This document shows, one piece after another, positions 1-64,000 of a stretch of DNA of 64,000 nucleotides. A program made the position numbers and the translations under genes. Source of the DNA: a bacterium HR10 (GTDB taxonomy: Bacteria > Acidobacteriota > Blastocatellia > HR10); contig BEHM01000001.1 of NCBI GenBank assembly GCA_002923315.1, positions 56,506 to 120,505 on the forward strand, written 5' to 3'. Within the stretch, counting starts at the first letter, position 1. Each line of letters starts with the position of its first letter. The notes under the pieces were generated by a model that was not told where the DNA came from, ran no database searches, and saw only the letters and a program-made list of their open reading frames with translations.

Positions 1-286
1 GGTTCGCGAGGCCATGCGCGATCGCGTGCATCAGCCATATCGGCAGAGCCTGGTTCCCGGCCTCTCCGACGTCTTGCAGATTCGCGACGTGGATGGCCTG
101 ATCGGTGTGGCGCTGAGTGGGGCCGGGCCGACGGTCATCGCCATCGCGTCGAGCAATTTCCGGAAGATCGGCGAGGAGCTGGTCGCGTGCTTCGAGCGTC
201 ACGGTGTGTCCGCCCGGCCGCTGATCCTCGATGTGGATACGACCGGACGCACCGTCTCTCGATCAGACGTCGAGGTGGAGGGCTGA
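1..286 (+). CDS. thrB: homoserine kinase, C-terminal part (5' end lies upstream of the window)
   Basis: The frame continues from position 2 with no start. The translation ...HQPYRQSLVPG ... LSGAGPTVIAIA ... DTTGRTV matches the conserved C-terminal GHMP-kinase/ThrB motifs (HQPYR, SGSGPT, D-AGA-V). Confidence 0.7.
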   Translation, partial: VREAMRDRVHQPYRQSLVPGLSDVLQIRDVDGLIGVALSGAGPTVIAIASSNFRKIGEELVACFERHGVSARPLILDVDTTGRTVSRSDVEVEG

Positions 287-2355
287 GCTTCGCCCTCGCG
301 AGAGGGGGACTTCGCGGGCCCTCTCCGAATGCCCCTGCCTTCCAGCGATTCCGGCAGAGCCTTGCTCCCTGTGGGAAGGTTCGTCGAGTTCGCGAGCGAG
401 AAATCGCGGCTCGCTGCCGGGAGGGTGAAAGAGAACGTGCTGCCGACACCTGGCGTGGATTCGACCCAGATGCGTCCGCCATGCGCCTCGATGATTCGCT
501 TGCAGAGCGCGAGTCCTATGCCTCGTCCCGGGAACTCCTCCTCGGAATGGACCCTCTGGAAGACGTGGAAGATTCGCTCCCAATGCCGGGCTTCGATGCC
601 GATCCCATTGTCGCGCACGTAGAACGTGTGCTCCGGATCGGCCGTCGGCGCGCATCCGATCTCGATGAGCGGGCGCGGCTTGTCATTGAACGTGAGCGCG
701 TTTTGGATGAGCTGGAGGAAGACAAGACGCAGATGGGCAGCGTCCGCGAGAACGATGGGCCAGGGGCCGGTGAGCGTGAGCCAGGCGTTGCGTTCTTCCA
801 GAAGTGGGGATACGGTCTCGCGAATCTCCTCCAGGAGGCGCCCCACATCGGTCGGCTCTCGGCGAAGGGCATCGGGCGTGATGTGGGCGAGCTTCACGAG
901 ATCCCCGATCATGTCGCGCAGGCGAAGGGCTGCGCGCCCGATCGCCGTGAGGTATTCGCGCGCGGAATCGTCCAACTGCGTCCCGCCTTCTTCTTCGAGG
1001 AGCTGCGCGGCGTTCAAGATGATCTGCAGCGGCTGCCGAAGGTCGTGGGAGATGATGTGCAGAAACGTCTCATACTCGGCGTGGGCGCGTTGAAGCTCTT
1101 CGCGCAGGCGGTCGCACTCGCACTGGAGCCGGCGCACCTGTTCTGTCAACCCTGAGGTTTCGGAGAGCTGTTCCGCCTGATGTTGGGAGAGGACGAGATT
1201 CCCCTGCCTGTCGAAGAGCGCGTGTGAGGAGAGCGCGATGGGAAGAAGCGTTCCATCCCGCCGTCGCAGCAGGAGCTTGCCTTCGGCCTTCCCCTGCGTT
1301 CGGATGTCGCGAAGGAGCGTCTGAAGCGCCTTGTGCTCGGCGTCGGGGAGGAGCGAGGCGAGGGGGGTTCCGAGGAGTTCCGCCCTCTCGTATCCGAGAG
1401 CCTTCGTCATATTCTCATCGAGGTTCTGCAGCCGCCCCTCGGCATCGAGGAGGAAGGTGAAAGTCGCCGGGGCATCGGTCAGGGACGGACTGTCGCTCGG
1501 TTCGGGCTGTAGGGGGTGGACCTCCGCTCCACCAGCCGAAGGGGAACGCCAGGCATGAAGGTGTTCGGAGAAGGCGTGGAGCATGGTTTTGAACGCCCGG
1601 AGCACTTCGTCCACCTCTCGCGGGCCGTAGATGCGGGTGTTGGCGAGCTTGGCCGTGACGAGCAGGAGTTCGGAGGCGAACGCTTTGAACGCGTCGAGCA
1701 CTTCGGCCGTCGGGGCATGACGCACGCGGCGAGGATCGAAGAGCGTCGCGTCCGGTGCCCCTGCTTCCGGGAGGACGGGGAGTCGAGCGCGCTCGGCGGC
1801 TTGTCGTCGAGCGCATTCGATAAGGAGGAGCGCCGGATGGACACCAAAAAGCACGTTCAAACATGAGCGCACGTGGCGGTGAAACATGTCCTCCAGCAGT
1901 CGGGCGATCGGTTCAGCCTCCGGGCAGGTGAGCGCTTCGTCGAGCGCGGAGAGATCAAGCGGCGGGATCTCGCGTTCGCGCTGAGAGGACATCCGGAGGA
2001 TGCGATGCACGCGCGCGAGCAGTTCGTCGCGTCGCGTGCCTTTGACGATGAAATCCTCGGCGCCGACTTCGAGCCCGCGCAGCACATCCACAATCTGATC
2101 GCGCACGCTGTAGAGGACGACCGGGACGGCGCGCGTCGCCTCGTCCTCCTTCAGCCTGCGACAGACCTCGTAGCCGTCCATCTGCGGCATGTTGAGATCG
2201 AGGAGCACCAAGTCCGGCTGGGTCTCACGCGCGAGCGCGAGCGCGCGCGCCCCATTCGTCGCTGTGACGACCTCGTAGCCGGCTTGGTCGAGGATCCTCG
2301 CCGTGAGCTTCAGTTCGATTGGCGAGTCGTCAACCACGAGAATGCGTTTCGCCAT
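199..2355 (-). CDS. hybrid response regulator / PAS sensor histidine kinase (REC-PAS-HisKA-HATPase_c)
   Basis: I trimmed the start to the ATG at 2355 (MAKRILVVDDSPIE...), which gives a receiver domain with the phospho-Asp context LLDLNMP. It also has an H-box (ISHDLRQPL) and a C-terminal HATPase_c (DNGIGI...GRGIGLAL...GGRIWVES). The longer upstream ORF extension has no homology. Confidence 0.8.
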   Translation of the reverse strand: MAKRILVVDDSPIELKLTARILDQAGYEVVTATNGARALALARETQPDLVLLDLNMPQMDGYEVCRRLKEDEATRAVPVVLYSVRDQIVDVLRGLEVGAEDFIVKGTRRDELLARVHRILRMSSQREREIPPLDLSALDEALTCPEAEPIARLLEDMFHRHVRSCLNVLFGVHPALLLIECARRQAAERARLPVLPEAGAPDATLFDPRRVRHAPTAEVLDAFKAFASELLLVTAKLANTRIYGPREVDEVLRAFKTMLHAFSEHLHAWRSPSAGGAEVHPLQPEPSDSPSLTDAPATFTFLLDAEGRLQNLDENMTKALGYERAELLGTPLASLLPDAEHKALQTLLRDIRTQGKAEGKLLLRRRDGTLLPIALSSHALFDRQGNLVLSQHQAEQLSETSGLTEQVRRLQCECDRLREELQRAHAEYETFLHIISHDLRQPLQIILNAAQLLEEEGGTQLDDSAREYLTAIGRAALRLRDMIGDLVKLAHITPDALRREPTDVGRLLEEIRETVSPLLEERNAWLTLTGPWPIVLADAAHLRLVFLQLIQNALTFNDKPRPLIEIGCAPTADPEHTFYVRDNGIGIEARHWERIFHVFQRVHSEEEFPGRGIGLALCKRIIEAHGGRIWVESTPGVGSTFSFTLPAASRDFSLANSTNLPTGSKALPESLEGRGIRRGPAKSPSREGEAQPSTSTSDRETVRPVVSTSRISGRADTP

Positions 2356-2416
2356 CGCCGAACTCCTCCCTCGATCGCCCTTCGCACCTGGCGCGAGGGG
2401 CGCGAGAACTGGTGAT

Positions 2417-5155
2417 TCATGCCGGGAGCGAAGCTTGCTGCGATTTCCCCAGCAGGCGTCCGATAGTCTCCAGAAGCTGTCGTGGCGTGTACGGCTTCTG
2501 CAGGACGTGCACGTTCTCCACGCGGATGCCGAGGAGACCACTCTCTTCCGGGTTGTATCCGGTGACCAGGAGGATTTGCGCCCGCGCATCTCGCTCCCGA
2601 ATCCGGCGGGCGGCTTCGATCCCCGTGACCCCCGGCATCAGGGCGTCCAGGACGATCACGGCGATCTCCCGCTGATAGTCCTCGTAGAGCTTCAGCGCTT
2701 CTTGTCCGTCGCGCGCCTTCAGGACGCGATACCCATGCGCGCGGAGGATCTTCTCTTCAAGATCGAGAAGGACCGGCTCGTCATCGGCCAGAAGGATCAG
2801 CTCATCCGCGCCTCGGATCAGGGGAGTCGCGCTCCCCTCTCTCTTGGGGATCGCCGTGCGTTCGGTGAGGGGCAGGTAGAGATCGAATCGGCTTCCGAGA
2901 CCGGGAGCGCTCTCAACGGTGATGAATCCGCCGTGAGCGCGCACGATCCCGTAAACGACTGAGAGGCCGAGCCCCGATCCCTTCCCGACCTCCTTCGTCG
3001 TGAAGAAGGGCTCGAAGATGCGCGCTTGCACCTCCGGCGTCATTCCGATCCCCGTGTCCGCGACCGAGAGGCGCAGGTAGGCGCCCGGCGGGGCATCTGG
3101 GGGAAGCGGTGGGACTCCCGGCTTCGCGAGCGTGACCGGCGCGCATGAGATCGTGAGCGTTCCGCCATCCGGCATGGCGTCGCGCGCGTTCACGGCGAGA
3201 TTCATCAGAACCTGTTGCAACCCCACGGGATCGGCCTCGAGCGATCCGATGTGCTCGGAGACGTCCAGGCGAATGGTGATCGTCTCCGGCAAGACGCGTT
3301 GCAGCAGGCCGACCATCTCCTTCAAGAATTCCCGCACATCGAGCGTGGTGCGATGCACCTCGATGCGCCGACTGAAGGTCAAGAGTTGGCGGACGAGTCG
3401 CGCGCCGCGCTGTCCCAGGGTGAGCACGTTCTGCAGTAATTCGCGGCGCGGGTCCCGCGGGCTCAGCTCCCGGAGGGCCAATTCGGTGAACCCGAGCATG
3501 CCCGTCAGGAGGTTATTGAAATCATGAGCGATCCCCCCGGCCAACGCGCCGATGGACTCCAACTTCTGCGCGTGCGTGAGTTGCTTCTCCAAACTCTTCT
3601 GCTCGGTCACATCGCGCACGGTCATCCGATAGCGGAGCGCGCCCTGTCCATCGCCTTCCACCGTCATGTTCACGCGTACGGGGAAGTGCGTCCCATCGCG
3701 GCGAACCATCTCCAGCTCCAGCTCGCGGACCGTCCCCCCCTCTTTGAGAGAGAGGAGGGCGTGCTCGAAGATCCGTCGGCTGCGCTCATCCAGCACATCG
3801 CCGAATGTGAGCTGTCCGATGACCTCCTCTCGCCGGTAGCCGAGCCATCGGAGTTCCGTCTCGTTGATCTCCAGAAACGTGCCGTCGGGAGCGAGCGTGT
3901 GATAGCCATCGGGGGCATTGTTGTAGAGATCGCTGTATCGTTCCTCCGAGCGGCGGAGGGCCTCCTCCTTTCGCTTCAACTCCGTGATGTCCACCATCAC
4001 GGCCAAGGAGCCCGCGAAGGTCCCCGCCTCATCCCACAGGGGAGCGGCGGCGACGAGGAAGTCGCGCAACTCGCCCTCCTTTGTTCGCATGCGCACCTCG
4101 TAGCGGGAGCTTTCGCCTCTCCGCCGCTTCTCCGTCTCGGCGGTCACTCGGGAACGATCCTCCTCCGGCATCAAGGTCAGGATAGAGCGTCCGATCAGCT
4201 CCTCCTCAGCATACCCCAGGGCGCGGGCGAAGGCGGGGTTCACGTAGCGGATGAGCTCGTTGGTGTCTGCGATGAGGATTCCCTCTTGGGCCAGCTCCAC
4301 AAGCTGGCGATACTGTTCCTTCATCCGTTCGGTGGCGTGGTGCAGCGCTTCCAGCTCGCGGTGCTGGCGCTGCAGTTCTTCATAATATGCGCGCAGCCGG
4401 AGGACCAGCTCGTTGAACGCATGGGCCGCCTCGCCCAGCTCGATCACGCGGGGGATGCGCACACGCGCGCGCAGATCACCCTCTCGAACCTGGCGCAGCG
4501 CCTTCGCCAGGCGACGAATCGGATCCGTCACCACCTGTTCCAGGATCAGGAAGATCAGCAGTGCGAAGATCGTGCCATTGAGGGCGTGGGTCAGCAAGCT
4601 CAAGCCCAGGTGGGTCTTCAAGCGGGCATCGAGGAACGCTGTGTCGAAAGCGAGCAAGAGAACGGCCGCCGCCTCCGTCTCGAAGTATTGTTCGGCCGTG
4701 GTCGGGATCGGCATGAGCGCGAGGTACAGGGAGTCACGCGCGAGTGATTGGCACAGCAGGTGTTTTTCCCTCAGCGCTCGCTGTATCAGCGGGAGCGCTT
4801 CAGGGAGGACCGCCTGGACCTCTCGCCCAACCACATCGGACCGATGGGCCGCCAGGATGCGCTGCCCTCGATCAATGAGCAGGGCCTGCTTCACCCGGCG
4901 GTCGCCCGCCACGCCCTCCAGCACCGAGCGCAATGCCCCGTGATCCTGGCGAACGAGCAGCATCTGCACGGGGTATCGCAAGTTGCTCGCCAGATTGATG
5001 GCATCCGTGCGGATCTCTTCTCGCGCGGCGGCCTTCTGCCGGTGGTGATCCAGGACGACGAGCAATCCCGACAGAAGGAACGTGCCCGCGAAGGTCGCCG
5101 CGGCGAGCACCACGGAGAGCGACGGCGCGAATCGGCCATGGAATTTCGGGCTCAT
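2417..5155 (-). CDS. hybrid sensor histidine kinase (TM periplasmic sensor-HAMP-2xPAS-HisKA-HATPase_c-REC)
   Basis: The start is the ATG at 5155 (MSPKFHGRF... followed by a TM helix). It has an H-box AHDFNNLL, a G-box (DTGIGM...GSGLGLS) and a C-terminal receiver (LILLADDEPV...VLDALMPG). Its ATG overlaps the stop of the upstream substrate-binding-protein gene (ATGA), so the two are translationally coupled. Confidence 0.8.
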   Translation of the reverse strand: MSPKFHGRFAPSLSVVLAAATFAGTFLLSGLLVVLDHHRQKAAAREEIRTDAINLASNLRYPVQMLLVRQDHGALRSVLEGVAGDRRVKQALLIDRGQRILAAHRSDVVGREVQAVLPEALPLIQRALREKHLLCQSLARDSLYLALMPIPTTAEQYFETEAAAVLLLAFDTAFLDARLKTHLGLSLLTHALNGTIFALLIFLILEQVVTDPIRRLAKALRQVREGDLRARVRIPRVIELGEAAHAFNELVLRLRAYYEELQRQHRELEALHHATERMKEQYRQLVELAQEGILIADTNELIRYVNPAFARALGYAEEELIGRSILTLMPEEDRSRVTAETEKRRRGESSRYEVRMRTKEGELRDFLVAAAPLWDEAGTFAGSLAVMVDITELKRKEEALRRSEERYSDLYNNAPDGYHTLAPDGTFLEINETELRWLGYRREEVIGQLTFGDVLDERSRRIFEHALLSLKEGGTVRELELEMVRRDGTHFPVRVNMTVEGDGQGALRYRMTVRDVTEQKSLEKQLTHAQKLESIGALAGGIAHDFNNLLTGMLGFTELALRELSPRDPRRELLQNVLTLGQRGARLVRQLLTFSRRIEVHRTTLDVREFLKEMVGLLQRVLPETITIRLDVSEHIGSLEADPVGLQQVLMNLAVNARDAMPDGGTLTISCAPVTLAKPGVPPLPPDAPPGAYLRLSVADTGIGMTPEVQARIFEPFFTTKEVGKGSGLGLSVVYGIVRAHGGFITVESAPGLGSRFDLYLPLTERTAIPKREGSATPLIRGADELILLADDEPVLLDLEEKILRAHGYRVLKARDGQEALKLYEDYQREIAVIVLDALMPGVTGIEAARRIRERDARAQILLVTGYNPEESGLLGIRVENVHVLQKPYTPRQLLETIGRLLGKSQQASLPA

Positions 5156-6174
5156 GGGAGTTCCCGAATCAGCGCGACGTCGAAGAGCTGAGCGATGCTC
5201 TCGACCTCGCGAATGACGTTCACTCGGCGGTGGCGTTCGATGAGCTGTTCGAGCGCGGCGCGTCCGGCCGGCGTGTCGAGCGCGCGGAGATTCTCCCCTC
5301 GGTCGAGGAATCGAATCTCGGCCAGCATCGCCTTCGCCTCTTCGATCGAGACGCGCGAGCGTTCGGCGAAGAAGCGCGCCGTCTCCTCCGGATGCGTGCG
5401 GCCGTACTCCACAGCGCGGAAATAGGCGCGAAGCAACCGTCGGCATTCCTCGCGGCGTTCTCGGAGCAATGACTCCTGGATGGAGAGCACGTCGGCGATC
5501 TCCCCCGGAAGCTCGCGGCTCGAGAAGAGAATGTTCGCGCCCGTGCGACGAACCGTTAGCGTCAACCAGGGCTCAAAGGTCAGCCACGCCTCGATCTCGC
5601 GCCGCAGGAAGGCTTGTTGGCCATCCTGGGTGGAGAGGCTCACCACAGTGACCTCTTCCTCCCTCAAGCCCGTGCGTTCGCGCAGGCGCGCCCACAGATA
5701 GCTCCCGACGCCCCAGAGGCTGACGCCCACCCGCTTCCCTCGCAACTGGTGAATTGTCCGGATCTCAGGCTGGGCGATGAGACCCTCGGCGCCCTCGGAG
5801 TAGGCGAGCACGGCGACGCCCTTAGCGGTCTTCACTCTCTGCGCCAGTTGCAGGAAGCCGCTCAGGCTGCTGGCTAAGGCGTCGAGCCGATGGGCCTCAT
5901 AGGCCTGGACGGCTGCCGGAAACGCGCTGAATTCTCGCAGCTCCACCGCTACCCCTTCTTCTCGAAAGAACCCCTTGTGCTCCGCGAGGTTGAGGAACCC
6001 GTGTCCGGGGAAGGGACTATATCCGATGCGGATCGGCCCCGGAGATGGTCTCCCACAACTCCCACTGAACAGGGCGAGCGCGAGCGCACCGGTTATCACC
6101 ACGCGCGGAAGGCTCTGCTTGAAAGATGAGCGCCAGCGAGCGACCCTCACTCCCTTCCCGTTTCCGCCGAGCAC
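5152..6174 (-). CDS. NMT1/THI5-like (SsuA/TauA-type) periplasmic substrate-binding lipoprotein
   Basis: It has a signal peptide with a lipobox (LFSGSC), and the fold-level similarity is to the aliphatic sulfonate/nitrate-type ABC substrate-binding proteins. The start codon is uncertain: the longest ORF begins at a GTG. Confidence 0.6.
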   Translation of the reverse strand: MLGGNGKGVRVARWRSSFKQSLPRVVITGALALALFSGSCGRPSPGPIRIGYSPFPGHGFLNLAEHKGFFREEGVAVELREFSAFPAAVQAYEAHRLDALASSLSGFLQLAQRVKTAKGVAVLAYSEGAEGLIAQPEIRTIHQLRGKRVGVSLWGVGSYLWARLRERTGLREEEVTVVSLSTQDGQQAFLRREIEAWLTFEPWLTLTVRRTGANILFSSRELPGEIADVLSIQESLLRERREECRRLLRAYFRAVEYGRTHPEETARFFAERSRVSIEEAKAMLAEIRFLDRGENLRALDTPAGRAALEQLIERHRRVNVIREVESIAQLFDVALIRELP

Positions 6175-6388
6175 TGAGTCCCCATCCGCGCAAGGTCATA
6201 ACTTCGCCCTCCTTCGTGAGGGCATGACACAGCCTCCGATATTTTTGGAGGCGCGGGCGATTCGGGCAATACGGCGTTCGCCGGATTTTCACGGGACAAA
6301 TGCCGGAGCCCGAGAGGGAAGGCTCGCGCTCGTTTCGGCATCAGTTGTGCGATCACCTCAGGGCCTGATCCGCCAGCAGGGCCGGTCC

Positions 6389-7984
6389 TCACCTCTTCCC
6401 CGGTCCGTAGAGGATGCGTCCCGGGCGGGCTCCCGTGTGCTCCCCATCTTGAATGACGAGGACTCCGTTGACGAGCACATGGCGAATCCCTTCGGCATAT
6501 TGATGGGGGTTTTCGAACGTCGCGCGATCTCTCACTCGTTCGGGATCGAAGATGACCAGATCGGCGGCCATTCCCGGTCGGATCATCCCGCGATCCCAGA
6601 AGCCGAAGACCTGCGCCGGGAGACTCGTCATCTTCCGAACGGCCTCCTCCCAGGAGAGGAGGGCGCTCTCGCGCACATACCGACTGAAGACGCGGGCGTT
6701 GTTCCCATAGCCTCGGGGATGCGGCACACCCTGTCCCGGTTCCAGAACGCCCGCATCGGAGGCGATCATGGTGAAGGGTTGCTGCAGGATGTAGGTGATG
6801 TCGCGTTCGTGCATCTTGTGATAGACCATCTGCACGCGCCCTTCGCTGGCGAGGAACATCTCGATGATTTGTTCGGCTTGCTCCTCGACGCTCGCTCTCC
6901 GTCGGACGAGTCGCGTGATCTCGGCGATATTTTTGCCGTTGAAGCTCGGGTCCGGGCGATACTGAGCGACGTAGGCGTAGGAATAGTCTTTGAATCCCTG
7001 CTCGCGGATGCTGCGGATCATCTCCCGCTTGATGCGGGCGCGCAGATTCGGATCGCGGAGCCGTTCGACGGCCTTCGCGCGACCGCCATCATGCACCCAG
7101 CTTGGCAGGAGCGTCTCCAGGCCTGTGCTGGAGGCCGGGTAGACGTACTGGTCCACGGTCACGGGAAGGCCGCGAGCACGGGCCTCTTGGACCAATTGGA
7201 CGGTGCGACGACTCTCTCCCCAGAGCTTCTTGCTCGATACCTTGAAATGAGAGATCTGCACGGGCACGCCCGCGCGCTCGCCGATAGTGATCGCTTCGCG
7301 AATCGCGTCCATGACGCCGTTGCCCTCATTGCGAATGTGGCTGGCGTAGATGCCTCCATATTGGGCGACGACGCGCGCCAGCTCGATGATCTCCTCGGTC
7401 TTCGCGTACGTCCCCGGGATGTAGATGAGTCCGGTGGAGAGGCCGACGGCGCCCTCCTGCATCGCCTGCTCGACCAGATGCTTCATCCGCTCCAGCTCTT
7501 CGGGCGTTGGCTGACGCGCCTCTTCCCCCATCACGGCGCGGCGAACCGTGTTATGACCGACGAGCGTCGCCAGGTTGATCGAGAGCCCCTGATCCTCCAA
7601 TCGGCGCAACGCCTCTCCGATCGGGAGCCAGGAGCCTCCGCAATTGCCCGTCACGACGGTGGTCACGCCCATGCGCAGGAAGTTCTCCGCCGTCGGTCGG
7701 CGCAAGATCCCCCCCTCCACGTGCGTGTGCACATCAATGAACCCAGGCGCGACGATGAGCCCTCGCGCGTCCAGCACGCGAGCGGCCTCCTCCGATGGGA
7801 TCCGTCCGATCGCGGCGATTCGTCCATCCCGAATCCCGATGTCCGCGATGAACCAGGGATTTCCCGTCCCATCCACGATCCGTCCATTTGTGATCACCAG
7901 GTCGTAAGCCGGGGCGGTCGCCCACGCGATTGGCCAGATGAGGATCGCACTCAGAAGCAGAAGTGCCCATTTTCGGATTCGCAT
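6389..7984 (-). CDS. N-acyl-D-amino-acid deacylase (D-aminoacylase) family amidohydrolase, secreted
   Basis: It has an N-terminal signal peptide. The sequence YDLVITNGRIVDGTG ... GFIDVHTHVEG ... matches the metal-dependent amidohydrolase HxH motif and the D-aminoacylase architecture. Confidence 0.8.
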   Translation of the reverse strand: MRIRKWALLLLSAILIWPIAWATAPAYDLVITNGRIVDGTGNPWFIADIGIRDGRIAAIGRIPSEEAARVLDARGLIVAPGFIDVHTHVEGGILRRPTAENFLRMGVTTVVTGNCGGSWLPIGEALRRLEDQGLSINLATLVGHNTVRRAVMGEEARQPTPEELERMKHLVEQAMQEGAVGLSTGLIYIPGTYAKTEEIIELARVVAQYGGIYASHIRNEGNGVMDAIREAITIGERAGVPVQISHFKVSSKKLWGESRRTVQLVQEARARGLPVTVDQYVYPASSTGLETLLPSWVHDGGRAKAVERLRDPNLRARIKREMIRSIREQGFKDYSYAYVAQYRPDPSFNGKNIAEITRLVRRRASVEEQAEQIIEMFLASEGRVQMVYHKMHERDITYILQQPFTMIASDAGVLEPGQGVPHPRGYGNNARVFSRYVRESALLSWEEAVRKMTSLPAQVFGFWDRGMIRPGMAADLVIFDPERVRDRATFENPHQYAEGIRHVLVNGVLVIQDGEHTGARPGRILYGPGKR

Positions 7985-8141
7985 CGCTCACCTCCTCGGT
8001 TCGGAATTGTGGCTCACGGGGAGAAAATATATCCGCCTGCCCTGGTCCTCGTCACGTCCAGCAACGGGGGGTGGCGAAGCCTCGCTCTTGGGGAGCGGGG
8101 GAGAGGGTACCTCGCTTCGCGGGAAAGCTGAGGGCGATCTC

Positions 8142-8531
8142 TTAGTCCGAGCCCGTGGTCGCTCTGAGCTTCGCTTCGAGGTACGCGCGGAGGGCGACGG
8201 CATTATTGTGCTCCCCATCGCGAGCGCTGAAGAGCAACGTGATCGTCCCCTGGCGCGCGGCCTCCAGCAGCGGCTTCCACGCCTCCGGCTTGCGGTCTAA
8301 TTCGGCGAAGTAGCGGCGTTGGAATTCTTCCCACTTCTTGGGATCATGAGCGAACCATCGGCGCAGCGCTTCGCTGGGCGCGACCTCTTTCAGCCACCCG
8401 TCCATCGGCAGTGCGGCCTTCTTCATCCCACGCGGCCAGAGGCGCTCGACGAGAAACCGACGCCCATCGCCAGGATCGGGCGGATCGTACACCCGCTTGA
8501 GGCGAATCTCCGGTGCCGATCTCTTGCTCAT
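8142..8531 (-). CDS. DUF488 (YeaO-like) family protein
   Basis: I set the start at MSKRSAPEIRLKRVYDPP...; the R-x-Y-D...LVERLWPRG signature is typical of DUF488. Confidence 0.55.
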   Translation of the reverse strand: MSKRSAPEIRLKRVYDPPDPGDGRRFLVERLWPRGMKKAALPMDGWLKEVAPSEALRRWFAHDPKKWEEFQRRYFAELDRKPEAWKPLLEAARQGTITLLFSARDGEHNNAVALRAYLEAKLRATTGSD

Positions 8532-8577
8532 CCGATCTTCGCGTAGCCCCCGGCTACGCCGGCCATTCCGCAACCCC

Positions 8578-9093
8578 TCACTCCGGACATTGGGCTTCCG
8601 TGAAACGGACCCACGAGAGGATGTGCTCCACAGTGGGCAACTCGCTCACTTCCGTGATCACGCGGGCGAAATAGATTTCACCATATCGGTCAGCGATGTA
8701 GAGCGCTCCGCTTGTCGCGACTCCATAGGCGCGATGCGCGCGTCCACCTTCGTCCACGAGGATGGGGAAGGGAAGGGGCAGGGTGCGGGGTGCTCGCGCG
8801 ATCGTTTCCATCGCTGTGCGCGCGTTGGGGGCGATCACCAGGACCTCCGCTTCCTCCTGACGAATCTCCGCATAGCGATCGGCCAGTGCCCGGAGGAGTT
8901 CGATGAGCGCGGCATCATGGTGCTCTCCAAGGAAGAAGAGGACGAGCGCCCGCTGCCCGCGATAATCCGAAATCCTCACCTGCTGTCCCGTCACCGTCAC
9001 CACCGTGACATCCGGCAGCAGCTCGCCCGGATGAGGAGGCGACATCGCGTCCCTCTCGACTCGCTCCATAGCGTCCTTAGAACAGTATGGCAA
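8578..9093 (-). CDS. redoxin/peroxiredoxin-fold protein lacking the catalytic cysteine
   Basis: The layout is AhpC/TSA-like (LPDVTVV..G..V.ISDYRGQRALVLFF ... PFPILVDEGG..YGV). At the position of the peroxidatic FxxxxTxVCxxE motif it reads LGEHHDAALIE, with no Cys. The start is ambiguous between 9093, 9069 and 9045. Confidence 0.5.
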   Translation of the reverse strand: MPYCSKDAMERVERDAMSPPHPGELLPDVTVVTVTGQQVRISDYRGQRALVLFFLGEHHDAALIELLRALADRYAEIRQEEAEVLVIAPNARTAMETIARAPRTLPLPFPILVDEGGRAHRAYGVATSGALYIADRYGEIYFARVITEVSELPTVEHILSWVRFTEAQCPE

Positions 9094-9259
9094 CTTTCGC
9101 GGTGAGGTTCAATGAGGTCCGCGACTCCGAAGCGATCTCTCAGGACGGCGCGATCCCCCTGTGGAAGAGGCGCGGCGCTCGGCCACACGCGACGGGGATC
9201 GCTAAAGGACCTGATTTCCCGCTTGTTCTTCAGGGGGGCGCTCCGTACCATTCTCCTCT

Positions 9260-10810
9260 ATGCGGTGGCCGCGATCGAGTGGCATTCTCCTGCATATCAC
9301 CTCGCTCCCGAGCCGAGGTGGGATTGGTGATCTCGGCCCGGAAGCGTATCGGTTCGTGGACTTCCTGGTCGAGACCGGTCAGCGCATCTGGGCGATCCTT
9401 CCCTTGGGCCCGACGGGATACGGCGATTCCCCCTATCAATGCTTCTCCGCTTTCGCCGGCAATCCCTTATTGATCAGTTTGGAGATGCTCGTCGAGGAGG
9501 GGCTCCTCTCACCGGAGGAGACAGAGGGCGTGGACTTCCCCGAGGGAACGGTGGAGTACGAGCGCGTGATCCCGTTCAAGATGGCGCGCTTGCGACAGGC
9601 CTTCGAACGGTTTCTGACGCGGGCGTCGGCGGAAGAGCAAGAGGCGTTCGAAATGTTTTGTCGGGAGAACGCGTGGTGGCTCGAGGACTATGCCCTCTTC
9701 ATGGCCGTGAAGGCGGCGCATGGTGGAGCCGTGTGGACGCAATGGGATCCGCCGATCGCTCATCGGGACCCGCAGGCCGTGGACCAGTGGCGGCGGACGT
9801 TGGCCCATGAGATCACTATGCGGAAGTATTGGGAGTTCCAGTTCTTTCGCCAATGGGCGGCGCTGCGCGCTTACTGTCGGCGACGCGGTATCTGGATCAT
9901 GGGCGATCTCCCGATCTACGTCGCTCACGATAGTGCCGACGTCTGGGCGCATCGCGATCTCTTCCATCTGGATGAGGACGGGAACCCCACGGTCGTCGCC
10001 GGAGTCCCGCCGGATTATTTCAGCGAGACCGGGCAGTTGTGGGGGAACCCGATCTATCGGTGGGACGTGATGGCTCGCACCGGATACGCGTGGTGGATTG
10101 ATCGGGTGCGATGGGCGCTGCAGCTTGTGGACATCATTCGGCTCGACCATTTCCGCGGATTCCAGGCGTATTGGGAGGTGCCGGCGACGGAGCCGACGGC
10201 CATTCGCGGTCGGTGGGTACAGGGACCGGGCGAGGCTTTCTTCGAAGCCTTGGGACGCGCGTTGGGCGAGTTGCCCATCGTGGCGGAGAACCTCGGTGTG
10301 ATCACGCCTGACGTCGAAGCCCTGCGCAAGCGCTTCGGATTCCCTGGAATGGCCGTCCTGCAGTTCGCGTTTGGCGGCGATCCGCGCACCTCTTCGTTTC
10401 TCCCGCACAATCATGAGCGTGATCTCGTGGTGTACACGGGCACGCATGATAACAATACGATCCTCGGGTGGTGGAGCGGCGAGGAGAGCACGCTCGCGCC
10501 GGAGCAGGCCGAGCGCGAGCGAGAGCTGGCGCGAAAATATCTCGACCTCGATGGTCGGCCCGTGCATTGGGCCTTCATCCGCGCCGCGCTCGGATCGGTG
10601 GCCGATCTGGCGATCATCCCTCTTCAGGATGTGCTGGGGCTGGGCAGCGAGGCGAGGATGAATCGCCCGGCGCGGCCGACGGGGAACTGGCGCTGGCGAT
10701 TTCGTCGCGAGATGTTGACGCCGGAGATCCGCGAACGATTGCGGGAGCTGACGTGGCTCTATGGCCGATTCCCCGATTGTTCGCCGGCGGGGGGCTTGGT
10801 ACAATGCTGA
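9260..10810 (+). CDS. malQ: 4-alpha-glucanotransferase (amylomaltase, GH77)
   Basis: Full-length GH77 similarity: GILLHITSLPS.GGIGDLG at the N-terminus, and a DLPIYVAHDSADVW / catalytic Asp-Glu context. Confidence 0.85.
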   Translation: MRWPRSSGILLHITSLPSRGGIGDLGPEAYRFVDFLVETGQRIWAILPLGPTGYGDSPYQCFSAFAGNPLLISLEMLVEEGLLSPEETEGVDFPEGTVEYERVIPFKMARLRQAFERFLTRASAEEQEAFEMFCRENAWWLEDYALFMAVKAAHGGAVWTQWDPPIAHRDPQAVDQWRRTLAHEITMRKYWEFQFFRQWAALRAYCRRRGIWIMGDLPIYVAHDSADVWAHRDLFHLDEDGNPTVVAGVPPDYFSETGQLWGNPIYRWDVMARTGYAWWIDRVRWALQLVDIIRLDHFRGFQAYWEVPATEPTAIRGRWVQGPGEAFFEALGRALGELPIVAENLGVITPDVEALRKRFGFPGMAVLQFAFGGDPRTSSFLPHNHERDLVVYTGTHDNNTILGWWSGEESTLAPEQAERERELARKYLDLDGRPVHWAFIRAALGSVADLAIIPLQDVLGLGSEARMNRPARPTGNWRWRFRREMLTPEIRERLRELTWLYGRFPDCSPAGGLVQC

Positions 10811-10814
10811 GGTG

Positions 10815-11813
10815 ATGATGGAGGACGAGAAGCTGATCGAGTGGGCGAAGAAGAGGTTGCCGGAGCTTTTACGCACGGACGAGGAGTTCCGCGCCCTTCT
10901 CCTCGGGACGCTCGTTCACTATCTCCCCACGCGTGAGGAGTTCACCGCTATTCTGGAACGGCTGGAACGCATCGAGCGCGAGTTGGAGGAGGTTCGCAAG
11001 GAACAGGTGGCTCTGCGTCAGGACTTCCAGGCCATGCAGCGGACGCTCATCGAGCAGGGACAGGCTATTTTGGCCATGCAGCAGGCGATCACCGAGCAGG
11101 GGCGGGCCATACATGAATTGCAGCAGACGGTGGCTGAGCAGGGGCAGGCCATACGGGAGTTACAACAGACAGTGGCCGAGCAGGGACGAGCCATACAAGG
11201 GCTGCAGCAGGCGGTAATGGAGTTGCAGCAGACGGTGGCTGAGCAGGGGCGGGCTATACAGGGACTGCAGCAGACGGTGGCTGAGCAAGGGCGAGCTATA
11301 CAGGAGTTGCAGCAGGCGGTTATTGAGCTGGGGCAAGCGGTTCGTGTTCTGTTCGAGCGAGTGGAGCGATTGGAAGTCGCGCATGCGGAATTAGCAGGAG
11401 AGGTACACGGATTGCGCCAAGAGATGCAGGGATTGCGCGAGGACTTCACGCGCTTGGAGCGGCGCGTGGATGTGGGATTCGCGCGGTTTGGAATCCTCTC
11501 GGAAGAGGTCCTTCGCCGTTCGCTTCAAGTGGCCATCGAGGCGTGGTTGAAGGCCGGGCGCGTGCAGACCATGGAATTGGCCGGACGCCAGGTGGACGTC
11601 GTGATTCGCGATGCCGAGCACGTCATTCTGGAGGTGACGGCGCGGGCGCATCTGCAGGACATTGACAAGTTGAAGATGGCCGCGCGAGACTACGAACGCC
11701 GATTTGGCGTGAGACCGCGGTTGGCCATCGCCTGCGCCTACATCACGCCTGTGGTCGTCGCGCGGTTGATCGAAGAGGGGATCGAACTGATCTCGGCGGA
11801 GGTTCCGGAATAA
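10815..11813 (+). CDS. coiled-coil tandem-repeat protein with a C-terminal DUF3782-like (putative PD-(D/E)XK-fold) domain
   Basis: The start is ATGATG, preceded by GAGGTG and lying 5 nt after the malQ stop. The central region is about 7 heptad-based 14-aa repeats (LQQTVAEQGRAIQE). The C-terminal roughly 110 aa (VDVVIRDAEHVILEVTAR...) resembles DUF3782. Confidence 0.6.
   Translation: MMEDEKLIEWAKKRLPELLRTDEEFRALLLGTLVHYLPTREEFTAILERLERIERELEEVRKEQVALRQDFQAMQRTLIEQGQAILAMQQAITEQGRAIHELQQTVAEQGQAIRELQQTVAEQGRAIQGLQQAVMELQQTVAEQGRAIQGLQQTVAEQGRAIQELQQAVIELGQAVRVLFERVERLEVAHAELAGEVHGLRQEMQGLREDFTRLERRVDVGFARFGILSEEVLRRSLQVAIEAWLKAGRVQTMELAGRQVDVVIRDAEHVILEVTARAHLQDIDKLKMAARDYERRFGVRPRLAIACAYITPVVVARLIEEGIELISAEVPE
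11034..11327 (+). repeat. 42-bp in-frame tandem repeat array (6 full units plus two 21-bp half units) inside the coiled-coil gene
   Basis: Units begin at 11034, 11076, 11118, 11160, (half unit at 11202), 11223, 11265 and (half unit at 11307). The consensus is TTG CAG CAG ACG GTG GCT GAG CAG GGG CGG GCC ATA CAG GAG. Each unit carries a rare ATA codon. Confidence 0.8.
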
Positions 11814-11842
11814 GCGTCCTCGCCTTCGTCAGTGGAGCTCGG

Positions 11843-14461
11843 CTATTCCCCCTTGGCATCCATCCAGTTGCGCCCCAGGCCGATCTCGACCACGAGGGGG
11901 ACGTTCAAACGATGCACATTCTCCATCTCCAGCTTGACGAGCGAGGGGACGATCTCCCGCTCCTCCTCTGGGACCTCCAGCAGCAACTCGTCGTGCACCT
12001 GCAGCAAGAGGCGGCTCTTGAGGTTTTGCCGGCGCAGGGCATGATGGACGCGGATCATGGCGAGCTTCACCAGATCGGCCGCCGTCCCCTGAATGGGCGC
12101 ATTGATCGCCTCGCGCTCGGCGCGGGCGCGCAGGCTCGGATTTTTGTTGGCGATGTCCGGGATCGGTCGGATGCGCCCGAAGAGCGTGCGCACGTATCCG
12201 GTGCGCCGCGCCTGCTTGGGCGTCTCGTCCATGAACCGACGCACGCCGCGATAGGTGCGATAGTAGTTCTCGATCACGCGGTGGGCTTCTCGACGCGAGA
12301 GGCCCGTGCGTTGCGCCAGACCGAAGGCGCCGATGCTATAGGCGATACCGAAGTTGACGATCTTGGCCAAGCGTCGCAGCTCTTGCTCTTGTTCGGGCGT
12401 CTGCGCGCCGAAGATTGTTCGGGCGACATGCGCGTGGATGTCGAGACCGCGCCGGAAGGCTTCGGTCATCTCCGGATCGCCGGTGATATGGGCCAGGATG
12501 CGCAGCTCGATCTGCGAATAATCGGCCGAGAGCAAGAGCCATCCTGGTTCGGCGACGAACGCGCGGCGAATCCGGCGGCCCAAGGGGGTGCGCACGGGAA
12601 TGTTTTGCAGGTTGGGGGAGGCCGAGGAGAGTCGCCCCGTCGCCGTCCCCGTCTGATTGAACGTCGTATGCACACGTCCGGTCGTCGGATTCACGAGTCG
12701 AGGCAGGGCATCAATGTAGGTGCTCTTCAGTTTCACCAATTCGCGATATTCGAGGATGAGGCGGGGCAGCTCGTGCTCTTCGGCCAGCTCCTCGAGCACA
12801 TCGGCGCTGGTCGAGATGCGCCCGGTCTTCTTCGTCCGCCGCGTGACGACTAGGCCGTGCGCCTCCAGGACTTCTCCCACTTGCTGCGGGGAGTTGATGT
12901 TGAATTCGCGCCCCGCCACGTGATGAATACGTCGCGTGAGCGCTTCGATCTCCCGCTCCAGCTCTTCCGAGGCTTCTCGGAGCGCGTCCACGTCTACCCG
13001 CACGCCGATCCGCTCCATCTCGGCGAGGATGCCGATGAGCGGGAGCTCGATCTCCCGGTAGACGCGCTCCAGCTCCAGCTCGGCCAGTCGCTTCGCGAGC
13101 ACACCGTTGAGGCGGAGGATCACGTCCGCCTCCCGCGCGCTCGCCCTCCAGGAATCGGGAGCGTCATCCCACTCGATCCGCAGATGTTCGCGGGCGAGCG
13201 CGCGGAGGTCGTACTTGCCGCGATTCGGATTGAGGAGCCACGCAGCGATCATGACGTCCTCGAGCGTCCCTTCCGGGACGATCCCCCGCTCGGCGAAGAC
13301 CTTCACCGCCGATTTCGCATCATGCGTGCATTTGACGATCAATCCGTTCTCGAGGATCTCTCGCACCATCTCCCACGCCGCTGGCCACGTCGTCAGGTCC
13401 ACGTAGGCGGCCGCGCGAGGTTCGATCGCCATGGCGATGCCGCGCGCATCTCCATTCGCCCAAGAGAGCGCGAAGGCGAAGCGATCCGCCGCCCAGATGC
13501 GGTCCATCCATTTCCGGAGCGCGCGTTCGTCGGAGAGCTGGAGGTAATCCCCGGCCGCCTCTCTCGCCACGACCTCTGTCACCCGCTCGGCCGCGAGCTT
13601 CTCCACGTCCACGAGGTCCTTGAGCAGGGAGGTGAATTCCAGCTCGGTGAACAACTCGTACGTGCGGCGCGGGTCGGGCCCTCGGTACCGGAGTCGGTCC
13701 AGCTCGATGTCCAGGGGGAGGTCGGTTCGGATCGTCACCAGCTCGCGCGAGGTGAGGATGAGATCGCGATGGTCGCGCAGCGATTCCCGATACGATTTCT
13801 TCTCGACCTTCTCCCAATTGGCGAGCACTTGTTCCAGCGAGCCGAACTGACGGATGAGCTGCACGGCTCCCTTCTCCCCGATCCCCGGGGCTCCAGGAAT
13901 GTTATCCGTTGAGTCCCCCCAGAGCGCGAGGAGGTCCACGACCTGATCCGGTCTGACGCCCAAGCGCTCTTGGACGCCTTTCTCGTCGAGATAGACGTAG
14001 GTCTGGCGATCAGCTCTGAGGATGCGAATGTTCTCGCTCACGAGTTGGCAGAGGTCTTTATCGTTGGAGACAATGACGACCTCCATGCCCTGCTCGGCAG
14101 CCCGTCGGGCGAGCGTCCCGATGACGTCGTCGGCCTCGTAGCCAGAGATGGCGAGGACGGGAACGCCCAGCGCCTCGCACACGCGGTGGATGTAGGGGAT
14201 TTGCAGTGCGAGATCATCGGGCATCTCCGTGCGGTTGGCCTTGTACTCGGGGAAGACCTCGTGCCGGAACGTCGGCTCCCCCGTGTCGAAGACGACGGCG
14301 AGATACTCCGGCTTCTCCTCAAGGATGAGCTTCCGGAGCATGGTTGTGAAACCGTAGATGGCGTTCGTGGGGAAGCCGCGCGAGGTCGCCAGGCCGCGAA
14401 TCGCATAGTACGCGCGGAAGATGTTGGACATGCCATCCACGAGGAATACGCGCTGCTTCAT
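11843..14461 (-). CDS. polA: DNA polymerase I
   Basis: It has the 5'-3' exonuclease N-terminus (VFLVDGMSNIFRAYYA), a proofreading-like middle domain, and the polymerase motifs (RRxAKxxNFGxxYG, QVHDELL). Confidence 0.9.
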   Translation of the reverse strand: MKQRVFLVDGMSNIFRAYYAIRGLATSRGFPTNAIYGFTTMLRKLILEEKPEYLAVVFDTGEPTFRHEVFPEYKANRTEMPDDLALQIPYIHRVCEALGVPVLAISGYEADDVIGTLARRAAEQGMEVVIVSNDKDLCQLVSENIRILRADRQTYVYLDEKGVQERLGVRPDQVVDLLALWGDSTDNIPGAPGIGEKGAVQLIRQFGSLEQVLANWEKVEKKSYRESLRDHRDLILTSRELVTIRTDLPLDIELDRLRYRGPDPRRTYELFTELEFTSLLKDLVDVEKLAAERVTEVVAREAAGDYLQLSDERALRKWMDRIWAADRFAFALSWANGDARGIAMAIEPRAAAYVDLTTWPAAWEMVREILENGLIVKCTHDAKSAVKVFAERGIVPEGTLEDVMIAAWLLNPNRGKYDLRALAREHLRIEWDDAPDSWRASAREADVILRLNGVLAKRLAELELERVYREIELPLIGILAEMERIGVRVDVDALREASEELEREIEALTRRIHHVAGREFNINSPQQVGEVLEAHGLVVTRRTKKTGRISTSADVLEELAEEHELPRLILEYRELVKLKSTYIDALPRLVNPTTGRVHTTFNQTGTATGRLSSASPNLQNIPVRTPLGRRIRRAFVAEPGWLLLSADYSQIELRILAHITGDPEMTEAFRRGLDIHAHVARTIFGAQTPEQEQELRRLAKIVNFGIAYSIGAFGLAQRTGLSRREAHRVIENYYRTYRGVRRFMDETPKQARRTGYVRTLFGRIRPIPDIANKNPSLRARAEREAINAPIQGTAADLVKLAMIRVHHALRRQNLKSRLLLQVHDELLLEVPEEEREIVPSLVKLEMENVHRLNVPLVVEIGLGRNWMDAKGE

Positions 14462-14606
14462 AAGGCTTCTATTGTACCCTCACTTCTCCCCCCTTCACAA
14501 CAGATGCGCGTCACCCCCTCCGGGGGAGGGCCGTCAGGTTGACGGCGCGCGTCACGCTCTTTAAGCTTGGGGGCTCATCTGGAGAGGCTGAACGGAGGCA
14601 GGGGAT

Positions 14607-15605
14607 ATGCGAGATCGTGGCATCGCGCGATACCTGGCGCTCGTCGTGGTGTTCGCTGTGGCGTCGGGGGATTTCGGAGGGTTCAGAACGGCGGCTCGGC
14701 CGTCTCCGCAACTCCGGGCCATCATCACCGGTCGGAGCCTCGCGTTCTCGCCCGATGGTCAGCTCATCGCCACGACTGGAGAGTATGGGTGGGTCTTGCT
14801 CTTCCGCGTCGCCGATGGAGGCCTCGTGCGGATCTTCGGAGGACATATTGGGCCGACCATGTTCGTCACCTTCTCTCCTTCCGGAACATTGCTGGCCTCC
14901 GGGAGCCTCGATGAGAATTTCCATCTCCATCGCGTCTCCGACGGCCAACTCGTCATGACGCAGGTCGGACATCAAATGGGCATTAATGCCATCGTGTTCA
15001 CGGCCGATGAGGCGCTGATGGCATCGGCCAGCACGGATCGTGATATTCGCATCTGGCGCGTGGCGGAGAATCCGGCGTTGCGGATTCTCCGTGGACATCG
15101 AAATCGCGTGGAAGCGCTCGTGCTGACGCCCGATGAGCGCGAGCTGATCTCCGCCGGGTTCGACGGCACGATCCGTTTCTGGCAATTTCCCGACGGGCGC
15201 GCGCTCGAGGTGCTCGCGGCTCACGATGAGCGTATCCTCGCCCTCGCGCTCTCCCCAGATGGGGAATGGCTGGCGTCGGCAGGAGCTGATCGCGCGATCA
15301 AGATCTGGAACCGGCGGGCGCGGACGCTCGCCATGGTGCTCGAAGGGCATGAGAAGGCCGTGAATGCGTTGGCCTTCTCGCCCGACGGAGCGCTCTTGGC
15401 GTCGGCGAGCGAGGATCGAACGGTTCGGCTCTGGCGCCTCTCCGATGGCGCGCTCGTTCAGACGATTCCCGCTCATGCGGGGGGCGTCTTCGATGTCGCG
15501 TTCTCCCCGGATGGGGCGCTGCTGGCATCCAGTGGATCGGATCGCGCGATCCGCCTCTGGGCTGTGAGCGATGGGAGCCTTTGGCGGACGATCACATCAC
15601 CATAG
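14607..15605 (+). CDS. WD40-repeat protein with an N-terminal signal/anchor
   Basis: Seven WD repeats (GH...SPDG..LAS.S.D..I.LW). Confidence 0.8.
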   Translation: MRDRGIARYLALVVVFAVASGDFGGFRTAARPSPQLRAIITGRSLAFSPDGQLIATTGEYGWVLLFRVADGGLVRIFGGHIGPTMFVTFSPSGTLLASGSLDENFHLHRVSDGQLVMTQVGHQMGINAIVFTADEALMASASTDRDIRIWRVAENPALRILRGHRNRVEALVLTPDERELISAGFDGTIRFWQFPDGRALEVLAAHDERILALALSPDGEWLASAGADRAIKIWNRRARTLAMVLEGHEKAVNALAFSPDGALLASASEDRTVRLWRLSDGALVQTIPAHAGGVFDVAFSPDGALLASSGSDRAIRLWAVSDGSLWRTITSP

Positions 15606-15616
15606 ATGCGCGGGAC

Positions 15617-17227
15617 TCATCTCCTCCCCTGGTCCGGCGTCGCGCTCATTAAGGAGGGGAGGATGACGATCTCGACGCGTTGGTTCCGGCGCCGCGCTTG
15701 AGGGGTATTCCCCCGCTCCAAGGGGGCTTCGGCTCCCCGACCCACGGGCTTCAAGCGTTCGCTCGGCACGCCCTTGGACATGAGGTAGGCGGCGACGGCC
15801 GCGGCGTTCGCCTCGGAGAGGGCTTTGAGGCGGTCCGCCGGAGCCGATCCGCTCACATGCCCTTCGATCACGTACGTCCCGAGCGGGAAAGTCGCCAGAA
15901 TCGTCGCGATGTAGTCGAGCTTCGGGAGGACTTCACGTCGCAGTTGCGGCGTGCCCGAGGCGAGCTGTCGCTGCGGCATGAAGAGTTCCGCGTTCGGCAG
16001 CACGACGATGAAGCGATCCTCCTCGTCGCGGGTCTCGGCGACACGCGCCAAGGCGAGCTTCGCGCGATGCTCGTTGATGGAGATGCTGCTCCGTCGCAGG
16101 AGGCGCAGCTCCTCGGTCAGGGCTCTTGCGCGCGTTTGTTCCTCGGTGAGCTGTCGGGCGAGCCGTTCCAGCTCCTCCCAATATCGCCGTTCTGACTCCG
16201 CCTGTTGGGCCAGGCGTCGCTCCGCTTGTGCGAGCGCAGCGGTGGTGGCGTCCAAGCGGTTCCGAAGATCACTCAGCTCGCGCTCCCGCTCCTGCAGGCG
16301 CTCGTGCAAGTGCTCGCGCTCCGAGGTCAGGCGCTTCAGGTCCTCGCGCAGCTCGCGCACCTGATCCTCCAGATCGGCGAGCGCCATCTCTCGCTTCCGC
16401 TGTTCGGCCGCCTCCCGCCGTTCGCGGGCGAGCCGGCGCGCGAGCTCCGACATGAGGATCGCCCGTCGGGCCAGGATGGCCGCGCGCTCGTCAAATCCCC
16501 GCTCGAAGGCGCGTTCGGCGTCCTCCAGCAGCGCTTCAGCCCGCTTCATCTCCGAATCGGCATATTCGTTCACGCGAAAGAACCGAGCCAGGTCCAGCGC
16601 TCGGCGCGCTTCCAGCAGTTCCACGGGCATCTCCCGATCCCGCTCGGTGCTCACCCGCTCCTCGCGCCAGGGCACGCTCTCCATCCCGATATCGCCGCGG
16701 AAGTGCACTTCGACGGGTTCCGTCTCCAACCCCTCCTTCTCCTCGGGCGGTAAGCTCGCCAGCACGACCTCGCGACTCGGGGCCTCGACCAGAAAATGCG
16801 GTTCGGCCGTCATCACCACGCAGAACGTGCGATGGCGCGTCGCCGTCTCGATCGTCCCTCCCCAAGAGCGCGCGAAGATGCGCAGGATGCTCGTCTTTCG
16901 TGGACGAAATTCCCCGATGTTCTCCACCAGACCTTCCGGGGTGACGGCCCAGAAGACGTAGGTCGTGTACTGCTTGTGGCTCGGTGGATCGAGATCCTTC
17001 ACCGTGATCGTGAGCCGTGCGATCCCATCTTTGTACTGGACCGTCGCCGTGCCCGTTGTGCGGCTGTAGCGGGTCGTCCCGCGCAGCTTCAGCTCGATTT
17101 TTCGATCTTGGGGGAACGTGGCGGCTGTCGCCCGGAAGACGAAGTCGCTGCGCTCCTGAGCGAGAGCGGCGCCGTGCAGGAGGAGTCCCAAGACGCCGGC
17201 GCTCATCGCAGATCGTCGTGACCTCAT
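15617..17227 (-). CDS. OmpA/MotB-domain protein with a central coiled coil
   Basis: It has a signal peptide (LGLLLHGAALA), a long charged coiled coil (ERRE/AEQRKRE...), and a C-terminal OmpA-like peptidoglycan-binding domain (NQRVEIVI). A 4-bp ATGA overlap with the upstream VWA gene indicates coupling. Confidence 0.75.
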   Translation of the reverse strand: MRSRRSAMSAGVLGLLLHGAALAQERSDFVFRATAATFPQDRKIELKLRGTTRYSRTTGTATVQYKDGIARLTITVKDLDPPSHKQYTTYVFWAVTPEGLVENIGEFRPRKTSILRIFARSWGGTIETATRHRTFCVVMTAEPHFLVEAPSREVVLASLPPEEKEGLETEPVEVHFRGDIGMESVPWREERVSTERDREMPVELLEARRALDLARFFRVNEYADSEMKRAEALLEDAERAFERGFDERAAILARRAILMSELARRLARERREAAEQRKREMALADLEDQVRELREDLKRLTSEREHLHERLQERERELSDLRNRLDATTAALAQAERRLAQQAESERRYWEELERLARQLTEEQTRARALTEELRLLRRSSISINEHRAKLALARVAETRDEEDRFIVVLPNAELFMPQRQLASGTPQLRREVLPKLDYIATILATFPLGTYVIEGHVSGSAPADRLKALSEANAAAVAAYLMSKGVPSERLKPVGRGAEAPLERGNTPQARRRNQRVEIVILPSLMSATPDQGRR

Positions 17228-18258
17228 TGTCCCCTCCTCCCTTCGGATTCAGAAGCCTTCGGGGCGAAGTATCCCGCGCGGTGGCGCGCGACCGCACCCG
17301 GACGTCCGAGGATTTGTACCTGGAGCCGACGGAAGCCCCCGTCGCGCGCGGTGTTCGTCGGATAGTAGGCGAGCAGGAACTGACTGCTCAGATCCTCGGC
17401 GATCTGCCGGAAGGCATCGAAGAGCGTTCGTTCATCCGTGGGGTAGTAAGCGCGCCCGCCCGTGAGCGTGGTCAGCGCGTCGAGCGTCCGCGCGTTCACA
17501 TCGGCGAAGCGGAATGAATCGCTCACGCCGATGGCGTAGATCAAAATGCCCGAGCGCTGAGCCCGCGCGATCACGTCCGCTTCAGCATACCGGCTGCTCG
17601 TGTCGTGGCCATCGGTGATGAGGATGAGGGCGCGTCGAATCCGGTGCTCATGGCGCTTGAGCACGCGTTGGGCGAGCGCTCCGTCCAGGACCTCCTCAAG
17701 CGCGATATAGGCCGCATCATAGAGGGCCGTCCCTTGGCTCGCATATCCGGTATCCTCGCGGACGAGCGTCCGCAACGCGTCGCGCAGTCGGCGCTCGTCG
17801 CTCGTCAACCCGCAGTGCAGGCGCGTCACGCCGCGAAATGTGAGAAGCGCAGCGTGGTCCTTCCCCCAGCGGAAGAACTGCGCGAAGAACCGCTCGGCCG
17901 CGGCCCGCTCCTTAGGCCAGGTGAATTCCTGGCTCCCGCTGAAATCCACAGCCAGAGCGACGAGCATCGGCAACTCCTGCGTTCGTCCGAAGAATTCGAT
18001 CTTCTGCTCCACGCCATCTTCGAAGATGCGCACCTCCTCGCGCCGCAGATCCGTGACCGGTCGGTTCTGCGCATCCGTGACGGTGAAGACGACGTCCACC
18101 AGCGTGCTCTCCAGAGAGAGGACAGCCTCCTGGGGCTCCGACGTGGCGCGCGGAGGAGGCGGGGTCGACTCCTGTCTGGATGGGACAAGCGCGAGGTTAC
18201 CCCACAGGAGCGTGAGAATCAGGCTCACGATGATCCGGTCGCCGTGCGCTCGCTTCAT
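17224..18258 (-). CDS. von Willebrand factor A (VWA) domain protein
   Basis: It has an N-terminal signal/anchor, a VWA MIDAS context (LAVDFSGS...), and the typical BatA/VWA length. Confidence 0.8.
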   Translation of the reverse strand: MKRAHGDRIIVSLILTLLWGNLALVPSRQESTPPPPRATSEPQEAVLSLESTLVDVVFTVTDAQNRPVTDLRREEVRIFEDGVEQKIEFFGRTQELPMLVALAVDFSGSQEFTWPKERAAAERFFAQFFRWGKDHAALLTFRGVTRLHCGLTSDERRLRDALRTLVREDTGYASQGTALYDAAYIALEEVLDGALAQRVLKRHEHRIRRALILITDGHDTSSRYAEADVIARAQRSGILIYAIGVSDSFRFADVNARTLDALTTLTGGRAYYPTDERTLFDAFRQIAEDLSSQFLLAYYPTNTARDGGFRRLQVQILGRPGAVARHRAGYFAPKASESEGRRGQ

Positions 18259-18305
18259 CTTCGGTCACCGGGGTATTGTACCATACGTCGCGAAGCCGAT
18301 GAGGG

Positions 18306-19736
18306 TCAGGAGAAGAAAGGTCTCCACTTCTCCTCGGGCGGAGGGGGGGTGAGCAAGCTCCCCGCGATCAAACCCAGGAGCGAAGCCGCCAGGGCCGGGT
18401 AGATCGTCTCAATCCCCGTCGCTTCCGCGAGCGAAGCGAAGTGCCAGATGAGCGTCACGAGCATCCCCCCGAGGATGGACGCGAGGCCGCCGGTCGTCGT
18501 CGCGCGCTTCCACAGGAAGCCGGCCAGCAGCGCGGGAGTGATCCCCACACCATACATCGTGTAGGAGAACAGGGCGGCGCGCAGCACGGTCTCGAAGAAC
18601 TGAATGAGGACGTAGCCCGCGAGACCGAGGCCGATGACGGCCACGCGCGAATAGAGGACGATCTGTCGCTCGGTCGCCTGGGGATTGATGAAGCGCTGGT
18701 AGATGTCCCGAACGATATTCGTCGCTGGGACCAGAAGGAAACTGTCGCCCGTGGAGACGATGATGGCGACGGCGGCGGCCAGCAGGACACATCCGGCGAG
18801 CACGGGCAGCCCCTCGCGCGCGGCGTACAGGAGCACCTGCTCGCTCCGACCCGAGGCCAGCTCGGGGAAGAGGCTCGATCCGATGACGGCCAGGACGATG
18901 ATCATCGTCTCGATGCAGACGGTCCCGATGATCCATCCGATGACGGCCCGACGAGCCGCGCGCTCATCGCGGGCCGAGAAGAAGCGTTGATACATATTGG
19001 CCAGACCGAGCATCAGCAGGAGCGTGGGCAGGGCATAGGAGAGGGCTTCCGTCACCGTGAAACGCCCCATGAGGCTCAGACGTTCGGCCGCGACGGCTTC
19101 TCCGAAATGAGCGGTCAGGCGCTCTCGCACCCCATCCCATCCCCCAGCTCGCGCGATGAGGAAGGGATACGCGAAGAAGATGCCGCCGAGCATGAGAAGC
19201 CCGTTGAAGATGTCCGTGTACGCGATCGAGAGTAGTCCAGCCGTCGCCGTGAAGGCCGTCACGAAGAGGAACGTGATGAGGGTGCCTGTGCTCGGGTCGA
19301 GCCCGGCGACGATATTCAAGACCAATCCACCGGCGCGGAATTGATAGGAGGCGATCACTGTGTACGCGATGATCGTGACGAAGGTGCCCAGCAAGCGCGC
19401 CCAGTGGTTATAGCGCAGCTCCAGCACATCCGGGACCGTCAACTGTTCGAGCTTGCGCGCGCGGCCGGCGATGAAATAGATCAGGCCGAGCGCGACCCAG
19501 ACGCCGGCGTCGAACCAGAGCGCAGCGAAGCCTTCGCGATAGGCCAACCCCGCGCCCGCGATGATCGAGCCCGAGCCGATCCATGTCGCCAGGAGCGTGC
19601 CAACCAGTACGGGCGCGCTCAGCTTGCGCCCGGCGACCATGAAGTCCGTCTGGGTCTTGACGACGCGCGAGGCATAAAGGCTGACGCCCATCAGAAAGGC
19701 CAGATAAACGAGCACGACAAGCACATATGTGTTCAT
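18306..19736 (-). CDS. sodium:solute symporter family transporter
   Basis: I trimmed the start to ATG 19736 (MNTYVLVV...). It has about 13 TM segments and SSF-family motifs. The 525-nt upstream extension of the raw ORF has no protein-like features. Confidence 0.8.
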   Translation of the reverse strand: MNTYVLVVLVYLAFLMGVSLYASRVVKTQTDFMVAGRKLSAPVLVGTLLATWIGSGSIIAGAGLAYREGFAALWFDAGVWVALGLIYFIAGRARKLEQLTVPDVLELRYNHWARLLGTFVTIIAYTVIASYQFRAGGLVLNIVAGLDPSTGTLITFLFVTAFTATAGLLSIAYTDIFNGLLMLGGIFFAYPFLIARAGGWDGVRERLTAHFGEAVAAERLSLMGRFTVTEALSYALPTLLLMLGLANMYQRFFSARDERAARRAVIGWIIGTVCIETMIIVLAVIGSSLFPELASGRSEQVLLYAAREGLPVLAGCVLLAAAVAIIVSTGDSFLLVPATNIVRDIYQRFINPQATERQIVLYSRVAVIGLGLAGYVLIQFFETVLRAALFSYTMYGVGITPALLAGFLWKRATTTGGLASILGGMLVTLIWHFASLAEATGIETIYPALAASLLGLIAGSLLTPPPPEEKWRPFFS

Positions 19737-20041
19737 GGAGCGCTCAGCGTAGGACAGGGCGGGCGCCGTTGTCAACCGTCGCGCGCTCGATCTTCTTTCG
19801 TTCGGGATGAACGCGGACCATTCCGACGCCGACCGATCCTTCGGCGGTGCGTGGTGGCCGTCGAGCGCGCGTTCGTCGGACGGTCGAGGGACGGGGATTT
19901 TAACCCGCCATCGGGGCTTTCCCCCTCTCCGAGGAGCATCCCGTCGGTTCTCCCGACTCTCGTCCCGAGGCGGTGCTCTCTGAACCCTCGGGGGAGGAAG
20001 GGTATGGCTTGATCGCCCGGAGGTGCATTCGCTGCCGTTTT

Positions 20042-20057
20042 CGGCACAATGGTTGCT
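20042..20057 (+). promoter_or_regulatory. candidate sigma-54 (-24/-12) promoter CGGCAC-N5-TTGCT upstream of the pentahaem cytochrome
   Basis: It has GG at -24 and GC at -12 with the correct 5-nt spacing, and lies about 160 nt upstream of ATG 20215. rpoN and a sigma-54 activator are both encoded in the window. Confidence 0.3.
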
Positions 20058-20214
20058 ACGTCGCCCCTCGGTGGGTAGCAGATGCGCGAGAGCTGAGGGA
20101 GCGCGCCTTCGGCGCATCGCGAGTGTCGGAATCGAAGGGTCAGCGACCGCCGTCGGCGAGAGGGACGCTGCGTCGGACGCGGTGATCGAGAGCCCGCAGG
20201 GAGGAGGGACGCTC

Positions 20215-21033
20215 ATGAGGCGGCGAACATGCGCCTTTGTATTGGGTCTCAGTCTGGGCATTGGGGGAGCGCTGCTCGGAGCGCGCCTCGGAGGGGCATC
20301 CCCCCTTCAGGGAAGTGCGCAGGCGGAGAATTCGTGCGTGACGTGTCATCAGCGGATCACAACCCCGCTGGAGTTGAGTCAGCGGTATTACGATTGGCAC
20401 CTCTCGGTCCATAAGGAGAGAGGGGTTACCTGTGACGTCTGTCATGGGGGGGATCCTCGGGCGCGACAGGCGCAGGAGGCTCATCGCGAGATGCGCGCCT
20501 CCTCCGATCCACACAGTCGGGTGCATGGGAAGCATCAGCCGGAGACCTGCGGCGCGTGCCATCAAGAGGTGCGCACCGCTTATCTGGCGAGCGCGCACTT
20601 TGCGAAGCTCAGCGCGGCGGGTCTGGGACCGTTCTGCAGCACGTGCCATCTGCAGATGGCGAACGCGACGGTCCGGAGTGCCATTGACGTCAGCGCACTC
20701 TGCGGCCGCTGCCACAACGCCGAAGGAGGGATCATGCCGCCGAATCCGCAGCTCATCAAGAGCGCGCAGGAGACGCTCCTAAGCCTGAGTCGGGCCAACG
20801 GGGTGATCATCTGGGCGGATCGCCTCATCGAAGCGGCCGAGGGGAAGAACCTCACCATCGCCGAGGAGCGGCGGGAGTTAGAGGCGGCTCGAAAGCTCCT
20901 GCAAGAGGCGAAGTGGGAGTGGCACGCCTTCCGCCTGGAGCCCGTGCGGGCGAAGGCCGATCGCGCCTTCGAGCAGGGGGCGAAGGTGAAAGATCGGTTG
21001 CTGCAGAAGGTCTATCCGGGGTCGCGTCCATAG
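20215..21033 (+). CDS. periplasmic pentahaem c-type cytochrome
   Basis: The start is MRRRTCAFVLGLSLGIGGALLGA (signal peptide), preceded by GGAGGGA. There are five CxxCH motifs: CVTCH, CDVCH, CGACH, CSTCH, CGRCH. Confidence 0.7.
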   Translation: MRRRTCAFVLGLSLGIGGALLGARLGGASPLQGSAQAENSCVTCHQRITTPLELSQRYYDWHLSVHKERGVTCDVCHGGDPRARQAQEAHREMRASSDPHSRVHGKHQPETCGACHQEVRTAYLASAHFAKLSAAGLGPFCSTCHLQMANATVRSAIDVSALCGRCHNAEGGIMPPNPQLIKSAQETLLSLSRANGVIIWADRLIEAAEGKNLTIAEERRELEAARKLLQEAKWEWHAFRLEPVRAKADRAFEQGAKVKDRLLQKVYPGSRP

Positions 21034-21163
21034 GGCGAATCGTTCGGGTGCCTGCGAGAGGTGCTCGGGAGGGCAGGCGAGGATTCTCGCGATCAATTGA
21101 GGAGGGGCCTCGATGAAGATCATGCGCGTGCTCGAAAGTGGCCGATCTTCTCGCCGATCCCCC

Positions 21164-21745
21164 TCAGGATGAGGACCGTCGCAAGGGCCTCGATTCGGGA
21201 GCGAGTCGCGCGAGAGCCTCCTCGACGAGGCGCCGACAGGAGGGGCAGAAGGCGTTCGATTTGATGTCCACGTGCTCGATGGAGTTTGAGAAGTGCATGA
21301 CGCAATCGAAGGTCGAGCAGTGGATGAGACCGAACGTGTGTCCCAACTCATGGAGCGCTTCCTTCTCGCAGCGCTCCAGGAAGAGTCGGCGATCCTCCGG
21401 CAGGCCGTAAAAGCGCTGGTCGAGCCGATGGACTGAGAGCACGGCCGCCGCTCCCCCAAGCTGCGCCTCCCCAAAGACGAACGTGAGGATGGGGATGAAG
21501 AGGTCCACGTCCGTCACGCCGAGCACCTTCACGGCGGGATTTCGGTGCCCTCGAACCAGTTGCGCGAGCAGCGTCGTGGAATGGTACTGCTGGCGGAGCG
21601 GGTGATAGGCGGCGTCCAACTCGATCGGATGGTCACGAATGCGACAGGAGACGGGGAGCGTCTCCGGCAAGACGAGCGCGAGGAACTCGAGGACGTCCGT
21701 GTCCACGTTCCCGATCGGGACCAGCTCGATGAGCGCCCGCGACAC
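21164..21745 (-). CDS. amzA: archaemetzincin-family zinc metalloprotease
   Basis: The sequence HELGHTFGLIHCSTFDCVMH...(16)...CPSC fits the archaemetzincin signature HExxHxxGx3Cx4CxMx17CxxC. Its start lies 12 bp downstream of the sigma-54 activator gene. Confidence 0.65.
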   Translation of the reverse strand: MSRALIELVPIGNVDTDVLEFLALVLPETLPVSCRIRDHPIELDAAYHPLRQQYHSTTLLAQLVRGHRNPAVKVLGVTDVDLFIPILTFVFGEAQLGGAAAVLSVHRLDQRFYGLPEDRRLFLERCEKEALHELGHTFGLIHCSTFDCVMHFSNSIEHVDIKSNAFCPSCRRLVEEALARLAPESRPLRRSSS

Positions 21746-21757
21746 GATCGCTCCTCG

Positions 21758-23119
21758 TCATACCGGCGAATCGGGTTTGAGCTGATACTTGCGAATCTTA
21801 TTGTAGAGCGTCACGCGATCAATGCCGAGCAACCGCGCGGCCTGCGAGATGTTCCACCTCGTCTCCTGCAGGATCCGCTGGATGTGCTGCCGCTCGACCT
21901 CGGCGAGCGTCTTTCCCACCGGCTGTCCGCGCGCTTCGTTCACCTGCAAGGGCAGGTCTTCGGGGCGGATCTCCCGTCCGCGGCAGACGAGCACCGCGCG
22001 CTCGATGGCATTTTGCAGCTCGCGCACGTTTCCCGGCCAGTCGTAGCGCTCCAACAGCGCCAGGGCTTCGGGCGAGATGCCGAGGATCGGCTTGTTCATG
22101 CTCTGCGCGAACTTCTTGAGGAAATGCTCGGCCAGAAGCGGGATGTCCTCCCGCCGCTCGCGCAGCGGCGGGATGGTGATGGAGAAGACGTTGAGGCGAT
22201 AATACAGGTCCTCGCGGAATCTCCCCTCGGCGACCAGGGCTTCCAGGTCTTTGTTCGTCGCCGCGATCAGACGGAAGTCCACGGGGATCGGCGTATTGCC
22301 GCCGACGCGAAAGATCTTCTTCTCCTCGAGCACGCGCAGCAGATCCACCTGCGTCTTGAGGCTGATGTCGCCGATCTCGTCCAGAAAGAGCGTCCCTCCA
22401 TCGGCCAGCTCGAATTTCCCCTTGCGCCGATAATGGGCGCCGGTGAAGGCGCCCTTCTCATGGCCGAACAGCTCGCTCTCGATCACCCCTTCGGCCAGAG
22501 CGCCGCAGTTGACGATGACGATCGGCATGTAGCGGCGGGGACTGTTGGCGTGAATGGCGCGGGCGACCAACTCCTTGCCCGTCCCGCTCTCCCCGCGGAT
22601 GAGGACCGTCGTATCGGACATGGCGACGAGGCGAATCTGTTCGAGCACTCGCTGAATGGCTGCACTCTGTCCGACGATCTCATGGAACAGCGCCATCTCC
22701 TGAATCCGCTCGCGCAGCCGGACGTTCTCGGCCACCAAGCGCTTCCGCTCGACGGCGTTTCGGATGATGTGCTCCAGCTGATCGGGATCGAAGGGCTTCA
22801 CGATGTAATCGTAAGCACCCTGCTTCATCGCCTCCACGGCCGTTTCGACCGAAGCGTAAGCCGTCATGATGATGATGGAGGCCTCCGGGGCGATCTCCCG
22901 AATGCGCCGCTGCAGTTGCAGTCCGTCCATTCCGGGCATCTTGATATCAATGAGGAAGATGTCGTAGCTCGACTCGGCCAGCTTCTGCAAGGTCTCCTTC
23001 CCCGATCCGGCGACGTCCACCGTGTATCCCTCCTCGCGGAGCCAGTTCCCCAGGGATTCCCGCACGATGGCCTCGTCGTCCACGATCAAAATGCGGATCG
23101 CGCTTTTGGATACCGTCAT
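21758..23119 (-). CDS. sigma-54-dependent response regulator (NtrC/ZraR family: REC-AAA+-HTH)
   Basis: It has a receiver (ILIVDDE...), an AAA+ Walker A (GESGTGKE), the sigma-54 contact motif GAFTGA, and a C-terminal Fis-type HTH. A 4-bp overlap with the upstream kinase gene indicates coupling. Confidence 0.9.
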   Translation of the reverse strand: MTVSKSAIRILIVDDEAIVRESLGNWLREEGYTVDVAGSGKETLQKLAESSYDIFLIDIKMPGMDGLQLQRRIREIAPEASIIIMTAYASVETAVEAMKQGAYDYIVKPFDPDQLEHIIRNAVERKRLVAENVRLRERIQEMALFHEIVGQSAAIQRVLEQIRLVAMSDTTVLIRGESGTGKELVARAIHANSPRRYMPIVIVNCGALAEGVIESELFGHEKGAFTGAHYRRKGKFELADGGTLFLDEIGDISLKTQVDLLRVLEEKKIFRVGGNTPIPVDFRLIAATNKDLEALVAEGRFREDLYYRLNVFSITIPPLRERREDIPLLAEHFLKKFAQSMNKPILGISPEALALLERYDWPGNVRELQNAIERAVLVCRGREIRPEDLPLQVNEARGQPVGKTLAEVERQHIQRILQETRWNISQAARLLGIDRVTLYNKIRKYQLKPDSPV

Positions 23120-24798
23120 AGCCTGCTCTCCATGTGGTGAGGCGCGTCTCCGGAGAAGACCTCGAAGGCGCGATCAGTCTGATCCTCCGCTCCCGTCGGC
23201 GGGGTGAGTGGGAGCCGGAGGGTGAACGTCGTCCCGTGCCCGAGCGCGGACTGCACGTGGATATCCCCCCCGTGCCGGTGAAGGATGCTGAGCACGACGG
23301 AGAGCCCGAGGCCGAGGCTCCCCTCCTTCTCCTTCGTCGTGAAGAAGGGTTCGAAGATGCGCCGTTGCGTCTCTTCATCCATCCCGACGCCGTTGTCGCG
23401 GATCGCGATCTCAACCCGCTGCGCCTCAGGGAGGAAACGCGAGGTGACGGTGAGCATGCCTTCTTCTGGCCGCACCGCTTCGCAGGCATTGATCAGGAGC
23501 GCGACCAGCGCTTGCCGCATCTGCTGTCCGTCGCAGACGACGGGCGGCACGTCCGGATCGAGTTGAACCTCCGTCTGCAGGCTCATCAGCTCGATCTTAT
23601 GCTGAATCAGGCGGAGCGATTGACGGATGAGTTCGTTGACATCATGCGGCTGGAAGTGCGCGCGCGAGGGGCGGACGAATTGCAAGAGGTTCTTCACGAT
23701 CTCCCCGCAGCGGGCCGATTCGCTGGCGATCATCTCCAGATACTGGCGCGCATTGGCGAGGTCCTCGGGCGAGAACCCGTGATCCCCCATCTTCTTGAGC
23801 AGGAGCTTGGCGGTCGTGAGGATGCCGGAGAGGGGGTTGTTGATCTCGTGAGCGACGATGGCGGCGAGTTTCCCGATGGAGGCCATGCGCTCGGCGTGCA
23901 TCATCTGCTCGTGCGTGCGTCGCAGCTCGGCCGTCTTCTCCGCCACGCGCTCCTCCAGGGTGCGCGCCCAGCTCGTCAGCTCCTCATGAGCGCGCTTCAA
24001 CTCCTCGGTCATGGCGTTGAATGACGCCGCCAACTCGCCCAGTTCGTCCCGCGCGGTGAGCGGGATCTTATGGTCGAGGTCGCCAGAGGCGACGCGCTCG
24101 GTCCCCCGCTTCAGGTGCCGGATCGGGACATGGATCATCACGGCGGTGACGGCCACGACAACGAGCGCGACAAAGAGGATGCTCCCCAGGAAGAGGAAGA
24201 AGAGCTGGCGCTGCCCTTCCGCGATGGCCGCGTCCACCGGGGCGAGCGAGAGCGTCACGTCCAACACGCCGAGCACCGATTGCGCCGGCGAGTGCGCGTG
24301 GCAGGAGGCCGTGTAACATCCCGGTTCGTTCTCAATGGGATTGATGAGTCCCAAGATGCGCTCTCCGCGCTCTCCGAGGTACACGCGGACGCGATCCGGA
24401 CGATCCAGGCGAACAAGCGGCTGCTCCTGCGCATGGCAGCCGTAGCAGGCCTCGGCGCGCTTGTCCACGAACGTATTCACCTCGCGCGCATCAGTGGAGA
24501 AGCTGATCCGACCCTCTTTGTCGAAGATGCGGATCTTGTGAATCCCGGGCTGCGCGCCGATGGTGAGGAGCGTGTGATAGATCTCATCCCGATGGTTCTG
24601 CAGCATGCTGTAGCGGAGCCCCCGCTTGATGACGTCGCTCGTGCGATCCGCGCTGGCGATGGTCATCTGCTCCAGGTCGCGCTTGTGCAGCCGGAGGGTT
24701 TGGTAGCCGAGCAGCGAGAAGACAAACGCCATGCTCGCGATGAGCCAAAGGGTCAGCTTCACGCTCACGCTCGATGTCCAGCGTCGCCACCCCCTCAT
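23116..24798 (-). CDS. sensor histidine kinase with haem-c-motif periplasmic domain (NtrB/ZraS-like HisKA)
   Basis: I chose the start at MRGWRRW (24798). The roughly 170-aa periplasmic segment between its two TM helices contains CYGCH (CxxCH) and CYTASCH (Cx4CH). It also has HAMP, an H-box (AHEINNPL) and HATPase_c. Confidence 0.8.
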   Translation of the reverse strand: MRGWRRWTSSVSVKLTLWLIASMAFVFSLLGYQTLRLHKRDLEQMTIASADRTSDVIKRGLRYSMLQNHRDEIYHTLLTIGAQPGIHKIRIFDKEGRISFSTDAREVNTFVDKRAEACYGCHAQEQPLVRLDRPDRVRVYLGERGERILGLINPIENEPGCYTASCHAHSPAQSVLGVLDVTLSLAPVDAAIAEGQRQLFFLFLGSILFVALVVVAVTAVMIHVPIRHLKRGTERVASGDLDHKIPLTARDELGELAASFNAMTEELKRAHEELTSWARTLEERVAEKTAELRRTHEQMMHAERMASIGKLAAIVAHEINNPLSGILTTAKLLLKKMGDHGFSPEDLANARQYLEMIASESARCGEIVKNLLQFVRPSRAHFQPHDVNELIRQSLRLIQHKIELMSLQTEVQLDPDVPPVVCDGQQMRQALVALLINACEAVRPEEGMLTVTSRFLPEAQRVEIAIRDNGVGMDEETQRRIFEPFFTTKEKEGSLGLGLSVVLSILHRHGGDIHVQSALGHGTTFTLRLPLTPPTGAEDQTDRAFEVFSGDAPHHMESRL

Positions 24799-24814
24799 GT
24801 CCCCATCCCTGTAT

Positions 24815-26392
24815 TCACGGCCGATGACACACCGCGCATTCCTCCTGCGCGCTGAAGGAGGTCTTCCCGTCATGACATCGTCCGCAATGTCGCGCGTCGT
24901 GCCAGTCGCGCGCGGGACGCGACGAGGCCTCCCCCTCGACCTTCAGGATGTGGAACGGCTCACGATGACACACGGTGCAGTCCGGTCGCTCCCAGTTGAT
25001 GTGCGAAGCATGTCGGAACGTGACCGGCCCCGGGCTCCCCTCCCCCTGCGGGAACGTGACGTCCGGTGGGATGTTCAATCGTTCCAGCCCTTCGGCGATG
25101 TTCGGCTCTTCTTCGAGGCGAGACGGAGAGGCGAGAGCCCGCTCGCGATAGGACAGGCCGCTGTAGGCCACGCCGAGGGCGCCGAAGAAGACGATTCCGC
25201 CGAGGATCAGGATCAGAGGTGTCGTCCCGATCCACGGTCTTCGGAGAACGGCGACGGCCGGTGGGACTGCGACCTCCCGCTCCATCTCCGGAAAGACGGG
25301 CAGATATTTCACCGCCAACCCGAACAGGGCGAATCCCAGTGCTACGATCATGAAGGTCACCGAGAGCTCGGTCCAGCTTGGGAAGTACGAGACGCCGGAG
25401 GAGGCCTCCATCCCCGTGATGCTCACGTTCAACCGGTTCATGATGAAGCCCAGGACGACCAGGAGGGCGGAGACGAACAGGCCGAAATGGTCCGTCCGAA
25501 CGCGGCGCACGCTCAGCAGCAGCATGGGACCGATCACGCCGAGCATCATCTCGGCCAGGAACATCCGCGCCTCGTAGGTCGGCTCCAAGACGTGAGCGAG
25601 TGCACCGCGCCCGACCAGATCCTGAACCTTCAGCACCAGATACACGGCCAGCGCGACGACGATCACTTTGCCCAGATCGGTGAGCAGATCAATCTCCAGT
25701 CGTTTCCGGAATGCCCGGTAGCTCAGGAACGACTCGAAGATGGTCATCGCGCACCCGAGCGCGATGGCCGAGATGAAGAAGAAGACGGGCAGAAGCGGCG
25801 AGTACCAGAGCGGATGCAGCTTCTCCGGCACGATCAGATAGAGCGAACCGAGCGAGGATTGATGAAGCGTCGAGAGGATGACGCCGAGAATGACCAATGG
25901 TACCGTCAGCGCGTGCAGGATCCGAAGTGGCCTTTGAAGTCTCAAGCGCTCGAACACCATGGGGCTGAATTCCAGTGCGAGCACTGTCGTGTAGAGCATG
26001 ACGCACCAGGCCACCTCGAACATCACCGAGTGGGGATTCCACATGACCAGCGGATGCCAGATGCGATACGGGCGTCCCAGATCAAAGAGCAGGGCCACAA
26101 TGACCAGCAGGTACCCGAGGAAGGCCGTGAGGATCGTCGGGCGAATGATCGGGCGAAATCGCTCGATGTTGAAGATGTAGACGACGGCGCTGATGGTGAA
26201 TCCTCCGGCGGCCAGCGCGACCCCGCAGAGGACGTCGAAGCCCACCCACAGGCCCCATGGGAAGGCATCGCTCAGGGCCGTGCTCGCTCCCAATCCTCCG
26301 GTGAACCGGACGACCGTGCTGTAGAGGCCGGCACCCAAGATGACCAGAAACACCAGCTGCCAGAAACCAGGCCGTCGCAGGCGCCACCTCAT
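24815..26392 (-). CDS. NrfD/PsrC-family polytopic membrane subunit fused to a C-terminal cytochrome c7-like trihaem domain
   Basis: I chose the start at MRWRLRRPGFW (26392), preceded by AGGGAGG. It has about 10 TM helices of the NrfD type. The C-terminus (VTFRHASHINWERPDCTVCH...CGRCH...CAVCH) resembles PpcA-type trihaem cytochromes. Confidence 0.7.
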   Translation of the reverse strand: MRWRLRRPGFWQLVFLVILGAGLYSTVVRFTGGLGASTALSDAFPWGLWVGFDVLCGVALAAGGFTISAVVYIFNIERFRPIIRPTILTAFLGYLLVIVALLFDLGRPYRIWHPLVMWNPHSVMFEVAWCVMLYTTVLALEFSPMVFERLRLQRPLRILHALTVPLVILGVILSTLHQSSLGSLYLIVPEKLHPLWYSPLLPVFFFISAIALGCAMTIFESFLSYRAFRKRLEIDLLTDLGKVIVVALAVYLVLKVQDLVGRGALAHVLEPTYEARMFLAEMMLGVIGPMLLLSVRRVRTDHFGLFVSALLVVLGFIMNRLNVSITGMEASSGVSYFPSWTELSVTFMIVALGFALFGLAVKYLPVFPEMEREVAVPPAVAVLRRPWIGTTPLILILGGIVFFGALGVAYSGLSYRERALASPSRLEEEPNIAEGLERLNIPPDVTFPQGEGSPGPVTFRHASHINWERPDCTVCHREPFHILKVEGEASSRPARDWHDARHCGRCHDGKTSFSAQEECAVCHRP

Positions 26393-26471
26393 ACCTCCCT
26401 CCTTCGCCAGACCGCATCCGTCGCGCGAGTGGCACGCGCGAGGAAGCCGGATCTCCCTTTGCGTCGAGCCG

Positions 26472-27305
26472 TCATGACGAATTCGTTGAGTCGGATGCCG
26501 AGGATGATCCCGATGGCTCCGGGAGATCACGCGGCGGTTCTCCGGAGTCGCGTCCTCGCTCCTGGCGCTCTCGGCGTTGCACCTCTTGGCGCCGATTCGT
26601 GATCCACCAGATGCCTCCGAGCAGAACGCCCCCGACGATGACGAAGTTGGGGATCTTCTGCAAGACCTGCCACGTCAGCAGGGGGAGCGGCTCCCGGAGC
26701 AGATCCGTTCGGTAGCCCAGGCGCTCGAACGGGACATCCGAGAGCAGCAGGACCGAGGTTCCACCGACTTCCTCCAGGCCGTAAATCCTCGGCACGTACT
26801 TCTGCGGGTGAGCGCGAAGTCGCGCGCGGGCCTCCTCGATCAGCTCCTGACGATCCCCGAACTTCGTCGCTCCCGTGGGACAGACTTCGGCGCATGCCGT
26901 CGGTCGCCCTGCCACGAGGCGATCGGCACACAGATCGCACTTTCGGATGCGCGGCAGGATCTTCCGCCACTCATACTTCGGGATCCCGAAGGGGCATGCC
27001 AGCATGCAATAGCGGCATCCGATGCACCGCTCTTCGTGATAGATGACCGGGCCGGCCGCCGTCTTCTCCAACGCGCCGACCGGACAGACGGACGCGCACG
27101 TCGGGACCTCGCAGTGCATGCAGAGCTGGCGGACGAATCGTCCCCCGCGCTTCTTCACGACCGTATAGGTTTGGTCCGACAGCCGATCCTCCAAAAAGTG
27201 CGTCGCTGTCGGGGGGAGCCGGTTCCGCTCCTTGCACGCTTGGTAGCAGGCGCCGCATCCGATGCACAAGGTCGCATCAAAGAGGAGGCCCTTTTTGCTG
27301 CCCAT
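26472..27305 (-). CDS. 4x[4Fe-4S] ferredoxin-type subunit (NrfC/HybA/PsrB-like) with a C-terminal TM anchor and no signal peptide
   Basis: There are four Cys clusters (CIGCGACYQAC, CMHCEVPTCASVCP, CIGCRYCMLACP, CDLCADRL...CAEVCP) and a C-terminal helix (IVGGVLLGGIWWI). The start is the second ATG (27305), 6 nt after GGAGG. Confidence 0.8.
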   Translation of the reverse strand: MGSKKGLLFDATLCIGCGACYQACKERNRLPPTATHFLEDRLSDQTYTVVKKRGGRFVRQLCMHCEVPTCASVCPVGALEKTAAGPVIYHEERCIGCRYCMLACPFGIPKYEWRKILPRIRKCDLCADRLVAGRPTACAEVCPTGATKFGDRQELIEEARARLRAHPQKYVPRIYGLEEVGGTSVLLLSDVPFERLGYRTDLLREPLPLLTWQVLQKIPNFVIVGGVLLGGIWWITNRRQEVQRRERQERGRDSGEPPRDLPEPSGSSSASDSTNSS

Positions 27306-27555
27306 ACGCATCCTCCACTAGGAGGCGATGCAATTTCCATTCCACGCCTGGATCGTGAGGTCGCTTTCAGCAGCCGGCCACTGAGAGCCGTCCGGTCAAG
27401 CGGTTACAGCAGGGTGGCTCCCTCCTCTCATCCCCCGCGACTGCGCGCGAGGGAGAGGGGTGGGGCAAATCACTCGCTTCCTGAGGCGCGATTCGCGCCT
27501 CCGGCGAGGCTTCGACCTCAAGTGAGGGTCGGCAAAACGCCTTCCTTCGCTCGCT

Positions 27556-28248
27556 TCACCCCTCGGCTGGATGCGGGCTGCGCAGGAATGTTCGGGTGAA
27601 CTCCTCCCAACTGGCTTCATCCAGAGCCTCCAGGACGCCATCGGTCCACTGCCCGCCGTCCTGCAGGACGTGTCCGAGAGCCGCCTGCGGCATCGGCCGC
27701 CACGTGAGGAACTCCTTGAAGCGTTCGATCTCGCACTGGAGCCACGCCCGAGCTTCCTCGGCGACCAGCAGATGGCGTAAGTGCGCCGCCAGGTTCTTCG
27801 GCGTCAGCGTGCAGATCCATCCATCTTCGTACGGATCCATTCGCCCCGTCTCTGGCTGGCGCATGAGGATCTCATTGACCGCGCTCACCACTCCATCGAG
27901 CGGGGCGCGGAAGACGGCCCGTCGGCCCCCCTGCGTGATGGCGAAGAGCGGATCACCCCGCCGCACCATGACGCCGACTTTCGGCAAGTCCACGGCATCC
28001 ACGCGCCCGATGGCTCGACGCGCGAACTCATCCATGCCGACGAATGTCCGTCCGCTCGGTTCCAGGCGCACCCACGTGTGCCCTTCGTCCAGGAAGAGAC
28101 CGGCAGGGATGGAGACGGTCTCGAAGGCGAGCGTCGGACGCAGCGCCGGTCGCCTCACGGGACGTCCCTGTCGGGCCTCAGCCCATTGGACGACGGAATC
28201 CACGAGGATGAATCCGATGATCGTGAGAATGACAAAGAGAGCGACCAT
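27556..28248 (-). CDS. membrane-anchored glycine-cleavage-H-like (GcvH-fold) protein without the lipoyl-lysine
   Basis: It has an N-terminal TM (MVALFVILTIIGFILV). The GcvH-like core reads HTWVRLE...VGMDEFA...VDLPKVG...PYEDGWICTL. The position aligned to the lipoyl-Lys (ESVKA in GcvH) reads TQGGRRA. A strong RBS (GGAGGTGA) precedes the start. Confidence 0.6.
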   Translation of the reverse strand: MVALFVILTIIGFILVDSVVQWAEARQGRPVRRPALRPTLAFETVSIPAGLFLDEGHTWVRLEPSGRTFVGMDEFARRAIGRVDAVDLPKVGVMVRRGDPLFAITQGGRRAVFRAPLDGVVSAVNEILMRQPETGRMDPYEDGWICTLTPKNLAAHLRHLLVAEEARAWLQCEIERFKEFLTWRPMPQAALGHVLQDGGQWTDGVLEALDEASWEEFTRTFLRSPHPAEG

Positions 28249-28251
28249 AGT

Positions 28252-29184
28252 TCACCTCCTCTCCGGAGATCGCCTCCGAGGCGCACTCACCGTGCGCCCG
28301 ATCCGTGGCTGCAAGAACCGCGCGATCACCTGTTCCCATCGCGCGGGACCAAGGACTTCCATGAGCGATTCCATCGCAGCCCGCGTCAGCATCTCCTGCG
28401 CCGTGCACTCCCCTTCAAGGGGAACGCCCCCATCTTGGAGCGTGCGGCCTGCGGCAGAGACTTCTGGGGGCGTCCCCAAAGCGCGCAAGGCCGCGCGAAC
28501 CGCTCGGTGCAGCTTCGAAACTTCCCGCTCATACCAAGAACGCGCCTGCTCCCCATAGAGCAGGTGCTTCAAACTCTCCCGCAAACGTTCCGGTCGCAAC
28601 AGTAGCAGCCATCCGTCCCCATACGGATCGTGATTGATGAGGGAGGGGTATCGCGTGAGCCGCTCGTTGAGCTGAAGGATGACACCCGTCAGAGGAGCGG
28701 ACAGAATGATCTCCCCGGCCTGATGCGCCAGCTTACCCAGCGGGCGTCCGGCGATCACGCGCGCGCCCACTTCCGGAAAGCTCACCTGATAAATCCGCCC
28801 GAGGAGCTTCTGTCCGAAATCATCCAGTCCGATTCGCACGTCCCCCCGCCGCTCGATGCGCGCCCACACATGCGTCGGATGGTAGAAGAGCGCCTCCGCC
28901 ATGTGGAAGCCACCTCGGCTGAAGAGGCGGTGAGACGCCGTGCGCTCACCGTGAGATCGTGAGCTTCCCTCCTCACCGGCGATCTCCCTCGTCCGCTCCC
29001 GAAGGGCGCGGTCAAAAGGGCAATGGTCGCATTCGTAGTCGCGATCGCAAAGTTTGTAGTCCACGATCCCCGCCAACATCCACACGCACTGGAGCACGGG
29101 AGCAGCACCCTCGCGCTCGATGGAGAGCGGATGAGCTCCAGGGCCGGTGGCCTCGGTCGGTCCTCTCGACAGCACCTCGTCCAT
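28252..29184 (-). CDS. GcvH-like protein with an N-terminal Cys-rich motif
   Basis: I chose the start at ATG 29184 (MDEVLSRG), preceded by GGGAGGG. The Cys motif is CVWMLAGIVDYKLCDRDYECDHCPFD, followed by a GcvH-like core (THVWARIE...IGLDDFGQKLLG...HDPYGDGWLLL). The raw ORF start at 29331 is a TTG inside a regulatory palindrome, which is why I rejected it. Confidence 0.55.
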   Translation of the reverse strand: MDEVLSRGPTEATGPGAHPLSIEREGAAPVLQCVWMLAGIVDYKLCDRDYECDHCPFDRALRERTREIAGEEGSSRSHGERTASHRLFSRGGFHMAEALFYHPTHVWARIERRGDVRIGLDDFGQKLLGRIYQVSFPEVGARVIAGRPLGKLAHQAGEIILSAPLTGVILQLNERLTRYPSLINHDPYGDGWLLLLRPERLRESLKHLLYGEQARSWYEREVSKLHRAVRAALRALGTPPEVSAAGRTLQDGGVPLEGECTAQEMLTRAAMESLMEVLGPARWEQVIARFLQPRIGRTVSAPRRRSPERR

Positions 29185-29210
29185 TGTCCCTCCCTCAACT
29201 CTCCCTTGAG

Positions 29211-29226
29211 GGCAATCGATGTGCCG
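29211..29226 (-). promoter_or_regulatory. candidate sigma-54 promoter (minus strand: CGGCAC-ATCGA-TTGCC) for the GcvH-like operon
   Basis: On the minus strand there is GG at -24 and GC at -12 with 5-nt spacing. The predicted TSS is near 29200, about 16 nt before ATG 29184 and spanning its RBS. Confidence 0.4.
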
Positions 29227-29317
29227 CGCGACGTCCTCTCCGGCGGCGTGGAAGTCCTTCGATCCGAAGAACATGCGCGCGCTCTGACCAGTGGCGCGGC
29301 CTTCTCGCGCTGCGTCC

Positions 29318-29332
29318 GTTGAATTCTTCAAC
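29318..29332. promoter_or_regulatory. palindromic operator/enhancer site 1 (GTTGAA-TTC-TTCAAC)
   Basis: A perfect 6-3-6 inverted repeat. The extended 18-bp sequence CGTTGAATTCTTCAACGC is identical to site 3. Confidence 0.45.
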
Positions 29333-29384
29333 GCGAGCCGAGGGCCAGCTGGGGCAAGTCTCAGCGCATCGCGCGCTTAGTCAT

Positions 29385-29399
29385 GTTGAAGAATTCAAC
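29385..29399. promoter_or_regulatory. palindromic operator/enhancer site 2 (GTTGAA-GAA-TTCAAC, the reverse-complement form)
   Basis: A perfect inverted repeat. Its centre is 67 bp from site 1 and 22 bp from site 3. Confidence 0.45.
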
Positions 29400-29406
29400 A
29401 CCTGTC

Positions 29407-29421
29407 GTTGAATTCTTCAAC
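29407..29421. promoter_or_regulatory. palindromic operator/enhancer site 3 (GTTGAA-TTC-TTCAAC)
   Basis: A perfect inverted repeat, about 61 bp upstream of the -24 element of the plus-strand sigma-54 promoter. Confidence 0.45.
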
Positions 29422-29474
29422 GCACGGGGCACTCCTTCCCGGTTTAACTTCAGCAGAATCAATGTCCCTGCCTC

Positions 29475-29490
29475 TGGCATGCGGCTTGCA
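29475..29490 (+). promoter_or_regulatory. sigma-54 promoter TGGCAT-GCGGC-TTGCA for the C_GCAxxG-dihaem gene
   Basis: A near-consensus -24 (TGGCAY) and -12 (TTGCA) with 5-nt spacing. The predicted TSS is near 29500. RBS GGAGGGA lies at 29524-29530 and ATG at 29537. Confidence 0.5.
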
Positions 29491-29536
29491 CGAAGGAAAA
29501 AGCGGAAGTGCTGATCTCATCATGGAGGGATGAGCA

Positions 29537-30340
29537 ATGAGGAAGACGCTGACGCGAAAAGAGTTCCTCACGTTGACGACCAAATGTGCCACATGCGCCG
29601 CCGTCGGTGCAGCTGGGCTGAGCCTCCTCGGAAGGGAAGGGATCGCCCAGATGGATCTTCCGCCGTGGCCGTGGCCCTATCGAAAGCTCGATCCCGAGTA
29701 CGTGCGCAAGCTCGGGCACGAGGGGTATTGGGAGAAAGGATATGGCTGCGCCTATGGCGCTTTCAGAGCCATCATCATCCCATTGCGCGAGGCGGTCGGG
29801 TATCCCTATACGATGATCCCCACGGAGCTCATGATCTGGGGGCACGGGGGCGTCGTCGGATGGGGCGGAACGTGTGGGGCGCTCCTTGGGGCCAGCGCCG
29901 CTATTCAGCTCGTGTGCGATAAGCCGACGGCCGATCGGCTCATCCATGAATTGCAGGGGTGGTACACGCAAGCGCTCCTGCCGACGGACATCAGCAACGA
30001 GTACGCGCAGACAGGGCAGTTCTTCGTCCAGAAGTACACGCGACCACTCCCGCAGAATGCCGCAGGCTCACCCCTGTGTCACATCTCGGTGACCTTGTGG
30101 TGCGAGCGTTCGGGATTCACCGCTTCCTCACTTGAACGCAAAGAGCGCTGCGGCCGGCTCACAGGTGATGTCGCCGCTCGCGCCGTGGAGCTATTGAATC
30201 AATGGGCTGATGGTCAATTCCAGAGCATCTATGTCCCACCGGAGTCCATCGCGACCTGCCTCACGTGTCACGGGGATAAGGGGCTGGACAACGTGAAGGC
30301 CAAGATGAACTGCACGCAGTGCCACGCGCCGCATCCGTGA
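29537..30340 (+). CDS. C_GCAxxG_C_C-family putative redox protein fused to a C-terminal dihaem cytochrome c, with a Tat-like (RK) signal peptide
   Basis: The signal is MRKTLTRKEFLTLTTKCATCAAVGAAG. The family motifs are GYGCAYGAF and GGTCGALLGA. Two CxxCH motifs (CLTCH, CTQCH) sit in the last 40 aa. Confidence 0.65.
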   Translation: MRKTLTRKEFLTLTTKCATCAAVGAAGLSLLGREGIAQMDLPPWPWPYRKLDPEYVRKLGHEGYWEKGYGCAYGAFRAIIIPLREAVGYPYTMIPTELMIWGHGGVVGWGGTCGALLGASAAIQLVCDKPTADRLIHELQGWYTQALLPTDISNEYAQTGQFFVQKYTRPLPQNAAGSPLCHISVTLWCERSGFTASSLERKERCGRLTGDVAARAVELLNQWADGQFQSIYVPPESIATCLTCHGDKGLDNVKAKMNCTQCHAPHP

Positions 30341-30483
30341 GGACGCCGGACGTGGGGCCTCGCGTCTGACGAGGAGTCGGGAGCAGAACCCCCGCCGTTG
30401 AGGCGGCCATCAGCAAGAGGGCATGCAATCGTGAGAGGGCGCTCGCGCCAGGTCGCGGACGAACTCCCGCGGGGCGATCCGCC

Positions 30484-32331
30484 TTAGGAGACTCCTCGAA
30501 CGGGGGGCGCGCTCCCGTTCAGGAGCGCTTCATCGGGGAGCTCCAGTCGGAGCTCTTGGAGGCTTCCGAGCAAAAGCTCACGCACTTCGGCAGAGCGTGA
30601 GGCGGCGAGCGCCTGGCGAACGACCTCGCGCACGCGCGTCAGCTCGCATGCTCGCACGAAGTCCTTGATGAGCGGGATCGCGCGCGGGCGCATGCTCAAG
30701 ATACGGGCTCCCAAACCCAGCAGGACCAGCGCATGCAGCGGATGCGCGGCCATCTCGCCGCAGACTTCAAGGGGGCGGCCTGCGCGCTCGGCCGCCTGGA
30801 TCACGTGCCGCAGAGCGCGCAGCACGGCCGGATGCAGCGGATCATAGAGCGAGGCCACGCGATCGTTATCCCGATCCACCGCCAGCAGGTACTGGATGAG
30901 ATCGTTGGTCCCCAGGCTGAGGAAATCCGCCACGGCAGCCAGCTCATCGGCGAGCCACACGGCGGCAGGCGTCTCGATCATCACGCCCACGGGAAGACGA
31001 TCCGGCGCGGCGATCCCTTCTGCGCGCAGTTCACGGCATGCGGTCTGAAGCAGGTGTCGGACCTGCTCGACTTCCTCCAAACTCGTGATCAGGGGGAGGA
31101 CGAGGCGCAGATTCCCGAAGGCGGCGGCCCGCACGATGGCGCGCAATTGGGTTTTGAGAACCTCCGGCGCGCGCAGCGAGAACCGAATGGCGCGGAGCCC
31201 GAGCGCCGGATTCCGCTCGGGGAGCCATGGCTCCGAAGACTCGGACTCCATCTGCCGGTCGCGCAGCGCATGAAGGGTGCCGAGCGCGGCCATCTGATTT
31301 TCGTCCCAATCCACCGTGCGAATGGCGACCCCGTCGCGCCCGGCCACTTCCGCGGCCTGACGATACGCCTCCAGTTGCAGCTCTTCCGAGGGCAGTTCCG
31401 GAGCTGCCTGCAGGAAGAGAAATTCCGTGCGGAGCAAGCCAATCCCGCATGCGCCGAAACGGTGCAGGTCATCCAATTCAGAGAGACGCTCGATGTTCGC
31501 GCGGATGGTGATCGGAACGCCGTCGCGCGTCATCGTGGGGAGAGGGGCGCGTGCCTGCCATCGGATCCAATGCTGTTCGCGCTCCTGGCGCTGCCGCTCA
31601 TAATGCTGAAGGACATCTGGGGAGGGACGGACGAAGACGAGCCCTCGCGTCCCATCCACGAGGACGAGCGCCTGATCTTCGATCTGCGCGAGCGCCCCAC
31701 GAAGACCCGATACGGCCGGGATGCCCAGCCCACGGGCGAGAATGGCCACGTGCGACGTCCATCCCCCTGTGCCGAGGATCAAGCCCGCGATGCGCTGCGG
31801 ATCGAGTTCCCCAAGCAGGCTTGGCGGGAGCGTCTCGCTCACCAGGACCGCACTCTCCGGAAAGGCGCAGGTGGAGCGGTCCCCCGAGAGCACCCTGAGC
31901 AATCGGTTCGCCACATCTTCGATATCACTGCCACGCTCGCGCAAATCATCGTCCTTGATCTCCGCATAGATGGCCAGGATGCGATCAGTGACCAGTTTCA
32001 CCGCCCATTCGGCGTTGACGGCGTTGGTGCGGATGAGGCTTTCGATCTCGCCGAGGATCCCCGCATCCTCCAACATCAGCACGTGCGCATCCAGGATATA
32101 GGCGTGTTCTTTCCCCAGGGCGTGCTCCATGCGTTGCCGCAGGACGCGCAATTGCTCGCGCGCGATGCCCACGGCCTTGTGGAAGCGGGCCACCTCGGAC
32201 TCGATCTCCTGAGGAGCGAGCCGCCGGCGGAAGATCACTCGTCCGCGCCAAGGCGAGTGCACGGCCGGTCCCCACCCGATCCCCGGCGAGATGCCCAGTC
32301 CGCGGAGTATGATCTCCGAATTCGCCGTCAC
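30484..32331 (-). CDS. ptsI: phosphoenolpyruvate-protein phosphotransferase (PTS enzyme I)
   Basis: Full-length EI similarity, with the active His context GGWTSHVAILARGLGIPAV and a PEP-utilising C-terminal domain. Confidence 0.9.
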   Translation of the reverse strand: MTANSEIILRGLGISPGIGWGPAVHSPWRGRVIFRRRLAPQEIESEVARFHKAVGIAREQLRVLRQRMEHALGKEHAYILDAHVLMLEDAGILGEIESLIRTNAVNAEWAVKLVTDRILAIYAEIKDDDLRERGSDIEDVANRLLRVLSGDRSTCAFPESAVLVSETLPPSLLGELDPQRIAGLILGTGGWTSHVAILARGLGIPAVSGLRGALAQIEDQALVLVDGTRGLVFVRPSPDVLQHYERQRQEREQHWIRWQARAPLPTMTRDGVPITIRANIERLSELDDLHRFGACGIGLLRTEFLFLQAAPELPSEELQLEAYRQAAEVAGRDGVAIRTVDWDENQMAALGTLHALRDRQMESESSEPWLPERNPALGLRAIRFSLRAPEVLKTQLRAIVRAAAFGNLRLVLPLITSLEEVEQVRHLLQTACRELRAEGIAAPDRLPVGVMIETPAAVWLADELAAVADFLSLGTNDLIQYLLAVDRDNDRVASLYDPLHPAVLRALRHVIQAAERAGRPLEVCGEMAAHPLHALVLLGLGARILSMRPRAIPLIKDFVRACELTRVREVVRQALAASRSAEVRELLLGSLQELRLELPDEALLNGSAPPVRGVS

Positions 32332-32618
32332 GATCCCAATCGCTCCTCCTCTTCACCGAATTTCGACTCGATCAACCGGCAGATGGCTTCGATCGCCTCC
32401 ACCTCGTCCTCTCCGGATGTGGTGATGTCCAGATGCGTCCCCGCCGATGCCGCCAGCAGCAGGACGCCGAGGATGCTCTTGGCGTCCGCCGTCTGTCCCG
32501 TATCGGAGCGGGCGAGCGTGATCGCGCTGCGGAACCGATTGGCCGCCTGCACGAGCTTGGCGGCTGCGCGCGCATGCAATCCCAGACGGTTGGCCACCTG
32601 CACCGTTCGTCGCTGCAT
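32328..32618 (-). CDS. ptsH: phosphocarrier protein HPr
   Basis: An His15 context (NRLGLHARAAAKL) and a Ser46 region (GQTADAKSILGVL). Confidence 0.85.
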   Translation of the reverse strand: MQRRTVQVANRLGLHARAAAKLVQAANRFRSAITLARSDTGQTADAKSILGVLLLAASAGTHLDITTSGEDEVEAIEAICRLIESKFGEEEERLGS

Positions 32619-32624
32619 CGCCGG

Positions 32625-33038
32625 CTATCGCTTCGCGGGCGTGAGGATCTCGCTGGCCAAATAGATGTTCTTCTGCCCCTGTTCTTTGACCTTGCGCGCT
32701 ACGGTGAGCAGATCGTCGTTCGGGTCTTGATTGGCGAGCTTGAGAATCATGGGCAGATTGACGCCGGTGACGATCTCCACCGGCTCGACGCCCAGGAAGG
32801 TGGCCGCGATATTGGTCGGCGTTCCTCCGAACATATCCGTCAGCAACAGCACGCCGCGCCCGCTGTTGACCCGCTCGATGGCCCGACGGATCGTCTCGCG
32901 CGCGACCTCCACATCATCATGCCAGCCGATGGAGACGGCCGTGATGTGGCTGATCTGACCGACGATCATCTCCGCGGCGTTCACCAGTTCCGTGGCCAGT
33001 TGTCCATGCGTGATGACGACGCCTCCGATGAGTCCCAT
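32625..33038 (-). CDS. PTS EIIA component, mannose/fructose family
   Basis: The sequence MGLIGGVVITHGQLA...LTDMFGGTP is the EIIA-Man fold with the phosphorylatable His in ITHG. Confidence 0.8.
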   Translation of the reverse strand: MGLIGGVVITHGQLATELVNAAEMIVGQISHITAVSIGWHDDVEVARETIRRAIERVNSGRGVLLLTDMFGGTPTNIAATFLGVEPVEIVTGVNLPMILKLANQDPNDDLLTVARKVKEQGQKNIYLASEILTPAKR

Positions 33039-33173
33039 CCTGCTTCCTCCGGCGTCGGCGAAGCGACGAACCGCTCGCCTCCCCGACGCATGCGCTCGAG
33101 CTCCGTGCCTTCCGTGCTTTCTTATTGTACCTCAAGGCGTCGGCTCGCGTCCTCATCGGGAGCTGCCGTGTGC

Positions 33174-34049
33174 TCAGAGTTTGTCTATATCCCGGTGCGT
33201 GACGCGAAGCTTATAGCCCTCGCGTCGCAGCACCCGCGCCAGCTCCTCGACGATCATCACCGACCGGTGGCGTCCTCCCGTACACCCGATCCCGATCGTC
33301 ACATAGCTTCGTCCCTCGCGCTGGTAACGCGGAAGAAGGAATCGGAGGAGGTTCTCCAGGTGCGCGATGGTCTCCATCGTATCCGGGTGCGCGCGCATGA
33401 AGTCAATGACGCGCGCATCTTGTCCCGAGAGCGGGCGCAGCTCGGGCACAAAGTGCGGGTTCGGCAGGAAGCGGACATCAAAGAGCAGGTCCAATCCCGG
33501 GGGAACGCCATGCTTGAACCCGAAGCTGAGGAGCGTGACCGTCATCTCCAGCAGCGCGTCAGCAGTGCCGAAGCGTTCGATCACGTAGCGGCGCAGCGTG
33601 TGCACCGTGTGCTCGGACGTGTCAATGATGAGGTCGGCGCGAGCGCGGATCTCTTGCAACGCCTCCCGTTCGCGCGCGATGGCCGTGGGCAGGTCCGTCT
33701 CGGCGTCGGCCAGCGGATGCGGACGTCGCGTCTCGGAGAAACGGCGCAGCAGGACCTCGGGGCTCGCCTCGAAGAAGATGATCCGCACGTTGGTCCCTTG
33801 CCGCCGCAACTCGTCGTAGAGGCGGGGGAAATCGGGGAGGAATTGGCGCTCGCGGATGTCAATGACGATGACGGCGCGACGGAGCGTCTCCGCGCTGGCG
33901 CGACACAATTCCACAAAGGGGGGGATCAGGTGAATCGGCAGATTGTCCACGCAGAAATATCCGAGGTCCTCGAAGGCCTTGACCGCCGAGGTCTTCCCCG
34001 AACCGCTCAAGCCTGTGAGGATGAGGATGTGAGGGGAAGCGAAAGCCAT
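33174..34049 (-). CDS. rapZ: RNase adapter protein RapZ (YhbJ)
   Basis: A Walker A (LTGLSGSGKTSA) and C-terminal GCTGGRHRS, the typical RapZ signature. Confidence 0.85.
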   Translation of the reverse strand: MAFASPHILILTGLSGSGKTSAVKAFEDLGYFCVDNLPIHLIPPFVELCRASAETLRRAVIVIDIRERQFLPDFPRLYDELRRQGTNVRIIFFEASPEVLLRRFSETRRPHPLADAETDLPTAIAREREALQEIRARADLIIDTSEHTVHTLRRYVIERFGTADALLEMTVTLLSFGFKHGVPPGLDLLFDVRFLPNPHFVPELRPLSGQDARVIDFMRAHPDTMETIAHLENLLRFLLPRYQREGRSYVTIGIGCTGGRHRSVMIVEELARVLRREGYKLRVTHRDIDKL

Positions 34050-34052
34050 GCG

Positions 34053-35015
34053 TCACGAGGATTCGAGCGCGTCCCCGGCGACCAGCGCATCGTGCGCGCG
34101 CACGAACTGCCGCATCGCATCAATGCCCCGGCGTTTCAACAGGTGATTGCGCACGGCCACCTCGACGAGCGTCGTGAGATTGCGCCAGAACGTGACGGGA
34201 AGGCGAATCAGGGGGATCGAGATGTCCAGCAGGCGGAGCGTCTCCTCCTGCAAGCCCAGGTGGTCATAGTCTCGCTGCGGATCCCAGCGCTCGAACGCGA
34301 TGGCCAGATCCACCGAGGCTTCTTCGGCGAGCGCCGCGACGCCGAACAATTCTCGAATGTCCAGGATGCCGAGCCCCCGGATCTCCATGTGCCCCCGCGC
34401 GCGTTCCGGAGCCAGGCCGATCAACCGATCCGATCCGATGGCGCGCACCTCGACGACATCATCGGCGACGAGCCGATGCCCGCGCTGAATGAGATCGAGC
34501 GCACATTCGCTCTTGCCCAGTCCGGATTCGCCGAGCAGCAATACGCCGACGCCGAAGACCTCGACCAGGACGCCGTGCATCCAGCACCGGGGGGCGAGAA
34601 CCCGCTGCAGAAACTCCGTGAGCTTCAGAATCGCCGTCGAGCTGAGGCGCGAGGAGACCAGGACCGGAACGCGATGCCGCTCGGCCGCGTGGAGGAATTC
34701 CGGCGGGGGGGTGAGCCCCTTGGTCACGAGGACGCACGTGATCGCCTCCCAGGGGAGGTGCTCGATGGCGCGGTGTCGCTCCGCCGGCGAGAGATGGTGC
34801 AGGAAGGTCACCTCGCTCTGCCCCACGATTTGGATCCGCCCCGCGTGCACATAGTGCGTGAATCCCGCCAGCGCCAGCCCGAGCTTTTGAATGCGCGGCG
34901 AGCGGATCGTCCTGGTCACACCCTCAGCGCCGACGATCACGCGCAAGTCCAGATCGGCTGGCGCGCCGGTGAGCAGCTCGGCGACGGTGATCTCGGGCGT
35001 GAGGGGAGCGGTCAT
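34053..35015 (-). CDS. hprK: HPr kinase/phosphorylase
   Basis: I chose the start at MTAPLTPEITVAEL (35015), preceded by GAGGG. It has a Walker A (GESGLGKSE) and the HprK signature LVADD...EIRGLGI. Confidence 0.85.
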   Translation of the reverse strand: MTAPLTPEITVAELLTGAPADLDLRVIVGAEGVTRTIRSPRIQKLGLALAGFTHYVHAGRIQIVGQSEVTFLHHLSPAERHRAIEHLPWEAITCVLVTKGLTPPPEFLHAAERHRVPVLVSSRLSSTAILKLTEFLQRVLAPRCWMHGVLVEVFGVGVLLLGESGLGKSECALDLIQRGHRLVADDVVEVRAIGSDRLIGLAPERARGHMEIRGLGILDIRELFGVAALAEEASVDLAIAFERWDPQRDYDHLGLQEETLRLLDISIPLIRLPVTFWRNLTTLVEVAVRNHLLKRRGIDAMRQFVRAHDALVAGDALESS

Positions 35016-35022
35016 CGCGCCC

Positions 35023-35538
35023 TCAGGGTTCGATGAGTCCGAGGTGACCATCGGTGCGCTTGTAGAGGACGGCCACCCGATCGGTCTCCGCATTGCGGAA
35101 GACGAGGAAGTGATCGTTCGATTTCAAGAGCAGCTCGGCCGCCTCGTCCGGCGTCAAGGGCTTCACCGAATATCGGGGCGTGCGCACGATGCGCACCTCT
35201 GGCGCCGAAGATTCCGCGGGCAACGTCTTCACGAGCTTGCGCGTCGCCCGTCGGCGGGCCGCGAACTTCTCCTTCTGCTTGAGCGTTTGTCGCAGGAGGC
35301 GATCAATGGCCTCGGTGACCGAGCTGTAGAGGTCGTCCGTCTCGGCCGTCCCCGTGAACTGATGATCTCGCCAGGTGACGAGGATCTCCGTCAGGAACCG
35401 ATGCTTCTCAGCAGCGAGGATGACGTGCACCTTGGCCGCGTCATCGAGGACGCGGCCGATCTTCTCCAGTGCCCGCCGAAGGCGCTTCTCGATCGTGGGC
35501 GTCAGCTCCACATTTCGCGTCGTGAGTTCCAGATTCAT
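35023..35538 (-). CDS. hpf: ribosome hibernation promoting factor (long form)
   Basis: The N-terminal sigma-54-modulation-protein fold (MNLELTTRNVELTP...) plus a C-terminal dimerisation extension. Its start overlaps the rpoN stop (ATGA). Confidence 0.85.
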   Translation of the reverse strand: MNLELTTRNVELTPTIEKRLRRALEKIGRVLDDAAKVHVILAAEKHRFLTEILVTWRDHQFTGTAETDDLYSSVTEAIDRLLRQTLKQKEKFAARRRATRKLVKTLPAESSAPEVRIVRTPRYSVKPLTPDEAAELLLKSNDHFLVFRNAETDRVAVLYKRTDGHLGLIEP

Positions 35539-37010
35539 CCTCCCCTCCCCGCATGAAGTAGCGCGCGATCCCGCGAGCTGGGAATCCCCAGCTGCTTCCG
35601 ATACTTCGTCACCGTGCGGCGCGAGAGTCGAACGCCCTCGCGCTCCAGCAAGCGCACCAGATCATCGTCCGTCAGCGGCGCTCGGGGATCCTCCTGCTCG
35701 ATGAGCTTTTGCAGGCGCAGCTTGAGGACGCGCGTGGAGATCTGCTCGCCGTTCTCCTTCCGCACCCCTTCGGTGAAGAAACGGCGCAGTTCGATGAGCC
35801 CCTGAGGGGTATCAATGTACTTGTTGCTCACGATGCGGCTGACGGTCGAGAGCGAGAGGCCCAGCTCGGCCGCGATGTCCTTGAGCAGCATCGGCTTCAG
35901 ATATTCGGGGCCGTAGTCGAGGAAGTCGCGCTGTCGCCGAACGATGGCCTCACAGACGCGGTAGATCGCCCGACGGCGATGCTCGATGTTCCTCAGCAAC
36001 TCGACAGCCGAGCGAAATCGCTCCCGCACGAAATCCCGCGCCTCTTTCGGGAGCTGCCCGCTCTTGAGGAGGCGCCGATAGTAGGGGTTGATCCGCAGGT
36101 GCGGCAGGCCCTCGTCGTTGAAGAGGATGACGTAGCGATCGTCCACCTTCACGATGCTCGCCTCGGGCACGATGTACATCGGCGGCGCAGCGCCGAGATT
36201 CCGTCCCGGGCGCGGGTCCAATTGCCGGATCACCTCCAGCTCCTCGCGCACCGTCTGCAGCGGGAGGCCGAGGCGTTCGGCCAGCTCCGGGAGCCGATGC
36301 GGATGCAAATCCCACAGATGATCGCGCACCAGGCGCGCCGCCAGCCGATCCTCCCATCCCCGCGCGCGAAGCTGCAACAGCAAACACTCGCGCAGATCGC
36401 GCGCGCCGATACCCGGCGGATCCAGGCTCTGCACGAGCGCGAGCGCGCGCTCGACGACCTCGTCGGACCATCCCCCAAGGGCTTTGATCTCCTCCAGCGT
36501 CGCCTCCAAATACCCGTCGCTGTTCAGACACCCGATGATCGCCTCCGCCGCCTGCCGCACCTCATCGTCCGATGGGGCCATGACGCGGAGTTGCTCCAAC
36601 AGCGCCTCGTACAGGGACGGACGGCTCGGCGTCAGCTTCTCCAGAAGCGAGACCTCCTCCTCCGGCGAAGGCTCCGCCCACGTCGTGCGCGGAGCCGGAT
36701 CGAGATAGTTCTGGAAGAAGTCCTCGAAATCCACTTCCTCGAAGGGATCTCGCGGCTTGGGTTCCAGCTCCACTGGTTCGGACGATCCATGGGCTTCCTC
36801 ACGCGCTTCGCGCTCAGTATTGCGCAGCGCGGCCTCCGCCGAGGGAACCACCTCGACCGCTTCCTCCAGCACGGGATTCTCTCGCAGCTCCTGCCGGATG
36901 AGGGTGAGCAACTCCAGCTTGGTCATGGCCAGCAGGTCAATACGCTGCTTGAGCTGCGGCGTCAGCGTCAGACGCTGCGTCAGTCCCGGCGCGATCTTGA
37001 CCGACGGCAT
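35535..37010 (-). CDS. rpoN: RNA polymerase sigma-54 factor
   Basis: An N-terminal activator-interacting region I (LTQRLTLTPQLKQRIDLL) and a C-terminal RpoN box (ARRTVTKYR). Confidence 0.9.
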   Translation of the reverse strand: MPSVKIAPGLTQRLTLTPQLKQRIDLLAMTKLELLTLIRQELRENPVLEEAVEVVPSAEAALRNTEREAREEAHGSSEPVELEPKPRDPFEEVDFEDFFQNYLDPAPRTTWAEPSPEEEVSLLEKLTPSRPSLYEALLEQLRVMAPSDDEVRQAAEAIIGCLNSDGYLEATLEEIKALGGWSDEVVERALALVQSLDPPGIGARDLRECLLLQLRARGWEDRLAARLVRDHLWDLHPHRLPELAERLGLPLQTVREELEVIRQLDPRPGRNLGAAPPMYIVPEASIVKVDDRYVILFNDEGLPHLRINPYYRRLLKSGQLPKEARDFVRERFRSAVELLRNIEHRRRAIYRVCEAIVRRQRDFLDYGPEYLKPMLLKDIAAELGLSLSTVSRIVSNKYIDTPQGLIELRRFFTEGVRKENGEQISTRVLKLRLQKLIEQEDPRAPLTDDDLVRLLEREGVRLSRRTVTKYRKQLGIPSSRDRALLHAGRGG

Positions 37011-37013
37011 AGC

Positions 37014-37817
37014 TCAAAGCTGGAAGTGTTCGCCCAAATAGACGCGCCGCACCTCCGGATCCGCCGTCAGCGTCTCCGGCGTGCCGGCGCGAAAGATCCG
37101 CCCCTCGCTGAGGAGATAGGCGCGATCGGTGATGCGCAGCATCTCCCGCACATTGTGATCCGTGATGAGGATCCCAATCCCTCGCGCCTTCAACCCGAGG
37201 ATGATGCGCTGCAGATCGAAGACCGCCAGCGGATCAATCCCCGTCAGGGGTTCATCCAGAAGCAGGAAACGTGGCTCCATGACGAGCGCGCGCGCGATCT
37301 CCGTCCGCCGACGCTCCCCCCCCGAGAGGGCGTAGCCTTTGACGTGACGCACGGCGGCCAGCCCCAGTTCCTCCAGAATCTCCTCGAGTCGGCGCCGACG
37401 CTCGGCGCGGCTCATCTTCCGCCGCTCCAAAATGGCGAGGATGTTCTCCTCCACCGTCAGACGACGGAAGATCGAGGGCTCCTGCGGGAGGTAGACCAAA
37501 CCGCACCGCGCTCGAAGATACATGGGCAAGGCGGTGATCTCGCGCCCATCGAGGAAGACGGCGCCACGATCGGGCCGCTCCAGCCCGACGATCAGATGAA
37601 AGGTCGTCGTCTTTCCCGCTCCGTTAGGACCGAGCAGGCCGACGATCTCTCCCGGATGCACATCGAGGGAGACGTTGGTGAGGACACAGCGCCCCCGATA
37701 GTATTTCGTCAATCCGGAGGCGCGCAAGACCGCTCCGTCCACAGGGAGCCGAGCGCGATGGGGCAAGGGCTCATGGCCGAGCGCCGCCTCGTTCGCCTCT
37801 GTGATCAGCATGCTCAC
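37014..37817 (-). CDS. lptB: LPS export ABC transporter ATP-binding protein
   Basis: ABC ATPase motifs ([23 protein letters not shown]). Its position directly upstream of rpoN is the canonical place for lptB. Confidence 0.85.
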
Positions 37818-40069
37818 GGTTGCCCCCTCGGAATTGTCCTCACGGTCCTCACCCGGCGCGCCCCTTCACCGTCCTCGACCACAACTGTATCACTCCCCCC
37901 GAGGAAAGTCAATCGAGCCCCCTCTTGACGCACGCGGTGGCGATCATCCTCCACGCGCGCGGGTGCGCCTTCAAGAAGGATCCGCTCCCCCCCGGCTTCG
38001 TACACGGCGCGCTCGGCATATGCGCGGCGATCGGGATCCATGAGCGTGACGTTTCGCTCGGCGATGGCGCGCTCGATCTCCGCGACACCCGGTTTGAGGA
38101 CGATCGTGAGCGACTCGGCCCTGAGGTCTTGCGCGCCGCGCCGCAGATGTGCGCCCCCCTCGTAGAGGATCTTCCGCTCGGCCTCGCGGTACGTCAGGCG
38201 CGCGGCCGAGACGACGACGGGAATCGTCTCTCCTTGAGGCGTCTCCGCCGCGCGCGCGCGGAAGAGGAACGAGCGGATCTGCCCGCGCGCCGTGAGCACG
38301 CGCTCGGCCTCGCGCACCTCCAGCTCGTCCGCCGTGAGGTAGGTGTCCTGTTGCCAGGCGCGCACCGCGCCCGTGTAGCGCACGCGGCGTTGGCGATGAT
38401 CAACGTCCAGGCGATCGGCCGCGATGAAGATGGGCGCGTCGCGCGCGGCGAAGGGGAGCGCACTGGTACCCGCCTCGCGGGGGAGAGCGGTCGTCAGCAC
38501 GCGGCCGCGAGCCACGCTCCGTTCCTCTCGCGGGTTCACATCCACCTCGTCCGCGCGCGTCCGTCCGCGCGCATCCCACACGGTCGGATCGCCTCCACGC
38601 AGGCGAATCCATCCGGAATCGGCCTCGTAGATCGCCCGCTCGCTCCGCGCACCCCGCTCTCCCTCCAGGTAGCGAAATCCCCCTGCGTGAAGGAGGCGCG
38701 TGATCTCCTGCGTCTCCGGATCAAATTGGGCGAGCAATGAGGGACTCATCATCACGCGCTTCGGGCGTGCTGCCCTCGGCTCGATCTCCACGCGGACGTC
38801 ACCTTCGGCGCGAGCCTCCGTCGCCCGGAGGCGTTCGGCCGCGAACTCCACCTCCAGCTGGCGCGCGAAGATCGTCTTCCGCTCAGCGGCCCTCGCGAAA
38901 GCGGTCGGGAGCATCTCCAGGCGAACGTCGCCCGAAGCGCGCAGGCGGTGCAGCGCTCGGGTCCCCGTTCGGAAGATCGCCTCCACGCGGTTCGCCTCCA
39001 GACGTCGCTCCGCGGACGCCCGCTCAGGTCCTGTGCTCCGCATGATGACGTTCACGCGCCCGCCCTCGGCCCATGCCGATTGAGGGGTGAGCCTCCCTCG
39101 CCGCTCCGCGAAGACGATCTCCAGGCGAGGGCTGCGCAACTCGTGTTCCTCAGCTCGATTCCGAACGCGCGCGGCGACCGACCCAAGCGCGATCGCGCGC
39201 GCCAGATCGTGTCCGCTCATGAAGGAGAGCGCAAGACGATGGCTCGTGATCTCGCTGCTCGCCGCATCATCGCGGGAGCGGAGGCGGACGTCCCCTTCGG
39301 CCATGAGCTCTCGGATTCGATGTGCGCTATCCAGAGAGCCCTCGAGCCGCTCGGCGCGCAGCTCCTCCGCACCGCGCGTCATCACGACTGTTCCGACGAG
39401 TCGAAACGCGAGCGTGGCGGTCTCGAACGAGGCCGAATCCGCTCGAACGGTCCACGCTTGTTCCGATGTCTTCGGCGCGACCGTCAGGCGAACCGCGCGC
39501 AGCCGGACGAGATCTCCCCGCCCGCGCCCGAAGCGAATCTCCGCTCCCTGACTCTCCCCCCATCCTCTGGCGTGTTCGAAGGTGACCGGTCGCTCCGTGC
39601 GTAAGACCTCCGCCGCGTGATCGTACTGCGCCTCATCGGTGCGCACGCTGACGCCCTCGCGCATCCGCGCCACGACATCCGTGGCGAAGATGACGAGCCC
39701 GGTCGTTTGATCAGAGACGGCGCGGCGAGCCGTGATGCGCGCGCGTTCCGCCCCGTCAGGGGCATACAGCGTCAGGCTCACATCGCTCAATTCGTGATGC
39801 CCATCATCGTACGCCTCATCGCGCGCCGCTGTGAGGAGAAAGATGGGACGGCCTTCTTGAGTCTGGAGGTGACGAATGTTCTCACTCACCGAGAGCAGAC
39901 GCGCATGGAGACGCACCCCCACCGCCTCCTCGCTCCGACGCTGAAGTAAGCCGTGGTGCTGGCGAGAGGAGAGGATGAGCGTGGCGCCGACCGCGACGAA
40001 GAGCGCGACGGCCAGGGCGCGAGTCACCCGGGGCCAGGTGGGCTCACGCCATCTCATCGCCTCCTCCAA
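37814..40069 (-). CDS. large LptC/LptA (OstA-like) family protein with an N-terminal membrane anchor
   Basis: It has an N-terminal TM ([17 protein letters not shown]) and sits upstream of lptB, where lptC-lptA normally lie. At about 750 aa it is 3-4 times the length of LptC plus LptA. The start may be the second ATG at 40057. Confidence 0.45.
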
Positions 40070-41768
40070 GGGGCGTCTCCGACAGGTCTTTGATCACCAG
40101 GTGGATGTGCAGGAGCCCATTGGAGAACGATTCGCCGATACTCGCCGCCAACCGGAGGCGCGCGCCCGCGACGCGCGAGGCGAACGAGGACGCACCGTTC
40201 CACCAAAAGGCATCCAGACTCCGCCCCGCCTGTCGAATGCGCAGTTTGAGATGGCGCTCCTTCAGGATGCGAGGCTCGCCCTCCACGCGCACGTCGGCGA
40301 AGAGGAAGAGGGGGCGCGGATTCCCGGGACCGAAGGGCTCAAGGCGCTGCAGATGTTGCCAGAGGTCAAAGGTCACCGCGGAGATGGCGAGCTGCGCATC
40401 GAGCACGAGCGTGGGCACCAGGTCGTCGGGGGTGAGCACGCGATCGGCTTCGGCGGTGATTCGCCGTCGGAAGTCGTCGAGGCGATCGCGCCGAATGAGG
40501 AGGCCGGCCGCGTGCGCATGTCCGCCATAGCGTTCGAAGAGATCGGCGCACGCTTCCAACCCACGCAGCAGATGAAAAGCCGGGATGCTCCGCCCTGACC
40601 CATGCGCCCATTCGCCCTCCAGGGCGAGAATGATCGCCGGCCGCGCGAATCGTTCCACGACTTTCGAGGCGACCAGACCGATCACGCCGCGATGCCACCC
40701 CTCGCGCGCGAGCACCAGGACCTTAGCCTCTCGCAGCGTCGGATCTTCGGCGAGCATCGCCTCGATCTCAGCGAGCATCGCCTGCTCCTCGCGCTGGCGA
40801 CGGGCATTCTGTTCATTGAGCTGAACGGCCAACTGTCGCGCGATCTCCCGATCCTCGGTCTGCAGCAGTTCGATCGCCGGCCGAGCCGTGCCCAAACGAC
40901 CCGCAGCGTTCACGCGCGGAGCGAGGCGAAACGCGACATCCTCGCCCGTCACCGGACGATCCGGGGCGAGCCCGGCCACTTCGGCGAGGGCGCGAAGCCC
41001 TACCTGCTCCGGAGCCCAGAGCCGCTCCAATCCGAGGCGCGCGATCACGCGATTCTCCCCCGTCAGCGGCGCCAGGTCCGCAATCGTGCCGAGAGCGGCC
41101 AGAGGAAGGAGCGACGCGAGCCCTTCCGTCCGACCCTCGCGCAGAAGGAGCGCCTGCGCGAGCTTCAAGGCGACGCCCACCCCCGCCAGGTTCTTCTCGG
41201 GATACGAGCAGTCGGGACGCTTCGGATTCAATACGGCGACGGCGCGCGGGAGCGCGGCTTCGGGGAGGTGATGATCGGTCACGATCGTCTCCATCCCCAG
41301 CGCCCTGGCGCGTTCGACCACCTCATGAGCGCGGATCCCGCAATCCACGCTGATGAGCAAGCGTCCGCCAGAGGCGGCGAGCGCTTCAATCGCCTCCACG
41401 TGCATCCCATACCCCTCGCGCAATCGTTCGGGGACATGGAAGGCGACGCGCGCGCCCAACCGCTCCAGCGTCTTCTTGAGAAGGACGAGGCTGGTCACGC
41501 CATCCACATCATAATCGCCGTAGATGACGATCAGCTCCCGCTGCGCGATCGCGCGCGCGATGCGCTCCACAGCCTCGCGCATGCCAGCCATGCGATAGGG
41601 ATCGTGCAAGTCCTCTAGACGCGGGGCGAGAAATCGGCGCGCCTCATCCGGCGTCGTCACGCCGCGCGCGCTGAGCAGCCGAGCGATCACCTGCGGCACG
41701 CCCAGCTCCTGTTGCAAGACGCGAACCACATCCTCCGCGCATGGGCGCATGATCCACCGAGAGCCCAT
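40044..41768 (-). CDS. recJ: single-stranded-DNA-specific exonuclease RecJ
   Basis: DHH (YGDYDVDGVTS, DHH at TDHHLP) and DHHA1 motifs. I chose the start at MGSRWIMRP (41768), preceded by GGAGGAGG. Confidence 0.85.
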   Translation of the reverse strand: MGSRWIMRPCAEDVVRVLQQELGVPQVIARLLSARGVTTPDEARRFLAPRLEDLHDPYRMAGMREAVERIARAIAQRELIVIYGDYDVDGVTSLVLLKKTLERLGARVAFHVPERLREGYGMHVEAIEALAASGGRLLISVDCGIRAHEVVERARALGMETIVTDHHLPEAALPRAVAVLNPKRPDCSYPEKNLAGVGVALKLAQALLLREGRTEGLASLLPLAALGTIADLAPLTGENRVIARLGLERLWAPEQVGLRALAEVAGLAPDRPVTGEDVAFRLAPRVNAAGRLGTARPAIELLQTEDREIARQLAVQLNEQNARRQREEQAMLAEIEAMLAEDPTLREAKVLVLAREGWHRGVIGLVASKVVERFARPAIILALEGEWAHGSGRSIPAFHLLRGLEACADLFERYGGHAHAAGLLIRRDRLDDFRRRITAEADRVLTPDDLVPTLVLDAQLAISAVTFDLWQHLQRLEPFGPGNPRPLFLFADVRVEGEPRILKERHLKLRIRQAGRSLDAFWWNGASSFASRVAGARLRLAASIGESFSNGLLHIHLVIKDLSETPLGGGDEMA

Positions 41769-41881
41769 TCGCTGCCTCCTCCGTTCGCCTCCGCTGCCGG
41801 CGACTCCCGACACGCTGCCGGTCATTGTACCGCACGCCGTGCATCCGGCAGAAGGTGCGCATGCCGCGCGCTTCGGCCGCT

Positions 41882-44053
41882 TCAGCGGCTGGCGCGCGCG
41901 CGGGTCGGAACGTAGGGATGGTTCAGATACTGACGGGCGATCTCTTGAGCGCCGTTATAATCGTCCTTGGTCTCCATCGCCTTCTGATACTCGGCGATGG
42001 CGCGCTCGCGCTCGCCGAGCGCATCGTAGCAGTTCCCGCGATAGATATAGCTCCAGACGACCACCCACGAGGGACGCTTGTCCCCATTGAGCGCATCCGT
42101 GAAGGCGTCCAGAGCCCGCTGGAAATTTCGCTGTTCGAAATAGAGCAGACCCAGATTGTAGTGGGCCCATGAGCTGAGCGCGTCCAGCTCCAGAGCCGCC
42201 CGGAATTGCTGCTCGGCTTCCGGATACTCGCGATTCTTGAGATGTTCGATCCCCCGCCGAACGACAACGGCGATGCGAATGTGATCGGTGAGGTGGAGGA
42301 TCTGGAACTCCGGGTCCACGACGATCTCCCGCGGGAGCGTCTCGGCGGGGATCTCGAAACTCGCCTCCGTCCCCTTCATCGCGAGCGTGATCTTCTCGGT
42401 GCGATCGCCTTCGGCGCGCAGCAGCAACTCCACAGGCATTTCAAAGAGCTCGAGCGTCTGCTTGACGGTCCCCCGCACTTTGAACTTCCCGTCGCGGGTG
42501 CGCACGATCATGTACTCGACGCGGAACTCGGGCACGCCGGTCGAGTCCACCCAGAGGCCGAAGAAGCTGCGGAGACTGCGTCCGGCGATTCGGCTCGCCA
42601 TCTCCTCGAAGTCCGCGATGCCCGCATTCTTGCCCGCGTAGGTTTGGTAGAAGGTCTGCAGCAGTGTGAAGAACTTCTCCTCGCCGAGCACGTGCCGAAG
42701 CATGCGGAAGACGAACGCGCCCTTGTCGTAGACGATGGCCTGATAGCTCGGCGAGAGGTCGTACAGCTCGCGCGGGGCGCGGGCGATGGAGGTCGCCGAC
42801 TCGAAGGCGAGCGCGCGCTCGAGCACTTCGCGAACGGCTTGCTCCCAGGCGGCGCGTGGTTCCGTCAGCTCCCGGAACAGCAGCGCGCTGTATTGCGCCA
42901 GCCCCTGCGAGATCCAGGCGTCATCGAAATTCTTCAGCGCGACGGCTTGTCCCCACCATTGGAACGCGACCTCGCGCGCCAGCCGTCCGAGATCGAGCGG
43001 ACGCTCCTCGGCCAGCGCGCGCGGGGCGATGAAGAGCGTCCCGGGCCCGACATAATACTCCAGCGAATCATCATCAATTTCGGCGACGCGCAGGCGATCG
43101 CCGAACGCATAGGGGCCGAAGCGCGCGTGATAGACCTCGAGCATGCGCCCGATGGGCTCAGCGAGGATCTCCAGGCGCCCCTCATCGCCCGGCTTCATGA
43201 ACAGCTCGATGGTGAAGCCGCCCGGCGTGCGCACTTCTTTGGTGAGGTATTTTGAGAACGCGAACGACGCAGCGAGCACCGGTTGGGTCGAGACGAACGT
43301 ATAGGCGATCCGAGCGGGACGGGCCGACGCCTCGGCGGGAGCTGTCGTCCGGCGCGGTCCGCGCGCCGGAGCGGGCGCCGATCGCTCCACGACCGGTTGC
43401 GGGGTGACGGCGCGTTCGCTGTAGCCGGCGAGCACGATCCCCTGCGGCACGCGCAGCGTGATCTCATAGCTCGCGCGATCGGCGGCATAATCGTGAAACG
43501 GCAGCCATCGCGCCGCGTAGAAGAGATAGCCACCCTCCGGACCGACGTAGGCGAGCCGCCGATCCGGTATGGGCCCACCCTCCGGCCCGCGCAGCGCACC
43601 GGCATACTCGAAGAGGAGCGTGAGCGCCGTCCCCGCCTCCACGACCTTCCCCAAATCCACGCGCACGTTGAGCTGATCGAACCGATCCTGCAAAAACGTG
43701 AGCGCTTCACCGGTCTCCGCATTCTGCACGCGCGAGACGACGAGCGAGCCATTCAGCTCCAGGACGATCGAACGCGTGGCCGATCCCACGCGCAGCGTCA
43801 CCAAGGAACGGGCCGACAGCGTGAACTCGGTCGGGTCCATGTCCGCCTCGACCTTATAGTGGAGCACATCCAGAGTCGGCGCAGTTTGCGATGCCAACGC
43901 CAGGGCAGAATGCTCGCCTGAGCAGAACGCCCCCTCGGGAAATCCCAGCAGCAGAAGCGTCAGTCCCAGGGCGCTCAACCACCCCCTCGCCCCGTGAAAG
44001 CCTACCGGCGGATGGGTTCGTGCCGTCCTCCACTCTCCTCGGCGCATCGGCAT
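41882..44053 (-). CDS. secreted M1-aminopeptidase-like protein with a degenerate zinc site and C-terminal TPR repeats
   Basis: The start is MPMRRGEW... followed by a signal peptide. It has M1 (aminopeptidase N) fold similarity, but the HExxH-(18)-E motif is replaced by REVAFQWWG and there is no GAMEN. The last 150 aa are TPR repeats. Confidence 0.6.
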   Translation of the reverse strand: MPMRRGEWRTARTHPPVGFHGARGWLSALGLTLLLLGFPEGAFCSGEHSALALASQTAPTLDVLHYKVEADMDPTEFTLSARSLVTLRVGSATRSIVLELNGSLVVSRVQNAETGEALTFLQDRFDQLNVRVDLGKVVEAGTALTLLFEYAGALRGPEGGPIPDRRLAYVGPEGGYLFYAARWLPFHDYAADRASYEITLRVPQGIVLAGYSERAVTPQPVVERSAPAPARGPRRTTAPAEASARPARIAYTFVSTQPVLAASFAFSKYLTKEVRTPGGFTIELFMKPGDEGRLEILAEPIGRMLEVYHARFGPYAFGDRLRVAEIDDDSLEYYVGPGTLFIAPRALAEERPLDLGRLAREVAFQWWGQAVALKNFDDAWISQGLAQYSALLFRELTEPRAAWEQAVREVLERALAFESATSIARAPRELYDLSPSYQAIVYDKGAFVFRMLRHVLGEEKFFTLLQTFYQTYAGKNAGIADFEEMASRIAGRSLRSFFGLWVDSTGVPEFRVEYMIVRTRDGKFKVRGTVKQTLELFEMPVELLLRAEGDRTEKITLAMKGTEASFEIPAETLPREIVVDPEFQILHLTDHIRIAVVVRRGIEHLKNREYPEAEQQFRAALELDALSSWAHYNLGLLYFEQRNFQRALDAFTDALNGDKRPSWVVVWSYIYRGNCYDALGERERAIAEYQKAMETKDDYNGAQEIARQYLNHPYVPTRARASR

Positions 44054-44094
44054 GATTGTACCACCCTTCTCAGATCCGAAGCCATCGCTCGAGG

Positions 44095-44892
44095 TCATTG
44101 CATGGTCAATCGCCCCAGCAGACCGCGTTCGCGCGCCAGGTCGAACATGCGCACGAGCAGCCACAGACCCAGCCCCAGATAGAGGGCGTTCAATCCGAGC
44201 GCCCACCCGAAGTGATCCCAGCGAAAGGTCCCCGTGCGCAGGACCTCGCGCATGCCTTCGAAGACATACGTGCAGGGGATCGCTCGCGCGATCACCTGCA
44301 GGGAGGGCGGCAGGACGCTCACCGGATAGAAGACGGCCGCGAACGGTTGCAGGAGAAACGGTACAGCCCACGCCAGTGCTTCCGCGGCTTGCCCGAAGCG
44401 CAGGATGATCGCCGTCGTGATCACGCCCAGGGCCAGGCCCAGGATCAGCAAATTCACCATGAAGGGGATGAGGGCGAACCCCATCTCGAAGAGATCAAAG
44501 TGATAGAGCCCCCACGCGAGCGCCGCCAGCGAGATGAGGGTCACGCCGACGCGCACCAGCCCGAAGAGGAACGTCGCCGCGATGTATTCGCTCAAGCGGA
44601 CGGGCGCGCAGAAGATGTTGAGGAGATTGCGCACCCAGACGTCCTCCAGGAACGAGAGAGTGATCCCCTGTTGCGCGCGGTAGAGGACGTCCCAGAGGAT
44701 CATCGCCCCGATTAAGAACGTGACCAGACGCGGCACGGCGCCTTCCCCCACGCGTTGGAGGAAGAGGGTGACGTATCCCCACAGGAGCAGCTCCATCGTG
44801 GGCCAGAACCACACCTCCACCAATCGGATGACGCTTCGCCGGTAGACGAAAGCGTATCGGAGCACGAGAATGCCCACGCGCCGCAGATTCAT
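44095..44892 (-). CDS. ABC-2 family transporter permease
   Basis: Six TM segments with ABC-2 type-2 exporter topology. A 4-bp overlap with the upstream ATPase gene. Confidence 0.75.
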   Translation of the reverse strand: MNLRRVGILVLRYAFVYRRSVIRLVEVWFWPTMELLLWGYVTLFLQRVGEGAVPRLVTFLIGAMILWDVLYRAQQGITLSFLEDVWVRNLLNIFCAPVRLSEYIAATFLFGLVRVGVTLISLAALAWGLYHFDLFEMGFALIPFMVNLLILGLALGVITTAIILRFGQAAEALAWAVPFLLQPFAAVFYPVSVLPPSLQVIARAIPCTYVFEGMREVLRTGTFRWDHFGWALGLNALYLGLGLWLLVRMFDLARERGLLGRLTMQ

Positions 44893-45653
44893 CGTTCCCG
44901 CTGACTGACGAGAATCTCTCCGCTTCGAGCGATGCGGATGAAGACCTCCTCCAACGTCCGCGTGCGGAAGTGTTCGAGGATCTCACGCGGTGATCCCTCG
45001 GCGATGATGCGCCCCTGATGCAGGAAGAGGATGCGATCACAGACCTCCTCGATATCGCGCATATTGTGCGACGTGTAGAGCATGGCGATCCGCCGTTCCC
45101 GCTGAATCTGACGCAGGAGGCGGCGCACTTTGTCGGCGATATTCGGATCGAGGCTCGCTGTCGGCTCATCCAGCAGCAGCAACTCGGGATCGTTGAGCAG
45201 GGCCTTGCAGAGATTGACGCGCGTCATCTCGCCGCTGGAGAGTCGCCCCGTGCGAGCATCGCGCAGGTGCGCGATCTCCAGAAGCTCAAGCACCTCAGCG
45301 ATGCGCTCCTGCGCGCGCGACACCCCATAGAGCTGAGCGAAGAGCCAGAGATTCTCCCATACCGTGAGGTTCGGCGGGAGGTTCACCCCCACTGAGGAGA
45401 AGTTCATGCGGCGCAGGATCTCGATCCGATGGCGCTCGATATCTCGGCCGAAGATCTCGATGCGCCCTGAGGTGGGACGGATGAGGCCGAGGATGAGGTG
45501 CAAGGTCGTCGTCTTCCCGGCCCCGTTGGCGCCGAGCAAGCCCACAATCTCCCCGCGCGAGATCGAGAAGCTCACGCGATCCACAGCCACGATCCCATCG
45601 AACACCTTCGTCAGCTCGTGCACGCGCAGGACAGCGTCCTCGCATCGGCGCAT
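44889..45653 (-). CDS. ABC transporter ATP-binding protein
   Basis: I chose the start at MRRCEDAVLRV (45653). It has Walker A (GANGAGKTT), the signature LSSGEMTR and Walker B (LLLDEP). Confidence 0.8.
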   Translation of the reverse strand: MRRCEDAVLRVHELTKVFDGIVAVDRVSFSISRGEIVGLLGANGAGKTTTLHLILGLIRPTSGRIEIFGRDIERHRIEILRRMNFSSVGVNLPPNLTVWENLWLFAQLYGVSRAQERIAEVLELLEIAHLRDARTGRLSSGEMTRVNLCKALLNDPELLLLDEPTASLDPNIADKVRRLLRQIQRERRIAMLYTSHNMRDIEEVCDRILFLHQGRIIAEGSPREILEHFRTRTLEEVFIRIARSGEILVSQRER

Positions 45654-45735
45654 AACGGGGCAAAGATACCAATGGGGTTCTCCGCCGGGCAAGCGAGGAG
45701 ATGCGGTCAGCGCGCCCTCGCGCGCGCATGAGCCG

Positions 45736-45765
45736 TTTGCCGGGGCGGGGAGATCGGGATATAAT
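45736..45765 (+). promoter_or_regulatory. sigma-70-like promoter (TTTGCC-18-TATAAT) for the small ORF at 45790
   Basis: There is a perfect TATAAT at 45760-45765 in an otherwise GC-rich region. The predicted TSS is near 45772. Confidence 0.35.
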
Positions 45766-45789
45766 CTGCCCTCCTGAGCGGAGGGCGAT

Positions 45790-46164
45790 ATGGAGCGCTC
45801 CATTCGCGCGAAAGCGCTTCTGGATCACGTCGAGCGTCTGTTGGCTGATGACCCGGAAGTCTTGGTGCCCGTGCGAAAGCTCTGGATTCGGCTCCAGCGG
45901 GAGTATCCGTGGCGGCCGTTGCCGACATTCTCGGAATTCCTGACCCTGTTGCGCGAGGACGAGCGGTTCGAGTATTGGCCCCTTGGTGAGAACCCGGAGG
46001 CAGAGCCGGCGGTCGCTCTCCCGCACGAACGGTGGTCCGCGCGTGAGGCCGCGGCCTGCGAGCGGGGGCCGCGCGTCAAGCTCCGACGTATCCCGGTGAC
46101 GGAGACGCTCCTGCTGCGTATCCTCCGCCACCAGATCCAAGGCCTGCTCGAGATCCTGCGGTGA
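45790..46164 (+). CDS. hypothetical small protein (124 aa)
   Basis: A strong RBS (GGAGGG, 4 nt before the ATG) and an upstream TATAAT. There is no recognisable domain. It is convergent with glmS. Confidence 0.4.
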   Translation: MERSIRAKALLDHVERLLADDPEVLVPVRKLWIRLQREYPWRPLPTFSEFLTLLREDERFEYWPLGENPEAEPAVALPHERWSAREAAACERGPRVKLRRIPVTETLLLRILRHQIQGLLEILR

Positions 46165-46176
46165 GCCCCACGCGCG

Positions 46177-48057
46177 TCACTCGACGGTCACCGACTTGGC
46201 GAGGTGACGCGGCTGATCCACGTCGCACCCCTTGAAGACGGCCACGTGATAGGCGAGCAGTTGCAACGGGACGATGGCGAGAATCGGCGAGAGCCAATAG
46301 CTCGCCGATGGGATCTCCAGGATGCGATCGGCCACCTGGCGCACTTCCACATCGCCCTCGGTGACGATCCCCAGCACGCGTCCCCCTCGCGCCTTCACCT
46401 CGACGATATTGGCCAGCGTCTTCTCGTATAGCAGGTGCGAGAGGGGAGAATCCGGATCGCGCGTGTTGATCGCGATGACCGGCAGGTGCTCATCAATGAG
46501 GGCATTGGGTCCATGCTTCATCTCCCCGGCCGGATATCCCTCGGCATACACGTAGGCCAGCTCTTTCAACAGCAGCGCGCCCTCCAGGGCCATCGGATAG
46601 TTGACACCGCGTCCGAGGAAGAAGGCGGCGGGCGCGCGCACCAGCTCGCGGGCGAGCGCACGCAGGTCGTCATCTGTGGCGAGCACGCGTTCGAGCTTCT
46701 CCGGGATCGCCCAGGCCTCGCGTATCAGTTGCTCGGCGCGCGCGTCATCGAGCCGCCCGCGCCGCTGCGCCAGATAGAGGGCCAACAGATACACGGCCAT
46801 CACCTCCGCGGTGAACGCCTTCGTCGAGGCGACGCCGATCTCCGGTCCCGCGTGCAGGAAGATGGTCCCCTGAGCCTCGCGCGTGAGCGTGGCGCCGCGC
46901 ACATTGCAGATGGCCAGCACCGGGGCGCCCCGACGTCGCGCCTCGCGAACGGCCGCCAGAGTATCGGCCGTCTCGCCCGATTGGCTGAGCGCGACCACGA
47001 GCGTCCCCGCGTCGAGGATCGGATCGCGATACCGGAACTCGCTCGAATACTCCGCCTTGGTCGGCAGCCGGGCCAGATGCTCGATCAGGAATTCACCGAG
47101 GAGCGCGGCATGCCAACTCCCCCCGCACGCGACGAGTCGAAGGTGGCGCACCTCGCGCAGATGATCCTCGGGCATCTCGATCTCCTCGAAGCGGACGCGC
47201 CGGCCATCCGACGTCGTGTGCGCCGCGAGCAGATCGCGGAGCGCGCGCGGCTGTTCGTAAATCTCCTTGAGCATGAAATGCGGGAAGCCGCCCTTCTCGA
47301 CCAAGATGGGCTCCCACTCGATCCGCTCCAGGCGCGGGGTCACCGCATTCCCCTCGAAATCGCTCACCCGAACTCCCTGGCGCGTGAGGGTGGCGATCTG
47401 CCCATCCTCCAGGAAGAAGACGTCGCGCGTGTAGTAGAGCAGAGCGAGCACGTCCGAGGCGACGAAGTATTCGTCGCGACCGACGCCGATGACGACCGGT
47501 GGCCCTTGTCGAACGGCCACGATGGTCTCCGGCACATCCGCCGAGATGATGGCCAGGGCGAAGACGCCGGTCATCTCTCGAAGCGCTGCGCGCACGGCTC
47601 GCTCCAGACGCGAACCCGGATCCACCTCGCTCGCCAATGGCTGGCCCAGATGCGCTTCGATCAGATGCGCGATGACCTCCGTGTCGGTCTCCGTTCGAAA
47701 CGCATGCCCTTCCGCCAGGAGCCGGCCCTTCAGCGTCAGATAGTTCTCCACGATCCCATTGTGGACGACGGCCAGACGTCCCGAGCAATCGCAATGCGGA
47801 TGCGCGTTCTCCACGGTCGGCCGTCCGTGCGTGGCCCAGCGCGTATGTCCGATCCCATAGGTCCCATCGAGGGGGTGGAGGCGGATCAGTTCCTCCAGGT
47901 GCCGCAGCTTGCCCGCCGCGCGGCGCACTTCCAGACGCCCCTCATCCACAACGGCCAGGCCGGCGGAGTCATAGCCGCGATATTCCAGACGCCGCAACCC
48001 GTTGAGCAAGATGGGGACGATCTGCCGCGGACCGACGTATCCGATGATCCCCGACAT
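46177..48057 (-). CDS. glmS: glutamine--fructose-6-phosphate aminotransferase (isomerising), with Ser at position 2 instead of the catalytic Cys
   Basis: Full-length GlmS similarity, including both SIS domains. The N-terminus reads MSGIIGYVG, where the class-II amidotransferase consensus is MCGIVG. Confidence 0.9.
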   Translation of the reverse strand: MSGIIGYVGPRQIVPILLNGLRRLEYRGYDSAGLAVVDEGRLEVRRAAGKLRHLEELIRLHPLDGTYGIGHTRWATHGRPTVENAHPHCDCSGRLAVVHNGIVENYLTLKGRLLAEGHAFRTETDTEVIAHLIEAHLGQPLASEVDPGSRLERAVRAALREMTGVFALAIISADVPETIVAVRQGPPVVIGVGRDEYFVASDVLALLYYTRDVFFLEDGQIATLTRQGVRVSDFEGNAVTPRLERIEWEPILVEKGGFPHFMLKEIYEQPRALRDLLAAHTTSDGRRVRFEEIEMPEDHLREVRHLRLVACGGSWHAALLGEFLIEHLARLPTKAEYSSEFRYRDPILDAGTLVVALSQSGETADTLAAVREARRRGAPVLAICNVRGATLTREAQGTIFLHAGPEIGVASTKAFTAEVMAVYLLALYLAQRRGRLDDARAEQLIREAWAIPEKLERVLATDDDLRALARELVRAPAAFFLGRGVNYPMALEGALLLKELAYVYAEGYPAGEMKHGPNALIDEHLPVIAINTRDPDSPLSHLLYEKTLANIVEVKARGGRVLGIVTEGDVEVRQVADRILEIPSASYWLSPILAIVPLQLLAYHVAVFKGCDVDQPRHLAKSVTVE

Positions 48058-48060
48058 CCG

Positions 48061-49569
48061 TCACCTCGCCGGAGATGACGAGGATTCCTCCGAAGCTGTC
48101 TCTTCGAGCGTCTTCTTCTCGACGGCCGGAACGCCGACGACGAGCGTGCGCGCGGGCACATCGCGGATGACGACGGCTCCGGCTCCCGTCATCGCTCCTC
48201 GCCCCACACGCACGGGCGCCACGAGCATCGTGTCGCTGCCGAGTTTGACGTCATCCTCGATGACGGTCGGATGCTTCCGCTTCCCATCGTAGTTGCAGGT
48301 GATCGTCCCTGCTCCCACGTTCACTCGCTCCCCCAGCGTGGCGTCCCCCAGGTACGCCAGATGCATGGCCTTGCTCCGCCGCCCAATGCGAGACTTCTTC
48401 ACCTCGACGAAATTGCCGATGACCACCTCATCGGCCAATTCCACCTCCCCCCGCAGGTGCGCGAACGGTCCCAGCCGCACATCATTCCCGATCCGGCTCC
48501 CCTGAATCACCGTGAAATTCCGCACGATCACCCGATCCCCCAACTGCGAATCCACGATCCGCGTCCAGGCGTGAATCTCGCACGCCTCGCCCACGCGCGT
48601 CTCCCCCTCCAGGTGCACATGCGGGTGCACGATGGTATCCATCCCGATGACGACATCGGCGTCAATGCGCGTCGTGCTCGGATCGAGGATCGTGACCCCC
48701 TCGTGCATCCATCGCTCGCAAATGCGCCGGCGCAGCAGCGCGTCCGCCCGCGCCAGCTCCGCGCGCGTGTTGACGCCGAGGAGTTCCTCAGGATGCCCGC
48801 TCTCGAGCGCGCGGACGCGATAGCCGAGGCTCGTGAGGACGCCCACGACGTCCGTCAGGTAATATTCGCCTCGCCGATTCTCCGGCCGCAGCCGGGCGAG
48901 CGCCCCCCGCAGCGGCTTCGGATCGAAGACGTACACGCCCGCGTTGACCTCGGTGATCGTCCGCTCTTCGGGCTGAGCGTCCGCCTCTTCGACAATGCGG
49001 ACGACATCACCGTGCGCGCTGCGCACGATCCGCCCGTATCCGGTGGGATCCTCCAGGCGCATCGTCAGGAGCGTGGCGACCGCCTCGCCGCGCGCGTGCG
49101 TCTGCACAAGGTGCGCGAGCGTCTCCGAGCGCACCAGCGGCAGATCCCCGTAGAGGATCACCAGAGGTTCGTGCCACACTGCCGGGTCCTGCCACTGCTC
49201 CACCGTGGAGAGCGAAGCCGCGTCGGTCACTGCCGGGAGATCGGAAGATCCCTCCTGCACCTGGAGCGCCTCCAGGGCGACGCGAACGGCATGTCCGGTG
49301 CCGCGCGGCTCACCTTGAGGGACGAAGAGTAGGTGCGGGCGCTCGCCCTCGCCACCGATGGCCCGCGCCACCTCTCGCTCGACGACGCCACGCACCTCTT
49401 CGGCCTGAGGCCCGAGGACGACGATCAGTCGGGCCGGATGGATGCCGAGCACCGCGCGCACGACATGCGCGATGAGCGGCCGTCCGGCCAGCTCATGCAA
49501 GACCTTCGCCCGCCGCGATCGCATCCGCGTCCCCAGGCCCGCCGCCAGAATCACCACGTTCGGCCTCAT
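48061..49569 (-). CDS. glmU: bifunctional UDP-N-acetylglucosamine pyrophosphorylase / glucosamine-1-phosphate N-acetyltransferase
   Basis: I chose the start at MRPNVVILAAGLGTRM (49569), preceded by GGGAGGA. It has the nucleotidyltransferase N-domain and C-terminal left-handed beta-helix hexapeptide repeats. Confidence 0.9.
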   Translation of the reverse strand: MRPNVVILAAGLGTRMRSRRAKVLHELAGRPLIAHVVRAVLGIHPARLIVVLGPQAEEVRGVVEREVARAIGGEGERPHLLFVPQGEPRGTGHAVRVALEALQVQEGSSDLPAVTDAASLSTVEQWQDPAVWHEPLVILYGDLPLVRSETLAHLVQTHARGEAVATLLTMRLEDPTGYGRIVRSAHGDVVRIVEEADAQPEERTITEVNAGVYVFDPKPLRGALARLRPENRRGEYYLTDVVGVLTSLGYRVRALESGHPEELLGVNTRAELARADALLRRRICERWMHEGVTILDPSTTRIDADVVIGMDTIVHPHVHLEGETRVGEACEIHAWTRIVDSQLGDRVIVRNFTVIQGSRIGNDVRLGPFAHLRGEVELADEVVIGNFVEVKKSRIGRRSKAMHLAYLGDATLGERVNVGAGTITCNYDGKRKHPTVIEDDVKLGSDTMLVAPVRVGRGAMTGAGAVVIRDVPARTLVVGVPAVEKKTLEETASEESSSSPAR

Positions 49570-49654
49570 CGCCGTCCTCCCTTCGGAGGCTAAAGTACCA
49601 TACCCCCTCGCCGTGGGCAAACCGTTTCGCCTCAGGTGGAGACCCATTCGGCAT

Positions 49655-50851
49655 TCAGGGCGAGGGGCGGGAGAAGCGCGCTTGGGCCCGGCGATAGATC
49701 GCGACGTTCACCTGATGTTCGGCCCAGGTGCGGGCGAAGCGATGCGCGCCGTCGTGCCGCGTGCCATCCACGACGAAGTAGAGATAGTCGGTCAAAGCCG
49801 GATAGAGCGCGGCGCGCAAGGCCTCGCGCCCCGGAGAGGCAATGGGGCCGGGGGGAAGGCCCGGATAGAGGTAGGTGTTGTAGGGCGACGGACGCGCGAG
49901 GTCGGAGCGATGAATGATCCGATCCTCTTCGCCATCGAGGAGCGCGGCATAGAGAACCGTGGGATCGCATTCGAGTCGCATCCCGCGCCGCAGCCGGTTG
50001 TGAAAGACCGAGGAGATGAGCGGACGCTCCTCGGGAAGCTTCGCCTCCTTCTCGATCAGAGACGCCAGCGTGACGATCTCACGAACGGTGAATCCCAGGG
50101 CGCGGGCGCGCGCGCGATCCTCCTCGGTGAAGACGTCGCGGAATCGCCGGACCATGCGCGCGATCAGATCGCGCGCCGAGGTGGACGGCGTGTACGTGTA
50201 GGTGTCGGGGAAGAGGTAGCCTTCGAGTGAATCCGCCTGCGGATCGAGATCGCGAATGAGGCTCGCGTCTTCGGTGAACTCCAGCGCGCGATCGGCCTCG
50301 CGGATGGGCAGTCGGGCGATCAGCTCGGCGATCTCGAAGCGGTTGAGCCCTTCAGGGATCGTGATCTTCTCCGTGACGACCTCGCCGCGAATGAGTCTTC
50401 GAATGACCTCCAGGGGCGAGATCGGAGAGGGGAAGCGATAATCGCCGGCTTTCAGATGCGCCCCCTGGCGCGTGAGCGCGAGATAGGCGAGGACGGGGAG
50501 CGGATGGGCGATGATGCCCTCTCCCGCGAGCTGATGCAAGATGCGGCGCGCGTCGGTCCCTGGAGCGATGGTGATCACGCGCGCGGCGGCCGCGTGCTCT
50601 CGCGGCATCACAAGCGAGAAGACAACAACGCCGACCCCGCCGATCGCGAGCACAAGCATCAGCCCCAGCGCGCGCCATCGCCACCGGACGCGTCTCGGGG
50701 GACGGCGCCTGCTCCTCTCCGATCCGGTGCTTCGGATGGGAGTTCGGGCGCAGCTTATCCGAACCGAACGCCGCTCGAGCGCGCACAGCGCGCGCCATGC
50801 AGCGCGAAGGAAAATGTCGCGCGAGGTCTTCACCGTGGTCCTCCTCGCCAC
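49655..50851 (-). CDS. mltG: endolytic murein transglycosylase MltG (YceG family)
   Basis: A single N-terminal TM helix followed by the YceG domain (YLFPDTYTY..., GLPPGPI). The start is uncertain. Confidence 0.8.
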   Translation of the reverse strand: MARRTTVKTSRDIFLRAAWRALCALERRSVRISCARTPIRSTGSERSRRRPPRRVRWRWRALGLMLVLAIGGVGVVVFSLVMPREHAAAARVITIAPGTDARRILHQLAGEGIIAHPLPVLAYLALTRQGAHLKAGDYRFPSPISPLEVIRRLIRGEVVTEKITIPEGLNRFEIAELIARLPIREADRALEFTEDASLIRDLDPQADSLEGYLFPDTYTYTPSTSARDLIARMVRRFRDVFTEEDRARARALGFTVREIVTLASLIEKEAKLPEERPLISSVFHNRLRRGMRLECDPTVLYAALLDGEEDRIIHRSDLARPSPYNTYLYPGLPPGPIASPGREALRAALYPALTDYLYFVVDGTRHDGAHRFARTWAEHQVNVAIYRRAQARFSRPSP

Positions 50852-50863
50852 GCGCCGGCGCGT

Positions 50864-51322
50864 TCATGACATGCTCTCCGAGGAAGTCGCGCCATGATCC
50901 TCGATCGTCGCCCGATCGGAGCGAAGAGCGGTGAGGAAGTCTTGGAGGATCACGCACGCGGCCACTTGATCCACCCGTTCTGGCGTCGGTCGCTCGCCGC
51001 GCTCGCGAAGCAGCATTTCGGCTTCGACCGACGTCAGGCGTTCATCCCACAGGGCGACGGGCAGGCTCGTGAGCGCGCGAAGGCGGTGGGCGAGCTTTCG
51101 CGCGCGTCGCGCGGAGGGGCCGACGGTGCCGTCCATATTGAGCGGCAGTCCCACGACGATCTGTCCCACCTGGTGCGCGCGCGCCAGCTCAGCGATGGCC
51201 CGCGCGTCGCGCTCCACCCCTCGCGCGGTTAGGACGGCGAGCGGACGCACGCTGATCCCCAGCTCATCGCAGAGCGCCAGGCCGATACGTTTCATCCCCG
51301 GATCCACGGCCAGAATGCGCAT
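50864..51322 (-). CDS. ruvX: Holliday junction resolvase-like protein RuvX (YqgF)
   Basis: MRILAVDPGMKRIGLALCDE is the RNase-H-like YqgF signature. The conserved ruvX-mltG order is present. Confidence 0.85.
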   Translation of the reverse strand: MRILAVDPGMKRIGLALCDELGISVRPLAVLTARGVERDARAIAELARAHQVGQIVVGLPLNMDGTVGPSARRARKLAHRLRALTSLPVALWDERLTSVEAEMLLRERGERPTPERVDQVAACVILQDFLTALRSDRATIEDHGATSSESMS

Positions 51323-51409
51323 GACCTCGTTCAGTATAAGAATGCCCGAACGGGCTCGTCAAACCTCGCCCCGCGCCGGAGAGGGGGTACGGAGAAGGCC
51401 TCGCGCGGC

Positions 51410-51439
51410 TTGACGCAAAGGGCGTGCCGGTGCTACATT
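51410..51439 (+). promoter_or_regulatory. sigma-70-like promoter TTGACG-18-TACATT upstream of carD
   Basis: A -35 TTGACG at 51410-51415 and a -10 TACATT at 51434-51439. This implies a roughly 130-nt leader before the carD GTG start. Confidence 0.4.
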
Positions 51440-51573
51440 CATCACCGTCGGTGATGACATGACGTGCACCGTGAGCGTATGAGACGGGCAGGAGAGCCAG
51501 ATCGAGTTTTTCACGCCGTAAGGAGCCTTTTCTTCGTCTCACCGCCAATCTCTCAGCCGCCAGGGAGGTAGTC

Positions 51574-52113
51574 GTGGATTTCAAGGTCGGGCAAAAGGTC
51601 GTCTATCCGAATCACGGGCTTGGCGTCATCGAAGCGATTTGCGTGCGGGAAGTCTGCACGGGACAGACCTGCGAATTCTATCAACTCCGGCTGATCGCGA
51701 CCAACTCCATCGTCATGGTCCCGACGGCCACAGCGCGCGATGTGGGATTACGTCCGCCCATCACGCCCGATGGCTGTCAGCGCCTGCTCCAAGTCCTGGC
51801 CGATGATTTCGAGGACCCTCCGATGGATTGGAAGGGGCGCTACAAAGAATTCACCGAGCGCATGCGGACGGGGGACATCTTCGAGATCGCGTATGTGTTG
51901 AAGACCCTCGTCTATCTGAACACGATCAAGCCGCTCTCGTTCCGCGAGAAGCGGCTCCTGGAGAAGGCGCGATATCTGATCGTCTCGGAGGTGGCCGAAG
52001 CGTTGCGGCGCTCGGTCGGACAGATTGATGCGCTGATTGATCAGGCCTTGGAACGGGCGTGCGCGAAGCATCGAAATGGGCGGGTCCCGCGCGTTTTCGC
52101 CGCGGGCACGTGA
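51574..52113 (+). CDS. carD: CarD/CdnL family transcriptional regulator
   Basis: MDFKVGQKVVYPNHGLGVIEAI... is the RNA-polymerase-interacting Tudor-like domain. It uses a GTG start with GGGAGG 6 nt upstream. Confidence 0.85.
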   Translation: MDFKVGQKVVYPNHGLGVIEAICVREVCTGQTCEFYQLRLIATNSIVMVPTATARDVGLRPPITPDGCQRLLQVLADDFEDPPMDWKGRYKEFTERMRTGDIFEIAYVLKTLVYLNTIKPLSFREKRLLEKARYLIVSEVAEALRRSVGQIDALIDQALERACAKHRNGRVPRVFAAGT

Positions 52114-52145
52114 TCGCAGATGAAGAGGTCTGCTCATGACGTGAG

Positions 52146-53546
52146 ATGATGGACGATTCCAGTGCGATAGAAAGCCTCGTTCGCCTCGGGCTCATCATCC
52201 TTCTGGTTCTGGCCAACGGATTTTTTGTCGCATCGGAATTCGCACTGGTGGCCGTGCGTCGGTCCTGGGTGGAGACACAGGCGGCCAAGGGGGACCGGCG
52301 CGCGCGCCTGCTGTTGCCGCTGCTCGACCATTTGGACGATTACATCGCGGCCACGCAACTGGGCATCACGATCGCGAGCTTGGCGCTCGGATGGTTGGGA
52401 GAACCGGCGCTGGCTCGGCTGATCGCGGCTGCGCTCGAACGGGTGAGAGCGGGACTTCCCGAGGACCTCTTCGCGCGGATCGGTGCCCCTTCGACCTGGC
52501 TTCATCCCGTCGCCATCCACTCGATCGCCATCGCGCTGGCATTCGCCACCATCACCTTCCTGCATGTCGTCGCGGGGGAATTGGCGCCCAAGACGCTGGC
52601 GCTGGAGCGCACGCCGCAGGTCGCCCTGTGGATCGCTCGACCGATGGCGATCTTCTATCGCGTCTTCTTCCCCTTCGTTCGCCTGCTCAACCGTTCGGGC
52701 TTGGGACTCGTGCGCCTGCTGCGCATCCCCTCTTCGCGGACTCATGGGGGGATGTACGCCGAGGAGATTCAGCATCTGATCAACGTGAGCCGCGAGCAGG
52801 GATTGCTGGAGGCCGAAGAGCATCAGCTCATCAGCAACGTCTTCACCTTCACGGCGACGACCGCGCGCGAGGCCATGCGCCCGCGCGCCGATATGGTGAC
52901 GGTCGAGGCCGACACGCCGTTCGAGGACCTGCTGCGCGTCTTCGAGGAGACGGGGTATTCGCGCATCCCCGTCTATCGGGGAGAACCGGACAATATCATC
53001 GGCGTTCTGCACGGGAAAGACCTGCTGCGCTATTTGCGTCATCCCGAACGCTTCCGCCTGGAGGCCATCCTGCATCGGCCGCTCTTCGTTCCCGACACGG
53101 CTCCCCTGGACGAGGTCTTGCGGCAGATGCGGCAGCAGAAGAGTCACCTCGCGATCGTCGTGGACGAATACGGTGCGATCGAAGGGCTGCTCACGCTGGA
53201 GGACGTGCTGGAAGAGCTGGTCGGAGAGATCGCGGATGAGCACGACCGTGACCTGGACGAGGAGCGCATTCGGGTGCGGCCGGATGGGGCGATCCTCCTC
53301 GATGGGGGGGTGACCGTTCGCGAGGTGAATCGGCGGTTGCATCTGGATGTCCCGGAGTCGGACGAGTATACGACGATGGCGGGATTCATCATGGCGCGAT
53401 TGGGGAAGTTGCCGCTGCCGGGGGATCGGGTGGTCCATAATGGGGTGGCGTTCATCGTCGAGAAGATCGAGGGACGGCGGCTCACGCAACTTCGCGTGGA
53501 GTCGGTCGCGCGGGCTTCGGAGGGTGCCTCAGCCGATCACTCTTGA
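52146..53546 (+). CDS. hemolysin/CorC family protein (DUF21-CBS pair-CorC_HlyC)
   Basis: Four N-terminal TM helices (DUF21), a tandem CBS pair, and a C-terminal transporter-associated domain. Confidence 0.8.
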   Translation: MMDDSSAIESLVRLGLIILLVLANGFFVASEFALVAVRRSWVETQAAKGDRRARLLLPLLDHLDDYIAATQLGITIASLALGWLGEPALARLIAAALERVRAGLPEDLFARIGAPSTWLHPVAIHSIAIALAFATITFLHVVAGELAPKTLALERTPQVALWIARPMAIFYRVFFPFVRLLNRSGLGLVRLLRIPSSRTHGGMYAEEIQHLINVSREQGLLEAEEHQLISNVFTFTATTAREAMRPRADMVTVEADTPFEDLLRVFEETGYSRIPVYRGEPDNIIGVLHGKDLLRYLRHPERFRLEAILHRPLFVPDTAPLDEVLRQMRQQKSHLAIVVDEYGAIEGLLTLEDVLEELVGEIADEHDRDLDEERIRVRPDGAILLDGGVTVREVNRRLHLDVPESDEYTTMAGFIMARLGKLPLPGDRVVHNGVAFIVEKIEGRRLTQLRVESVARASEGASADHS

Positions 53547-53858
53547 CGGACGCCCAGGCCCGGCATACACTGAAAGCGCCTCGCCTTCAACGGCATTCCC
53601 ACCGCCGGGGGCCTTCAGGCGACCTCGGCCGTCTGAGGGCTCCCCTTCCCCTTCTGCTCCCGAGTGCGATGAGAGCCGCCGCGATTCTCCACGCGGAGCG
53701 CCTTCGGACGATGCGATGATCGCTTCAGCCCCGCGCCTTGTGATCCCGGGAGGCGCGAGCGTCGTCTCCGCTTCGAGTGAGACGCGCGGAGACGTCGGTC
53801 TTTGAGGCGCGCGACGCTCTGGCGCATTCCCAGGGGCGATCGCTACACTTGAGACGAT

Positions 53859-54788
53859 ATGACGGAGATCGTGAACGAATTCGCGTGGTCCGTCTCTCGC
53901 CATCGGGAATTTCAGGAGTGTCCCCGTCGGTATTACCTCGCGCACTATGCCTTCTGGGGAGGGTGGGAGCGAGAGGCGAGCGAGCTGGCCAGAGCGTGCT
54001 ATCGCTTCACGAAGATGAAGACCCTCGACATGTGGGCGGGGGAGATCGTGCATGGGACGATCGAGTGGGTCTTGCGGCGATTGTGGGAGGAGAAGCCGGT
54101 GACGCGCGACGCCGCTCGAGCATACGCCATCGAGCGCTTGCGCCGGGGATGGAAGGAATCGAAGGAGCGGCAGTGGGAGCGCGATCCAAAGCGCCGCGTG
54201 AATCTCTTCGAGCATTACTATGGGATCGAGATTCCGAAGGAGCGGACGGACGAGATCAAGGAACATGTGCTCCGGTGCGTGGAGAACTTCTGGGCCTCGG
54301 AGGTCTTCGCCTTCATTCGCTCGGTGGATCGCGCGGCGTGGAAGGCGATCGAGCGACGAGACGCGTTCCACGTGGGCGATGTGAAGGTGTGGGTCAAGAT
54401 CGACTTCGCGCTCACGCACGACGAGCGATGCTACATCTACGATTGGAAATCGGGGCGCGAGGGGGCCGATGATCTCCGCCAGCTCGCGTGCTATGCGCTC
54501 TACGCGCGGGAACACTGGGAGGTCTCCTATGATCGTCTGCGGATCGTCCCGGTCTACTTACGGGAGCTGTCCGAGGCGGGCGTCCAGGAATATACCGTGT
54601 CGCCGGAGCAGCTCATCGAAGTGAAGGAGGAGATCCTGCAGAGCGCCGCGCACCTGCGCGCGCGGCTCGTGGATCCGGAGCGGAATCTCGCTCGGATGGA
54701 GGATTTCCCGATGACGACGGAGACCTGGCGCTGTCGCCGCTGTTTCTTCCAGGAGGTCTGCTATGGTGGGAGATTCGAGGGGGAGTGA
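53859..54788 (+). CDS. PD-(D/E)XK nuclease family protein, Cas4/AddB-like with Fe-S cysteines
   Basis: An N-terminal Cys (EFQECPRRYYL), nuclease motifs (...KIDFALTHDE...YIYDWKSG), and a C-terminal CRRCFFQEVC. No cas genes or CRISPR array are nearby. Confidence 0.6.
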   Translation: MTEIVNEFAWSVSRHREFQECPRRYYLAHYAFWGGWEREASELARACYRFTKMKTLDMWAGEIVHGTIEWVLRRLWEEKPVTRDAARAYAIERLRRGWKESKERQWERDPKRRVNLFEHYYGIEIPKERTDEIKEHVLRCVENFWASEVFAFIRSVDRAAWKAIERRDAFHVGDVKVWVKIDFALTHDERCYIYDWKSGREGADDLRQLACYALYAREHWEVSYDRLRIVPVYLRELSEAGVQEYTVSPEQLIEVKEEILQSAAHLRARLVDPERNLARMEDFPMTTETWRCRRCFFQEVCYGGRFEGE

Positions 54789-54866
54789 GTGCGCCTTCCC
54801 GAGAACCCGCACGCGCGTCTTCACGCATGCGGATGCGTGCGAGCGACGCTCAATGGAGGAGGGACG

Positions 54867-55979
54867 GCGATGACGAAAGACCGGTACCTGCGCGGACGCG
54901 CGATTGAGCCTCGGCCGATCACCGCTTCGACGACGATCGTGGAATTGGTGGAGGAGCACTTCCTGGCGTACAACGCCGGGCGATTGCACGAGGCCTGTCG
55001 GCTCTTCGTCGAGAAGATGCTCGAGGAGAACGTGACCGTGGGGATGAGCCTGACGGGGGCGCTCACCCCGGCCGGACTCGGCATGTCGGCTATTGTGCCG
55101 CTCATCGAGCACGGATTCGTGGACTGGATCGTCTCCACGGGGGCCAATCTCTATCACGACACGCACTTCGCCATCGGGTTCACCATGCATCGAGGGACGC
55201 CGCACGCTGACGATGTCGAGTTGCGGCGGCATGGGGTCGTGCGCATCTACGACATCTTCTTCGATTACGACGTATTGCTCTCGACCGATCGCTTCTACTA
55301 CGAGGTCATCTCGCAGCCGGAGTTTCAGCGCGAGATGGGCACGGCGGAATTCCATCACCTCGTGGGCAAGTACGTGCTCGAACGAGAGCGGCTCCTGGGG
55401 CGCGGGATGCGATCCATCCTCTCGGCGGCGTATCACTACGGTGTGCCCATTTACACGCCGGCGCCGGGAGACAGCTCGATCGGCATGAACGTGGCGGCGA
55501 AGGCGCTGCTGGGGAATCATCTGAAGTTCGACGTCGCGCGCGATGTGAACGAGACCGCGGCCATCGTCCTCGGCGCCAAGCGCGATTATCCGAATGGCAA
55601 GAGCGCGGTCTTCATCCTCGGGGGGGGATCGCCGAAGAACTTCCTCTTGCAGACGGAGCCGCAGCTTCAGGAGGTGCTGGGGATCGAGGAGCGCGGGCAC
55701 GATTACTTCCTGCAGATCACCGACGCGCGTCCCGATACGGGAGGGCTATCGGGGGCGACACCCTCGGAAGCCGTGAGTTGGGGGAAGGTGGATCCCGATC
55801 GCTTGCCCGATGCCGTCACCGTCTACCTCGATACGACGGTCGCGCTGCCCATCCTCACGGCCTACGCCCTGGCCAAGCGCCCGCCGCGGCGACACAAGCG
55901 GCTCTACGATCGCCGGGAGGAATTGCTCGCGCGGCTCCGACGCGAGTATGAGAAGGCGCGGGCGCGAGGCGAATTCTGA
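54867..55979 (+). CDS. deoxyhypusine synthase-like protein
   Basis: I chose the start at [14 protein letters not shown]. It has DHS-fold similarity (NAD-binding [16 protein letters not shown]). Confidence 0.7.
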
Positions 55980-55992
55980 GGGTCGGGCCTCA

Positions 55993-57162
55993 TCACGCGG
56001 CGGAATCCCAGAGGTCGAGGGATTTCAACCCCGATCCCGTGTTGAACAGGACGATGCGCTCTTCGGGGTGAACCTCCCCGCGCGCGAGGAGCTTCTTGAG
56101 GGCGGGAAGGCAAGCGGCGCCTTCGGGGCAGGCGAACACCCCCTCCAGGCGAGCCAGCTCGCGCATGGCCTCCACGATCTCGTGATCCTCGACGGCGATG
56201 GCTCCCCCGCGACTGCGCCGCAGGATGTCGAGGATGAGGAAATCGCCGAGCGCCCGGGGGACCCGCAGTCCAGCGGCGATCGTGTGGGCGTCGCGAACCT
56301 CCTCGGCTTCGGCTTTCCCCTCCCGGAAGGCGCGCACAATCGGCGCGCATCCGCTCGCCTGAACGGCGAAGAAACGCGGTCGTTCCGCTCCGATCCATCC
56401 GAGGGCTTCCATCTCCTCGAACGCCTTCCACATGCCGATCAATCCCGTCCCCCCTCCCGTGGGGTAGAGGATCACATCGGGGAGCTGCCCGTTCAGTTGC
56501 TCCACCAGCTCATATCCCATCGTCTTCTTGCCTTCAACGCGGTAGGGTTCCTTCAACGTCGAGACATCGAAGTACCCCTGCGCGGTCTGCTCGGCGGCGA
56601 GTCGTCGCGCGCACTCCGTGATGAGGCCGTCCACCAAGACGACACGCGCGCCGTAGAGTTCCGCCTCCCGACGATTGGCTTCGGGAGCATCGCGCGGCAT
56701 GAAGACGAAGGCTTCCAAGCCGGCGCGCGCGGCGTACGCAGCGAGCGCGCCCGCGGCATTCCCCGCGCTCGGAACGGCCAAGCGTCGAAGGCCGAGCTGT
56801 CGCGCCATGGAGACGGCCACGGCCATGCCCCGCGCTTTGAACGTGCCCGTCGGATTCGCCGATTCGTCCTTGATGTAGAGGGTGCGAACGCCCACGCGCT
56901 CCGCCAGGCGGCGACACGCCAGCAGTGGCGTGAATCCTTCGCCGAGCGAGACGATCGCCGCTGCATCCTCCACGGGGAGGACCTCCCGATACCGCCAGAG
57001 CGTCGGCTCCCGATGCGCGAGCGCCGCGCGCGTGAGCGTGCGCGCCGCTCGTTCCAGATCATAGCGCACCAGCAGCGGCTTACCGCACGCGCAGAGCTGA
57101 TAGACGCGCCCCGGTGGATAGGAGCGGTGGCATTTGGAGCAGACGAGCGACGTCACGTGCAT
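55993..57162 (-). CDS. thrC: threonine synthase with an N-terminal zinc-ribbon
   Basis: The PLP-lysine context is KDESANPTGTFKARG. It has a CxxC...CxC N-terminus (CSKCH...CACG). The start may be 57192 or 57162. Confidence 0.85.
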   Translation of the reverse strand: MHVTSLVCSKCHRSYPPGRVYQLCACGKPLLVRYDLERAARTLTRAALAHREPTLWRYREVLPVEDAAAIVSLGEGFTPLLACRRLAERVGVRTLYIKDESANPTGTFKARGMAVAVSMARQLGLRRLAVPSAGNAAGALAAYAARAGLEAFVFMPRDAPEANRREAELYGARVVLVDGLITECARRLAAEQTAQGYFDVSTLKEPYRVEGKKTMGYELVEQLNGQLPDVILYPTGGGTGLIGMWKAFEEMEALGWIGAERPRFFAVQASGCAPIVRAFREGKAEAEEVRDAHTIAAGLRVPRALGDFLILDILRRSRGGAIAVEDHEIVEAMRELARLEGVFACPEGAACLPALKKLLARGEVHPEERIVLFNTGSGLKSLDLWDSAA

Positions 57163-57270
57163 AGGACCATGACCGTAGCATAATTCCCCCATCGAGGGAA
57201 AGAGAAACGGAGCCTCGGCGTCGAAAAGGGGAGGATCGCGCCTTGACGAATCGTTCGAGACGCAGATACG

Positions 57271-58119
57271 GTGATGCTGATGGTGAAGCTCGTGGCCGTT
57301 GACATAGACGGGACACTGCTGACGTCAGCGCGGGTGATCTCACCGGCGACGCGAGCCGCGATCCGCGATGTCCTCGATCGCGGGGTGCGCGTGGTCCTGG
57401 TCACCGGTCGGAGTTTCCCCCACGCGCGTCCGTTCGCGGAAGAGCTGGGACTGACGACGCCGCTCATCCTGCATAATGGGGCGCTCATGAAGGATGTCGC
57501 GGGGCGGATCTTCGCCGCGTACCGGCTCCCGAGTGAGACCACGCGCGAATTGATTCGTCGGGCGCGGGCGCATCGGATGGGCCTCGTCTGCTTCGACGAT
57601 CGCGATGGAGAAGACCATGCCGTGATCGAACCCATCGCGCCGGAGAACGAGCAGCTTCTTCGTTACGTGAGCCAGTGGCGGCATCCCCCCGAAGTGGTGC
57701 CCGACTTGCTGCGATATGCCGATCACGCTGTGCTCGCGCTGACGACTGTTGACCGGTGGGCGAGAGCCCGCCGCTTCGCAGAGGTGATTGGCGAAGAATT
57801 CCGCGGGCGCGTGCGCGTGTGGCGCACCGAGTATCCGCAGCGCGATATGGCGCTGCTCGATTTCGTCTCGCCCGAATGCTCGAAAGCCCGGGCGCTCGAT
57901 CATCTGGCGCGCCGATGGGGGATCGCGCCCTCGGAGATCATGGTCGTCGGGGACAACCGCAACGATGCGGAGATGTTCGCCTATGCGGGACTCGGCGTCG
58001 TGATGGGGAATGCGGAGGAGGAGCTGAAAGCGCTCGGCGACTATGTGACGGGGACCAACGATGAAGATGGGCTCGCTCAGGCCCTCCGCCGCTTCGTCCT
58101 CGGCGAAGCGCCCGCCTGA
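57271..58119 (+). CDS. Cof-type HAD-IIB family hydrolase
   Basis: VAVDIDGTLL (motif I) and GDNRNDAEMF (motif IV). Confidence 0.8.
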   Translation: MMLMVKLVAVDIDGTLLTSARVISPATRAAIRDVLDRGVRVVLVTGRSFPHARPFAEELGLTTPLILHNGALMKDVAGRIFAAYRLPSETTRELIRRARAHRMGLVCFDDRDGEDHAVIEPIAPENEQLLRYVSQWRHPPEVVPDLLRYADHAVLALTTVDRWARARRFAEVIGEEFRGRVRVWRTEYPQRDMALLDFVSPECSKARALDHLARRWGIAPSEIMVVGDNRNDAEMFAYAGLGVVMGNAEEELKALGDYVTGTNDEDGLAQALRRFVLGEAPA

Positions 58120-58136
58120 TGGTCGAGCGGGTGCCG

Positions 58137-59246
58137 TCAGACGGCCGTCTCCTCCTCGGCCGGTGCGCACAGGCGATAGATCAAGAATTCAAGAAGGGCA
58201 TCAGGAGGACCGAGCGAATTTTTGAGCGCGTCGTCCGCGCGCGCGATCTGTTGAAGGCCGGCGATGATCTCCTCGCGCGGGATGCGCCGCACGTGCTCGT
58301 TGAACCTCCCGGCGGCCAGCGGCGGCAGTCCCGCTGCGCGCGCGACCTCCGCGCTCGGCGCGCCGCGCGCCATCAGTTCTTTGGCGAGGAGCATGCGCCG
58401 GTAGAGGCTGGCGATGGCCCCCAGGATCTTCACCGGCTCCTCGCCCGCATCGAGTTGGCGGCGCAAGATGCGCCAGGCCGCCGCCGGTCGGCGCGCGAGG
58501 ATCCAATCCGTCAGCTCGAAGTTCGAGTGTTCGCGATGGCGCACAGCCAGAGCCTCCACATCCGAGCGCGCGATGTGGCCGCGCTCGCCGACGAACGTGA
58601 GGAGCTTGTCCAGCTCGGCAGCCAGCAGCATCAGGTCCGATCCCACCAGACCCACGAGCGCCGCCGCCGCCGCATCCTCGATAGTACCGTGGTGGCGGCG
58701 CACGTATCCTTTCACCCATTCGAGCGCCTCTCGTTCGGAGAGGCGTCGGAATTCGACAATCGTGCACGCCTTCATCAGGGCGGTGACGATCGTCAGCCGA
58801 CGGTCCACGCGTTCGAGGATGAAGACGAGCGTCGTCGTCGGGATCGGGTGTTTCAGGTATTCGATGAGCGCCGCGGACTCGCTCTCGGGCTCCGAAGCAT
58901 CTGAGATGCCTTCCGGAGCTTTCAATCGCTGATCCAGGTCGCGCACGATCACCAGGCGTCTGGGCGAGAGCACGGGGAGCTCGCGCGCCGCGGCCAGGAT
59001 GTCCGCGAGCGGCGTCTCGACCGCCGAGAAGTGCGAGAGGTTGAACGCGCGGTGCGCCGGATCAAGCGCTCGGGCGATGAGCGCGCGCAGGGCTTCGCCG
59101 AGCAGATATTCCTCCGGGGCATACTTCGACTCCTCCCCGGTCCGCCGCGCGCTCTCCGGCAGCCATCCGGTGAAGAGGTAGAGCGGTTCGATCTCCCCCT
59201 GCTCCAGGGCCTTTCGGAAGGCCTCGGGCGTGAGCCGCTTCGTCAT
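58137..59246 (-). CDS. holA: DNA polymerase III subunit delta
   Basis: HolA fold similarity, in the conserved leuS-lptE-holA arrangement. A 4-bp overlap with lptE. Confidence 0.8.
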   Translation of the reverse strand: MTKRLTPEAFRKALEQGEIEPLYLFTGWLPESARRTGEESKYAPEEYLLGEALRALIARALDPAHRAFNLSHFSAVETPLADILAAARELPVLSPRRLVIVRDLDQRLKAPEGISDASEPESESAALIEYLKHPIPTTTLVFILERVDRRLTIVTALMKACTIVEFRRLSEREALEWVKGYVRRHHGTIEDAAAAALVGLVGSDLMLLAAELDKLLTFVGERGHIARSDVEALAVRHREHSNFELTDWILARRPAAAWRILRRQLDAGEEPVKILGAIASLYRRMLLAKELMARGAPSAEVARAAGLPPLAAGRFNEHVRRIPREEIIAGLQQIARADDALKNSLGPPDALLEFLIYRLCAPAEEETAV

Positions 59247-59761
59247 GTCCCGAAGAGGATGAGCGAGACGAGGCTGCGCGCGAATTCGCGCGCGATGCGA
59301 TCCAGAGCTGGCCCCTCTTCCGCGAAGAGGCTCTCGGGGCCCTCCGGGATCTCATATTCGCCCCGGAAGACGAAACGCGGGTGATCGAAGAGGATCACGT
59401 TGCGGGTGAGATCGCGCAGGGTGACGCCAACGGTGATCGCGATCTCATACACGCGGACGCGCCCTGTCTCATCGAGGACGACCCCGCGATGCGTGAGCGA
59501 GCGGATGTTCCCCAAGAGCACCGCATCGGCCTGCTGGGGATCGGACGTGATGCGAACGCGCCGCGTGCGGCGCAGGAATTCCTCCATGACGGCTTGCGTG
59601 AACCGATGCTCGACGCGATATTGCAAGCTCGTGTTCTGGAAGGCTGGGATCGCGAGCGTGCGGATGTGACCGGGCAGGGACACGGACGCGCGCCGGTATC
59701 CGCACGGCCCCGCAAGGAGCAAGAGCGCGAAGAACCCACCGACGATGGCGCTCCGCCTCAT
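59243..59761 (-). CDS. lptE: LPS-assembly lipoprotein LptE
   Basis: A lipoprotein signal (LLLAGPCG) and LptE-like size and position, immediately downstream of the leuS-side genes. Confidence 0.7.
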   Translation of the reverse strand: MRRSAIVGGFFALLLLAGPCGYRRASVSLPGHIRTLAIPAFQNTSLQYRVEHRFTQAVMEEFLRRTRRVRITSDPQQADAVLLGNIRSLTHRGVVLDETGRVRVYEIAITVGVTLRDLTRNVILFDHPRFVFRGEYEIPEGPESLFAEEGPALDRIAREFARSLVSLILFGT

Positions 59762-60720
59762 GCCGCGCTCTCCCCGTGCTCGGCGCGCACTCTCGGGATG
59801 ACCCGTTCGGCGAATTGGCGCAGCGAGGGGTGATGAAACGGTGGCCGCGCGACGCAGATGAAATGCGTGACGCCGACCTCGAGATAGCGGCCGATGCGTT
59901 CGACGATCTCCTCGATCGAACCCACGAGGACCGTGGGCTCGACGGCCTCCGCGGGGCGGCCGTAGGTCTCGGCGAGCGCCTGCATGAGCGCGGCCTTCTC
60001 GCTCGCCGAGTCGGTCACGTGCATGACGCCAGCCCAGGAGACCTCGATCTCCTCGGTGTTGCGTCCGACGGCGCGACCGTGCTCGCGCAAGATGGCGATC
60101 TTCCTGCGGAAATCCTCAGGCGAGCCGAAGGTGTTCCATTGATCGGCATGTTCGGCGACGACGCGCAGCGTCAACTTCTCCCCCCCACCCCCGATCATGA
60201 TCGGCGGATGTGGACGCTGCACCGGCTTCGGCTCACAGTACGCCTCCTGCAGACGGTAGAATCGGCCCTCGAAGGTCACCTGCGGTTCCGTCCACAGGCG
60301 TTTGATGAGCTGAGCCGCTTCGCCCAGGCGCCGAATGCGCTCGGCCATCGTGTAGAAGGGGATGCCGTAGGCGACATGCTCCCGCTCGAACCACGCGGCG
60401 CCCAAGCCCAGGATCAGGCGACCCCCGCTGATGTGGTCGAGCGTCGCCCCCATCTTCGCGAGCACGGCCGGATGCCGATACGTATTCCCCGTGACGAGCA
60501 CGCCCGCGCGCACGCGCGAGGTCTGCGCCATGAGCGCCGTCAGCGCGATCCACCCTTCCAGGCAGGGGCCGGACGGATCGCCGAAGATGGGGAAGAAGTG
60601 ATCGAACGTCCACGCCGTGTCGTACCCCAGGTCATCGAGCAGATGCCAGGTCCGACGCAATTCCTCCCAGCTCGTGTGATGCGTTTGCGTGAGCACACCG
60701 AAACGAATCGGTCTCCTCAT
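59758..60720 (-). CDS. LLM-class (luciferase-like) flavin/F420-dependent oxidoreductase
   Basis: TIM-barrel LLM signature (GVLTQTHHTSWEE...GYDTAWTFDHF...LGLGAAW). It is inserted between leuS and lptE. Confidence 0.8.
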   Translation of the reverse strand: MRRPIRFGVLTQTHHTSWEELRRTWHLLDDLGYDTAWTFDHFFPIFGDPSGPCLEGWIALTALMAQTSRVRAGVLVTGNTYRHPAVLAKMGATLDHISGGRLILGLGAAWFEREHVAYGIPFYTMAERIRRLGEAAQLIKRLWTEPQVTFEGRFYRLQEAYCEPKPVQRPHPPIMIGGGGEKLTLRVVAEHADQWNTFGSPEDFRRKIAILREHGRAVGRNTEEIEVSWAGVMHVTDSASEKAALMQALAETYGRPAEAVEPTVLVGSIEEIVERIGRYLEVGVTHFICVARPPFHHPSLRQFAERVIPRVRAEHGESAA

Positions 60721-60783
60721 CGAACCCTCCTCGTACCCGATCTCGCGACGACCGAACGGATGCCGCCTCGCGGGAGAAGGCGC

Positions 60784-63327
60784 TCATCGCACGACGACGT
60801 TCACCAAGCGATCGGGCACGACGATGACTCTGATGACCTTGCGCCCATTGATGAACGCCTGCACTCTCGGATCGGCCAGGGCCGCGCGCTCATATTCCTC
60901 GGGCGGCGTCCCGGGCGGCAGGAAGATGCGGCTGCGGAGCTTCCCGTTGACCTGCACCGGGATCTCTAGCGTCTCGGCCTGGGCCCATCGCTCGTCGTAG
61001 CTCGGCCAGCGGGCTTTCACCAAGCTCTCGGTGTGGCCGAGCGCCTCCCACATCTCCTCGGCGAAGTGCGGGGCGAAAGGCGCCAGCATCACGACCAGCG
61101 CGTGGATCGCCTCGCCGAGGACATAGAGATCGGCCTCGGTGGCCTCCTCCACCGTGCGGAAGCGCGCTTCGAAATCCCCGATGGCGTTCATGAGCTCCAT
61201 CAGCTTCGCGATCGCCGTGTTGAACTGGAAATGCGACTCGATGTCTTCGGTCACGCCCCGGATCGTCTGATGCGTCTTTCGCCGCAGCGCTCGCTGTTCG
61301 GGCGTGAGGTGTTCCGACTCGGGCTGCGGGAGCGTCGCGAAGCGGCGAGCGAGGACCTCGTGCCACTTCCACAGCAGCGCGTGAATGCGGCGGAGGAAGC
61401 GGAACGCGCCTTCGACGCCCTCTTCCTTCCATTGCAGCTCGTTCTCTGGGGGAGCGGCGAAGAGGATGAAGATGCGCAGCGTATCCGCGCCGTACTTCTG
61501 GATCATCTCGTCGGGATCCACCCCGTTGCCGAGCGATTTCGACATGGCCATCCACCGGCCGGCATACGGACCTTCGGTGACGATATTGAGCACCATGCCT
61601 TGCGTGAGCAGGCGCGTGACGGGCTCGGAGAATTCGACCAGCCCCAGATCGCGCATGAATTTGCACCAGAAGCGGGTGTAGAGCAGGTGCATGATGGCGT
61701 GTTCGATCCCGCCGATGTACTGATCCACGGGCAGCCAGTAGCGCACGATCTCGGGATCGAAGGGCGCCCGGTCATTCTTCGGATCGCAATATCGGAAGTA
61801 GTACCAGGAGGAGTCCACGAAGGTGTCCATCGTGTCCGTATCGCGGCGCGCCGGCCCGTGACATTTCGGGCAGGTCGTGTGGACGAATTCCGGAACGTGA
61901 TCCAGGGGGGATCCGCGCTCGCCCGTGAACGGCGCGTCCGGGGGGAGGATGACCGGGAGCTGATCTTCCGGCACTGGGACGATCCCGCATCGCGGGCAGT
62001 GGATCATCGGGACGGGCGTGCCCCAATACCGCTGGCGCGAGATGCCCCAGTCGCGCAAGCGGTAATGAACGGTGGCGCGTCCGAACCCCTGCTGCTCCGC
62101 ATATTCGGTCATGCGACGCCGCGCCTCTTCCGAGGCCAGCCCATCGAAGGGCCCCGAATGGATCAAAACCCCCTCGCCCTCATACGCTGCCGTCAGCTCA
62201 GCGAAGACGATCGGATGCCCCTCTTCATCCAGCGGCGCGATCACCTGTCGAATGGGCAAGCCATATTTCCGCGAGAACTCGAAATCGCGCTGATCGTGCG
62301 CCGGCACGGACATGATCGCCCCCGTCCCGTACTCCATCAGGATGAAGTTCGCGATCCAGATGGGGAGCCGTTCGCCGGTGAAGGGGTTGTGGGCGTAGAA
62401 TCCGGTCTCCACGCCCTCCTTCTCCATGTCCTCGGCCGAGCGGGCGCGCCGGTCCATCTTCTCCAGGCGCGCGATGAAGTCGAGCACCCGAGCTCGATGC
62501 GCCGAGGCTTCGGCCAATTGTCGCGCCATGGGATGTTCGGGCGCCAGGAGCACAGCATTGGCCCCGTAGATCGTATCAATGCGCGTCGTGAAGATCGAGA
62601 TGGCCTCGTCGCGCCCCTCGAGGCGGAAGTCCACCGTCGCCCCCACGCTCTTCCCGATCCAATTCCGCTGCATCGTGCGCACGCGTTCGGGCCATCCCTC
62701 GCCCAGCTCCTCCAGACCGCGCAGCAATTCCTCCGCGTACTCGGTGATCCTCACGAACCATTGTTCGAGTTGTCGCTGCTCGACCGCCGAGCCGCAGCGC
62801 CAGCATCCGCCTTGCGCTTGCTCGTTCGAGAGGACCGTTTGACATTGCGGGCACCAGTTCACGGGCGAGAGCTTCCGATAAACGAGTCCCCGCTCGTACA
62901 TCTTGAGGAAGAACCACTGATTCCATCGGTAGTATTCGGGCGTATGGCTGGCGATCTCGCGGCGCCAATCATAGCTGATGCCGAGCCGGCGCAGTTGCTG
63001 CCGCATGTAGGCGATGTTCTCCTCGGTCCAGACCGCTGGATGAATCCCGCGCTTGATCGCCGCCTGTTCGGCCGGTTGCCCGAAGGAATCCCATCCCATC
63101 GGATGCAGGACGTTGTACCCCTGCAGGCGTTTGTACCAGGAGAGGGCATCGCCGATCGTGTAGTTGCGGACATGCCCCATGTGGAGACGGCCCGACGGAT
63201 ACGGCAGCATCTCCAGGCAATAGAACTTCGGGCGCGTGGGGTCAACGTCAACCTCAAACGCCCGCTCCTGTTCCCATCGGGCTTGCCACTTCGCCTCGAC
63301 CTCGTGTGGGTAATATTTCGCTTTCAT
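60784..63327 (-). CDS. leuS: leucine--tRNA ligase
   Basis: I chose the start at [11 protein letters not shown] (63327). It has HIGH (HMGHVRNY) and KMSKS (AMSKSLGN) motifs and a CP1 editing domain. Confidence 0.9.
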
Positions 63328-63432
63328 CGCCGATCGCCTCGCGCGTGATCTTCGCGTCGGTCGCGAGTTCTCATTATAAATTTCTCGCCGCGGGAAGGGC
63401 AACGCGGGTTCGCCGCCGCGAGCCCGCAGCGC

Positions 63433-63705
63433 TCACCATTTTCCGAGCAGCATCGCCAGGCCGATGAGGATGAAGGCGCTCGCGGCGATCTTGCGCAGGT
63501 ACTCTTCGGGAATGTAGCGCACGAGCACCGCTCCCCCGAGGACCCCCAGCAACGTCACGACACTCATGGCCAGGGAGGCGCCCAAGAAGACCGCCAGTGG
63601 GGACTTCGTGCGTGAGACCATGCTGATGGCCGTCAGTTGCGTCTTATCGCCCATCTCCGCGAGGAAGATGAGGGCGAACGTCGTCAGGAAGGCGTGCCAG
63701 TTCAT
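63433..63705 (-). CDS. half-size UPF0016/GDT1 (TMEM165) family membrane protein
   Basis: A single E-x-G-D-K-T motif (LAEMGDKTQL) and three TM helices. Full-length GDT1 proteins carry two such repeats. Confidence 0.75.
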   Translation of the reverse strand: MNWHAFLTTFALIFLAEMGDKTQLTAISMVSRTKSPLAVFLGASLAMSVVTLLGVLGGAVLVRYIPEEYLRKIAASAFILIGLAMLLGKW

Positions 63706-63794
63706 GTCCTCCTCCGTTCGAATGTGAAGGGAGATCCACCCGGCTCACGGTGCGTGCCCTCCGCGCGACGACCGGGGGCCGTTCGGCGCGCGCG

Positions 63795-64000
63795 TCATGG
63801 GCGCTCCCGCTGCATCTGGCGGGCGACCTCTTCGGCGCGGGCGAAGACGCGCAGGAAGTTCTCGCCGAGGATCTTCTTGATGTCCCGCTCGCTGTAGCCG
63901 CGTTTGAGCAGCTCGTAGGTGATGCGCGGGAGCTTCGAGCAATCGTCCAAGCCTTCGGGCAGACTCTCCACGCCATCGAAGTCCGAACCGAGGCCGACGT
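63795..64000 (-). CDS. membrane dipeptidase (peptidase M19), C-terminal part (5' end beyond the window)
   Basis: The minus-strand translation ...GLGSDFDGVESLPEGLDDCSKLPRITYELLKRGYSERDIKKILGENFLRVFARAEEVARQMQRERP* matches the M19 C-terminus. There is no start within the window. Confidence 0.55.
   Translation of the reverse strand, partial: VGLGSDFDGVESLPEGLDDCSKLPRITYELLKRGYSERDIKKILGENFLRVFARAEEVARQMQRERP

Follow-up and report, generated by a model that had tools for sequence, protein, structure and literature searches.

We describe here a common but unstudied membrane electron-transfer pair in which an iron-sulfur (Fe-S) subunit is encoded beside an NrfD-type membrane protein that is fused to a c7-type trihaem cytochrome domain. 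The pair is located in a 64,000-nucleotide stretch of DNA from bacterium HR10 (contig BEHM01000001.1), which is called the window below. Topology signals in the two proteins indicate that the Fe-S subunit and the trihaem domain most likely both lie outside the cytoplasmic membrane rather than on opposite sides of it. We consider it fairly probable that the pair constitutes a module that faces the periplasm, exchanges electrons between quinol/quinone and cytochrome c in the manner of Hmc, Nhc, Qrc and ACIII, and has its cytochrome joined to the membrane subunit. In many respiratory chains, anaerobic as well as aerobic, NrfD-type modules link the chemistry of quinones to redox partners in the periplasm. 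The Fe-S/NrfD variant described here is abundant in soil and sediment Acidobacteriota and in about nine other phyla, and has been named solely by automatic annotation, wrongly, as hydrogenase or formate dehydrogenase subunits. Literature searches found no description of the NrfD-c7 fusion or of its gene cluster, in agreement with the remark in the original prediction, made from the window's sequence, that such a fusion was not familiar from characterised NrfD-family complexes.

An iron-sulfur subunit with a membrane anchor and no signal peptide

The Fe-S gene (26472..27305) runs on the minus strand from an ATG at 27305 to a stop codon at 26472 and encodes a tail-anchored, HmcB/HybA/FdnH-like protein of 277 amino acids. 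Its sequence contains four Cys groups (C14xxCxxCxxxC, C63xxCx4CxxxCP, C95xxCxxCxxxCP and C124xxCx11CxxxCP), as expected for a 4x[4Fe-4S] subunit, and is matched by Pfam Fer4_11 with an E value of 6.5e-21; the nearest solved structure is FdnH (1kqf_B, E 2e-33). The NCBIfam profile for HmcB scores 257 bits (cut-off 420; aligned profile positions 37-295 of 307) and that for HybA 215 bits (cut-off 263; positions 40-325 of 329), so that the protein falls below the curated equivalog cut-offs of both families. Both alignments start past the N-terminal signal region of the profiles and end near their C-terminus.

The first Cys is residue 14, an in-frame TAG (27320-27318) lies five codons upstream of the ATG, and a GGAGG ribosome-binding site is positioned 6 nt ahead of the ATG. 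The stop codon and the ribosome-binding site together make an N-terminal signal impossible. This bears out the original prediction of a protein without a signal and blocks the escape clause attached to it, namely that the true start might lie further upstream and hide one. An in-frame stop also occurs at most 25 codons ahead of the first Cys in 29 of 53 related loci, and no family member in the related loci compared has a Tat signal. Judging from these comparisons, the absence of a signal is a trait of the whole Fe-S family.

The protein ends, as also predicted, in a hydrophobic transmembrane (TM) anchor (residues 214-236; 26598..26666, minus strand; hydropathy peak 1.67), which is followed directly by the Arg-rich tail NRRQEVQRRERQERGR. 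A GG..L.GIWWITNRR motif in this C-terminal part is kept in more than 70 loci, and a basic tail behind the helix is kept in all loci compared.

An NrfD core extended by an eleventh helix and a trihaem domain

The partner gene runs from an ATG at 26392 to a stop codon at 24815 on the minus strand and encodes 525 amino acids. Pfam NrfD (PF03916) covers residues 39-327 with 90 bits against a cut-off of 25.8, and Pfam, AlphaFold2 (AF2) and Foldseek analyses together define a 10-TM, HmcC/HybB-like core at residues 1-363 (25304..26392, minus strand). The core scores 348 bits with NCBIfam HmcC (cut-off 550) and 319 bits with HybB (cut-off 450), below both thresholds. In the AF2 model (pLDDT 80.7) its top Foldseek matches are the ACIII subunits ActC and ActF, with a target TM-score of at most 0.66. 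The core fits the 10-TM HybB/HmcC/ActC class, in which two more helices are added to an eight-helix core and both termini are cytoplasmic. An additional helix at residues 390-421 (25130..25225, minus strand; hydropathy 2.24; AF2 helix 390-421) returns the chain to the periplasm. Hydropathy and AF2 give 11 TM helices for the protein, ten of them in the core before residue 363, in place of the earlier estimate of about ten. Only two His residues of the core, H113 and H177, are invariant, both at periplasmic helix ends. A conserved haem-b ligand set appears to be absent from NrfD, which argues against a transmembrane dihaem. The N-terminal sequence RLRRPGFW was considered as a Tat signal and rejected, as the family consensus lacks the RR.

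The C-terminal part is a c7-type trihaem domain (residues 453-525; 24818..25036, minus strand) that scores above cut-off with both Pfam Cytochrome_C7 (residues 457-524; 37.4 bits, cut-off 24.8) and TIGR04257 (51.6 bits, cut-off 40). Its CxxCH sites begin at C472, C503 and C519, and the predicted distal ligands are His461, His464 and His498. The haem Cys and His of all three sites, together with His461 and His464, are invariant in 134 relatives. The original prediction of a c7-like trihaem tail stands, but the resemblance that it drew to PpcA (marginal, E about 0.1) is far weaker than that to the c7-type domains of GSU1996, a dodecahaem cytochrome from Geobacter (3ov0; profile E 5.6e-43). There is also a weak profile match to the c7-like domain of Chloroflexus ActA (8k9e_A, E 0.005).

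The NrfD-c7 fusion is not rare: at least 120 relatives, all of those among the matches listed, carry it, and these are mostly Acidobacteriota. In a comparison of 80 related loci, c7 is fused to NrfD in about 16. Locus L022 has a separate c7 gene ahead of the Fe-S gene, and in L020 the c7 domain is doubled. Many c7-less Acidobacteriaceae loci encode a monohaem cytochrome c of about 107 amino acids, with a Sec-type signal, just upstream of the Fe-S gene. A search of representative proteins with the c7 tail also found this c7 type as stand-alone proteins and polymers.

These profile scores also bear on the names given to the pair. Relatives are called "Ni/Fe-hydrogenase cytochrome b subunit" and "formate dehydrogenase iron-sulfur subunit" in NCBI and JGI records, and HybA and HybB are indeed the second-best NCBIfam matches of the two proteins, which would suit subunits of [NiFe] hydrogenase 2 or a formate dehydrogenase beta subunit. 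It is hardly credible that the names are right, given that the HybA and HybB scores (215 versus 263 and 319 versus 450 bits) are under the curated cut-offs and that no hydrogenase or molybdopterin gene is present within 10 kb in the source contig. Additionally, synteny comparison of related loci brought up no further conserved neighbours, and the scan of the 80 loci found no conserved Tat-signal ORF that could be a catalytic partner.

Location of the redox domains relative to the membrane

The loops of the NrfD-c7 protein contain 22 Lys and Arg residues on the cytoplasmic side versus 7 on the periplasmic side, a charge bias that puts the NrfD N-terminus inside (N-in). Haem c is attached in the periplasm, and its attachment cannot happen in the cytoplasm. 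The loop charges, the count of 11 TM helices and the site of haem c attachment together support a trihaem domain outside the cytoplasmic membrane, just as the original prediction had it. The periplasmic loops are also better conserved than the cytoplasmic ones (0.82 versus 0.65).

Several observations suggest that the Fe-S domain lies on this same side. The Arg-rich tail behind its TM helix points to the cytoplasm, so the domain ahead of the helix would be outside. Natural fusions in which the order is Fe-S domain, TM helix, short linker and NrfD (P0047 and P0241-P0244) come from at least three lineages, and in this arrangement the Fe-S domain would have to lie across the membrane from the NrfD N-terminus, on the side of the haems. 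Since NrfD appears to lack the haem-b ligand set, there would be no electron path from a cytoplasmic Fe-S domain to the haems, and the cytochromes of the operon (c7 or monohaem) would be left without a redox partner unless the Fe-S clusters lie outside. The absence of a signal does not by itself place the domain in the cytoplasm: FdnH likewise combines a C-terminal TM helix with the lack of its own signal, and it is taken across the membrane together with a partner that bears a Tat signal (PMC10924467). ActC and ActF have their termini on the cytoplasmic side while their Fe-S partner and quinone site are periplasmic (PMC8076601).

Two points count against an outside location. The first is the lack of both a Tat signal and a linked Tat partner, as a search for twin-arginine N-termini among all ORFs of the 80 loci and the window found no conserved Tat-signal partner within 6 kb. 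The sole notable twin-arginine match was a canonical Tat-signal Fe-S paralogue in L075. An adjoining split-Soret-like protein of Tat type was rejected as a general export partner, being present in only 1 of the 80 loci. The second point is the biogenesis of the natural fusions, in which a cofactor-bearing N-terminal domain of about 210 amino acids would have to cross ahead of 10-11 TM helices, for which we know of no precedent. A single-chain AF2 model of P0047, built from an alignment of Fe-S and NrfD homologues bridged by the four further natural fusions, has a pLDDT of 63 (35-50 in the Fe-S part) and is too poor to assign the docking side.

The original prediction had reasoned from the missing signal to a cytoplasmic Fe-S domain, with electrons crossing to the periplasmic c7 through a quinone handled by NrfD. 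Such an arrangement would account for a family without signal peptides or linked Tat partners, would make the biogenesis of the fusions simple and would suit an operon with genes for GcvH-like proteins of the cytoplasm, one of which has a membrane anchor. There is also a known NrfD-type complex, SoeABC, that faces the cytoplasm. We nevertheless regard this arrangement as very unlikely. The fusions have one TM helix between their Fe-S and NrfD parts, and 11 TM helices precede c7; if the Fe-S domain were cytoplasmic, c7 would have to be so too, and haem c cannot be attached there. The arrangement is contradicted by the basic tail of the Fe-S subunit and by the loop charge bias of NrfD, and it would require that the C-tail, although conserved and homologous to the true TM anchors of HybA and FdnH, does not span the membrane. 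Transfer from the cytoplasmic side to periplasmic cytochromes is further disfavoured by the apparent lack of haem-b ligands in NrfD, and to our knowledge there is no example of a cytoplasmic-side quinone site in the NrfD family. Unlike a cytoplasm-facing docking surface of the SoeABC type, the NrfD-c7 protein is predicted to be N-in with its conserved loops and c7 domain in the periplasm.

A conserved cluster with a haem-motif sensor kinase

The pair belongs to a conserved cluster, found in about ten phyla, that comprises GcvH-like proteins, the Fe-S subunit, NrfD with or without c7, a haem-motif sensor kinase, a sigma54 response regulator and an archaemetzincin. In about 65 of the 80 loci the last five of these components are collinear, encoded on one strand and separated by small gaps. 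In the window all are on the minus strand. The sensor histidine kinase (23116..24798; 560 amino acids; Pfam HAMP, HisKA and HATPase_c) has a periplasmic domain between two TM helices that contains the motifs CYGCH and CYTASCH (CxxCH and Cx4CH). The two motifs are spaced about 43 residues apart in 63 of 67 homologues, and all 67 have the second. The match of this domain to the Geobacter haem-c sensor domain PF21563 is weak (24.4 bits, below the cut-off of 27), and sequence searches found no relative of it among solved structures. The kinase is followed in nearly all loci by an NtrC-type sigma54-dependent response regulator (21758..23119; Pfam Response_reg, Sigma54_activat at E 1e-71, and HTH_8). 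The last conserved gene encodes an archaemetzincin (peptidase M54; 21164..21745; Pfam E 8.6e-29; NCBIfam archmetzin 175 bits, cut-off 145), in which the HELGHTFGLIH and Cys4 motifs are intact and which is syntenic in most loci.

Upstream of the Fe-S gene lie two genes for GcvH-like proteins. The nearer one (27556..28248; 230 amino acids; Pfam GCV_H E 3.4e-20) has an N-terminal TM helix at residues 2-20 followed by basic residues; such a helix is present in 51 of 72 relatives. It has Gly at the position of the lipoyl-Lys, and only 5 of the 72 relatives have Lys there. The other (28252..29184; Pfam GCV_H E 1.2e-21), 310 amino acids long in our analysis and in the public gene call, is soluble, has no lipoyl lysine and contains an N-terminal Cx13Cx6CxxC motif. 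A sigma54-type promoter candidate, CGGCACATCGATTGCC (29211..29226, minus strand), is found by pattern match 27 nt upstream of this first operon gene. Between 40 and 110 nt ahead of the first GcvH-like gene, sites of this type are present in 29 of 46 loci versus 15.6 expected. A second candidate, TGGAATGGAAATTGCA (27329..27344, minus strand), is a pattern match just upstream of the Fe-S gene, and L001 has TGGAAGGGAAGTTGCA in the same place. However, this position shows no overall enrichment, as 23 of 76 loci have a site there versus 18 expected. Pattern matches across the whole window are at chance level (16 versus 18 expected), so that only the positions of the sites are suggestive. From these positions the operon is probably sigma54-dependent.

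This neighbourhood raises the question of whether the Fe-S/NrfD(/c7) module serves chiefly to feed the neighbouring two-component system instead of acting as a bulk respiratory enzyme. The module would then equilibrate the two periplasmic haems of the kinase with the quinone pool, and the kinase would report the redox state of this pool to the sigma54 regulator. The shared gene order from Fe-S subunit to archaemetzincin in about 65 of 80 loci across about ten phyla is consistent with such a relay, as are the haem motifs retained in 63-67 of 67 kinase homologues whether or not c7 is present, the sigma54-type candidates ahead of the operon and the position of the kinase gene, which in most c7-less loci begins at most about 100 nt after the NrfD stop codon. 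A two-component system beside its target operon is nonetheless common and no proof of a physical relay; a four-cluster wire with a 10-TM proton-linked subunit would be heavy machinery for a sensor, and dedicated cytochrome genes in the operon suit throughput equally well. We therefore rate a sensing relay as a rather unlikely possibility. Unlikely, too, is a broader version, in which a module of respiratory type has come to serve as the dedicated link between the quinone pool and a haem-c kinase in a widespread form of sigma54 redox signalling, the Fe-S subunit is exported without Tat by an undescribed route, and the non-lipoylated GcvH-like proteins and the archaemetzincin are cytoplasmic signalling parts.

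Proposed electron path and its significance

In the periplasm-facing quinol/quinone:cytochrome c module that we favour, quinol would be oxidised, or quinone reduced, close to the periplasmic side of the 10-TM NrfD core, which is predicted to hold no cofactor; the original description of the pair as a quinone-linked NrfD-type module is supported. The four [4Fe-4S] clusters would conduct the electrons. The Fe-S subunit that contains them would be docked on the periplasmic loops, which are conserved, and anchored by its C-terminal TM helix, with the tail behind this helix in the cytoplasm. Electrons would then pass to or from the three haems of c7, a domain tethered by the 11th TM helix and by some 40 residues of linker, and these haems could exchange electrons with periplasmic partners in either direction of flow. 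The sensor kinase and the NtrC-type regulator presumably switch the module on according to the periplasmic redox state.

If correct, this module would give the respiratory toolbox of these poorly studied bacterial groups a compact quinol:cytochrome c oxidoreductase (or one working in reverse) made of two polypeptides. Its linkage to a kinase with periplasmic haem motifs and a sigma54 regulator makes respiratory redox sensing in these bacteria directly testable. Furthermore, a multi-cluster Fe-S protein that reaches the periplasm with neither a Tat signal nor a visible Tat partner would challenge the current rules for export of cofactor-containing proteins, most sharply for the natural fusions to a polytopic membrane protein.

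Comparison with known systems

The best family-level matches of the pair are to Desulfovibrio Hmc (HmcB 257 bits, HmcC 348 bits). The pair shares with Hmc and Nhc/Ohc-type systems a tail-anchored four-cluster Fe-S protein, a 10-TM NrfD protein, here predicted to hold no cofactor, and a periplasmic multihaem cytochrome c. However, neither score reaches its equivalog cut-off (420 and 550), and the 16-haem cytochrome HmcA, HmcD, HmcE (cytochrome b) and HmcF (a cytoplasmic CCG protein) are absent within 10 kb and from the conserved synteny. The cytochrome here also differs from those of Hmc, Nhc and Ohc in being a trihaem c7 that is joined to NrfD by way of the additional TM helix. A signal region, moreover, is present at the N-terminus of the HmcB and HybA profiles but missing from our Fe-S subunit. 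[quoted passage not shown] The three functional parts and the predicted topology are the same as in our pair. In contrast, the Fe-S protein of that module has its own Tat signal or, when signal-less, lies beside a Tat-signal FeFe hydrogenase, neither of which is the case here, and our pair has a fused cytochrome and clusters with kinase, sigma54 regulator, archaemetzincin and GcvH-like genes.

Among individual subunits, E. coli FdnH resembles the Fe-S protein in its four clusters, in the TM anchor at its C-terminus and in lacking its own signal. Its domain is periplasmic, but it travels with the Tat-signal protein FdnG and docks on the dihaem cytochrome b FdnI instead of NrfD. HybA, the second-best NCBIfam match, differs by its own Tat signal, and a catalytic subunit is absent from the pair described here. 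The NrfD core superposes best on ActC/ActF of ACIII (ActA/ActB/ActC/ActF), and ACIII and QrcABCD share with the pair, as proposed here, the order of a periplasmic multihaem cytochrome, an Fe-S subunit and then a quinone site in NrfD. Unlike ACIII, the pair has a single NrfD gene and thus no second such subunit like ActF, no ActD or ActE, an identity to ActC of only 16-18% and a 277-residue Fe-S subunit that consists of ferredoxin domains only, without the MopB-like domain of ActB. Finally, the c7 domain has three CxxCH motifs and conserved distal His residues like GSU1996 (TIGR04257, "nanowire_3heme") and PpcA, but while GSU1996 is a soluble polymer, c7 in this pair is a single domain tethered to a membrane protein.

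Organization and conservation of the gene cluster

Seven closely packed genes run along the minus strand from 29184 down to 21164, with gene lengths that are the same as in the public gene calls for the contig. The row opens with two GcvH-like proteins, one of 310 aa (29184-28252, minus strand) and one of 230 aa with an N-terminal transmembrane (TM) helix (28248-27556, minus). These are followed by a 277-aa four-cluster Fe-S protein (27305-26472, minus) and a 525-aa protein in which NrfD is fused to a cytochrome c7 domain (26392-24815, minus), together termed the pair, and then by a 560-aa sensor histidine kinase (24798-23116, minus), a sigma54-dependent response regulator (23119-21758, minus) and an archaemetzincin (21745-21164, minus). 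Relatives of the pair are mostly from Acidobacteriota, and the cluster that holds it is conserved across about ten phyla, with at least 598 loci found by scan. The groups represented include Acidobacteriota, KSB1, Ignavibacteriales, Bacteroidota, Myxococcales, Latescibacterota, Eisenbacteria, Methylomirabilota and Calditrichales, as well as a cultured bacterium, Geothrix fuzhouensis SG12. With few exceptions the genes follow the order GcvH-like gene(s), Fe-S, NrfD with or without c7, kinase, sigma54 regulator and archaemetzincin.

Each cluster contains one to three GcvH-like genes. Their products are without the lipoyl lysine (Lys occupies that position in 5 of 72), 51 of the 72 are membrane-anchored by an N-terminal TM helix, and some contain a Cx13Cx6CxxC motif. 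In most loci the archaemetzincin, whose HExxHxxGxxH and Cys4 motifs are intact in the window, closes the cluster behind the sigma54 regulator, a conserved position that suggests that regulated proteolysis may be part of the system.

Several neighboring genes were also noted. A divergent gene (29537-30340, plus strand) encodes a C_GCAxxG_C_C domain with two CxxCH motifs; its best NCBIfam match is split-Soret cytochrome c at 194 bits (cut-off 400), and its Tat-like N-terminus, with RK in place of RR (MRKTLTRKEFLTL...), is an unexpected feature in a haem-c protein. It is preceded at 47 nt by a sigma54 promoter candidate close to the consensus, TGGCATGCGGCTTGCA (29475-29490, plus), and this divergent split-Soret-like arrangement was found again only in one related locus, L052. 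An apparent pentahaem cytochrome c is encoded by an ORF at 20215-21033 (plus), which has five CxxCH motifs and begins with a sequence resembling a signal (MRRRTCAFVLGLSLG...). In the public annotation a gene is called over its last 99 aa only, and a sigma54-like site, CGGCACAATGGTTGCT, is located about 160 nt upstream (20042-20057, plus). Separated by one gene from the probably sigma54-dependent operon is a nitrogen-PTS cluster (30484 to about 36400, minus) comprising rpoN (sigma54), hpf, hprK, rapZ, EIIA, an HPr-like gene and enzyme I.

The Fe-S protein has no signal peptide

The Fe-S protein contains four complete Cys groups, and its first Cys is preceded by 13 residues only. An in-frame TAG five codons 5' of the ATG, together with a GGAGG ribosome-binding site 6 nt before this ATG, makes a signal peptide impossible. 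The original prediction of a signal-less subunit is thus borne out, as the TAG rules out a start further upstream and the trait recurs in related loci. A stop codon occurs at most 25 codons before the first Cys in 29 of 53 of these, and in a comparison of the N-termini listed all enter the first ferredoxin-fold strand directly. Judged from these sequences, the absence of a signal is not an annotation accident. At the C-terminus, residues 214-236 form a hydrophobic helix, after which comes NRRQEVQRRERQERGR.

Domains and topology of the NrfD-c7 protein

The partner matches Pfam NrfD (90 bits), Cytochrome_C7 (37 bits) and TIGR04257 (51.6 bits, cut-off 40), and in its c7 domain all three CxxCH motifs, along with two of the distal His, are invariant in 134 relatives. 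This confirms an NrfD-fold protein with a trihaem C-terminus. Profile comparison places that domain far closer to the c7-type 'nanowire' domains of GSU1996 (E 5.6e-43) than to PpcA, the likeness that had been proposed, for which the similarity is marginal (E about 0.1). Hydropathy and an AF2 model (pLDDT 80.7) concur on 11 TM helices rather than the predicted number of about 10, with ten in the NrfD core and an eleventh at residues 390-421. Loops assigned as cytoplasmic hold 22 Lys and Arg residues versus 7 in those assigned as periplasmic, so the NrfD N-terminus is inside and the c7 domain outside. Haem c can be attached only outside the cytoplasmic membrane, which along with the helix count and charge bias supports the external trihaem domain originally predicted. 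By Foldseek, the core is closest to ActC/ActF of alternative complex III, and 10-TM NrfD proteins of this class have cytoplasmic termini with the Fe-S partner and quinone site on the periplasmic side (PMC8076601). Conservation within the protein is highest in the periplasmic loops (0.82, versus 0.65 for cytoplasmic loops), and no conserved haem-b ligand set was found in the alignment of relatives.

Probable location of the Fe-S domain

On five lines of evidence, the best reading is that the Fe-S domain would sit in the periplasm, contrary to the cytoplasmic location originally predicted. Its best family match is HmcB (257 bits), with HybA at 215 bits, and both alignments begin past the signal region of the profiles and reach near the C-terminal end. 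The best solved relative is FdnH (E 2e-33); FdnH and HybA are textbook periplasmic tail-anchored Fe-S proteins. The former, which lacks its own signal, is exported with a Tat-signal partner (PMC10924467), and a missing signal therefore does not imply a cytoplasmic location. The basic tail after the Fe-S TM helix is conserved, reading WWITNRR in more than 70 loci, and points to a cytoplasmic orientation of that tail. Natural single-chain Fe-S–NrfD fusions are known from at least three lineages. [quoted passage not shown]

The operon also appears always to bring its own periplasmic cytochrome, which we count as evidence for external Fe-S clusters. The c7 domain is fused in about 16 of the 80 loci compared. 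In L022 a gene of its own, 138 aa long (1293-1709) and placed after the GcvH-like and before the Fe-S gene, encodes the c7, and in L020 the NrfD protein carries two tandem c7 domains with six CxxCH (5809-7848). In many Acidobacteriaceae loci with an NrfD lacking c7, the Fe-S gene is directly preceded by one for a ~107-aa monohaem cytochrome c, which has the haem motif CAxCH and a signal of the Sec type, MKKVILAVL...LSWAQ (L048, 4706-5029; L050, 4197-4520; also L054, L058, L065, L073 and others). Because NrfD is without a conserved haem-b ligand set, these cytochromes would be left with no redox partner unless the Fe-S clusters lie outside. For the same reason, the electron transfer across the membrane that had been proposed is not borne out.

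How such a domain would be exported is the main argument left for the alternative, in which it stays inside and electrons cross the membrane to the c7 haems. No family member has a Tat signal on its Fe-S protein, and when the 80 loci were scanned, none of the ORFs with a Tat signal within 6 kb proved to be conserved. This absence is specific to the family, as a second, paralogous Fe-S and NrfD pair (41% identity) adjoining the main cluster in L075 (372-2479, minus) has an Fe-S protein with a canonical twin-arginine signal, MGLNRRGFLKHL. Furthermore, export of the natural fusions would require a folded N-terminal domain with its cofactors to pass through the membrane before the polytopic part that follows it, for which we know of no precedent. 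However, a cytoplasmic domain requires that the conserved Fe-S C-tail not span the membrane and even then is left without an electron path, so that we consider it very improbable.

The adjacent kinase and candidate sigma54 promoters

In 63 of 67 homologues the periplasmic domain of the kinase has CxxCH and Cx4CH motifs separated by ~43 residues, and the second motif is present in all 67. This sensor domain (residues 38-198 of 23116-24798, minus) is characterized by an unusual Cx4CH-A-H and by the further invariant blocks SDVIKR and PIEN. Its similarity to the Geobacter haem-c sensor domain is weak, and sequence comparison with solved structures found no relative; it looks like an undescribed family with two haem-c motifs. 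A sigma54-type candidate precedes the first operon gene in the window (29226-29211), and such sites occupy this position in 29 of 46 related loci versus 15.6 expected. A further candidate is found just before the Fe-S gene (27344-27329), where sites are not enriched overall. The two-component system may do no more than regulate the module; that the module instead serves as the quinone-pool input of the kinase is a possibility we hold to be unlikely. The cluster is of interest mainly for its conserved association with a kinase bearing haem motifs in the periplasm, and for the puzzle of Fe-S export.

Probable function and comparison with known systems

Most likely, the pair forms a module that faces the periplasm and acts between quinol and cytochrome c (or between cytochrome c and quinone). 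Electrons would pass from a quinone site in NrfD through four [4Fe-4S] clusters and three haems to periplasmic partners, or in reverse. The original prediction of a quinone-linked module is supported. All four scores against HmcBC and HybAB fall under the curated cut-offs, and the pair is therefore not an orthologue of either. No hydrogenase, formate dehydrogenase, HmcA/E/F or Act genes occur near it, in the source contig neighborhood or in the conserved synteny. Database names as hydrogenase or formate dehydrogenase subunits are thus misleading. All 120 relatives listed carry the NrfD-c7 fusion, and this system is common in metagenomes and uncharacterized. No paper describing the fusion was found in a literature search, in keeping with the original remark that it is not known from characterized NrfD-family complexes. 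The pair does share its logic with Hmc/Nhc, Qrc and alternative complex III. A three-gene module of a tail-anchored Fe-S protein, a HybB-like protein and an octahaem cytochrome has been described (PMC10924467); the logic is the same, but in the pair cytochrome and membrane subunit form a single chain, joined by an extra helix.

Follow-up and report, generated by a model that had tools for sequence, protein, structure and literature searches.

Tandem GcvH-like proteins without the lipoyl-lysine in a sigma-54-linked, NrfD-containing locus of an acidobacterium

The window analysed here is a 64,000-nt stretch of contig BEHM01000001.1 from bacterium HR10 (Acidobacteriota). On its reverse strand, two adjacent genes, P2 and P1, encode paralogous proteins that database entries name 'glycine cleavage system H protein' (Table 1). 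P2 has a 100% identical database entry, assigned to 'bacterium HR10'. The genes are spaced 3 nt apart, with the Shine-Dalgarno sequence of P1 sitting within the 3′ end of P2, and are predicted to be a translationally coupled, bicistronic unit. Downstream lies a gene for an Fe-S protein that matches the NCBIfam models HmcB (1.7e-76) and HybA (1.4e-63), both under cut-off; the protein has a C-terminal TM helix and, as judged from N-termini compared across loci, no Tat signal. The next gene encodes an NrfD-like protein (NCBIfam HmcC, 6.8e-104) with CXXCH motifs at residues 518, 549 and 565. The preliminary description of this DNA had placed P1 and P2 in a cytochrome and Fe-S operon, and these two genes, in the same operon, bear that out. 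They are followed by genes for a histidine kinase, whose periplasmic domain contains CYGCH and CYTASCH, for a sigma-54 activator, and for an archaemetzincin scoring 175 bits against the NCBIfam archmetzin cut-off of 145. Divergent from P2 is a split-Soret cytochrome-like gene, whose product has a C_GCAxxG_C_C domain, two CXXCH motifs and a Tat-like TRKEFL signal; this gene is found only in the closest relatives (L005-L008).

Table 1. Genes and sequence features of the P2-P1 locus, in window coordinates
Feature	Position	Strand	Details
Split-Soret cytochrome c-like gene	29537..30340	+	Divergent; Pfam and NCBIfam
Sigma-54 -24/-12 element TGGCATGCGGCTTGC	29475..29489	+	Before the divergent split-Soret-cytochrome-like gene
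GTTGAA-N3-TTCAAC palindromes (three, perfect)	29318-29332, 29385-29399, 29407-29421		Putative NtrC-type activator enhancers
Sigma-54 -24/-12 element CGGCACATCGATTGC	29212..29226	-	28 nt upstream of P2 ATG
P2	28252..29184	-	310 aa, start MDEVL; cytoplasmic; disordered N-terminus, Cys4 knuckle, Lys-less GcvH-like barrel, C-terminal helical extension
P2 Cys4 motif C33-X12-C46-X5-C52-X2-C55 (CVWMLAGIVDYKLCDRDYECDHC)	29020..29088	-	Translation check
P2 hairpin GKLAHQAGE	28711..28737	-	Ala156 in lipoyl-lysine column; HMMER alignments to 1onl, 1dxm, 3ift
P2 DGG of G-x-T-L-Q-D-G-G loop	28426..28434	-	C-terminal extension
P1	27556..28248	-	230 aa; paralogue of P2; N-terminal TM helix, Lys-less GcvH-like barrel, C-terminal DGG extension as in P2
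P1 TM helix (VALFVILTIIGFILVDSVVQWAEARQ)	28168..28245	-	AF2 helix, residues 2-27
P1 hairpin TQGGRR	27919..27936	-	Gly108 in lipoyl-lysine column; HMMER against 3a8i, 1onl
P1 DGG (VLQDGGQ)	27652..27660	-	Translation check
Possible internal sigma-54 element TGGAATGGAAATTGC	27330..27344	-	In 244-nt gap from P1 to Fe-S gene
HybA/HmcB-like four-cluster Fe-S protein	26472..27311	-	Pfam Fer4_11
NrfD/HybB/HmcC-like quinone-interacting membrane protein with C-terminal triheme c7	24815..26530	-	Pfam NrfD, Cytochrome_C7
HAMP histidine kinase	23116..24873	-	Pfam; two TM helices
NtrC-type response regulator/sigma-54 activator (REC, AAA+, HTH_8)	21758..23119	-	Pfam Sigma54_activat 1.3e-71
Archaemetzincin (peptidase M54)	21164..21745	-	Pfam 8.6e-29; HEXXH and Cys4 motif intact

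The glycine-cleavage-H fold earlier recognised in both proteins is confirmed by profile and structure comparisons. Pfam GCV_H matches P1 (E=3.4e-20) and P2 (E=8.6e-22) over the gathering score. AF2 models have pLDDT 83.4 for P1 and 77.6 overall for P2, rising above 90 within the barrel of each. By Foldseek, their cores superimpose on solved H-proteins, including those of E. coli and T. thermophilus, with TM 0.91-0.93 and rmsd 1.0-1.5 Å (P1 against 3a8j_E: TM 0.92, rmsd 1.3 Å). Identity to GcvH (PF01597) is about 30%, and the barrel-sandwich fold is retained together with the H-x-W, G-x-D, V-x-LP-x-G and PY-x-x-GW motifs.

What both proteins lack is the lipoyl-lysine. The corresponding stretch had been read as TQGGRRA in the first protein and GKLAHQAG in the second, with the Lys of the latter shifted by a few residues, and alignment to GcvH upholds both readings. 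In pairwise HMMER alignments, the lipoyl-Lys of 1onl and 3a8i falls on the second Gly of TQGGRR in P1, and the same column in P2 is the Ala of HQAGE. Across the P1 family this column holds D, N, E or G, with K in 8/121 sequences; across the P2 family it holds A, S or G, with K in 0/101. A wider MAFFT alignment of relatives has K there in 11/481. Column placement agrees among the pairwise HMMER alignments, two family-specific MAFFT alignments and the MAFFT alignment of 481 members. The Lys in GKLAHQAG precedes the column by 5 residues and is not conserved, K occurring at its position in 6/101 sequences. At the hairpin tip, neither the P1 nor the P2 family conserves a nucleophile, be it Lys, Cys or another residue. 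Residue Q106 is invariant in the P1 family, where position 109 is R or H without exception; in the P2 family C149 is present in 65% and H154 in 73% of sequences, the P2 of this window being without C149/W150. As far as sequence can tell, P1 and P2 are incapable of lipoylation at the canonical site. Their NCBIfam GcvH scores of 66-82 bits fall well short of the equivalog cut-offs of TIGR00527 (115.85) and NF002270 (117). No gcvT, gcvP or lpd gene, and no lipoate or biotin ligase gene, was found among the window ORFs scanned or among recurrent neighbour families.

On profile comparison, P1 and P2 are members of one uncharacterised family, here named GcvH-DGG: hhalign pairs the P1 and P2 families with probability 100 (E=2.5e-44, 192 columns). 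The hallmark of the family is a Lys-less H-barrel followed by a helical extension at the C-terminus, in which the loop G-x-[TV]-[LM]-Q-D-G-G is invariant; the motif logo of this loop was built from 346 members. In the P1 family, D197 and G198 are invariant and G199 nearly so; D251, G252 and G253 of P2 are invariant or near-invariant, and the loop has low pLDDT. The extension, 60-90 residues long and foreign to GcvH, returned only non-significant matches when searched alone (E >= 0.13). The N-terminal module varies. Both proteins had been thought to be membrane-associated; this can be demonstrated for P1 but not for P2, in which there is no TM segment. The TM helix that had been noticed in P1 is supported by the AF2 model and by invariant residues M1, F5, V6, T9 and D17, with Q21 near-invariant. 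P2 has a Cys4 knuckle instead. Earlier given as CX13CX5CX2C, the motif is indeed present, and each Cys is retained in 88-94 of 101 relatives, although the first spacing is X12, not X13. Within the family, 117 members carry one copy and 53 carry two or more. This segment alone matched no Pfam or PDB entry and no known cluster motif, and is modelled by AF2 with moderate confidence (pLDDT 64-69); it is probably an Fe-S or Zn site. The family comprises at least 1,554 clusters at 50% identity. No NCBIfam model is passed by P1, P2 or distant relatives, and full-text literature searches turned up no description of the family.

Control of P2-P1 by sigma-54, proposed in the preliminary description, is backed by the -24/-12 element and the three perfect palindromes upstream of P2, both of which are conserved in other genomes. 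Of 83 related loci, 67 have an equivalent element at the matching position before P2, where chance would give 0.066 per 350 nt. The palindromes are located between two divergent sigma-54-like promoters and are the only 3 matches to GTTGAA-N3-TTCAAC in the window, all of them in the P2 upstream intergenic region (0.61 expected). This palindrome also precedes P2 in Acidobacteriota loci, and a related one, GCCGAA-N3-TTCGGC, does so in Desulfobacterota loci; altogether 37/83 loci have such palindromes upstream of P2, against 0.068 expected per 450 nt. An rpoN gene was found within the window. Counted over the whole window, sigma-54 motifs are not above chance (39 versus 47.7 expected), so the evidence for the P2 promoter is positional and comparative, and we use only those sites that are backed by position and conservation. 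The internal element between P1 and the Fe-S gene recurs at the same offset in 6/19 loci, which argues weakly for it. A search in front of the NrfCD-first operons of Desulfobacterota/Syntrophales (L026, L028, L045, L058, L086) returned no sigma-54 element, and a scan of the locus for sigma-70 promoters and terminators gave nothing over shuffled controls. Elsewhere in the window, a sigma-54-like site at 20042-20056 precedes a pentaheme cytochrome ORF; it is not claimed as a promoter.

Comparison across genomes gave a divided answer to the question of whether these genes co-occur with the NrfD-c7 module. An NrfC/NrfD module lies within about 8 kb in 12/49 complete loci, yet these loci come from at least five phyla and show several different gene orders. 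Commoner company is a histidine kinase, a sigma-54 activator and an archaemetzincin, which adjoin P2 in 42 of the 49. The M54 gene comes after the activator in 43/49, and HEXXH is intact in 64/64 neighbouring M54 orthologues. This gene set spans Acidobacteriota, Desulfobacterota, Nitrospirae, Zixibacteria, Gemmatimonadota and Eisenbacteria, with or without NrfCD. P1 is accompanied by a two-TM CXXCH kinase in 20/20 loci; loci with P2 only have soluble PAS/GAF kinases instead. In Bryobacteraceae, a Qrc-like cytochrome/MopB/FeS/NrfD operon has a family member on either side, and no two-component system is encoded in the vicinity. P2 genes of Desulfobacterota adjoin HdrL-like or HdrD-like genes; such Hdr-like neighbours are seen in Desulfobacterota loci only, and no hdr genes were found in the window.

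Natural fusions connect the family to signalling and to electron transfer. In P0266, which occurs on two independent contigs, HisKA and HATPase_c are joined to a complete P2 module; P0367, 70% identical to it, shows the same fusion, and a P1-like gene precedes both. Kinase fusions of this kind are rare, accounting for 2 clusters of at least 1,554. Four loci (L031, L051 and L065/L078, the last two from one MAG) encode proteins in which Fer2_4 and two Fer4 domains are fused ahead of the Cys4-GcvH-DGG module, and in P0244 three Lys-less barrels are combined with CCG domains and an FAD oxidase resembling GlcD. Apparent P2-P1 fusions (a single ORF in L013; P0251) were set aside as evidence of a complex. 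They are probably frameshift artefacts, because the internal TM helix would split the two halves across the membrane and because in the sister locus, L015, there are instead two genes that overlap.

P1 and P2 are probably lipoate-free redox adaptors or sensors, not glycine-cleavage proteins. More specifically, we tentatively propose, giving the idea slightly less than an even chance, that P2/P1 is a membrane-tethered redox-sensing accessory of the kinase/activator pair, tied to the NrfC/NrfD-c7 quinone module. Points in its favour are the adjacency to kinase and activator in 42/49 loci, the sigma-54 control, the kinase, ferredoxin and FAD/CCG fusions, and the pairing of P1 with one type of kinase. 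The GcvH-DGG barrel has lost its lipoyl-lysine and gained the C-terminal extension as well as an N-terminal module that varies. In the proposed scheme, the downstream gene for the NtrC-type regulator would supply the protein that activates the P2-P1 promoter via the GTTGAA-N3-TTCAAC sites, and the heme-bearing kinase of this regulator would sense the periplasmic redox state. P2 and P1 may form a complex that is tethered to the membrane on its cytoplasmic side. Within it, the Cys4 site of P2 would bind an Fe-S cluster or Zn and the H-barrel would act as a protein-interaction scaffold, with no role as cofactor carrier. The suggestion in the preliminary description that these domains are scaffolds or pseudo-carriers agrees with the Lys-less GcvH-fold data. 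Synteny and the kinase fusion further suggest that the complex could provide input to the kinase/activator pair or feed back on it. A functional link would also exist to the presumably co-expressed NrfC/NrfD-c7 module, perhaps by docking to NrfD, and the archaemetzincin is a candidate protease for its turnover. One caveat is that a gene which the regulator simply controls, whatever its own function, would be expected to lie next to it as well. The rarity of the kinase fusions, the NrfCD-first operons that lack a sigma-54 element and the moderate-confidence model of the Cys4 region also count against the proposal.

There are parallels for an accessory of this kind. In the ZraP/ZraSR, CpxP/CpxAR/DegP and MgrB/PhoQ systems, induced accessories feed back on their own kinase. 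ZraP depends on sigma-54 and binds metal, and a protease clears CpxP. By analogy, P2/P1 would resemble ZraP, CpxP and MgrB in that the accessory gene adjoins the two-component genes of which it is the main target; those proteins have folds unrelated to that of P1 and P2 and are periplasmic or membrane-embedded. A closer relative in fold is GcvH-L of the SirTM/macrodomain operon of Firmicutes (PDB 5a35), a diverged paralogue of the H protein that serves in regulation and not in glycine metabolism. GcvH-L carries both lipoyl and ADP-ribosyl modifications. Among GcvH-type structures it gives the weakest match to P1 and P2 (E=4.7e-6 and 1.0e-5), and it is without their N-terminal and C-terminal modules.

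It is also conceivable, if on balance unlikely, that P1 and P2 are cytoplasmic-face subunits, with a structural, gating or electron-input role, of NrfC/NrfD quinone oxidoreductases of the Hyb/Hmc/Qrc kind, and that the two-component system merely regulates them. Homologues of the neighbouring Fe-S and NrfD genes are indeed found in HybA/HybB, HmcB/HmcC and QrcC/QrcD, with the c7 triheme domain here taking the part of the cytochrome subunit. Family members share predicted transcription units with FeS-NrfD in at least five phyla, arranged in four gene orders (P2-P1-FeS-NrfD; FeS-NrfD-P1-P2; P1-FeS-NrfD-P1'-P2; GcvH-cyt c-MopB-FeS-NrfD-GcvH). The Bryobacteraceae operon, with its lack of a two-component system, favours a role as complex subunit over one as kinase accessory. 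The TM helix of P1 is as conserved as its barrel, and its polar residues T9, D17 and Q21 suggest a specific helix-helix contact. The ferredoxin and CCG/FAD fusions likewise indicate electron transfer. Against this, P2 occurs with no NrfCD within about 8 kb in 37/49 complete loci, and in three loci (L010, L040, L053) a kinase gene directly follows P2-P1. To our knowledge, NrfD proteins have no transmembrane redox cofactor, as seen in the Psr, ACIII and Qrc structures; it is therefore not evident how electrons from an Fe-S protein in the cytoplasm would reach the Fe-S subunit on the periplasmic side. In comparison with the Hyb, Hmc and Qrc modules, the Fe-S subunit encoded here differs in lacking a Tat signal. 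We know of no GcvH-like subunit in those complexes, and full-text literature searches found none for NrfD- or HybA-type complexes.

A bolder form of the signalling idea, which we regard as improbable, is that GcvH-DGG is a new cytoplasmic redox-signalling domain that reports the state of the quinone/ferredoxin pool to the sigma-54 activator, with the archaemetzincin resetting it by cleavage of the DGG loop. Here, a Cys4 Fe-S cluster or electrons from the fused ferredoxin would alter the binding of the barrel and QDGG loop to the kinase or to NrfD. The proteolytic element might also stand by itself: P1 and P2 could be substrates or partners of the archaemetzincin, activated or removed by cleavage at the exposed QDGG loop. 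The intact HEXXH motifs, the position of M54 after the activator, and an invariant, low-confidence and presumably flexible DGG loop in both the P1 and P2 models fit such a relationship, which is compatible with the kinase-accessory reading. The chance of it is nonetheless slim, as the members in the Bryobacteraceae Qrc-like operon retain DGG with no M54 gene nearby, and we know of no endopeptidase specificity for archaemetzincins. A ubiquitin-like reading of the internal GG was rejected; the recurrent neighbour families include no E1-like or other ubiquitin-like machinery.

Even less probable is that P1 and P2 carry a cofactor, of the swinging-arm or a buried kind, held at a non-canonical site or non-covalently in the H-protein cleft. 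The cleft fold is wholly kept, and the invariant Q106 and R/H109 of P1, like the frequent C149 and H154 of the P2 family, could be viewed as candidate residues for such a site. In addition, the Hdr-like neighbours in Desulfobacterota recall LbpA, the lipoate-binding protein of sulfur-oxidising sHdr systems that was recruited from C1 metabolism; LbpA, too, is a GcvH-like protein in a respiratory Hdr-type redox cluster. It retains its Lys, though, and needs dedicated lipoylation enzymes, whereas P1 and P2 have neither the Lys nor ligase genes nearby. The swinging-arm carrier entertained in the preliminary description is made unlikely by the absence of any conserved nucleophile at or near the hairpin tip, and the P2 of this window lacks even the frequent C149. 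Finally, we give practically no credence to P1 and P2 being ordinary glycine-cleavage H or lipoyl-relay proteins, as their database names and the Pfam GCV_H match would have it: this identity is refuted by the missing Lys, on which three independent alignments are concordant, the sub-cut-off equivalog scores and the extra TM, Cys4 and C-terminal domains also speak against it, and the genomic context is sigma-54 regulatory and respiratory rather than gcvTP.

These results have consequences beyond HR10. At least 1,554 clusters of proteins, from Acidobacteriota, Desulfobacterota, Nitrospirae and other phyla, are labelled as glycine cleavage system H protein and are predicted to be unable to carry lipoate; the label may mislead metabolic reconstruction of MAGs, including that of the reductive glycine pathway and of glycine cleavage. 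The gene set of kinase, sigma-54 activator, archaemetzincin and GcvH-DGG, with or without NrfCD, is conserved and previously undescribed, and ties a regulator to respiratory quinone modules. GcvH-DGG provides a first testable partner for bacterial archaemetzincins and, if its DGG loop is indeed cleaved, would be their first physiological substrate. More generally, P1 and P2 offer a clear example of a cofactor-carrier fold that has been reused once its cofactor site was lost.

P1 and P2, the two adjacent proteins under study, were initially described from sequence as having the GcvH fold and no clear lipoyl-lysine, and both points are borne out. Pfam GCV_H matches P1 and P2 well over its gathering score (72.6 and 77.8 bits), and both lie far under the cut-offs of the NCBIfam GcvH models. 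AF2 models made from family alignments have pLDDT >90 across the whole barrel and match the E. coli, T. thermophilus, bovine and human H-proteins with TM scores of 0.91–0.93 and rmsd of 1.0–1.5 Å. When aligned to solved H-proteins with HMMER, the lipoyl-lysine column falls on Gly108 in P1 (TQGGRR) and Ala156 in P2 (HQAGE). This column holds D/N/E/G in the P1 family (Lys in 8/121), A/S/G in the P2 family (Lys in 0/101) and mostly D/A/G/S in a broader family set (Lys in 11/481). Judging from these alignments, loss of the lysine is common to the family and not special to the window proteins. A canonical H-protein role is excluded, because the lipoyl-lysine is missing.

In a profile–profile comparison, the alignment of the two families spans 192 columns (probability 100, E=2.5e-44) and takes in a helical extension of 60–90 residues beyond the barrel. 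Within this extension lies an invariant loop, G-x-[TV]-[LM]-Q-D-G-G, found in 346 of the 481 members scanned and modeled with low confidence in both P1 and P2. By these comparisons, the two are one family with its own signature. The extension gave only non-significant matches (E ≥ 0.13) in Pfam, NCBIfam and the PDB sequence set. At least 1,554 family proteins, named GcvH in databases, were recovered by profile search at E≤1e-30 from 1.84 billion cluster representatives. Scanning a single genome per GTDB species yielded 311 loci; the 80 kept represent Acidobacteriota, Desulfobacterota, Nitrospirae, Zixibacteria, Gemmatimonadota, Eisenbacteria and other groups. A protein of "bacterium HR10", a MAG from a hot spring, matches P2 at 100% identity, and the closest relatives are in Blastocatellia and other Acidobacteriota. 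No curated model, structure or paper on the family or gene set was found in the databases and literature searched.

The N-termini are varied. P1 begins directly with a TM helix, as first described; it is a helix in the AF2 model, with F5, V6, T9 and D17 invariant and Q21 near-invariant. P2 has no TM segment, and the proposed membrane association is supported only for P1. The cysteine motif noted in P2 is real, with a first spacer of X12 rather than X13 (C33-X12-C46-X5-C52-X2-C55); each Cys is kept in 88–94 of 101 relatives, and the segment has zero matches in Pfam, NCBIfam and the PDB sequence set. Other members carry a P1-type helix, a second TM type (FATKGxEYLL...FW), one, two or four Cys4 knuckles, a TM helix plus Cys4, CPFL...YC repeats, or a 2Fe-2S plus 2x[4Fe-4S] ferredoxin unit ahead of the knuckle.

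Coordinates of features in and around the P2–P1 gene row
Feature	Position	Strand	Remarks
P2	28252-29184	-	310 aa, start MDEVL
P1	27556-28248	-	230 aa
HybA/HmcB-like Fe-S protein	26472-27311	-	Pfam, NCBIfam
NrfD/HybB/HmcC-like membrane protein, C-terminal triheme c7 domain	24815-26530	-	Pfam, NCBIfam
HAMP histidine kinase	23116-24873	-	Pfam, NCBIfam
NtrC-type sigma-54 activator	21758-23119	-	Pfam, NCBIfam
Archaemetzincin (peptidase M54)	21164-21745	-	Pfam, NCBIfam
-24/-12 element CGGCACATCGATTGC	29212-29226		28 nt upstream of P2 ATG
-24/-12 element TGGCATGCGGCTTGC	29475-29489		facing divergent cytochrome gene
Split-Soret-cytochrome-like gene	29537-30340	+	divergent from P2
lptB, rpoN, hpf, hprK, rapZ, EIIA-Man, HPr, ptsI cluster	30484-37817	-	directly beside sigma-54-dependent locus
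Pentaheme c-type cytochrome ORF	20023-21033	+
Sigma-54-like site CGGCACAATGGTTGC	20042-20056		about 160 nt ahead of pentaheme ORF's likely start

The genes from P2 to the archaemetzincin form one tightly packed minus-strand row, in which P2 and P1 are 3 nt apart and the ribosome-binding site of P1 lies inside the P2 3′ end. In the kinase, CYGCH (residue 143) and CYTASCH (residue 186) lie in the segment flanked by the two TM helices and point to a c-type heme sensor on the periplasmic side. The Fe-S subunit lacks a Tat signal, as does every Acidobacteriota/Eisenbacteria orthologue compared (L004–L024, L039); orthologues at Nitrospirae/Desulfobacterota loci (L025, L026, L058) carry a classical RRxFLK signal. 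Despite the missing signal, its Fe-S domain is predicted to be periplasmic, because the subunit has a C-terminal TM helix and an Arg-rich tail. The divergent split-Soret-like protein, kept only in the closest relatives (L005–L008), has a C_GCAxxG_C_C domain, two CXXCH and, in "TRKEFL", a Tat-like signal. It could act as partner to the signal-less Fe-S subunit and supply the Tat signal.

Between the CGGCACATCGATTGC and TGGCATGCGGCTTGC elements lie three perfect GTTGAA-N3-TTCAAC palindromes, the only ones in the 64-kb window even when two mismatches are allowed (0.61 expected); they are common to P2 and the split-Soret-like gene, which has its own sigma-54-like promoter. Sigma-54 patterns across the whole window are not above chance (39 observed vs 47.7 expected), so the case was made comparatively. 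An element with a GG/GC core and ≤2 mismatches precedes P2 at a fixed distance in 67/83 loci (0.066 expected per 350 nt). Farther upstream, palindromes of this type (GTTGAA-N3-TTCAAC in Acidobacteriota, GCCGAA-N3-TTCGGC in Desulfobacterota) occur in 37/83 (0.068 expected per 450 nt). These counts argue for the sigma-54 control proposed in the preliminary description. Since two phyla share orthologous activators, and related sites lie ahead of the same gene in both, P2 is, on comparative grounds, the conserved direct target of the NtrC-type activator. A candidate internal element ahead of the Fe-S gene is kept in only 6/19 loci, and no element was found upstream of operons starting with NrfCD, the Fe-S plus NrfD quinone module. 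The pentaheme cytochrome was kept out of the regulon because no palindrome lies near CGGCACAATGGTTGC.

To ask what accompanies P2 elsewhere, the ORFs of 84 related loci were searched with the window proteins; 49 loci are complete, with ≥4.5 kb on each side of P2. NrfC-like and NrfD proteins, an association raised at the outset, are near P2 in 12 of these, all with the regulator set, which is instead the commoner partner: activator plus M54 peptidase in 42/49, and a histidine kinase in 42/49. Six of the 49 have neither. Typical gene orders are P2-P1-FeS-NrfDc7-HK-RR-M54 (HK, kinase; RR, activator) in Acidobacteriota, HK-RR-M54-P2 in most Desulfobacterota, FeS-NrfD-P1-P2 convergent with HK-RR-M54 in Syntrophales, P1-FeS-NrfD-P1'-P2-HK-RR-M54 in some Desulfobacterota and Nitrospirae, and P2-P1-HK-RR-M54, without NrfCD, at L010, L040 and L053. 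P1 occurs in just those loci whose kinase is a two-TM type with periplasmic CXXCH (20/20); loci with P2 but no P1 have kinases of the soluble PAS/GAF type. M54 directly follows the activator in 43/49 complete loci; HEXXH is present in 64/64 M54 proteins, and 62/64 have the complete archaemetzincin motif given in PMC13325395.

Desulfobacterota neighbours include an HdrL-like NfnB-HdrA fusion (29 loci), an HdrD-like CCG protein (13) and MetF (11). P2 is often followed by the fusion (1,250–1,470 aa) and MetF, or faces the CCG protein, downstream of which lie 2-oxoacid:ferredoxin oxidoreductase genes (examples are L042, L063, L073, L082 and L041, L044, L064). These neighbours may reflect shared genome ancestry rather than a functional link, and were given less weight because the loci are phylogenetically close.

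Fusions provide a further view. In P0266 (505 aa), a P2 module complete with Cys4, barrel and QDGG extension runs directly into a kinase H-box and ATPase; two samples gave independent assemblies of it, and a P1-like gene precedes it. P0367 is built alike (70% identity over the junction region used as query). Fer2_4 + 2x Fer4 + Cys4 + barrel + DGG proteins occur at four loci (L031, L051 and L065/L078, the last two from one MAG), directly upstream of an ordinary P2. P0244, from Anaerolineae, has three Lys-less barrels, then a GlcD-like FAD oxidase, a ferredoxin domain and two CCG domains. Single P2–P1 ORFs (L013 7956-9491, P0251) were discarded as probable frameshift/indel assembly artefacts, because the internal TM helix makes the topology impossible and a sister locus has two genes.

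We favour the view that P1 and P2 are lipoate-free adaptor proteins of a redox-regulatory and respiratory gene set. The specific reading we adopt, tentatively and at slightly below an even chance, is that the pair is a sigma-54-induced accessory of the kinase/activator. P2 would be a metal redox element, probably Fe-S, and P1 its membrane tether, acting at the cytoplasmic face alongside the kinase and, in loci that have it, the NrfCD quinone module. The archaemetzincin, a family whose physiological substrate is to our knowledge not known, would be a possible turnover factor. The proposed logic would be that of the feedback proteins ZraP, CpxP and MgrB.

The main rival, which we consider rather unlikely, is that P1 and P2 are genuine subunits of NrfCD-type complexes, merely regulated by the two-component system. 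The high conservation of the P1 helix argues for this, as does a Bryobacteraceae genome in which a Qrc-like operon, encoding cytochrome c, a MopB-like protein with a Tat signal, an Fe-S protein and NrfD, has a family member on either side and no two-component system nearby; the many loci without NrfCD and the kinase fusion speak against it. The two readings are partly compatible. Directly upstream of a family member at the Bryobacteraceae operon is an 87-aa ORF (L002 4070-4333, plus strand; L003 1751-2014) with one TM helix and no barrel, whose "GVTMADGGEE" resembles the DGG loop. The original idea of a cofactor carrier is unlikely for want of any conserved attachment residue, the lipoyl-lysine column included. 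In a gene-set context undescribed in the literature and databases searched, the H-protein fold is reused without its cofactor.

Follow-up and report, generated by a model that had tools for sequence, protein, structure and literature searches.

The window analysed in this study is the whole 64-kb stretch of DNA (64,000 nucleotides), and positions are counted from its first letter. The locus of interest, whose closest relatives are Acidobacteriota/Blastocatellia MAGs, consists of a minus-strand operon and a plus-strand gene that diverge from a 352-bp spacer. The ATG of the first minus-strand gene is located at 29184, and the intergenic region delimited in an earlier note on this sequence (29185-29536) is therefore correct. 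The first two genes of the operon encode GcvH-like proteins, both of which lack the lipoyl lysine: a 310-aa protein with a Cys-rich N-terminus (28252-29184, minus strand) and a 230-aa protein with an N-terminal membrane anchor (27556-28248, minus strand). They are followed, on the same strand, by the genes for an HmcB/HybA/NrfC-like 4Fe-4S protein (26472-27305), an NrfD/HmcC/HybB-like membrane subunit with a fused triheme cytochrome c7 domain (24815-26392), a HAMP histidine kinase with haem-c motifs in its periplasmic loop (23116-24798), an NtrC-family response regulator composed of REC, AAA+ and HTH_8 domains (21758-23119), which is the proposed binder of the palindromes described below, and an archaemetzincin-family (M54) protein (21164-21745). 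The M54 gene, the last gene of the conserved module, was found in 10 of the 11 loci displayed (it was not called in L102) and, by tblastn, in further loci.

On the other side of the spacer, the plus-strand gene (29537-30340) encodes a C_GCAxxG protein that has a TAT signal and, at its C-terminus, two CxxCH motifs. This dihaem protein is related to the split-Soret cytochrome c, with a score under the curated cutoff, and we refer to it as the split-Soret-like cytochrome. The window also contains rpoN for sigma-54 (35535-37010, minus strand), which lies 6 kb away in an lptB-rpoN-hpf-ptsN-rapZ cluster and whose product possesses the Sigma54_AID, CBD and DBD domains.

Palindromic sites and promoters in the spacer

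Three palindromic sites are present in the spacer, exactly at the positions given in the earlier note. Site 1, which stands alone (29318-29332, centre 29325), reads GTTGAATTCTTCAAC (GTTGAA-TTC-TTCAAC) and lies at about -125 from the start on the gcvH side. Site 2 (29385-29399, centre 29392), the first member of a pair, reads GTTGAAGAATTCAAC (GTTGAA-GAA-TTCAAC), which is the reverse complement of sites 1 and 3. Site 3 (29407-29421, centre 29414) is again GTTGAATTCTTCAAC (GTTGAA-TTC-TTCAAC) and lies at about -87 from the plus-strand start. The 18-mer common to sites 1 and 3, CGTTGAATTCTTCAACGC, and the centre-to-centre distances of 67 bp (site 1 to site 2) and 22 bp (site 2 to site 3) were also as previously described. 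The description of each site as a perfect 15-bp palindrome holds for its two inverted 6-bp arms (7 bp with the flanking bases) but not for its 3-bp centre, which is non-symmetric, so that no perfect 15-mer exists. The consensus derived from 30 sites in 10 loci is Y-GTTKAR-N3-YTCAAC-R. When the 64 kb were searched with up to three mismatches, we obtained seven strand-hits against 0.57 expected, a value equalled in none of 100 shuffles. The only hit outside the spacer was a near-match with three mismatches at 58179, and apart from it the earlier statement that the motif occurs nowhere else in the window is borne out.

The two sigma-54 promoters that had been proposed to flank the sites were both verified as sequence elements. 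The plus promoter, TGGCAT-GCGGC-TTGCA (29475-29490), would serve the dihaem cytochrome gene and is the sole perfect match to TGGCAY-N5-TTGCW in the window, while the minus promoter, CGGCAC-ATCGA-TTGCC (29226-29211), would serve the GcvH-like operon and departs from the consensus, with C in place of T before the GG doublet and TTGCC at -12. On both strands, the GG and GC doublets of the -24/-12 elements are exactly 10 nt apart. By setting the second G of the GG doublet at -24, the starts were placed at ~29501 on the plus strand, leaving a 36-nt leader, and at ~29200 on the minus strand, leaving a 16-nt leader that contains GGGAGGG. The site centres are then found at -87, -109 and -176 relative to the plus-strand start, and at -125, -192 and -214 relative to the minus-strand start. 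The distances to the nearer promoter (-87 and -109 for the plus side and -125 for the minus side) fall in the range typical of enhancer-binding proteins (EBPs), and the repetition of dyad sites ~80-200 bp upstream of -24/-12 promoters is the arrangement expected of an enhancer (upstream activating sequence, UAS). No match to the sigma-70 consensus was found in the spacer.

A third sigma-54-type promoter, P3 (TGGAAT-GGAAA-TTGCA; 27344-27329, minus strand), was detected inside the operon, 24 nt before the ATG of the NrfC-like gene. P3 sits in a 245-bp gap that precedes this gene in the hot-spring clade, and its counterparts in L005, L024 and L085 are perfect (TGGCAT-GGAAA-TTGCA). We searched this gap for the palindrome and found none, suggesting that expression of the kinase and the regulator in the hot-spring clade may not rest solely on the enhancer.

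Besides the sites and promoters, the spacer carries a conserved TAAC...AATCAA block (29445-29462) between site 3 and the plus promoter, in which AATCAA (29457-29462) is invariant. This block may be a DNA-bending (IHF-like) element; its assignment as an IHF site proper was dropped, because only the WATCAA half of the consensus is conserved. Other invariant blocks are GAAGTC at 29251-56 and GCTTAG at 29375-80.

Conservation of the array and its geometry

For footprinting, we compared the window locus with four Acidobacteriota loci (L004, L006, L005 and L024), whose cytochromes share 85-97% identity with that of the window. All four retain the three sites and both promoters at the same positions. 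Of the 36 specified positions in the sites, 81% are invariant columns, against 29% in the rest of the spacer (Fisher p = 4e-9), and the GGCA and TTGC positions of both promoters are invariant without exception in these five loci (16/16). Site 1 is retained in every orthologous locus; 14 of its 17 columns are invariant among the five loci, and its right half, TCAAC, is found in all of 10 loci. Site 3 is the most drifted in the relatives, as exemplified by GTTGCGTTTTTCAAC in L024.

Together with -24/-12 promoters, the lone-plus-pair layout was encountered again in 21 orthologous loci, which belong to Acidobacteriota of hot springs and soils, to a rhizosphere lineage and to Kryptoniota; in a 22nd, rearranged locus it is reduced. 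The AT-rich Kryptoniota-type loci (L007, L008, L011, L012 and L019) possess both the three-site layout and the whole module, with a regulator of 62% identity. The spacing within the pair is 21-23 bp in all 21 three-site loci. The distance from the lone site to the pair falls into two classes, namely 66-67 bp in 15 loci (hot-spring Acidobacteriota, Kryptoniota and the rhizosphere lineage) and 77-79 bp in seven soil Acidobacteriota loci, in which the intervening sequence is unrelated; no value between the two classes was encountered among the loci measured. With a difference of ~11 bp between the classes, the rotational phase is kept. As 67 or 78 bp corresponds to ~n + 0.4 helical turns, site 1 is not on the same face of the DNA as the pair, unlike the sites of classic cooperative EBPs.

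The promoters are also conserved beyond the footprint set, GG-N10-GC elements being found again in the other lineages. The plus promoter is kept in 10 of the 12 loci that have the cytochrome gene, with 50-122 bp between site 3 and its GG doublet across loci. On the gcvH side, 15 of 18 loci have a GG-N10-GC element at a distance of 84-118 bp from site 1, and such an element is also present in all of five further loci. Among the Kryptoniota-type loci, the -12 elements of L012 and L019 are weak on both sides, and the minus side of L007 has GG-N9-GC.

We then asked where the array occurs relative to the genes around it. Among 80 reference-genome loci with a homolog of the cytochrome, the array is present in only nine, all of which carry the module, while ~68 cytochrome loci from Bacteroidota, Ignavibacteriota, Calditrichota and other phyla have neither array nor module. 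Weak near-matches, single or double, were seen upstream of the cytochrome gene in L037, L056, L070 and L083, which are AT-rich and devoid of the module; they were dismissed as background, the overall rate being 0.10 per kb. A scan of metagenomes with a degenerate pattern of the three-site DNA retrieved 10 contigs, nine of which adjoin the module by tblastn, and the tenth (L084) carries the enhancer of L092 in a nearly identical but truncated form. Four of these 10 loci represent the third, rhizosphere lineage (GC 0.55, from soil and rhizosphere samples), in which site 3 is a direct repeat of site 2 and the array has no divergent gene. In all nine loci sampled for regulator orthologs (L094-L102, 73-88% identity), the regulator gene belongs to the same operon, and recognisable sites with a GG-N10-GC promoter lie upstream of the first gene.

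These data bear on whether the repeats are a REP-like or MITE-like dispersed element, or an RNA or DNA hairpin, and play no part in activating transcription. In the window, site 3 is exactly the reverse complement of site 2, so that the two could form a 15-bp stem with a 7-nt loop, and the Rfam scan gave sub-threshold, hairpin-type noise at 29388-29418, which is explained by this very complementarity. Nevertheless, the complementarity is not maintained: site 3 has drifted on its own in L005 and L024, and the pairing is also lost with the direct repeats of the rhizosphere lineage. Both deduced starts lie downstream of the sites, no T-run follows the stem, and the Rfam scan of the spacer returned no family at threshold, on which grounds an intrinsic terminator or structured RNA was rejected. 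As for a dispersed repeat, which the earlier note had named as a finding that would overturn its proposal, we looked for it in the window, in the relatives and in metagenomes. The motif was confined to the spacer in the former and to the orthologous spacer in the relatives, and all 10 metagenome matches derive from the module. On the strength of uniqueness and co-occurrence this origin was rejected, and we regard the dispersed-element and hairpin readings together as extremely improbable.

A further question is which genes the array serves. In most soil Acidobacteriota as well as in the rhizosphere lineage, the full array is kept without a divergent gene, and the array belongs primarily to the GcvH-like operon, the cytochrome gene being an optional second target. 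It could even be argued that the sites serve the GcvH-like operon alone and that the cytochrome promoter is under another activator, or is constitutive or poised, as the distance between site 1 and the minus promoter is held more tightly than that between site 3 and the plus promoter. This reading stays a minority possibility because the array persists without a divergent gene, but we consider it very unlikely, as (i) the plus promoter matches the -24/-12 consensus very well and is retained in most loci with the gene, (ii) no second EBP gene occurs nearby in the 64-kb window, and (iii) genomes lacking the module often have an EBP gene of their own, different from the present one, beside the cytochrome gene. 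The last point suggests that the cytochrome gene needs an EBP and here borrows the regulator of the module. The rearranged locus L101 is also instructive. Its GcvH-like gene has been relocated downstream of the M54 gene, where it is accompanied by a site pair of its own (spacing 22 bp) and a TGGCAC-N5-GTGCC promoter. Its fused NrfCD gene is preceded by a strong site that is flanked by two -24/-12 promoters in divergent orientation; the second promoter faces a small ORF, an NrfA-like cytochrome and a molybdoenzyme. A divergent cargo different from the split-Soret-like cytochrome is therefore also equipped with a -24/-12 promoter facing a site, which again speaks against an enhancer restricted to the GcvH-like genes.

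The putative activator and its sensor kinase

The regulator encoded at 21758-23119 had been named as the obvious candidate to bind the sites, and what we found agrees with this predicted role. It is the sole sigma-54 AAA+ activator encoded in the window, and its AAA+ domain is intact: the protein retains D58 in the REC domain, Walker A at 176, GAFTGA at 223 and a C-terminal HTH_8. Its sequence shows 100% identity to a protein of 'bacterium HR10', which is a MAG from a hot spring. Orthologs of the regulator occur together with the sites in all lineages in which both could be examined. The predicted recognition helix, GIDRVTLYNKI.KY, is identical in the Acidobacteriota and Kryptoniota orthologs, while a different recognition helix is found in unrelated EBPs encoded beside the cytochrome gene in genomes without the module. 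From this co-localisation and the conservation of the HTH, we infer that the regulator is the binder of the sites.

We attempted to assign the regulator to a named ortholog, but every candidate was rejected, as the scores were all under the NCBIfam equivalog cutoffs: AtoC (497 bits against 714), ZraR (474 against 760), NtrC (455 against 559), the PEP-CTERM regulator (438 against 503), GlrR (397 against 763) and LuxO (376 against 800). Judged by these scores, the protein is a member of the NtrC family that falls outside every named orthologous group compared. The closest solved structure is that of Aquifex NtrC1 (4l4u).

The kinase encoded by the adjacent gene carries CxxCH and Cx4CH in its periplasmic loop (~residues 33-197), and both motifs are strictly conserved in 11 orthologs across lineages. 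This conservation suggests that the kinase is probably a c-type-haem sensor of the periplasmic redox state or of a haem ligand.

It is conceivable that a different protein (a repressor, a global redox regulator or an EBP whose gene lies elsewhere) binds the palindromes, and that the local regulator acts at other sequences. The additional invariant blocks in the spacer, as well as P3 with no palindrome nearby, are in keeping with such a possibility. On the other hand, the sites travel with the regulator and the operon through four lineages and one gene rearrangement, and the module has no other conserved transcription-factor gene. In addition, invariance of the recognition helix goes together with invariance of the motif, and sigma-54 promoters need an EBP, with the positions from -87 to -125 and the 5-N3-5 dyad suiting HTH_8 dimers. 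We thus consider a different binder unlikely.

Proposed bidirectional enhancer and comparison with known systems

Altogether, it is quite likely that the 352-bp spacer acts as a bidirectional sigma-54 enhancer bound by the operon-encoded NtrC-family regulator. The architecture suggested in the earlier note, an EBP with its UAS between divergent sigma-54 promoters, is supported by promoter conservation, by the footprinting and by the presence of rpoN in the window. In the proposed mechanism, dimers of the regulator would occupy the three sites, and the kinase would phosphorylate D58 of the regulator upon a periplasmic redox or ligand signal. The site-bound dimers would then be converted into an active AAA+ ring, which, via DNA looping, could remodel the sigma-54 holoenzyme waiting at the two divergent promoters. 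The minus promoter would drive the operon for the GcvH-like proteins, the HybAB-like proteins, the kinase, the regulator and the M54 protein, resulting in positive autoregulation, and the plus promoter would drive the split-Soret-like dihaem cytochrome gene. What we infer in this scheme is the nature of the signal, the assembly of a ring on three sites and the use of the same bound protein by both promoters. Given P3, autoregulation in the hot-spring clade may be more complex than this simple model.

In the zraP-zraSR system of Escherichia coli and Salmonella, ZraR sites reportedly lie between divergent sigma-54 promoters, and one of the two units includes the regulator gene. The present locus resembles it in that inverted-repeat activator sites are common to two -24/-12 promoters arranged back to back, one unit includes the gene of an NtrC-family two-component regulator (which implies autoregulation), and the sensor is periplasmic. 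Unlike that system, the regulator found here is not an ortholog of ZraR, as its score indicates, and the recognition sequence differs; there are three sites in a lone-plus-pair arrangement, and the cargo is a redox module rather than a zinc-stress chaperone. The locus is also comparable to the NtrC enhancer at glnAp2 and to Aquifex NtrC1, in which tandem dimer sites ~100 bp upstream nucleate the AAA+ ring and sigma-54 is contacted by looping. The NtrC enhancer has two strong sites ~three turns apart, and a further dimer is recruited from solution. The array described here differs in that the members of the pair are two turns apart and a third site is placed at a fixed distance of 66-67 or 77-79 bp.

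Divergent sigma-54 operons with a cognate EBP are known in Desulfovibrio vulgaris, namely the orp operons with OrpR (PMC4641369) and the type III secretion operons of pDV1 with DVUA0100 (PMC8359166). As proposed for the present locus, a shared upstream region controls two divergent operons together; the EBP gene is part of the operons or adjoins them, and the motif was likewise predicted by comparative genomics. However, the Desulfovibrio EBPs are one-component regulators with other motifs, whereas the system described here comprises a two-component pair with a haem-motif sensor and occurs in Acidobacteriota and Kryptoniota.

In the organisation of its sites, the array is also reminiscent of LuxO. 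The LuxO UAS, TTGCAWWWTGCAA, as quoted in a passage of PMC10162802 that cites Lenz 2004, has the same dyad geometry as the present sites, with 5-bp half-sites and a 3-bp A/T-rich centre, and is repeated upstream of a sigma-54 promoter. LuxO shares the REC, AAA+ and HTH_8 architecture with our regulator, and the pattern (S/T)-x-hydrophobic-Y-x-K in the recognition helix of the latter resembles the residues shown to be critical in LuxO (PMC11407668). Nevertheless, the half-site is TTGAA here and TTGCA in the LuxO UAS as quoted in that passage, the regulator is not a LuxO ortholog (its score being less than half of the 800-bit cutoff), and the targets are protein-coding operons instead of the Qrr sRNAs. 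Our literature search for the palindrome motif, and for the module combining GcvH-like proteins with NrfD, retrieved no description of either.

The conserved spacing (21-23 bp within the pair, and two lone-to-pair classes ~one helical turn apart) invites a more speculative idea, which we hold to be possible, albeit on balance rather doubtful. The lone-plus-pair array may be a phase-locked template, on which three DNA-bound dimers provide all six protomers of one ring, and the spacer may be a portable bidirectional cassette that moved between phyla. If this is the case, the spacing would mean that the DNA joining site 1 to the pair must be wrapped or bent, and one ring could fire in either direction. 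The spacer would then be a portable regulatory cassette transferred between phyla together with the haem-sensing kinase, while its divergent cargo varies: in the window it is the split-Soret-like cytochrome, in L101 a cluster with an NrfA-like cytochrome and a molybdoenzyme, and other lineages have none.

The design itself is well known, and our result is a solid annotation rather than a conceptual surprise, the architecture being that of textbooks; what is new is the regulator-operator pair, the phase-conserved geometry of the three sites and their spread across phyla. To our knowledge, almost no transcription regulation has been characterised in Acidobacteriota and Kryptoniota. The locus offers a testable set of regulator, operator and promoters for a two-component system that is widespread in the former and also present in the latter. 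It also ties a conserved but undescribed periplasmic electron-transfer module, made up of non-lipoylated GcvH-like proteins, a HybA/HybB-like complex with a c7 domain, the M54 protein and, optionally, the split-Soret-like cytochrome, to a probable haem-based redox sensor. Finally, the strict geometry of the three sites provides a natural experiment on how the rings of enhancer-binding proteins are nucleated on DNA.

Predicted promoter and dyad elements around the operon

Besides the divergent sigma-54 promoters predicted in the spacer (29185-29536), a third promoter of this type, P3, was predicted on the minus strand at 27329-27344 (TGGAAT-GGAAA-TTGCA). P3 is conserved, lies within a 245-bp gap of the minus-strand operon (27306-27555), 24 nt ahead of the ATG of the NrfC-like gene, and takes the perfect form TGGCAT-GGAAA-TTGCA in the related loci L005, L024 and L085. 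Upstream of P3 we found the invariant blocks GATTTGCCCCAC and GCTTGA, and no GTTGAA-N3-TTCAAC palindrome was found near it. The operon of Kryptoniota is devoid of the gap bearing P3, and no P3 was found in the majority of loci of soil Acidobacteriota.

The divergent spacer also carries a short dyad, CTTCG-ATC-CGAAG (29258-29272), between the minus-strand promoter and the first palindrome, adjoined by an invariant GAAGTC. Dyads occupy the orthologous positions in four acidobacteriotal loci (L004, L005, L006 and L024), where the symmetry is kept and the sequence varies, as in the L024 version, CTGAT-C-ATCAG. This dyad could be a product of chance, or it could be the site of an architectural protein.

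Rearranged and module-less loci

The locus L101 represents a rearranged variant of the module (3266-6363 and 11272-12227), in which NrfC and NrfD form a single fused protein of 819 aa. The GcvH gene has been relocated downstream with its own pair of palindromic sites and a predicted -24/-12 promoter, and a predicted TGGCAT-N5-TTGC promoter precedes the divergent cargo, namely a small ORF, an NrfA-like cytochrome c552 and a molybdopterin oxidoreductase.

Genomes of Ignavibacteriota and of the Calditrichota type without the module often have a different sigma-54 activator gene upstream of the cytochrome homolog (L009, L029, L042, L052, L053, L058, L060, L061, L064 and L073). This activator is ~42% identical to the regulator of the module, from which it differs in the HTH, and many of the cytochromes in these genomes bear a T9SS sorting domain. 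Directly downstream of the cytochrome gene in HR10 lies a complete PTS-Ntr/rpoN neighbourhood (30484-37010, minus strand; lptB, rpoN, hpf, HPr kinase, rapZ, EIIA-Man, HPr and ptsI).

Module proteins and hydrogenase neighbours

The kinase (23116-24798, minus strand) possesses a periplasmic loop (residues ~33-197) with two Cys-His motifs, C118-x-x-C-H and C161-x4-C-H-A-H, both strictly conserved among 11 orthologs from three lineages. The loop, in which no Pfam domain was found, probably represents a c-type (di)haem sensor domain that has not been described.

Neither GcvH-like protein (27556-29184, minus strand) has the lipoyl-lysine; the N-terminus is Cys-rich in one of them (C33, C46, C52 and C55) and includes a membrane helix in the other. 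These two always come ahead of a HybA/HybB-like pair that has a fused c7 domain and of the M54 archaemetzincin-like protein. We found no description of the module function in the literature searched. In several Acidobacteriota genomes, the module is followed by hypA or by the full gene cluster for a [NiFe]-hydrogenase and its maturation (L094, 12963-18678; L096, 12078-12539; L098, 10063-10476; L102, 9990-10385). Taken together with the HybA/HybB-like subunits, these neighbours hint that the module is tied to hydrogen metabolism.
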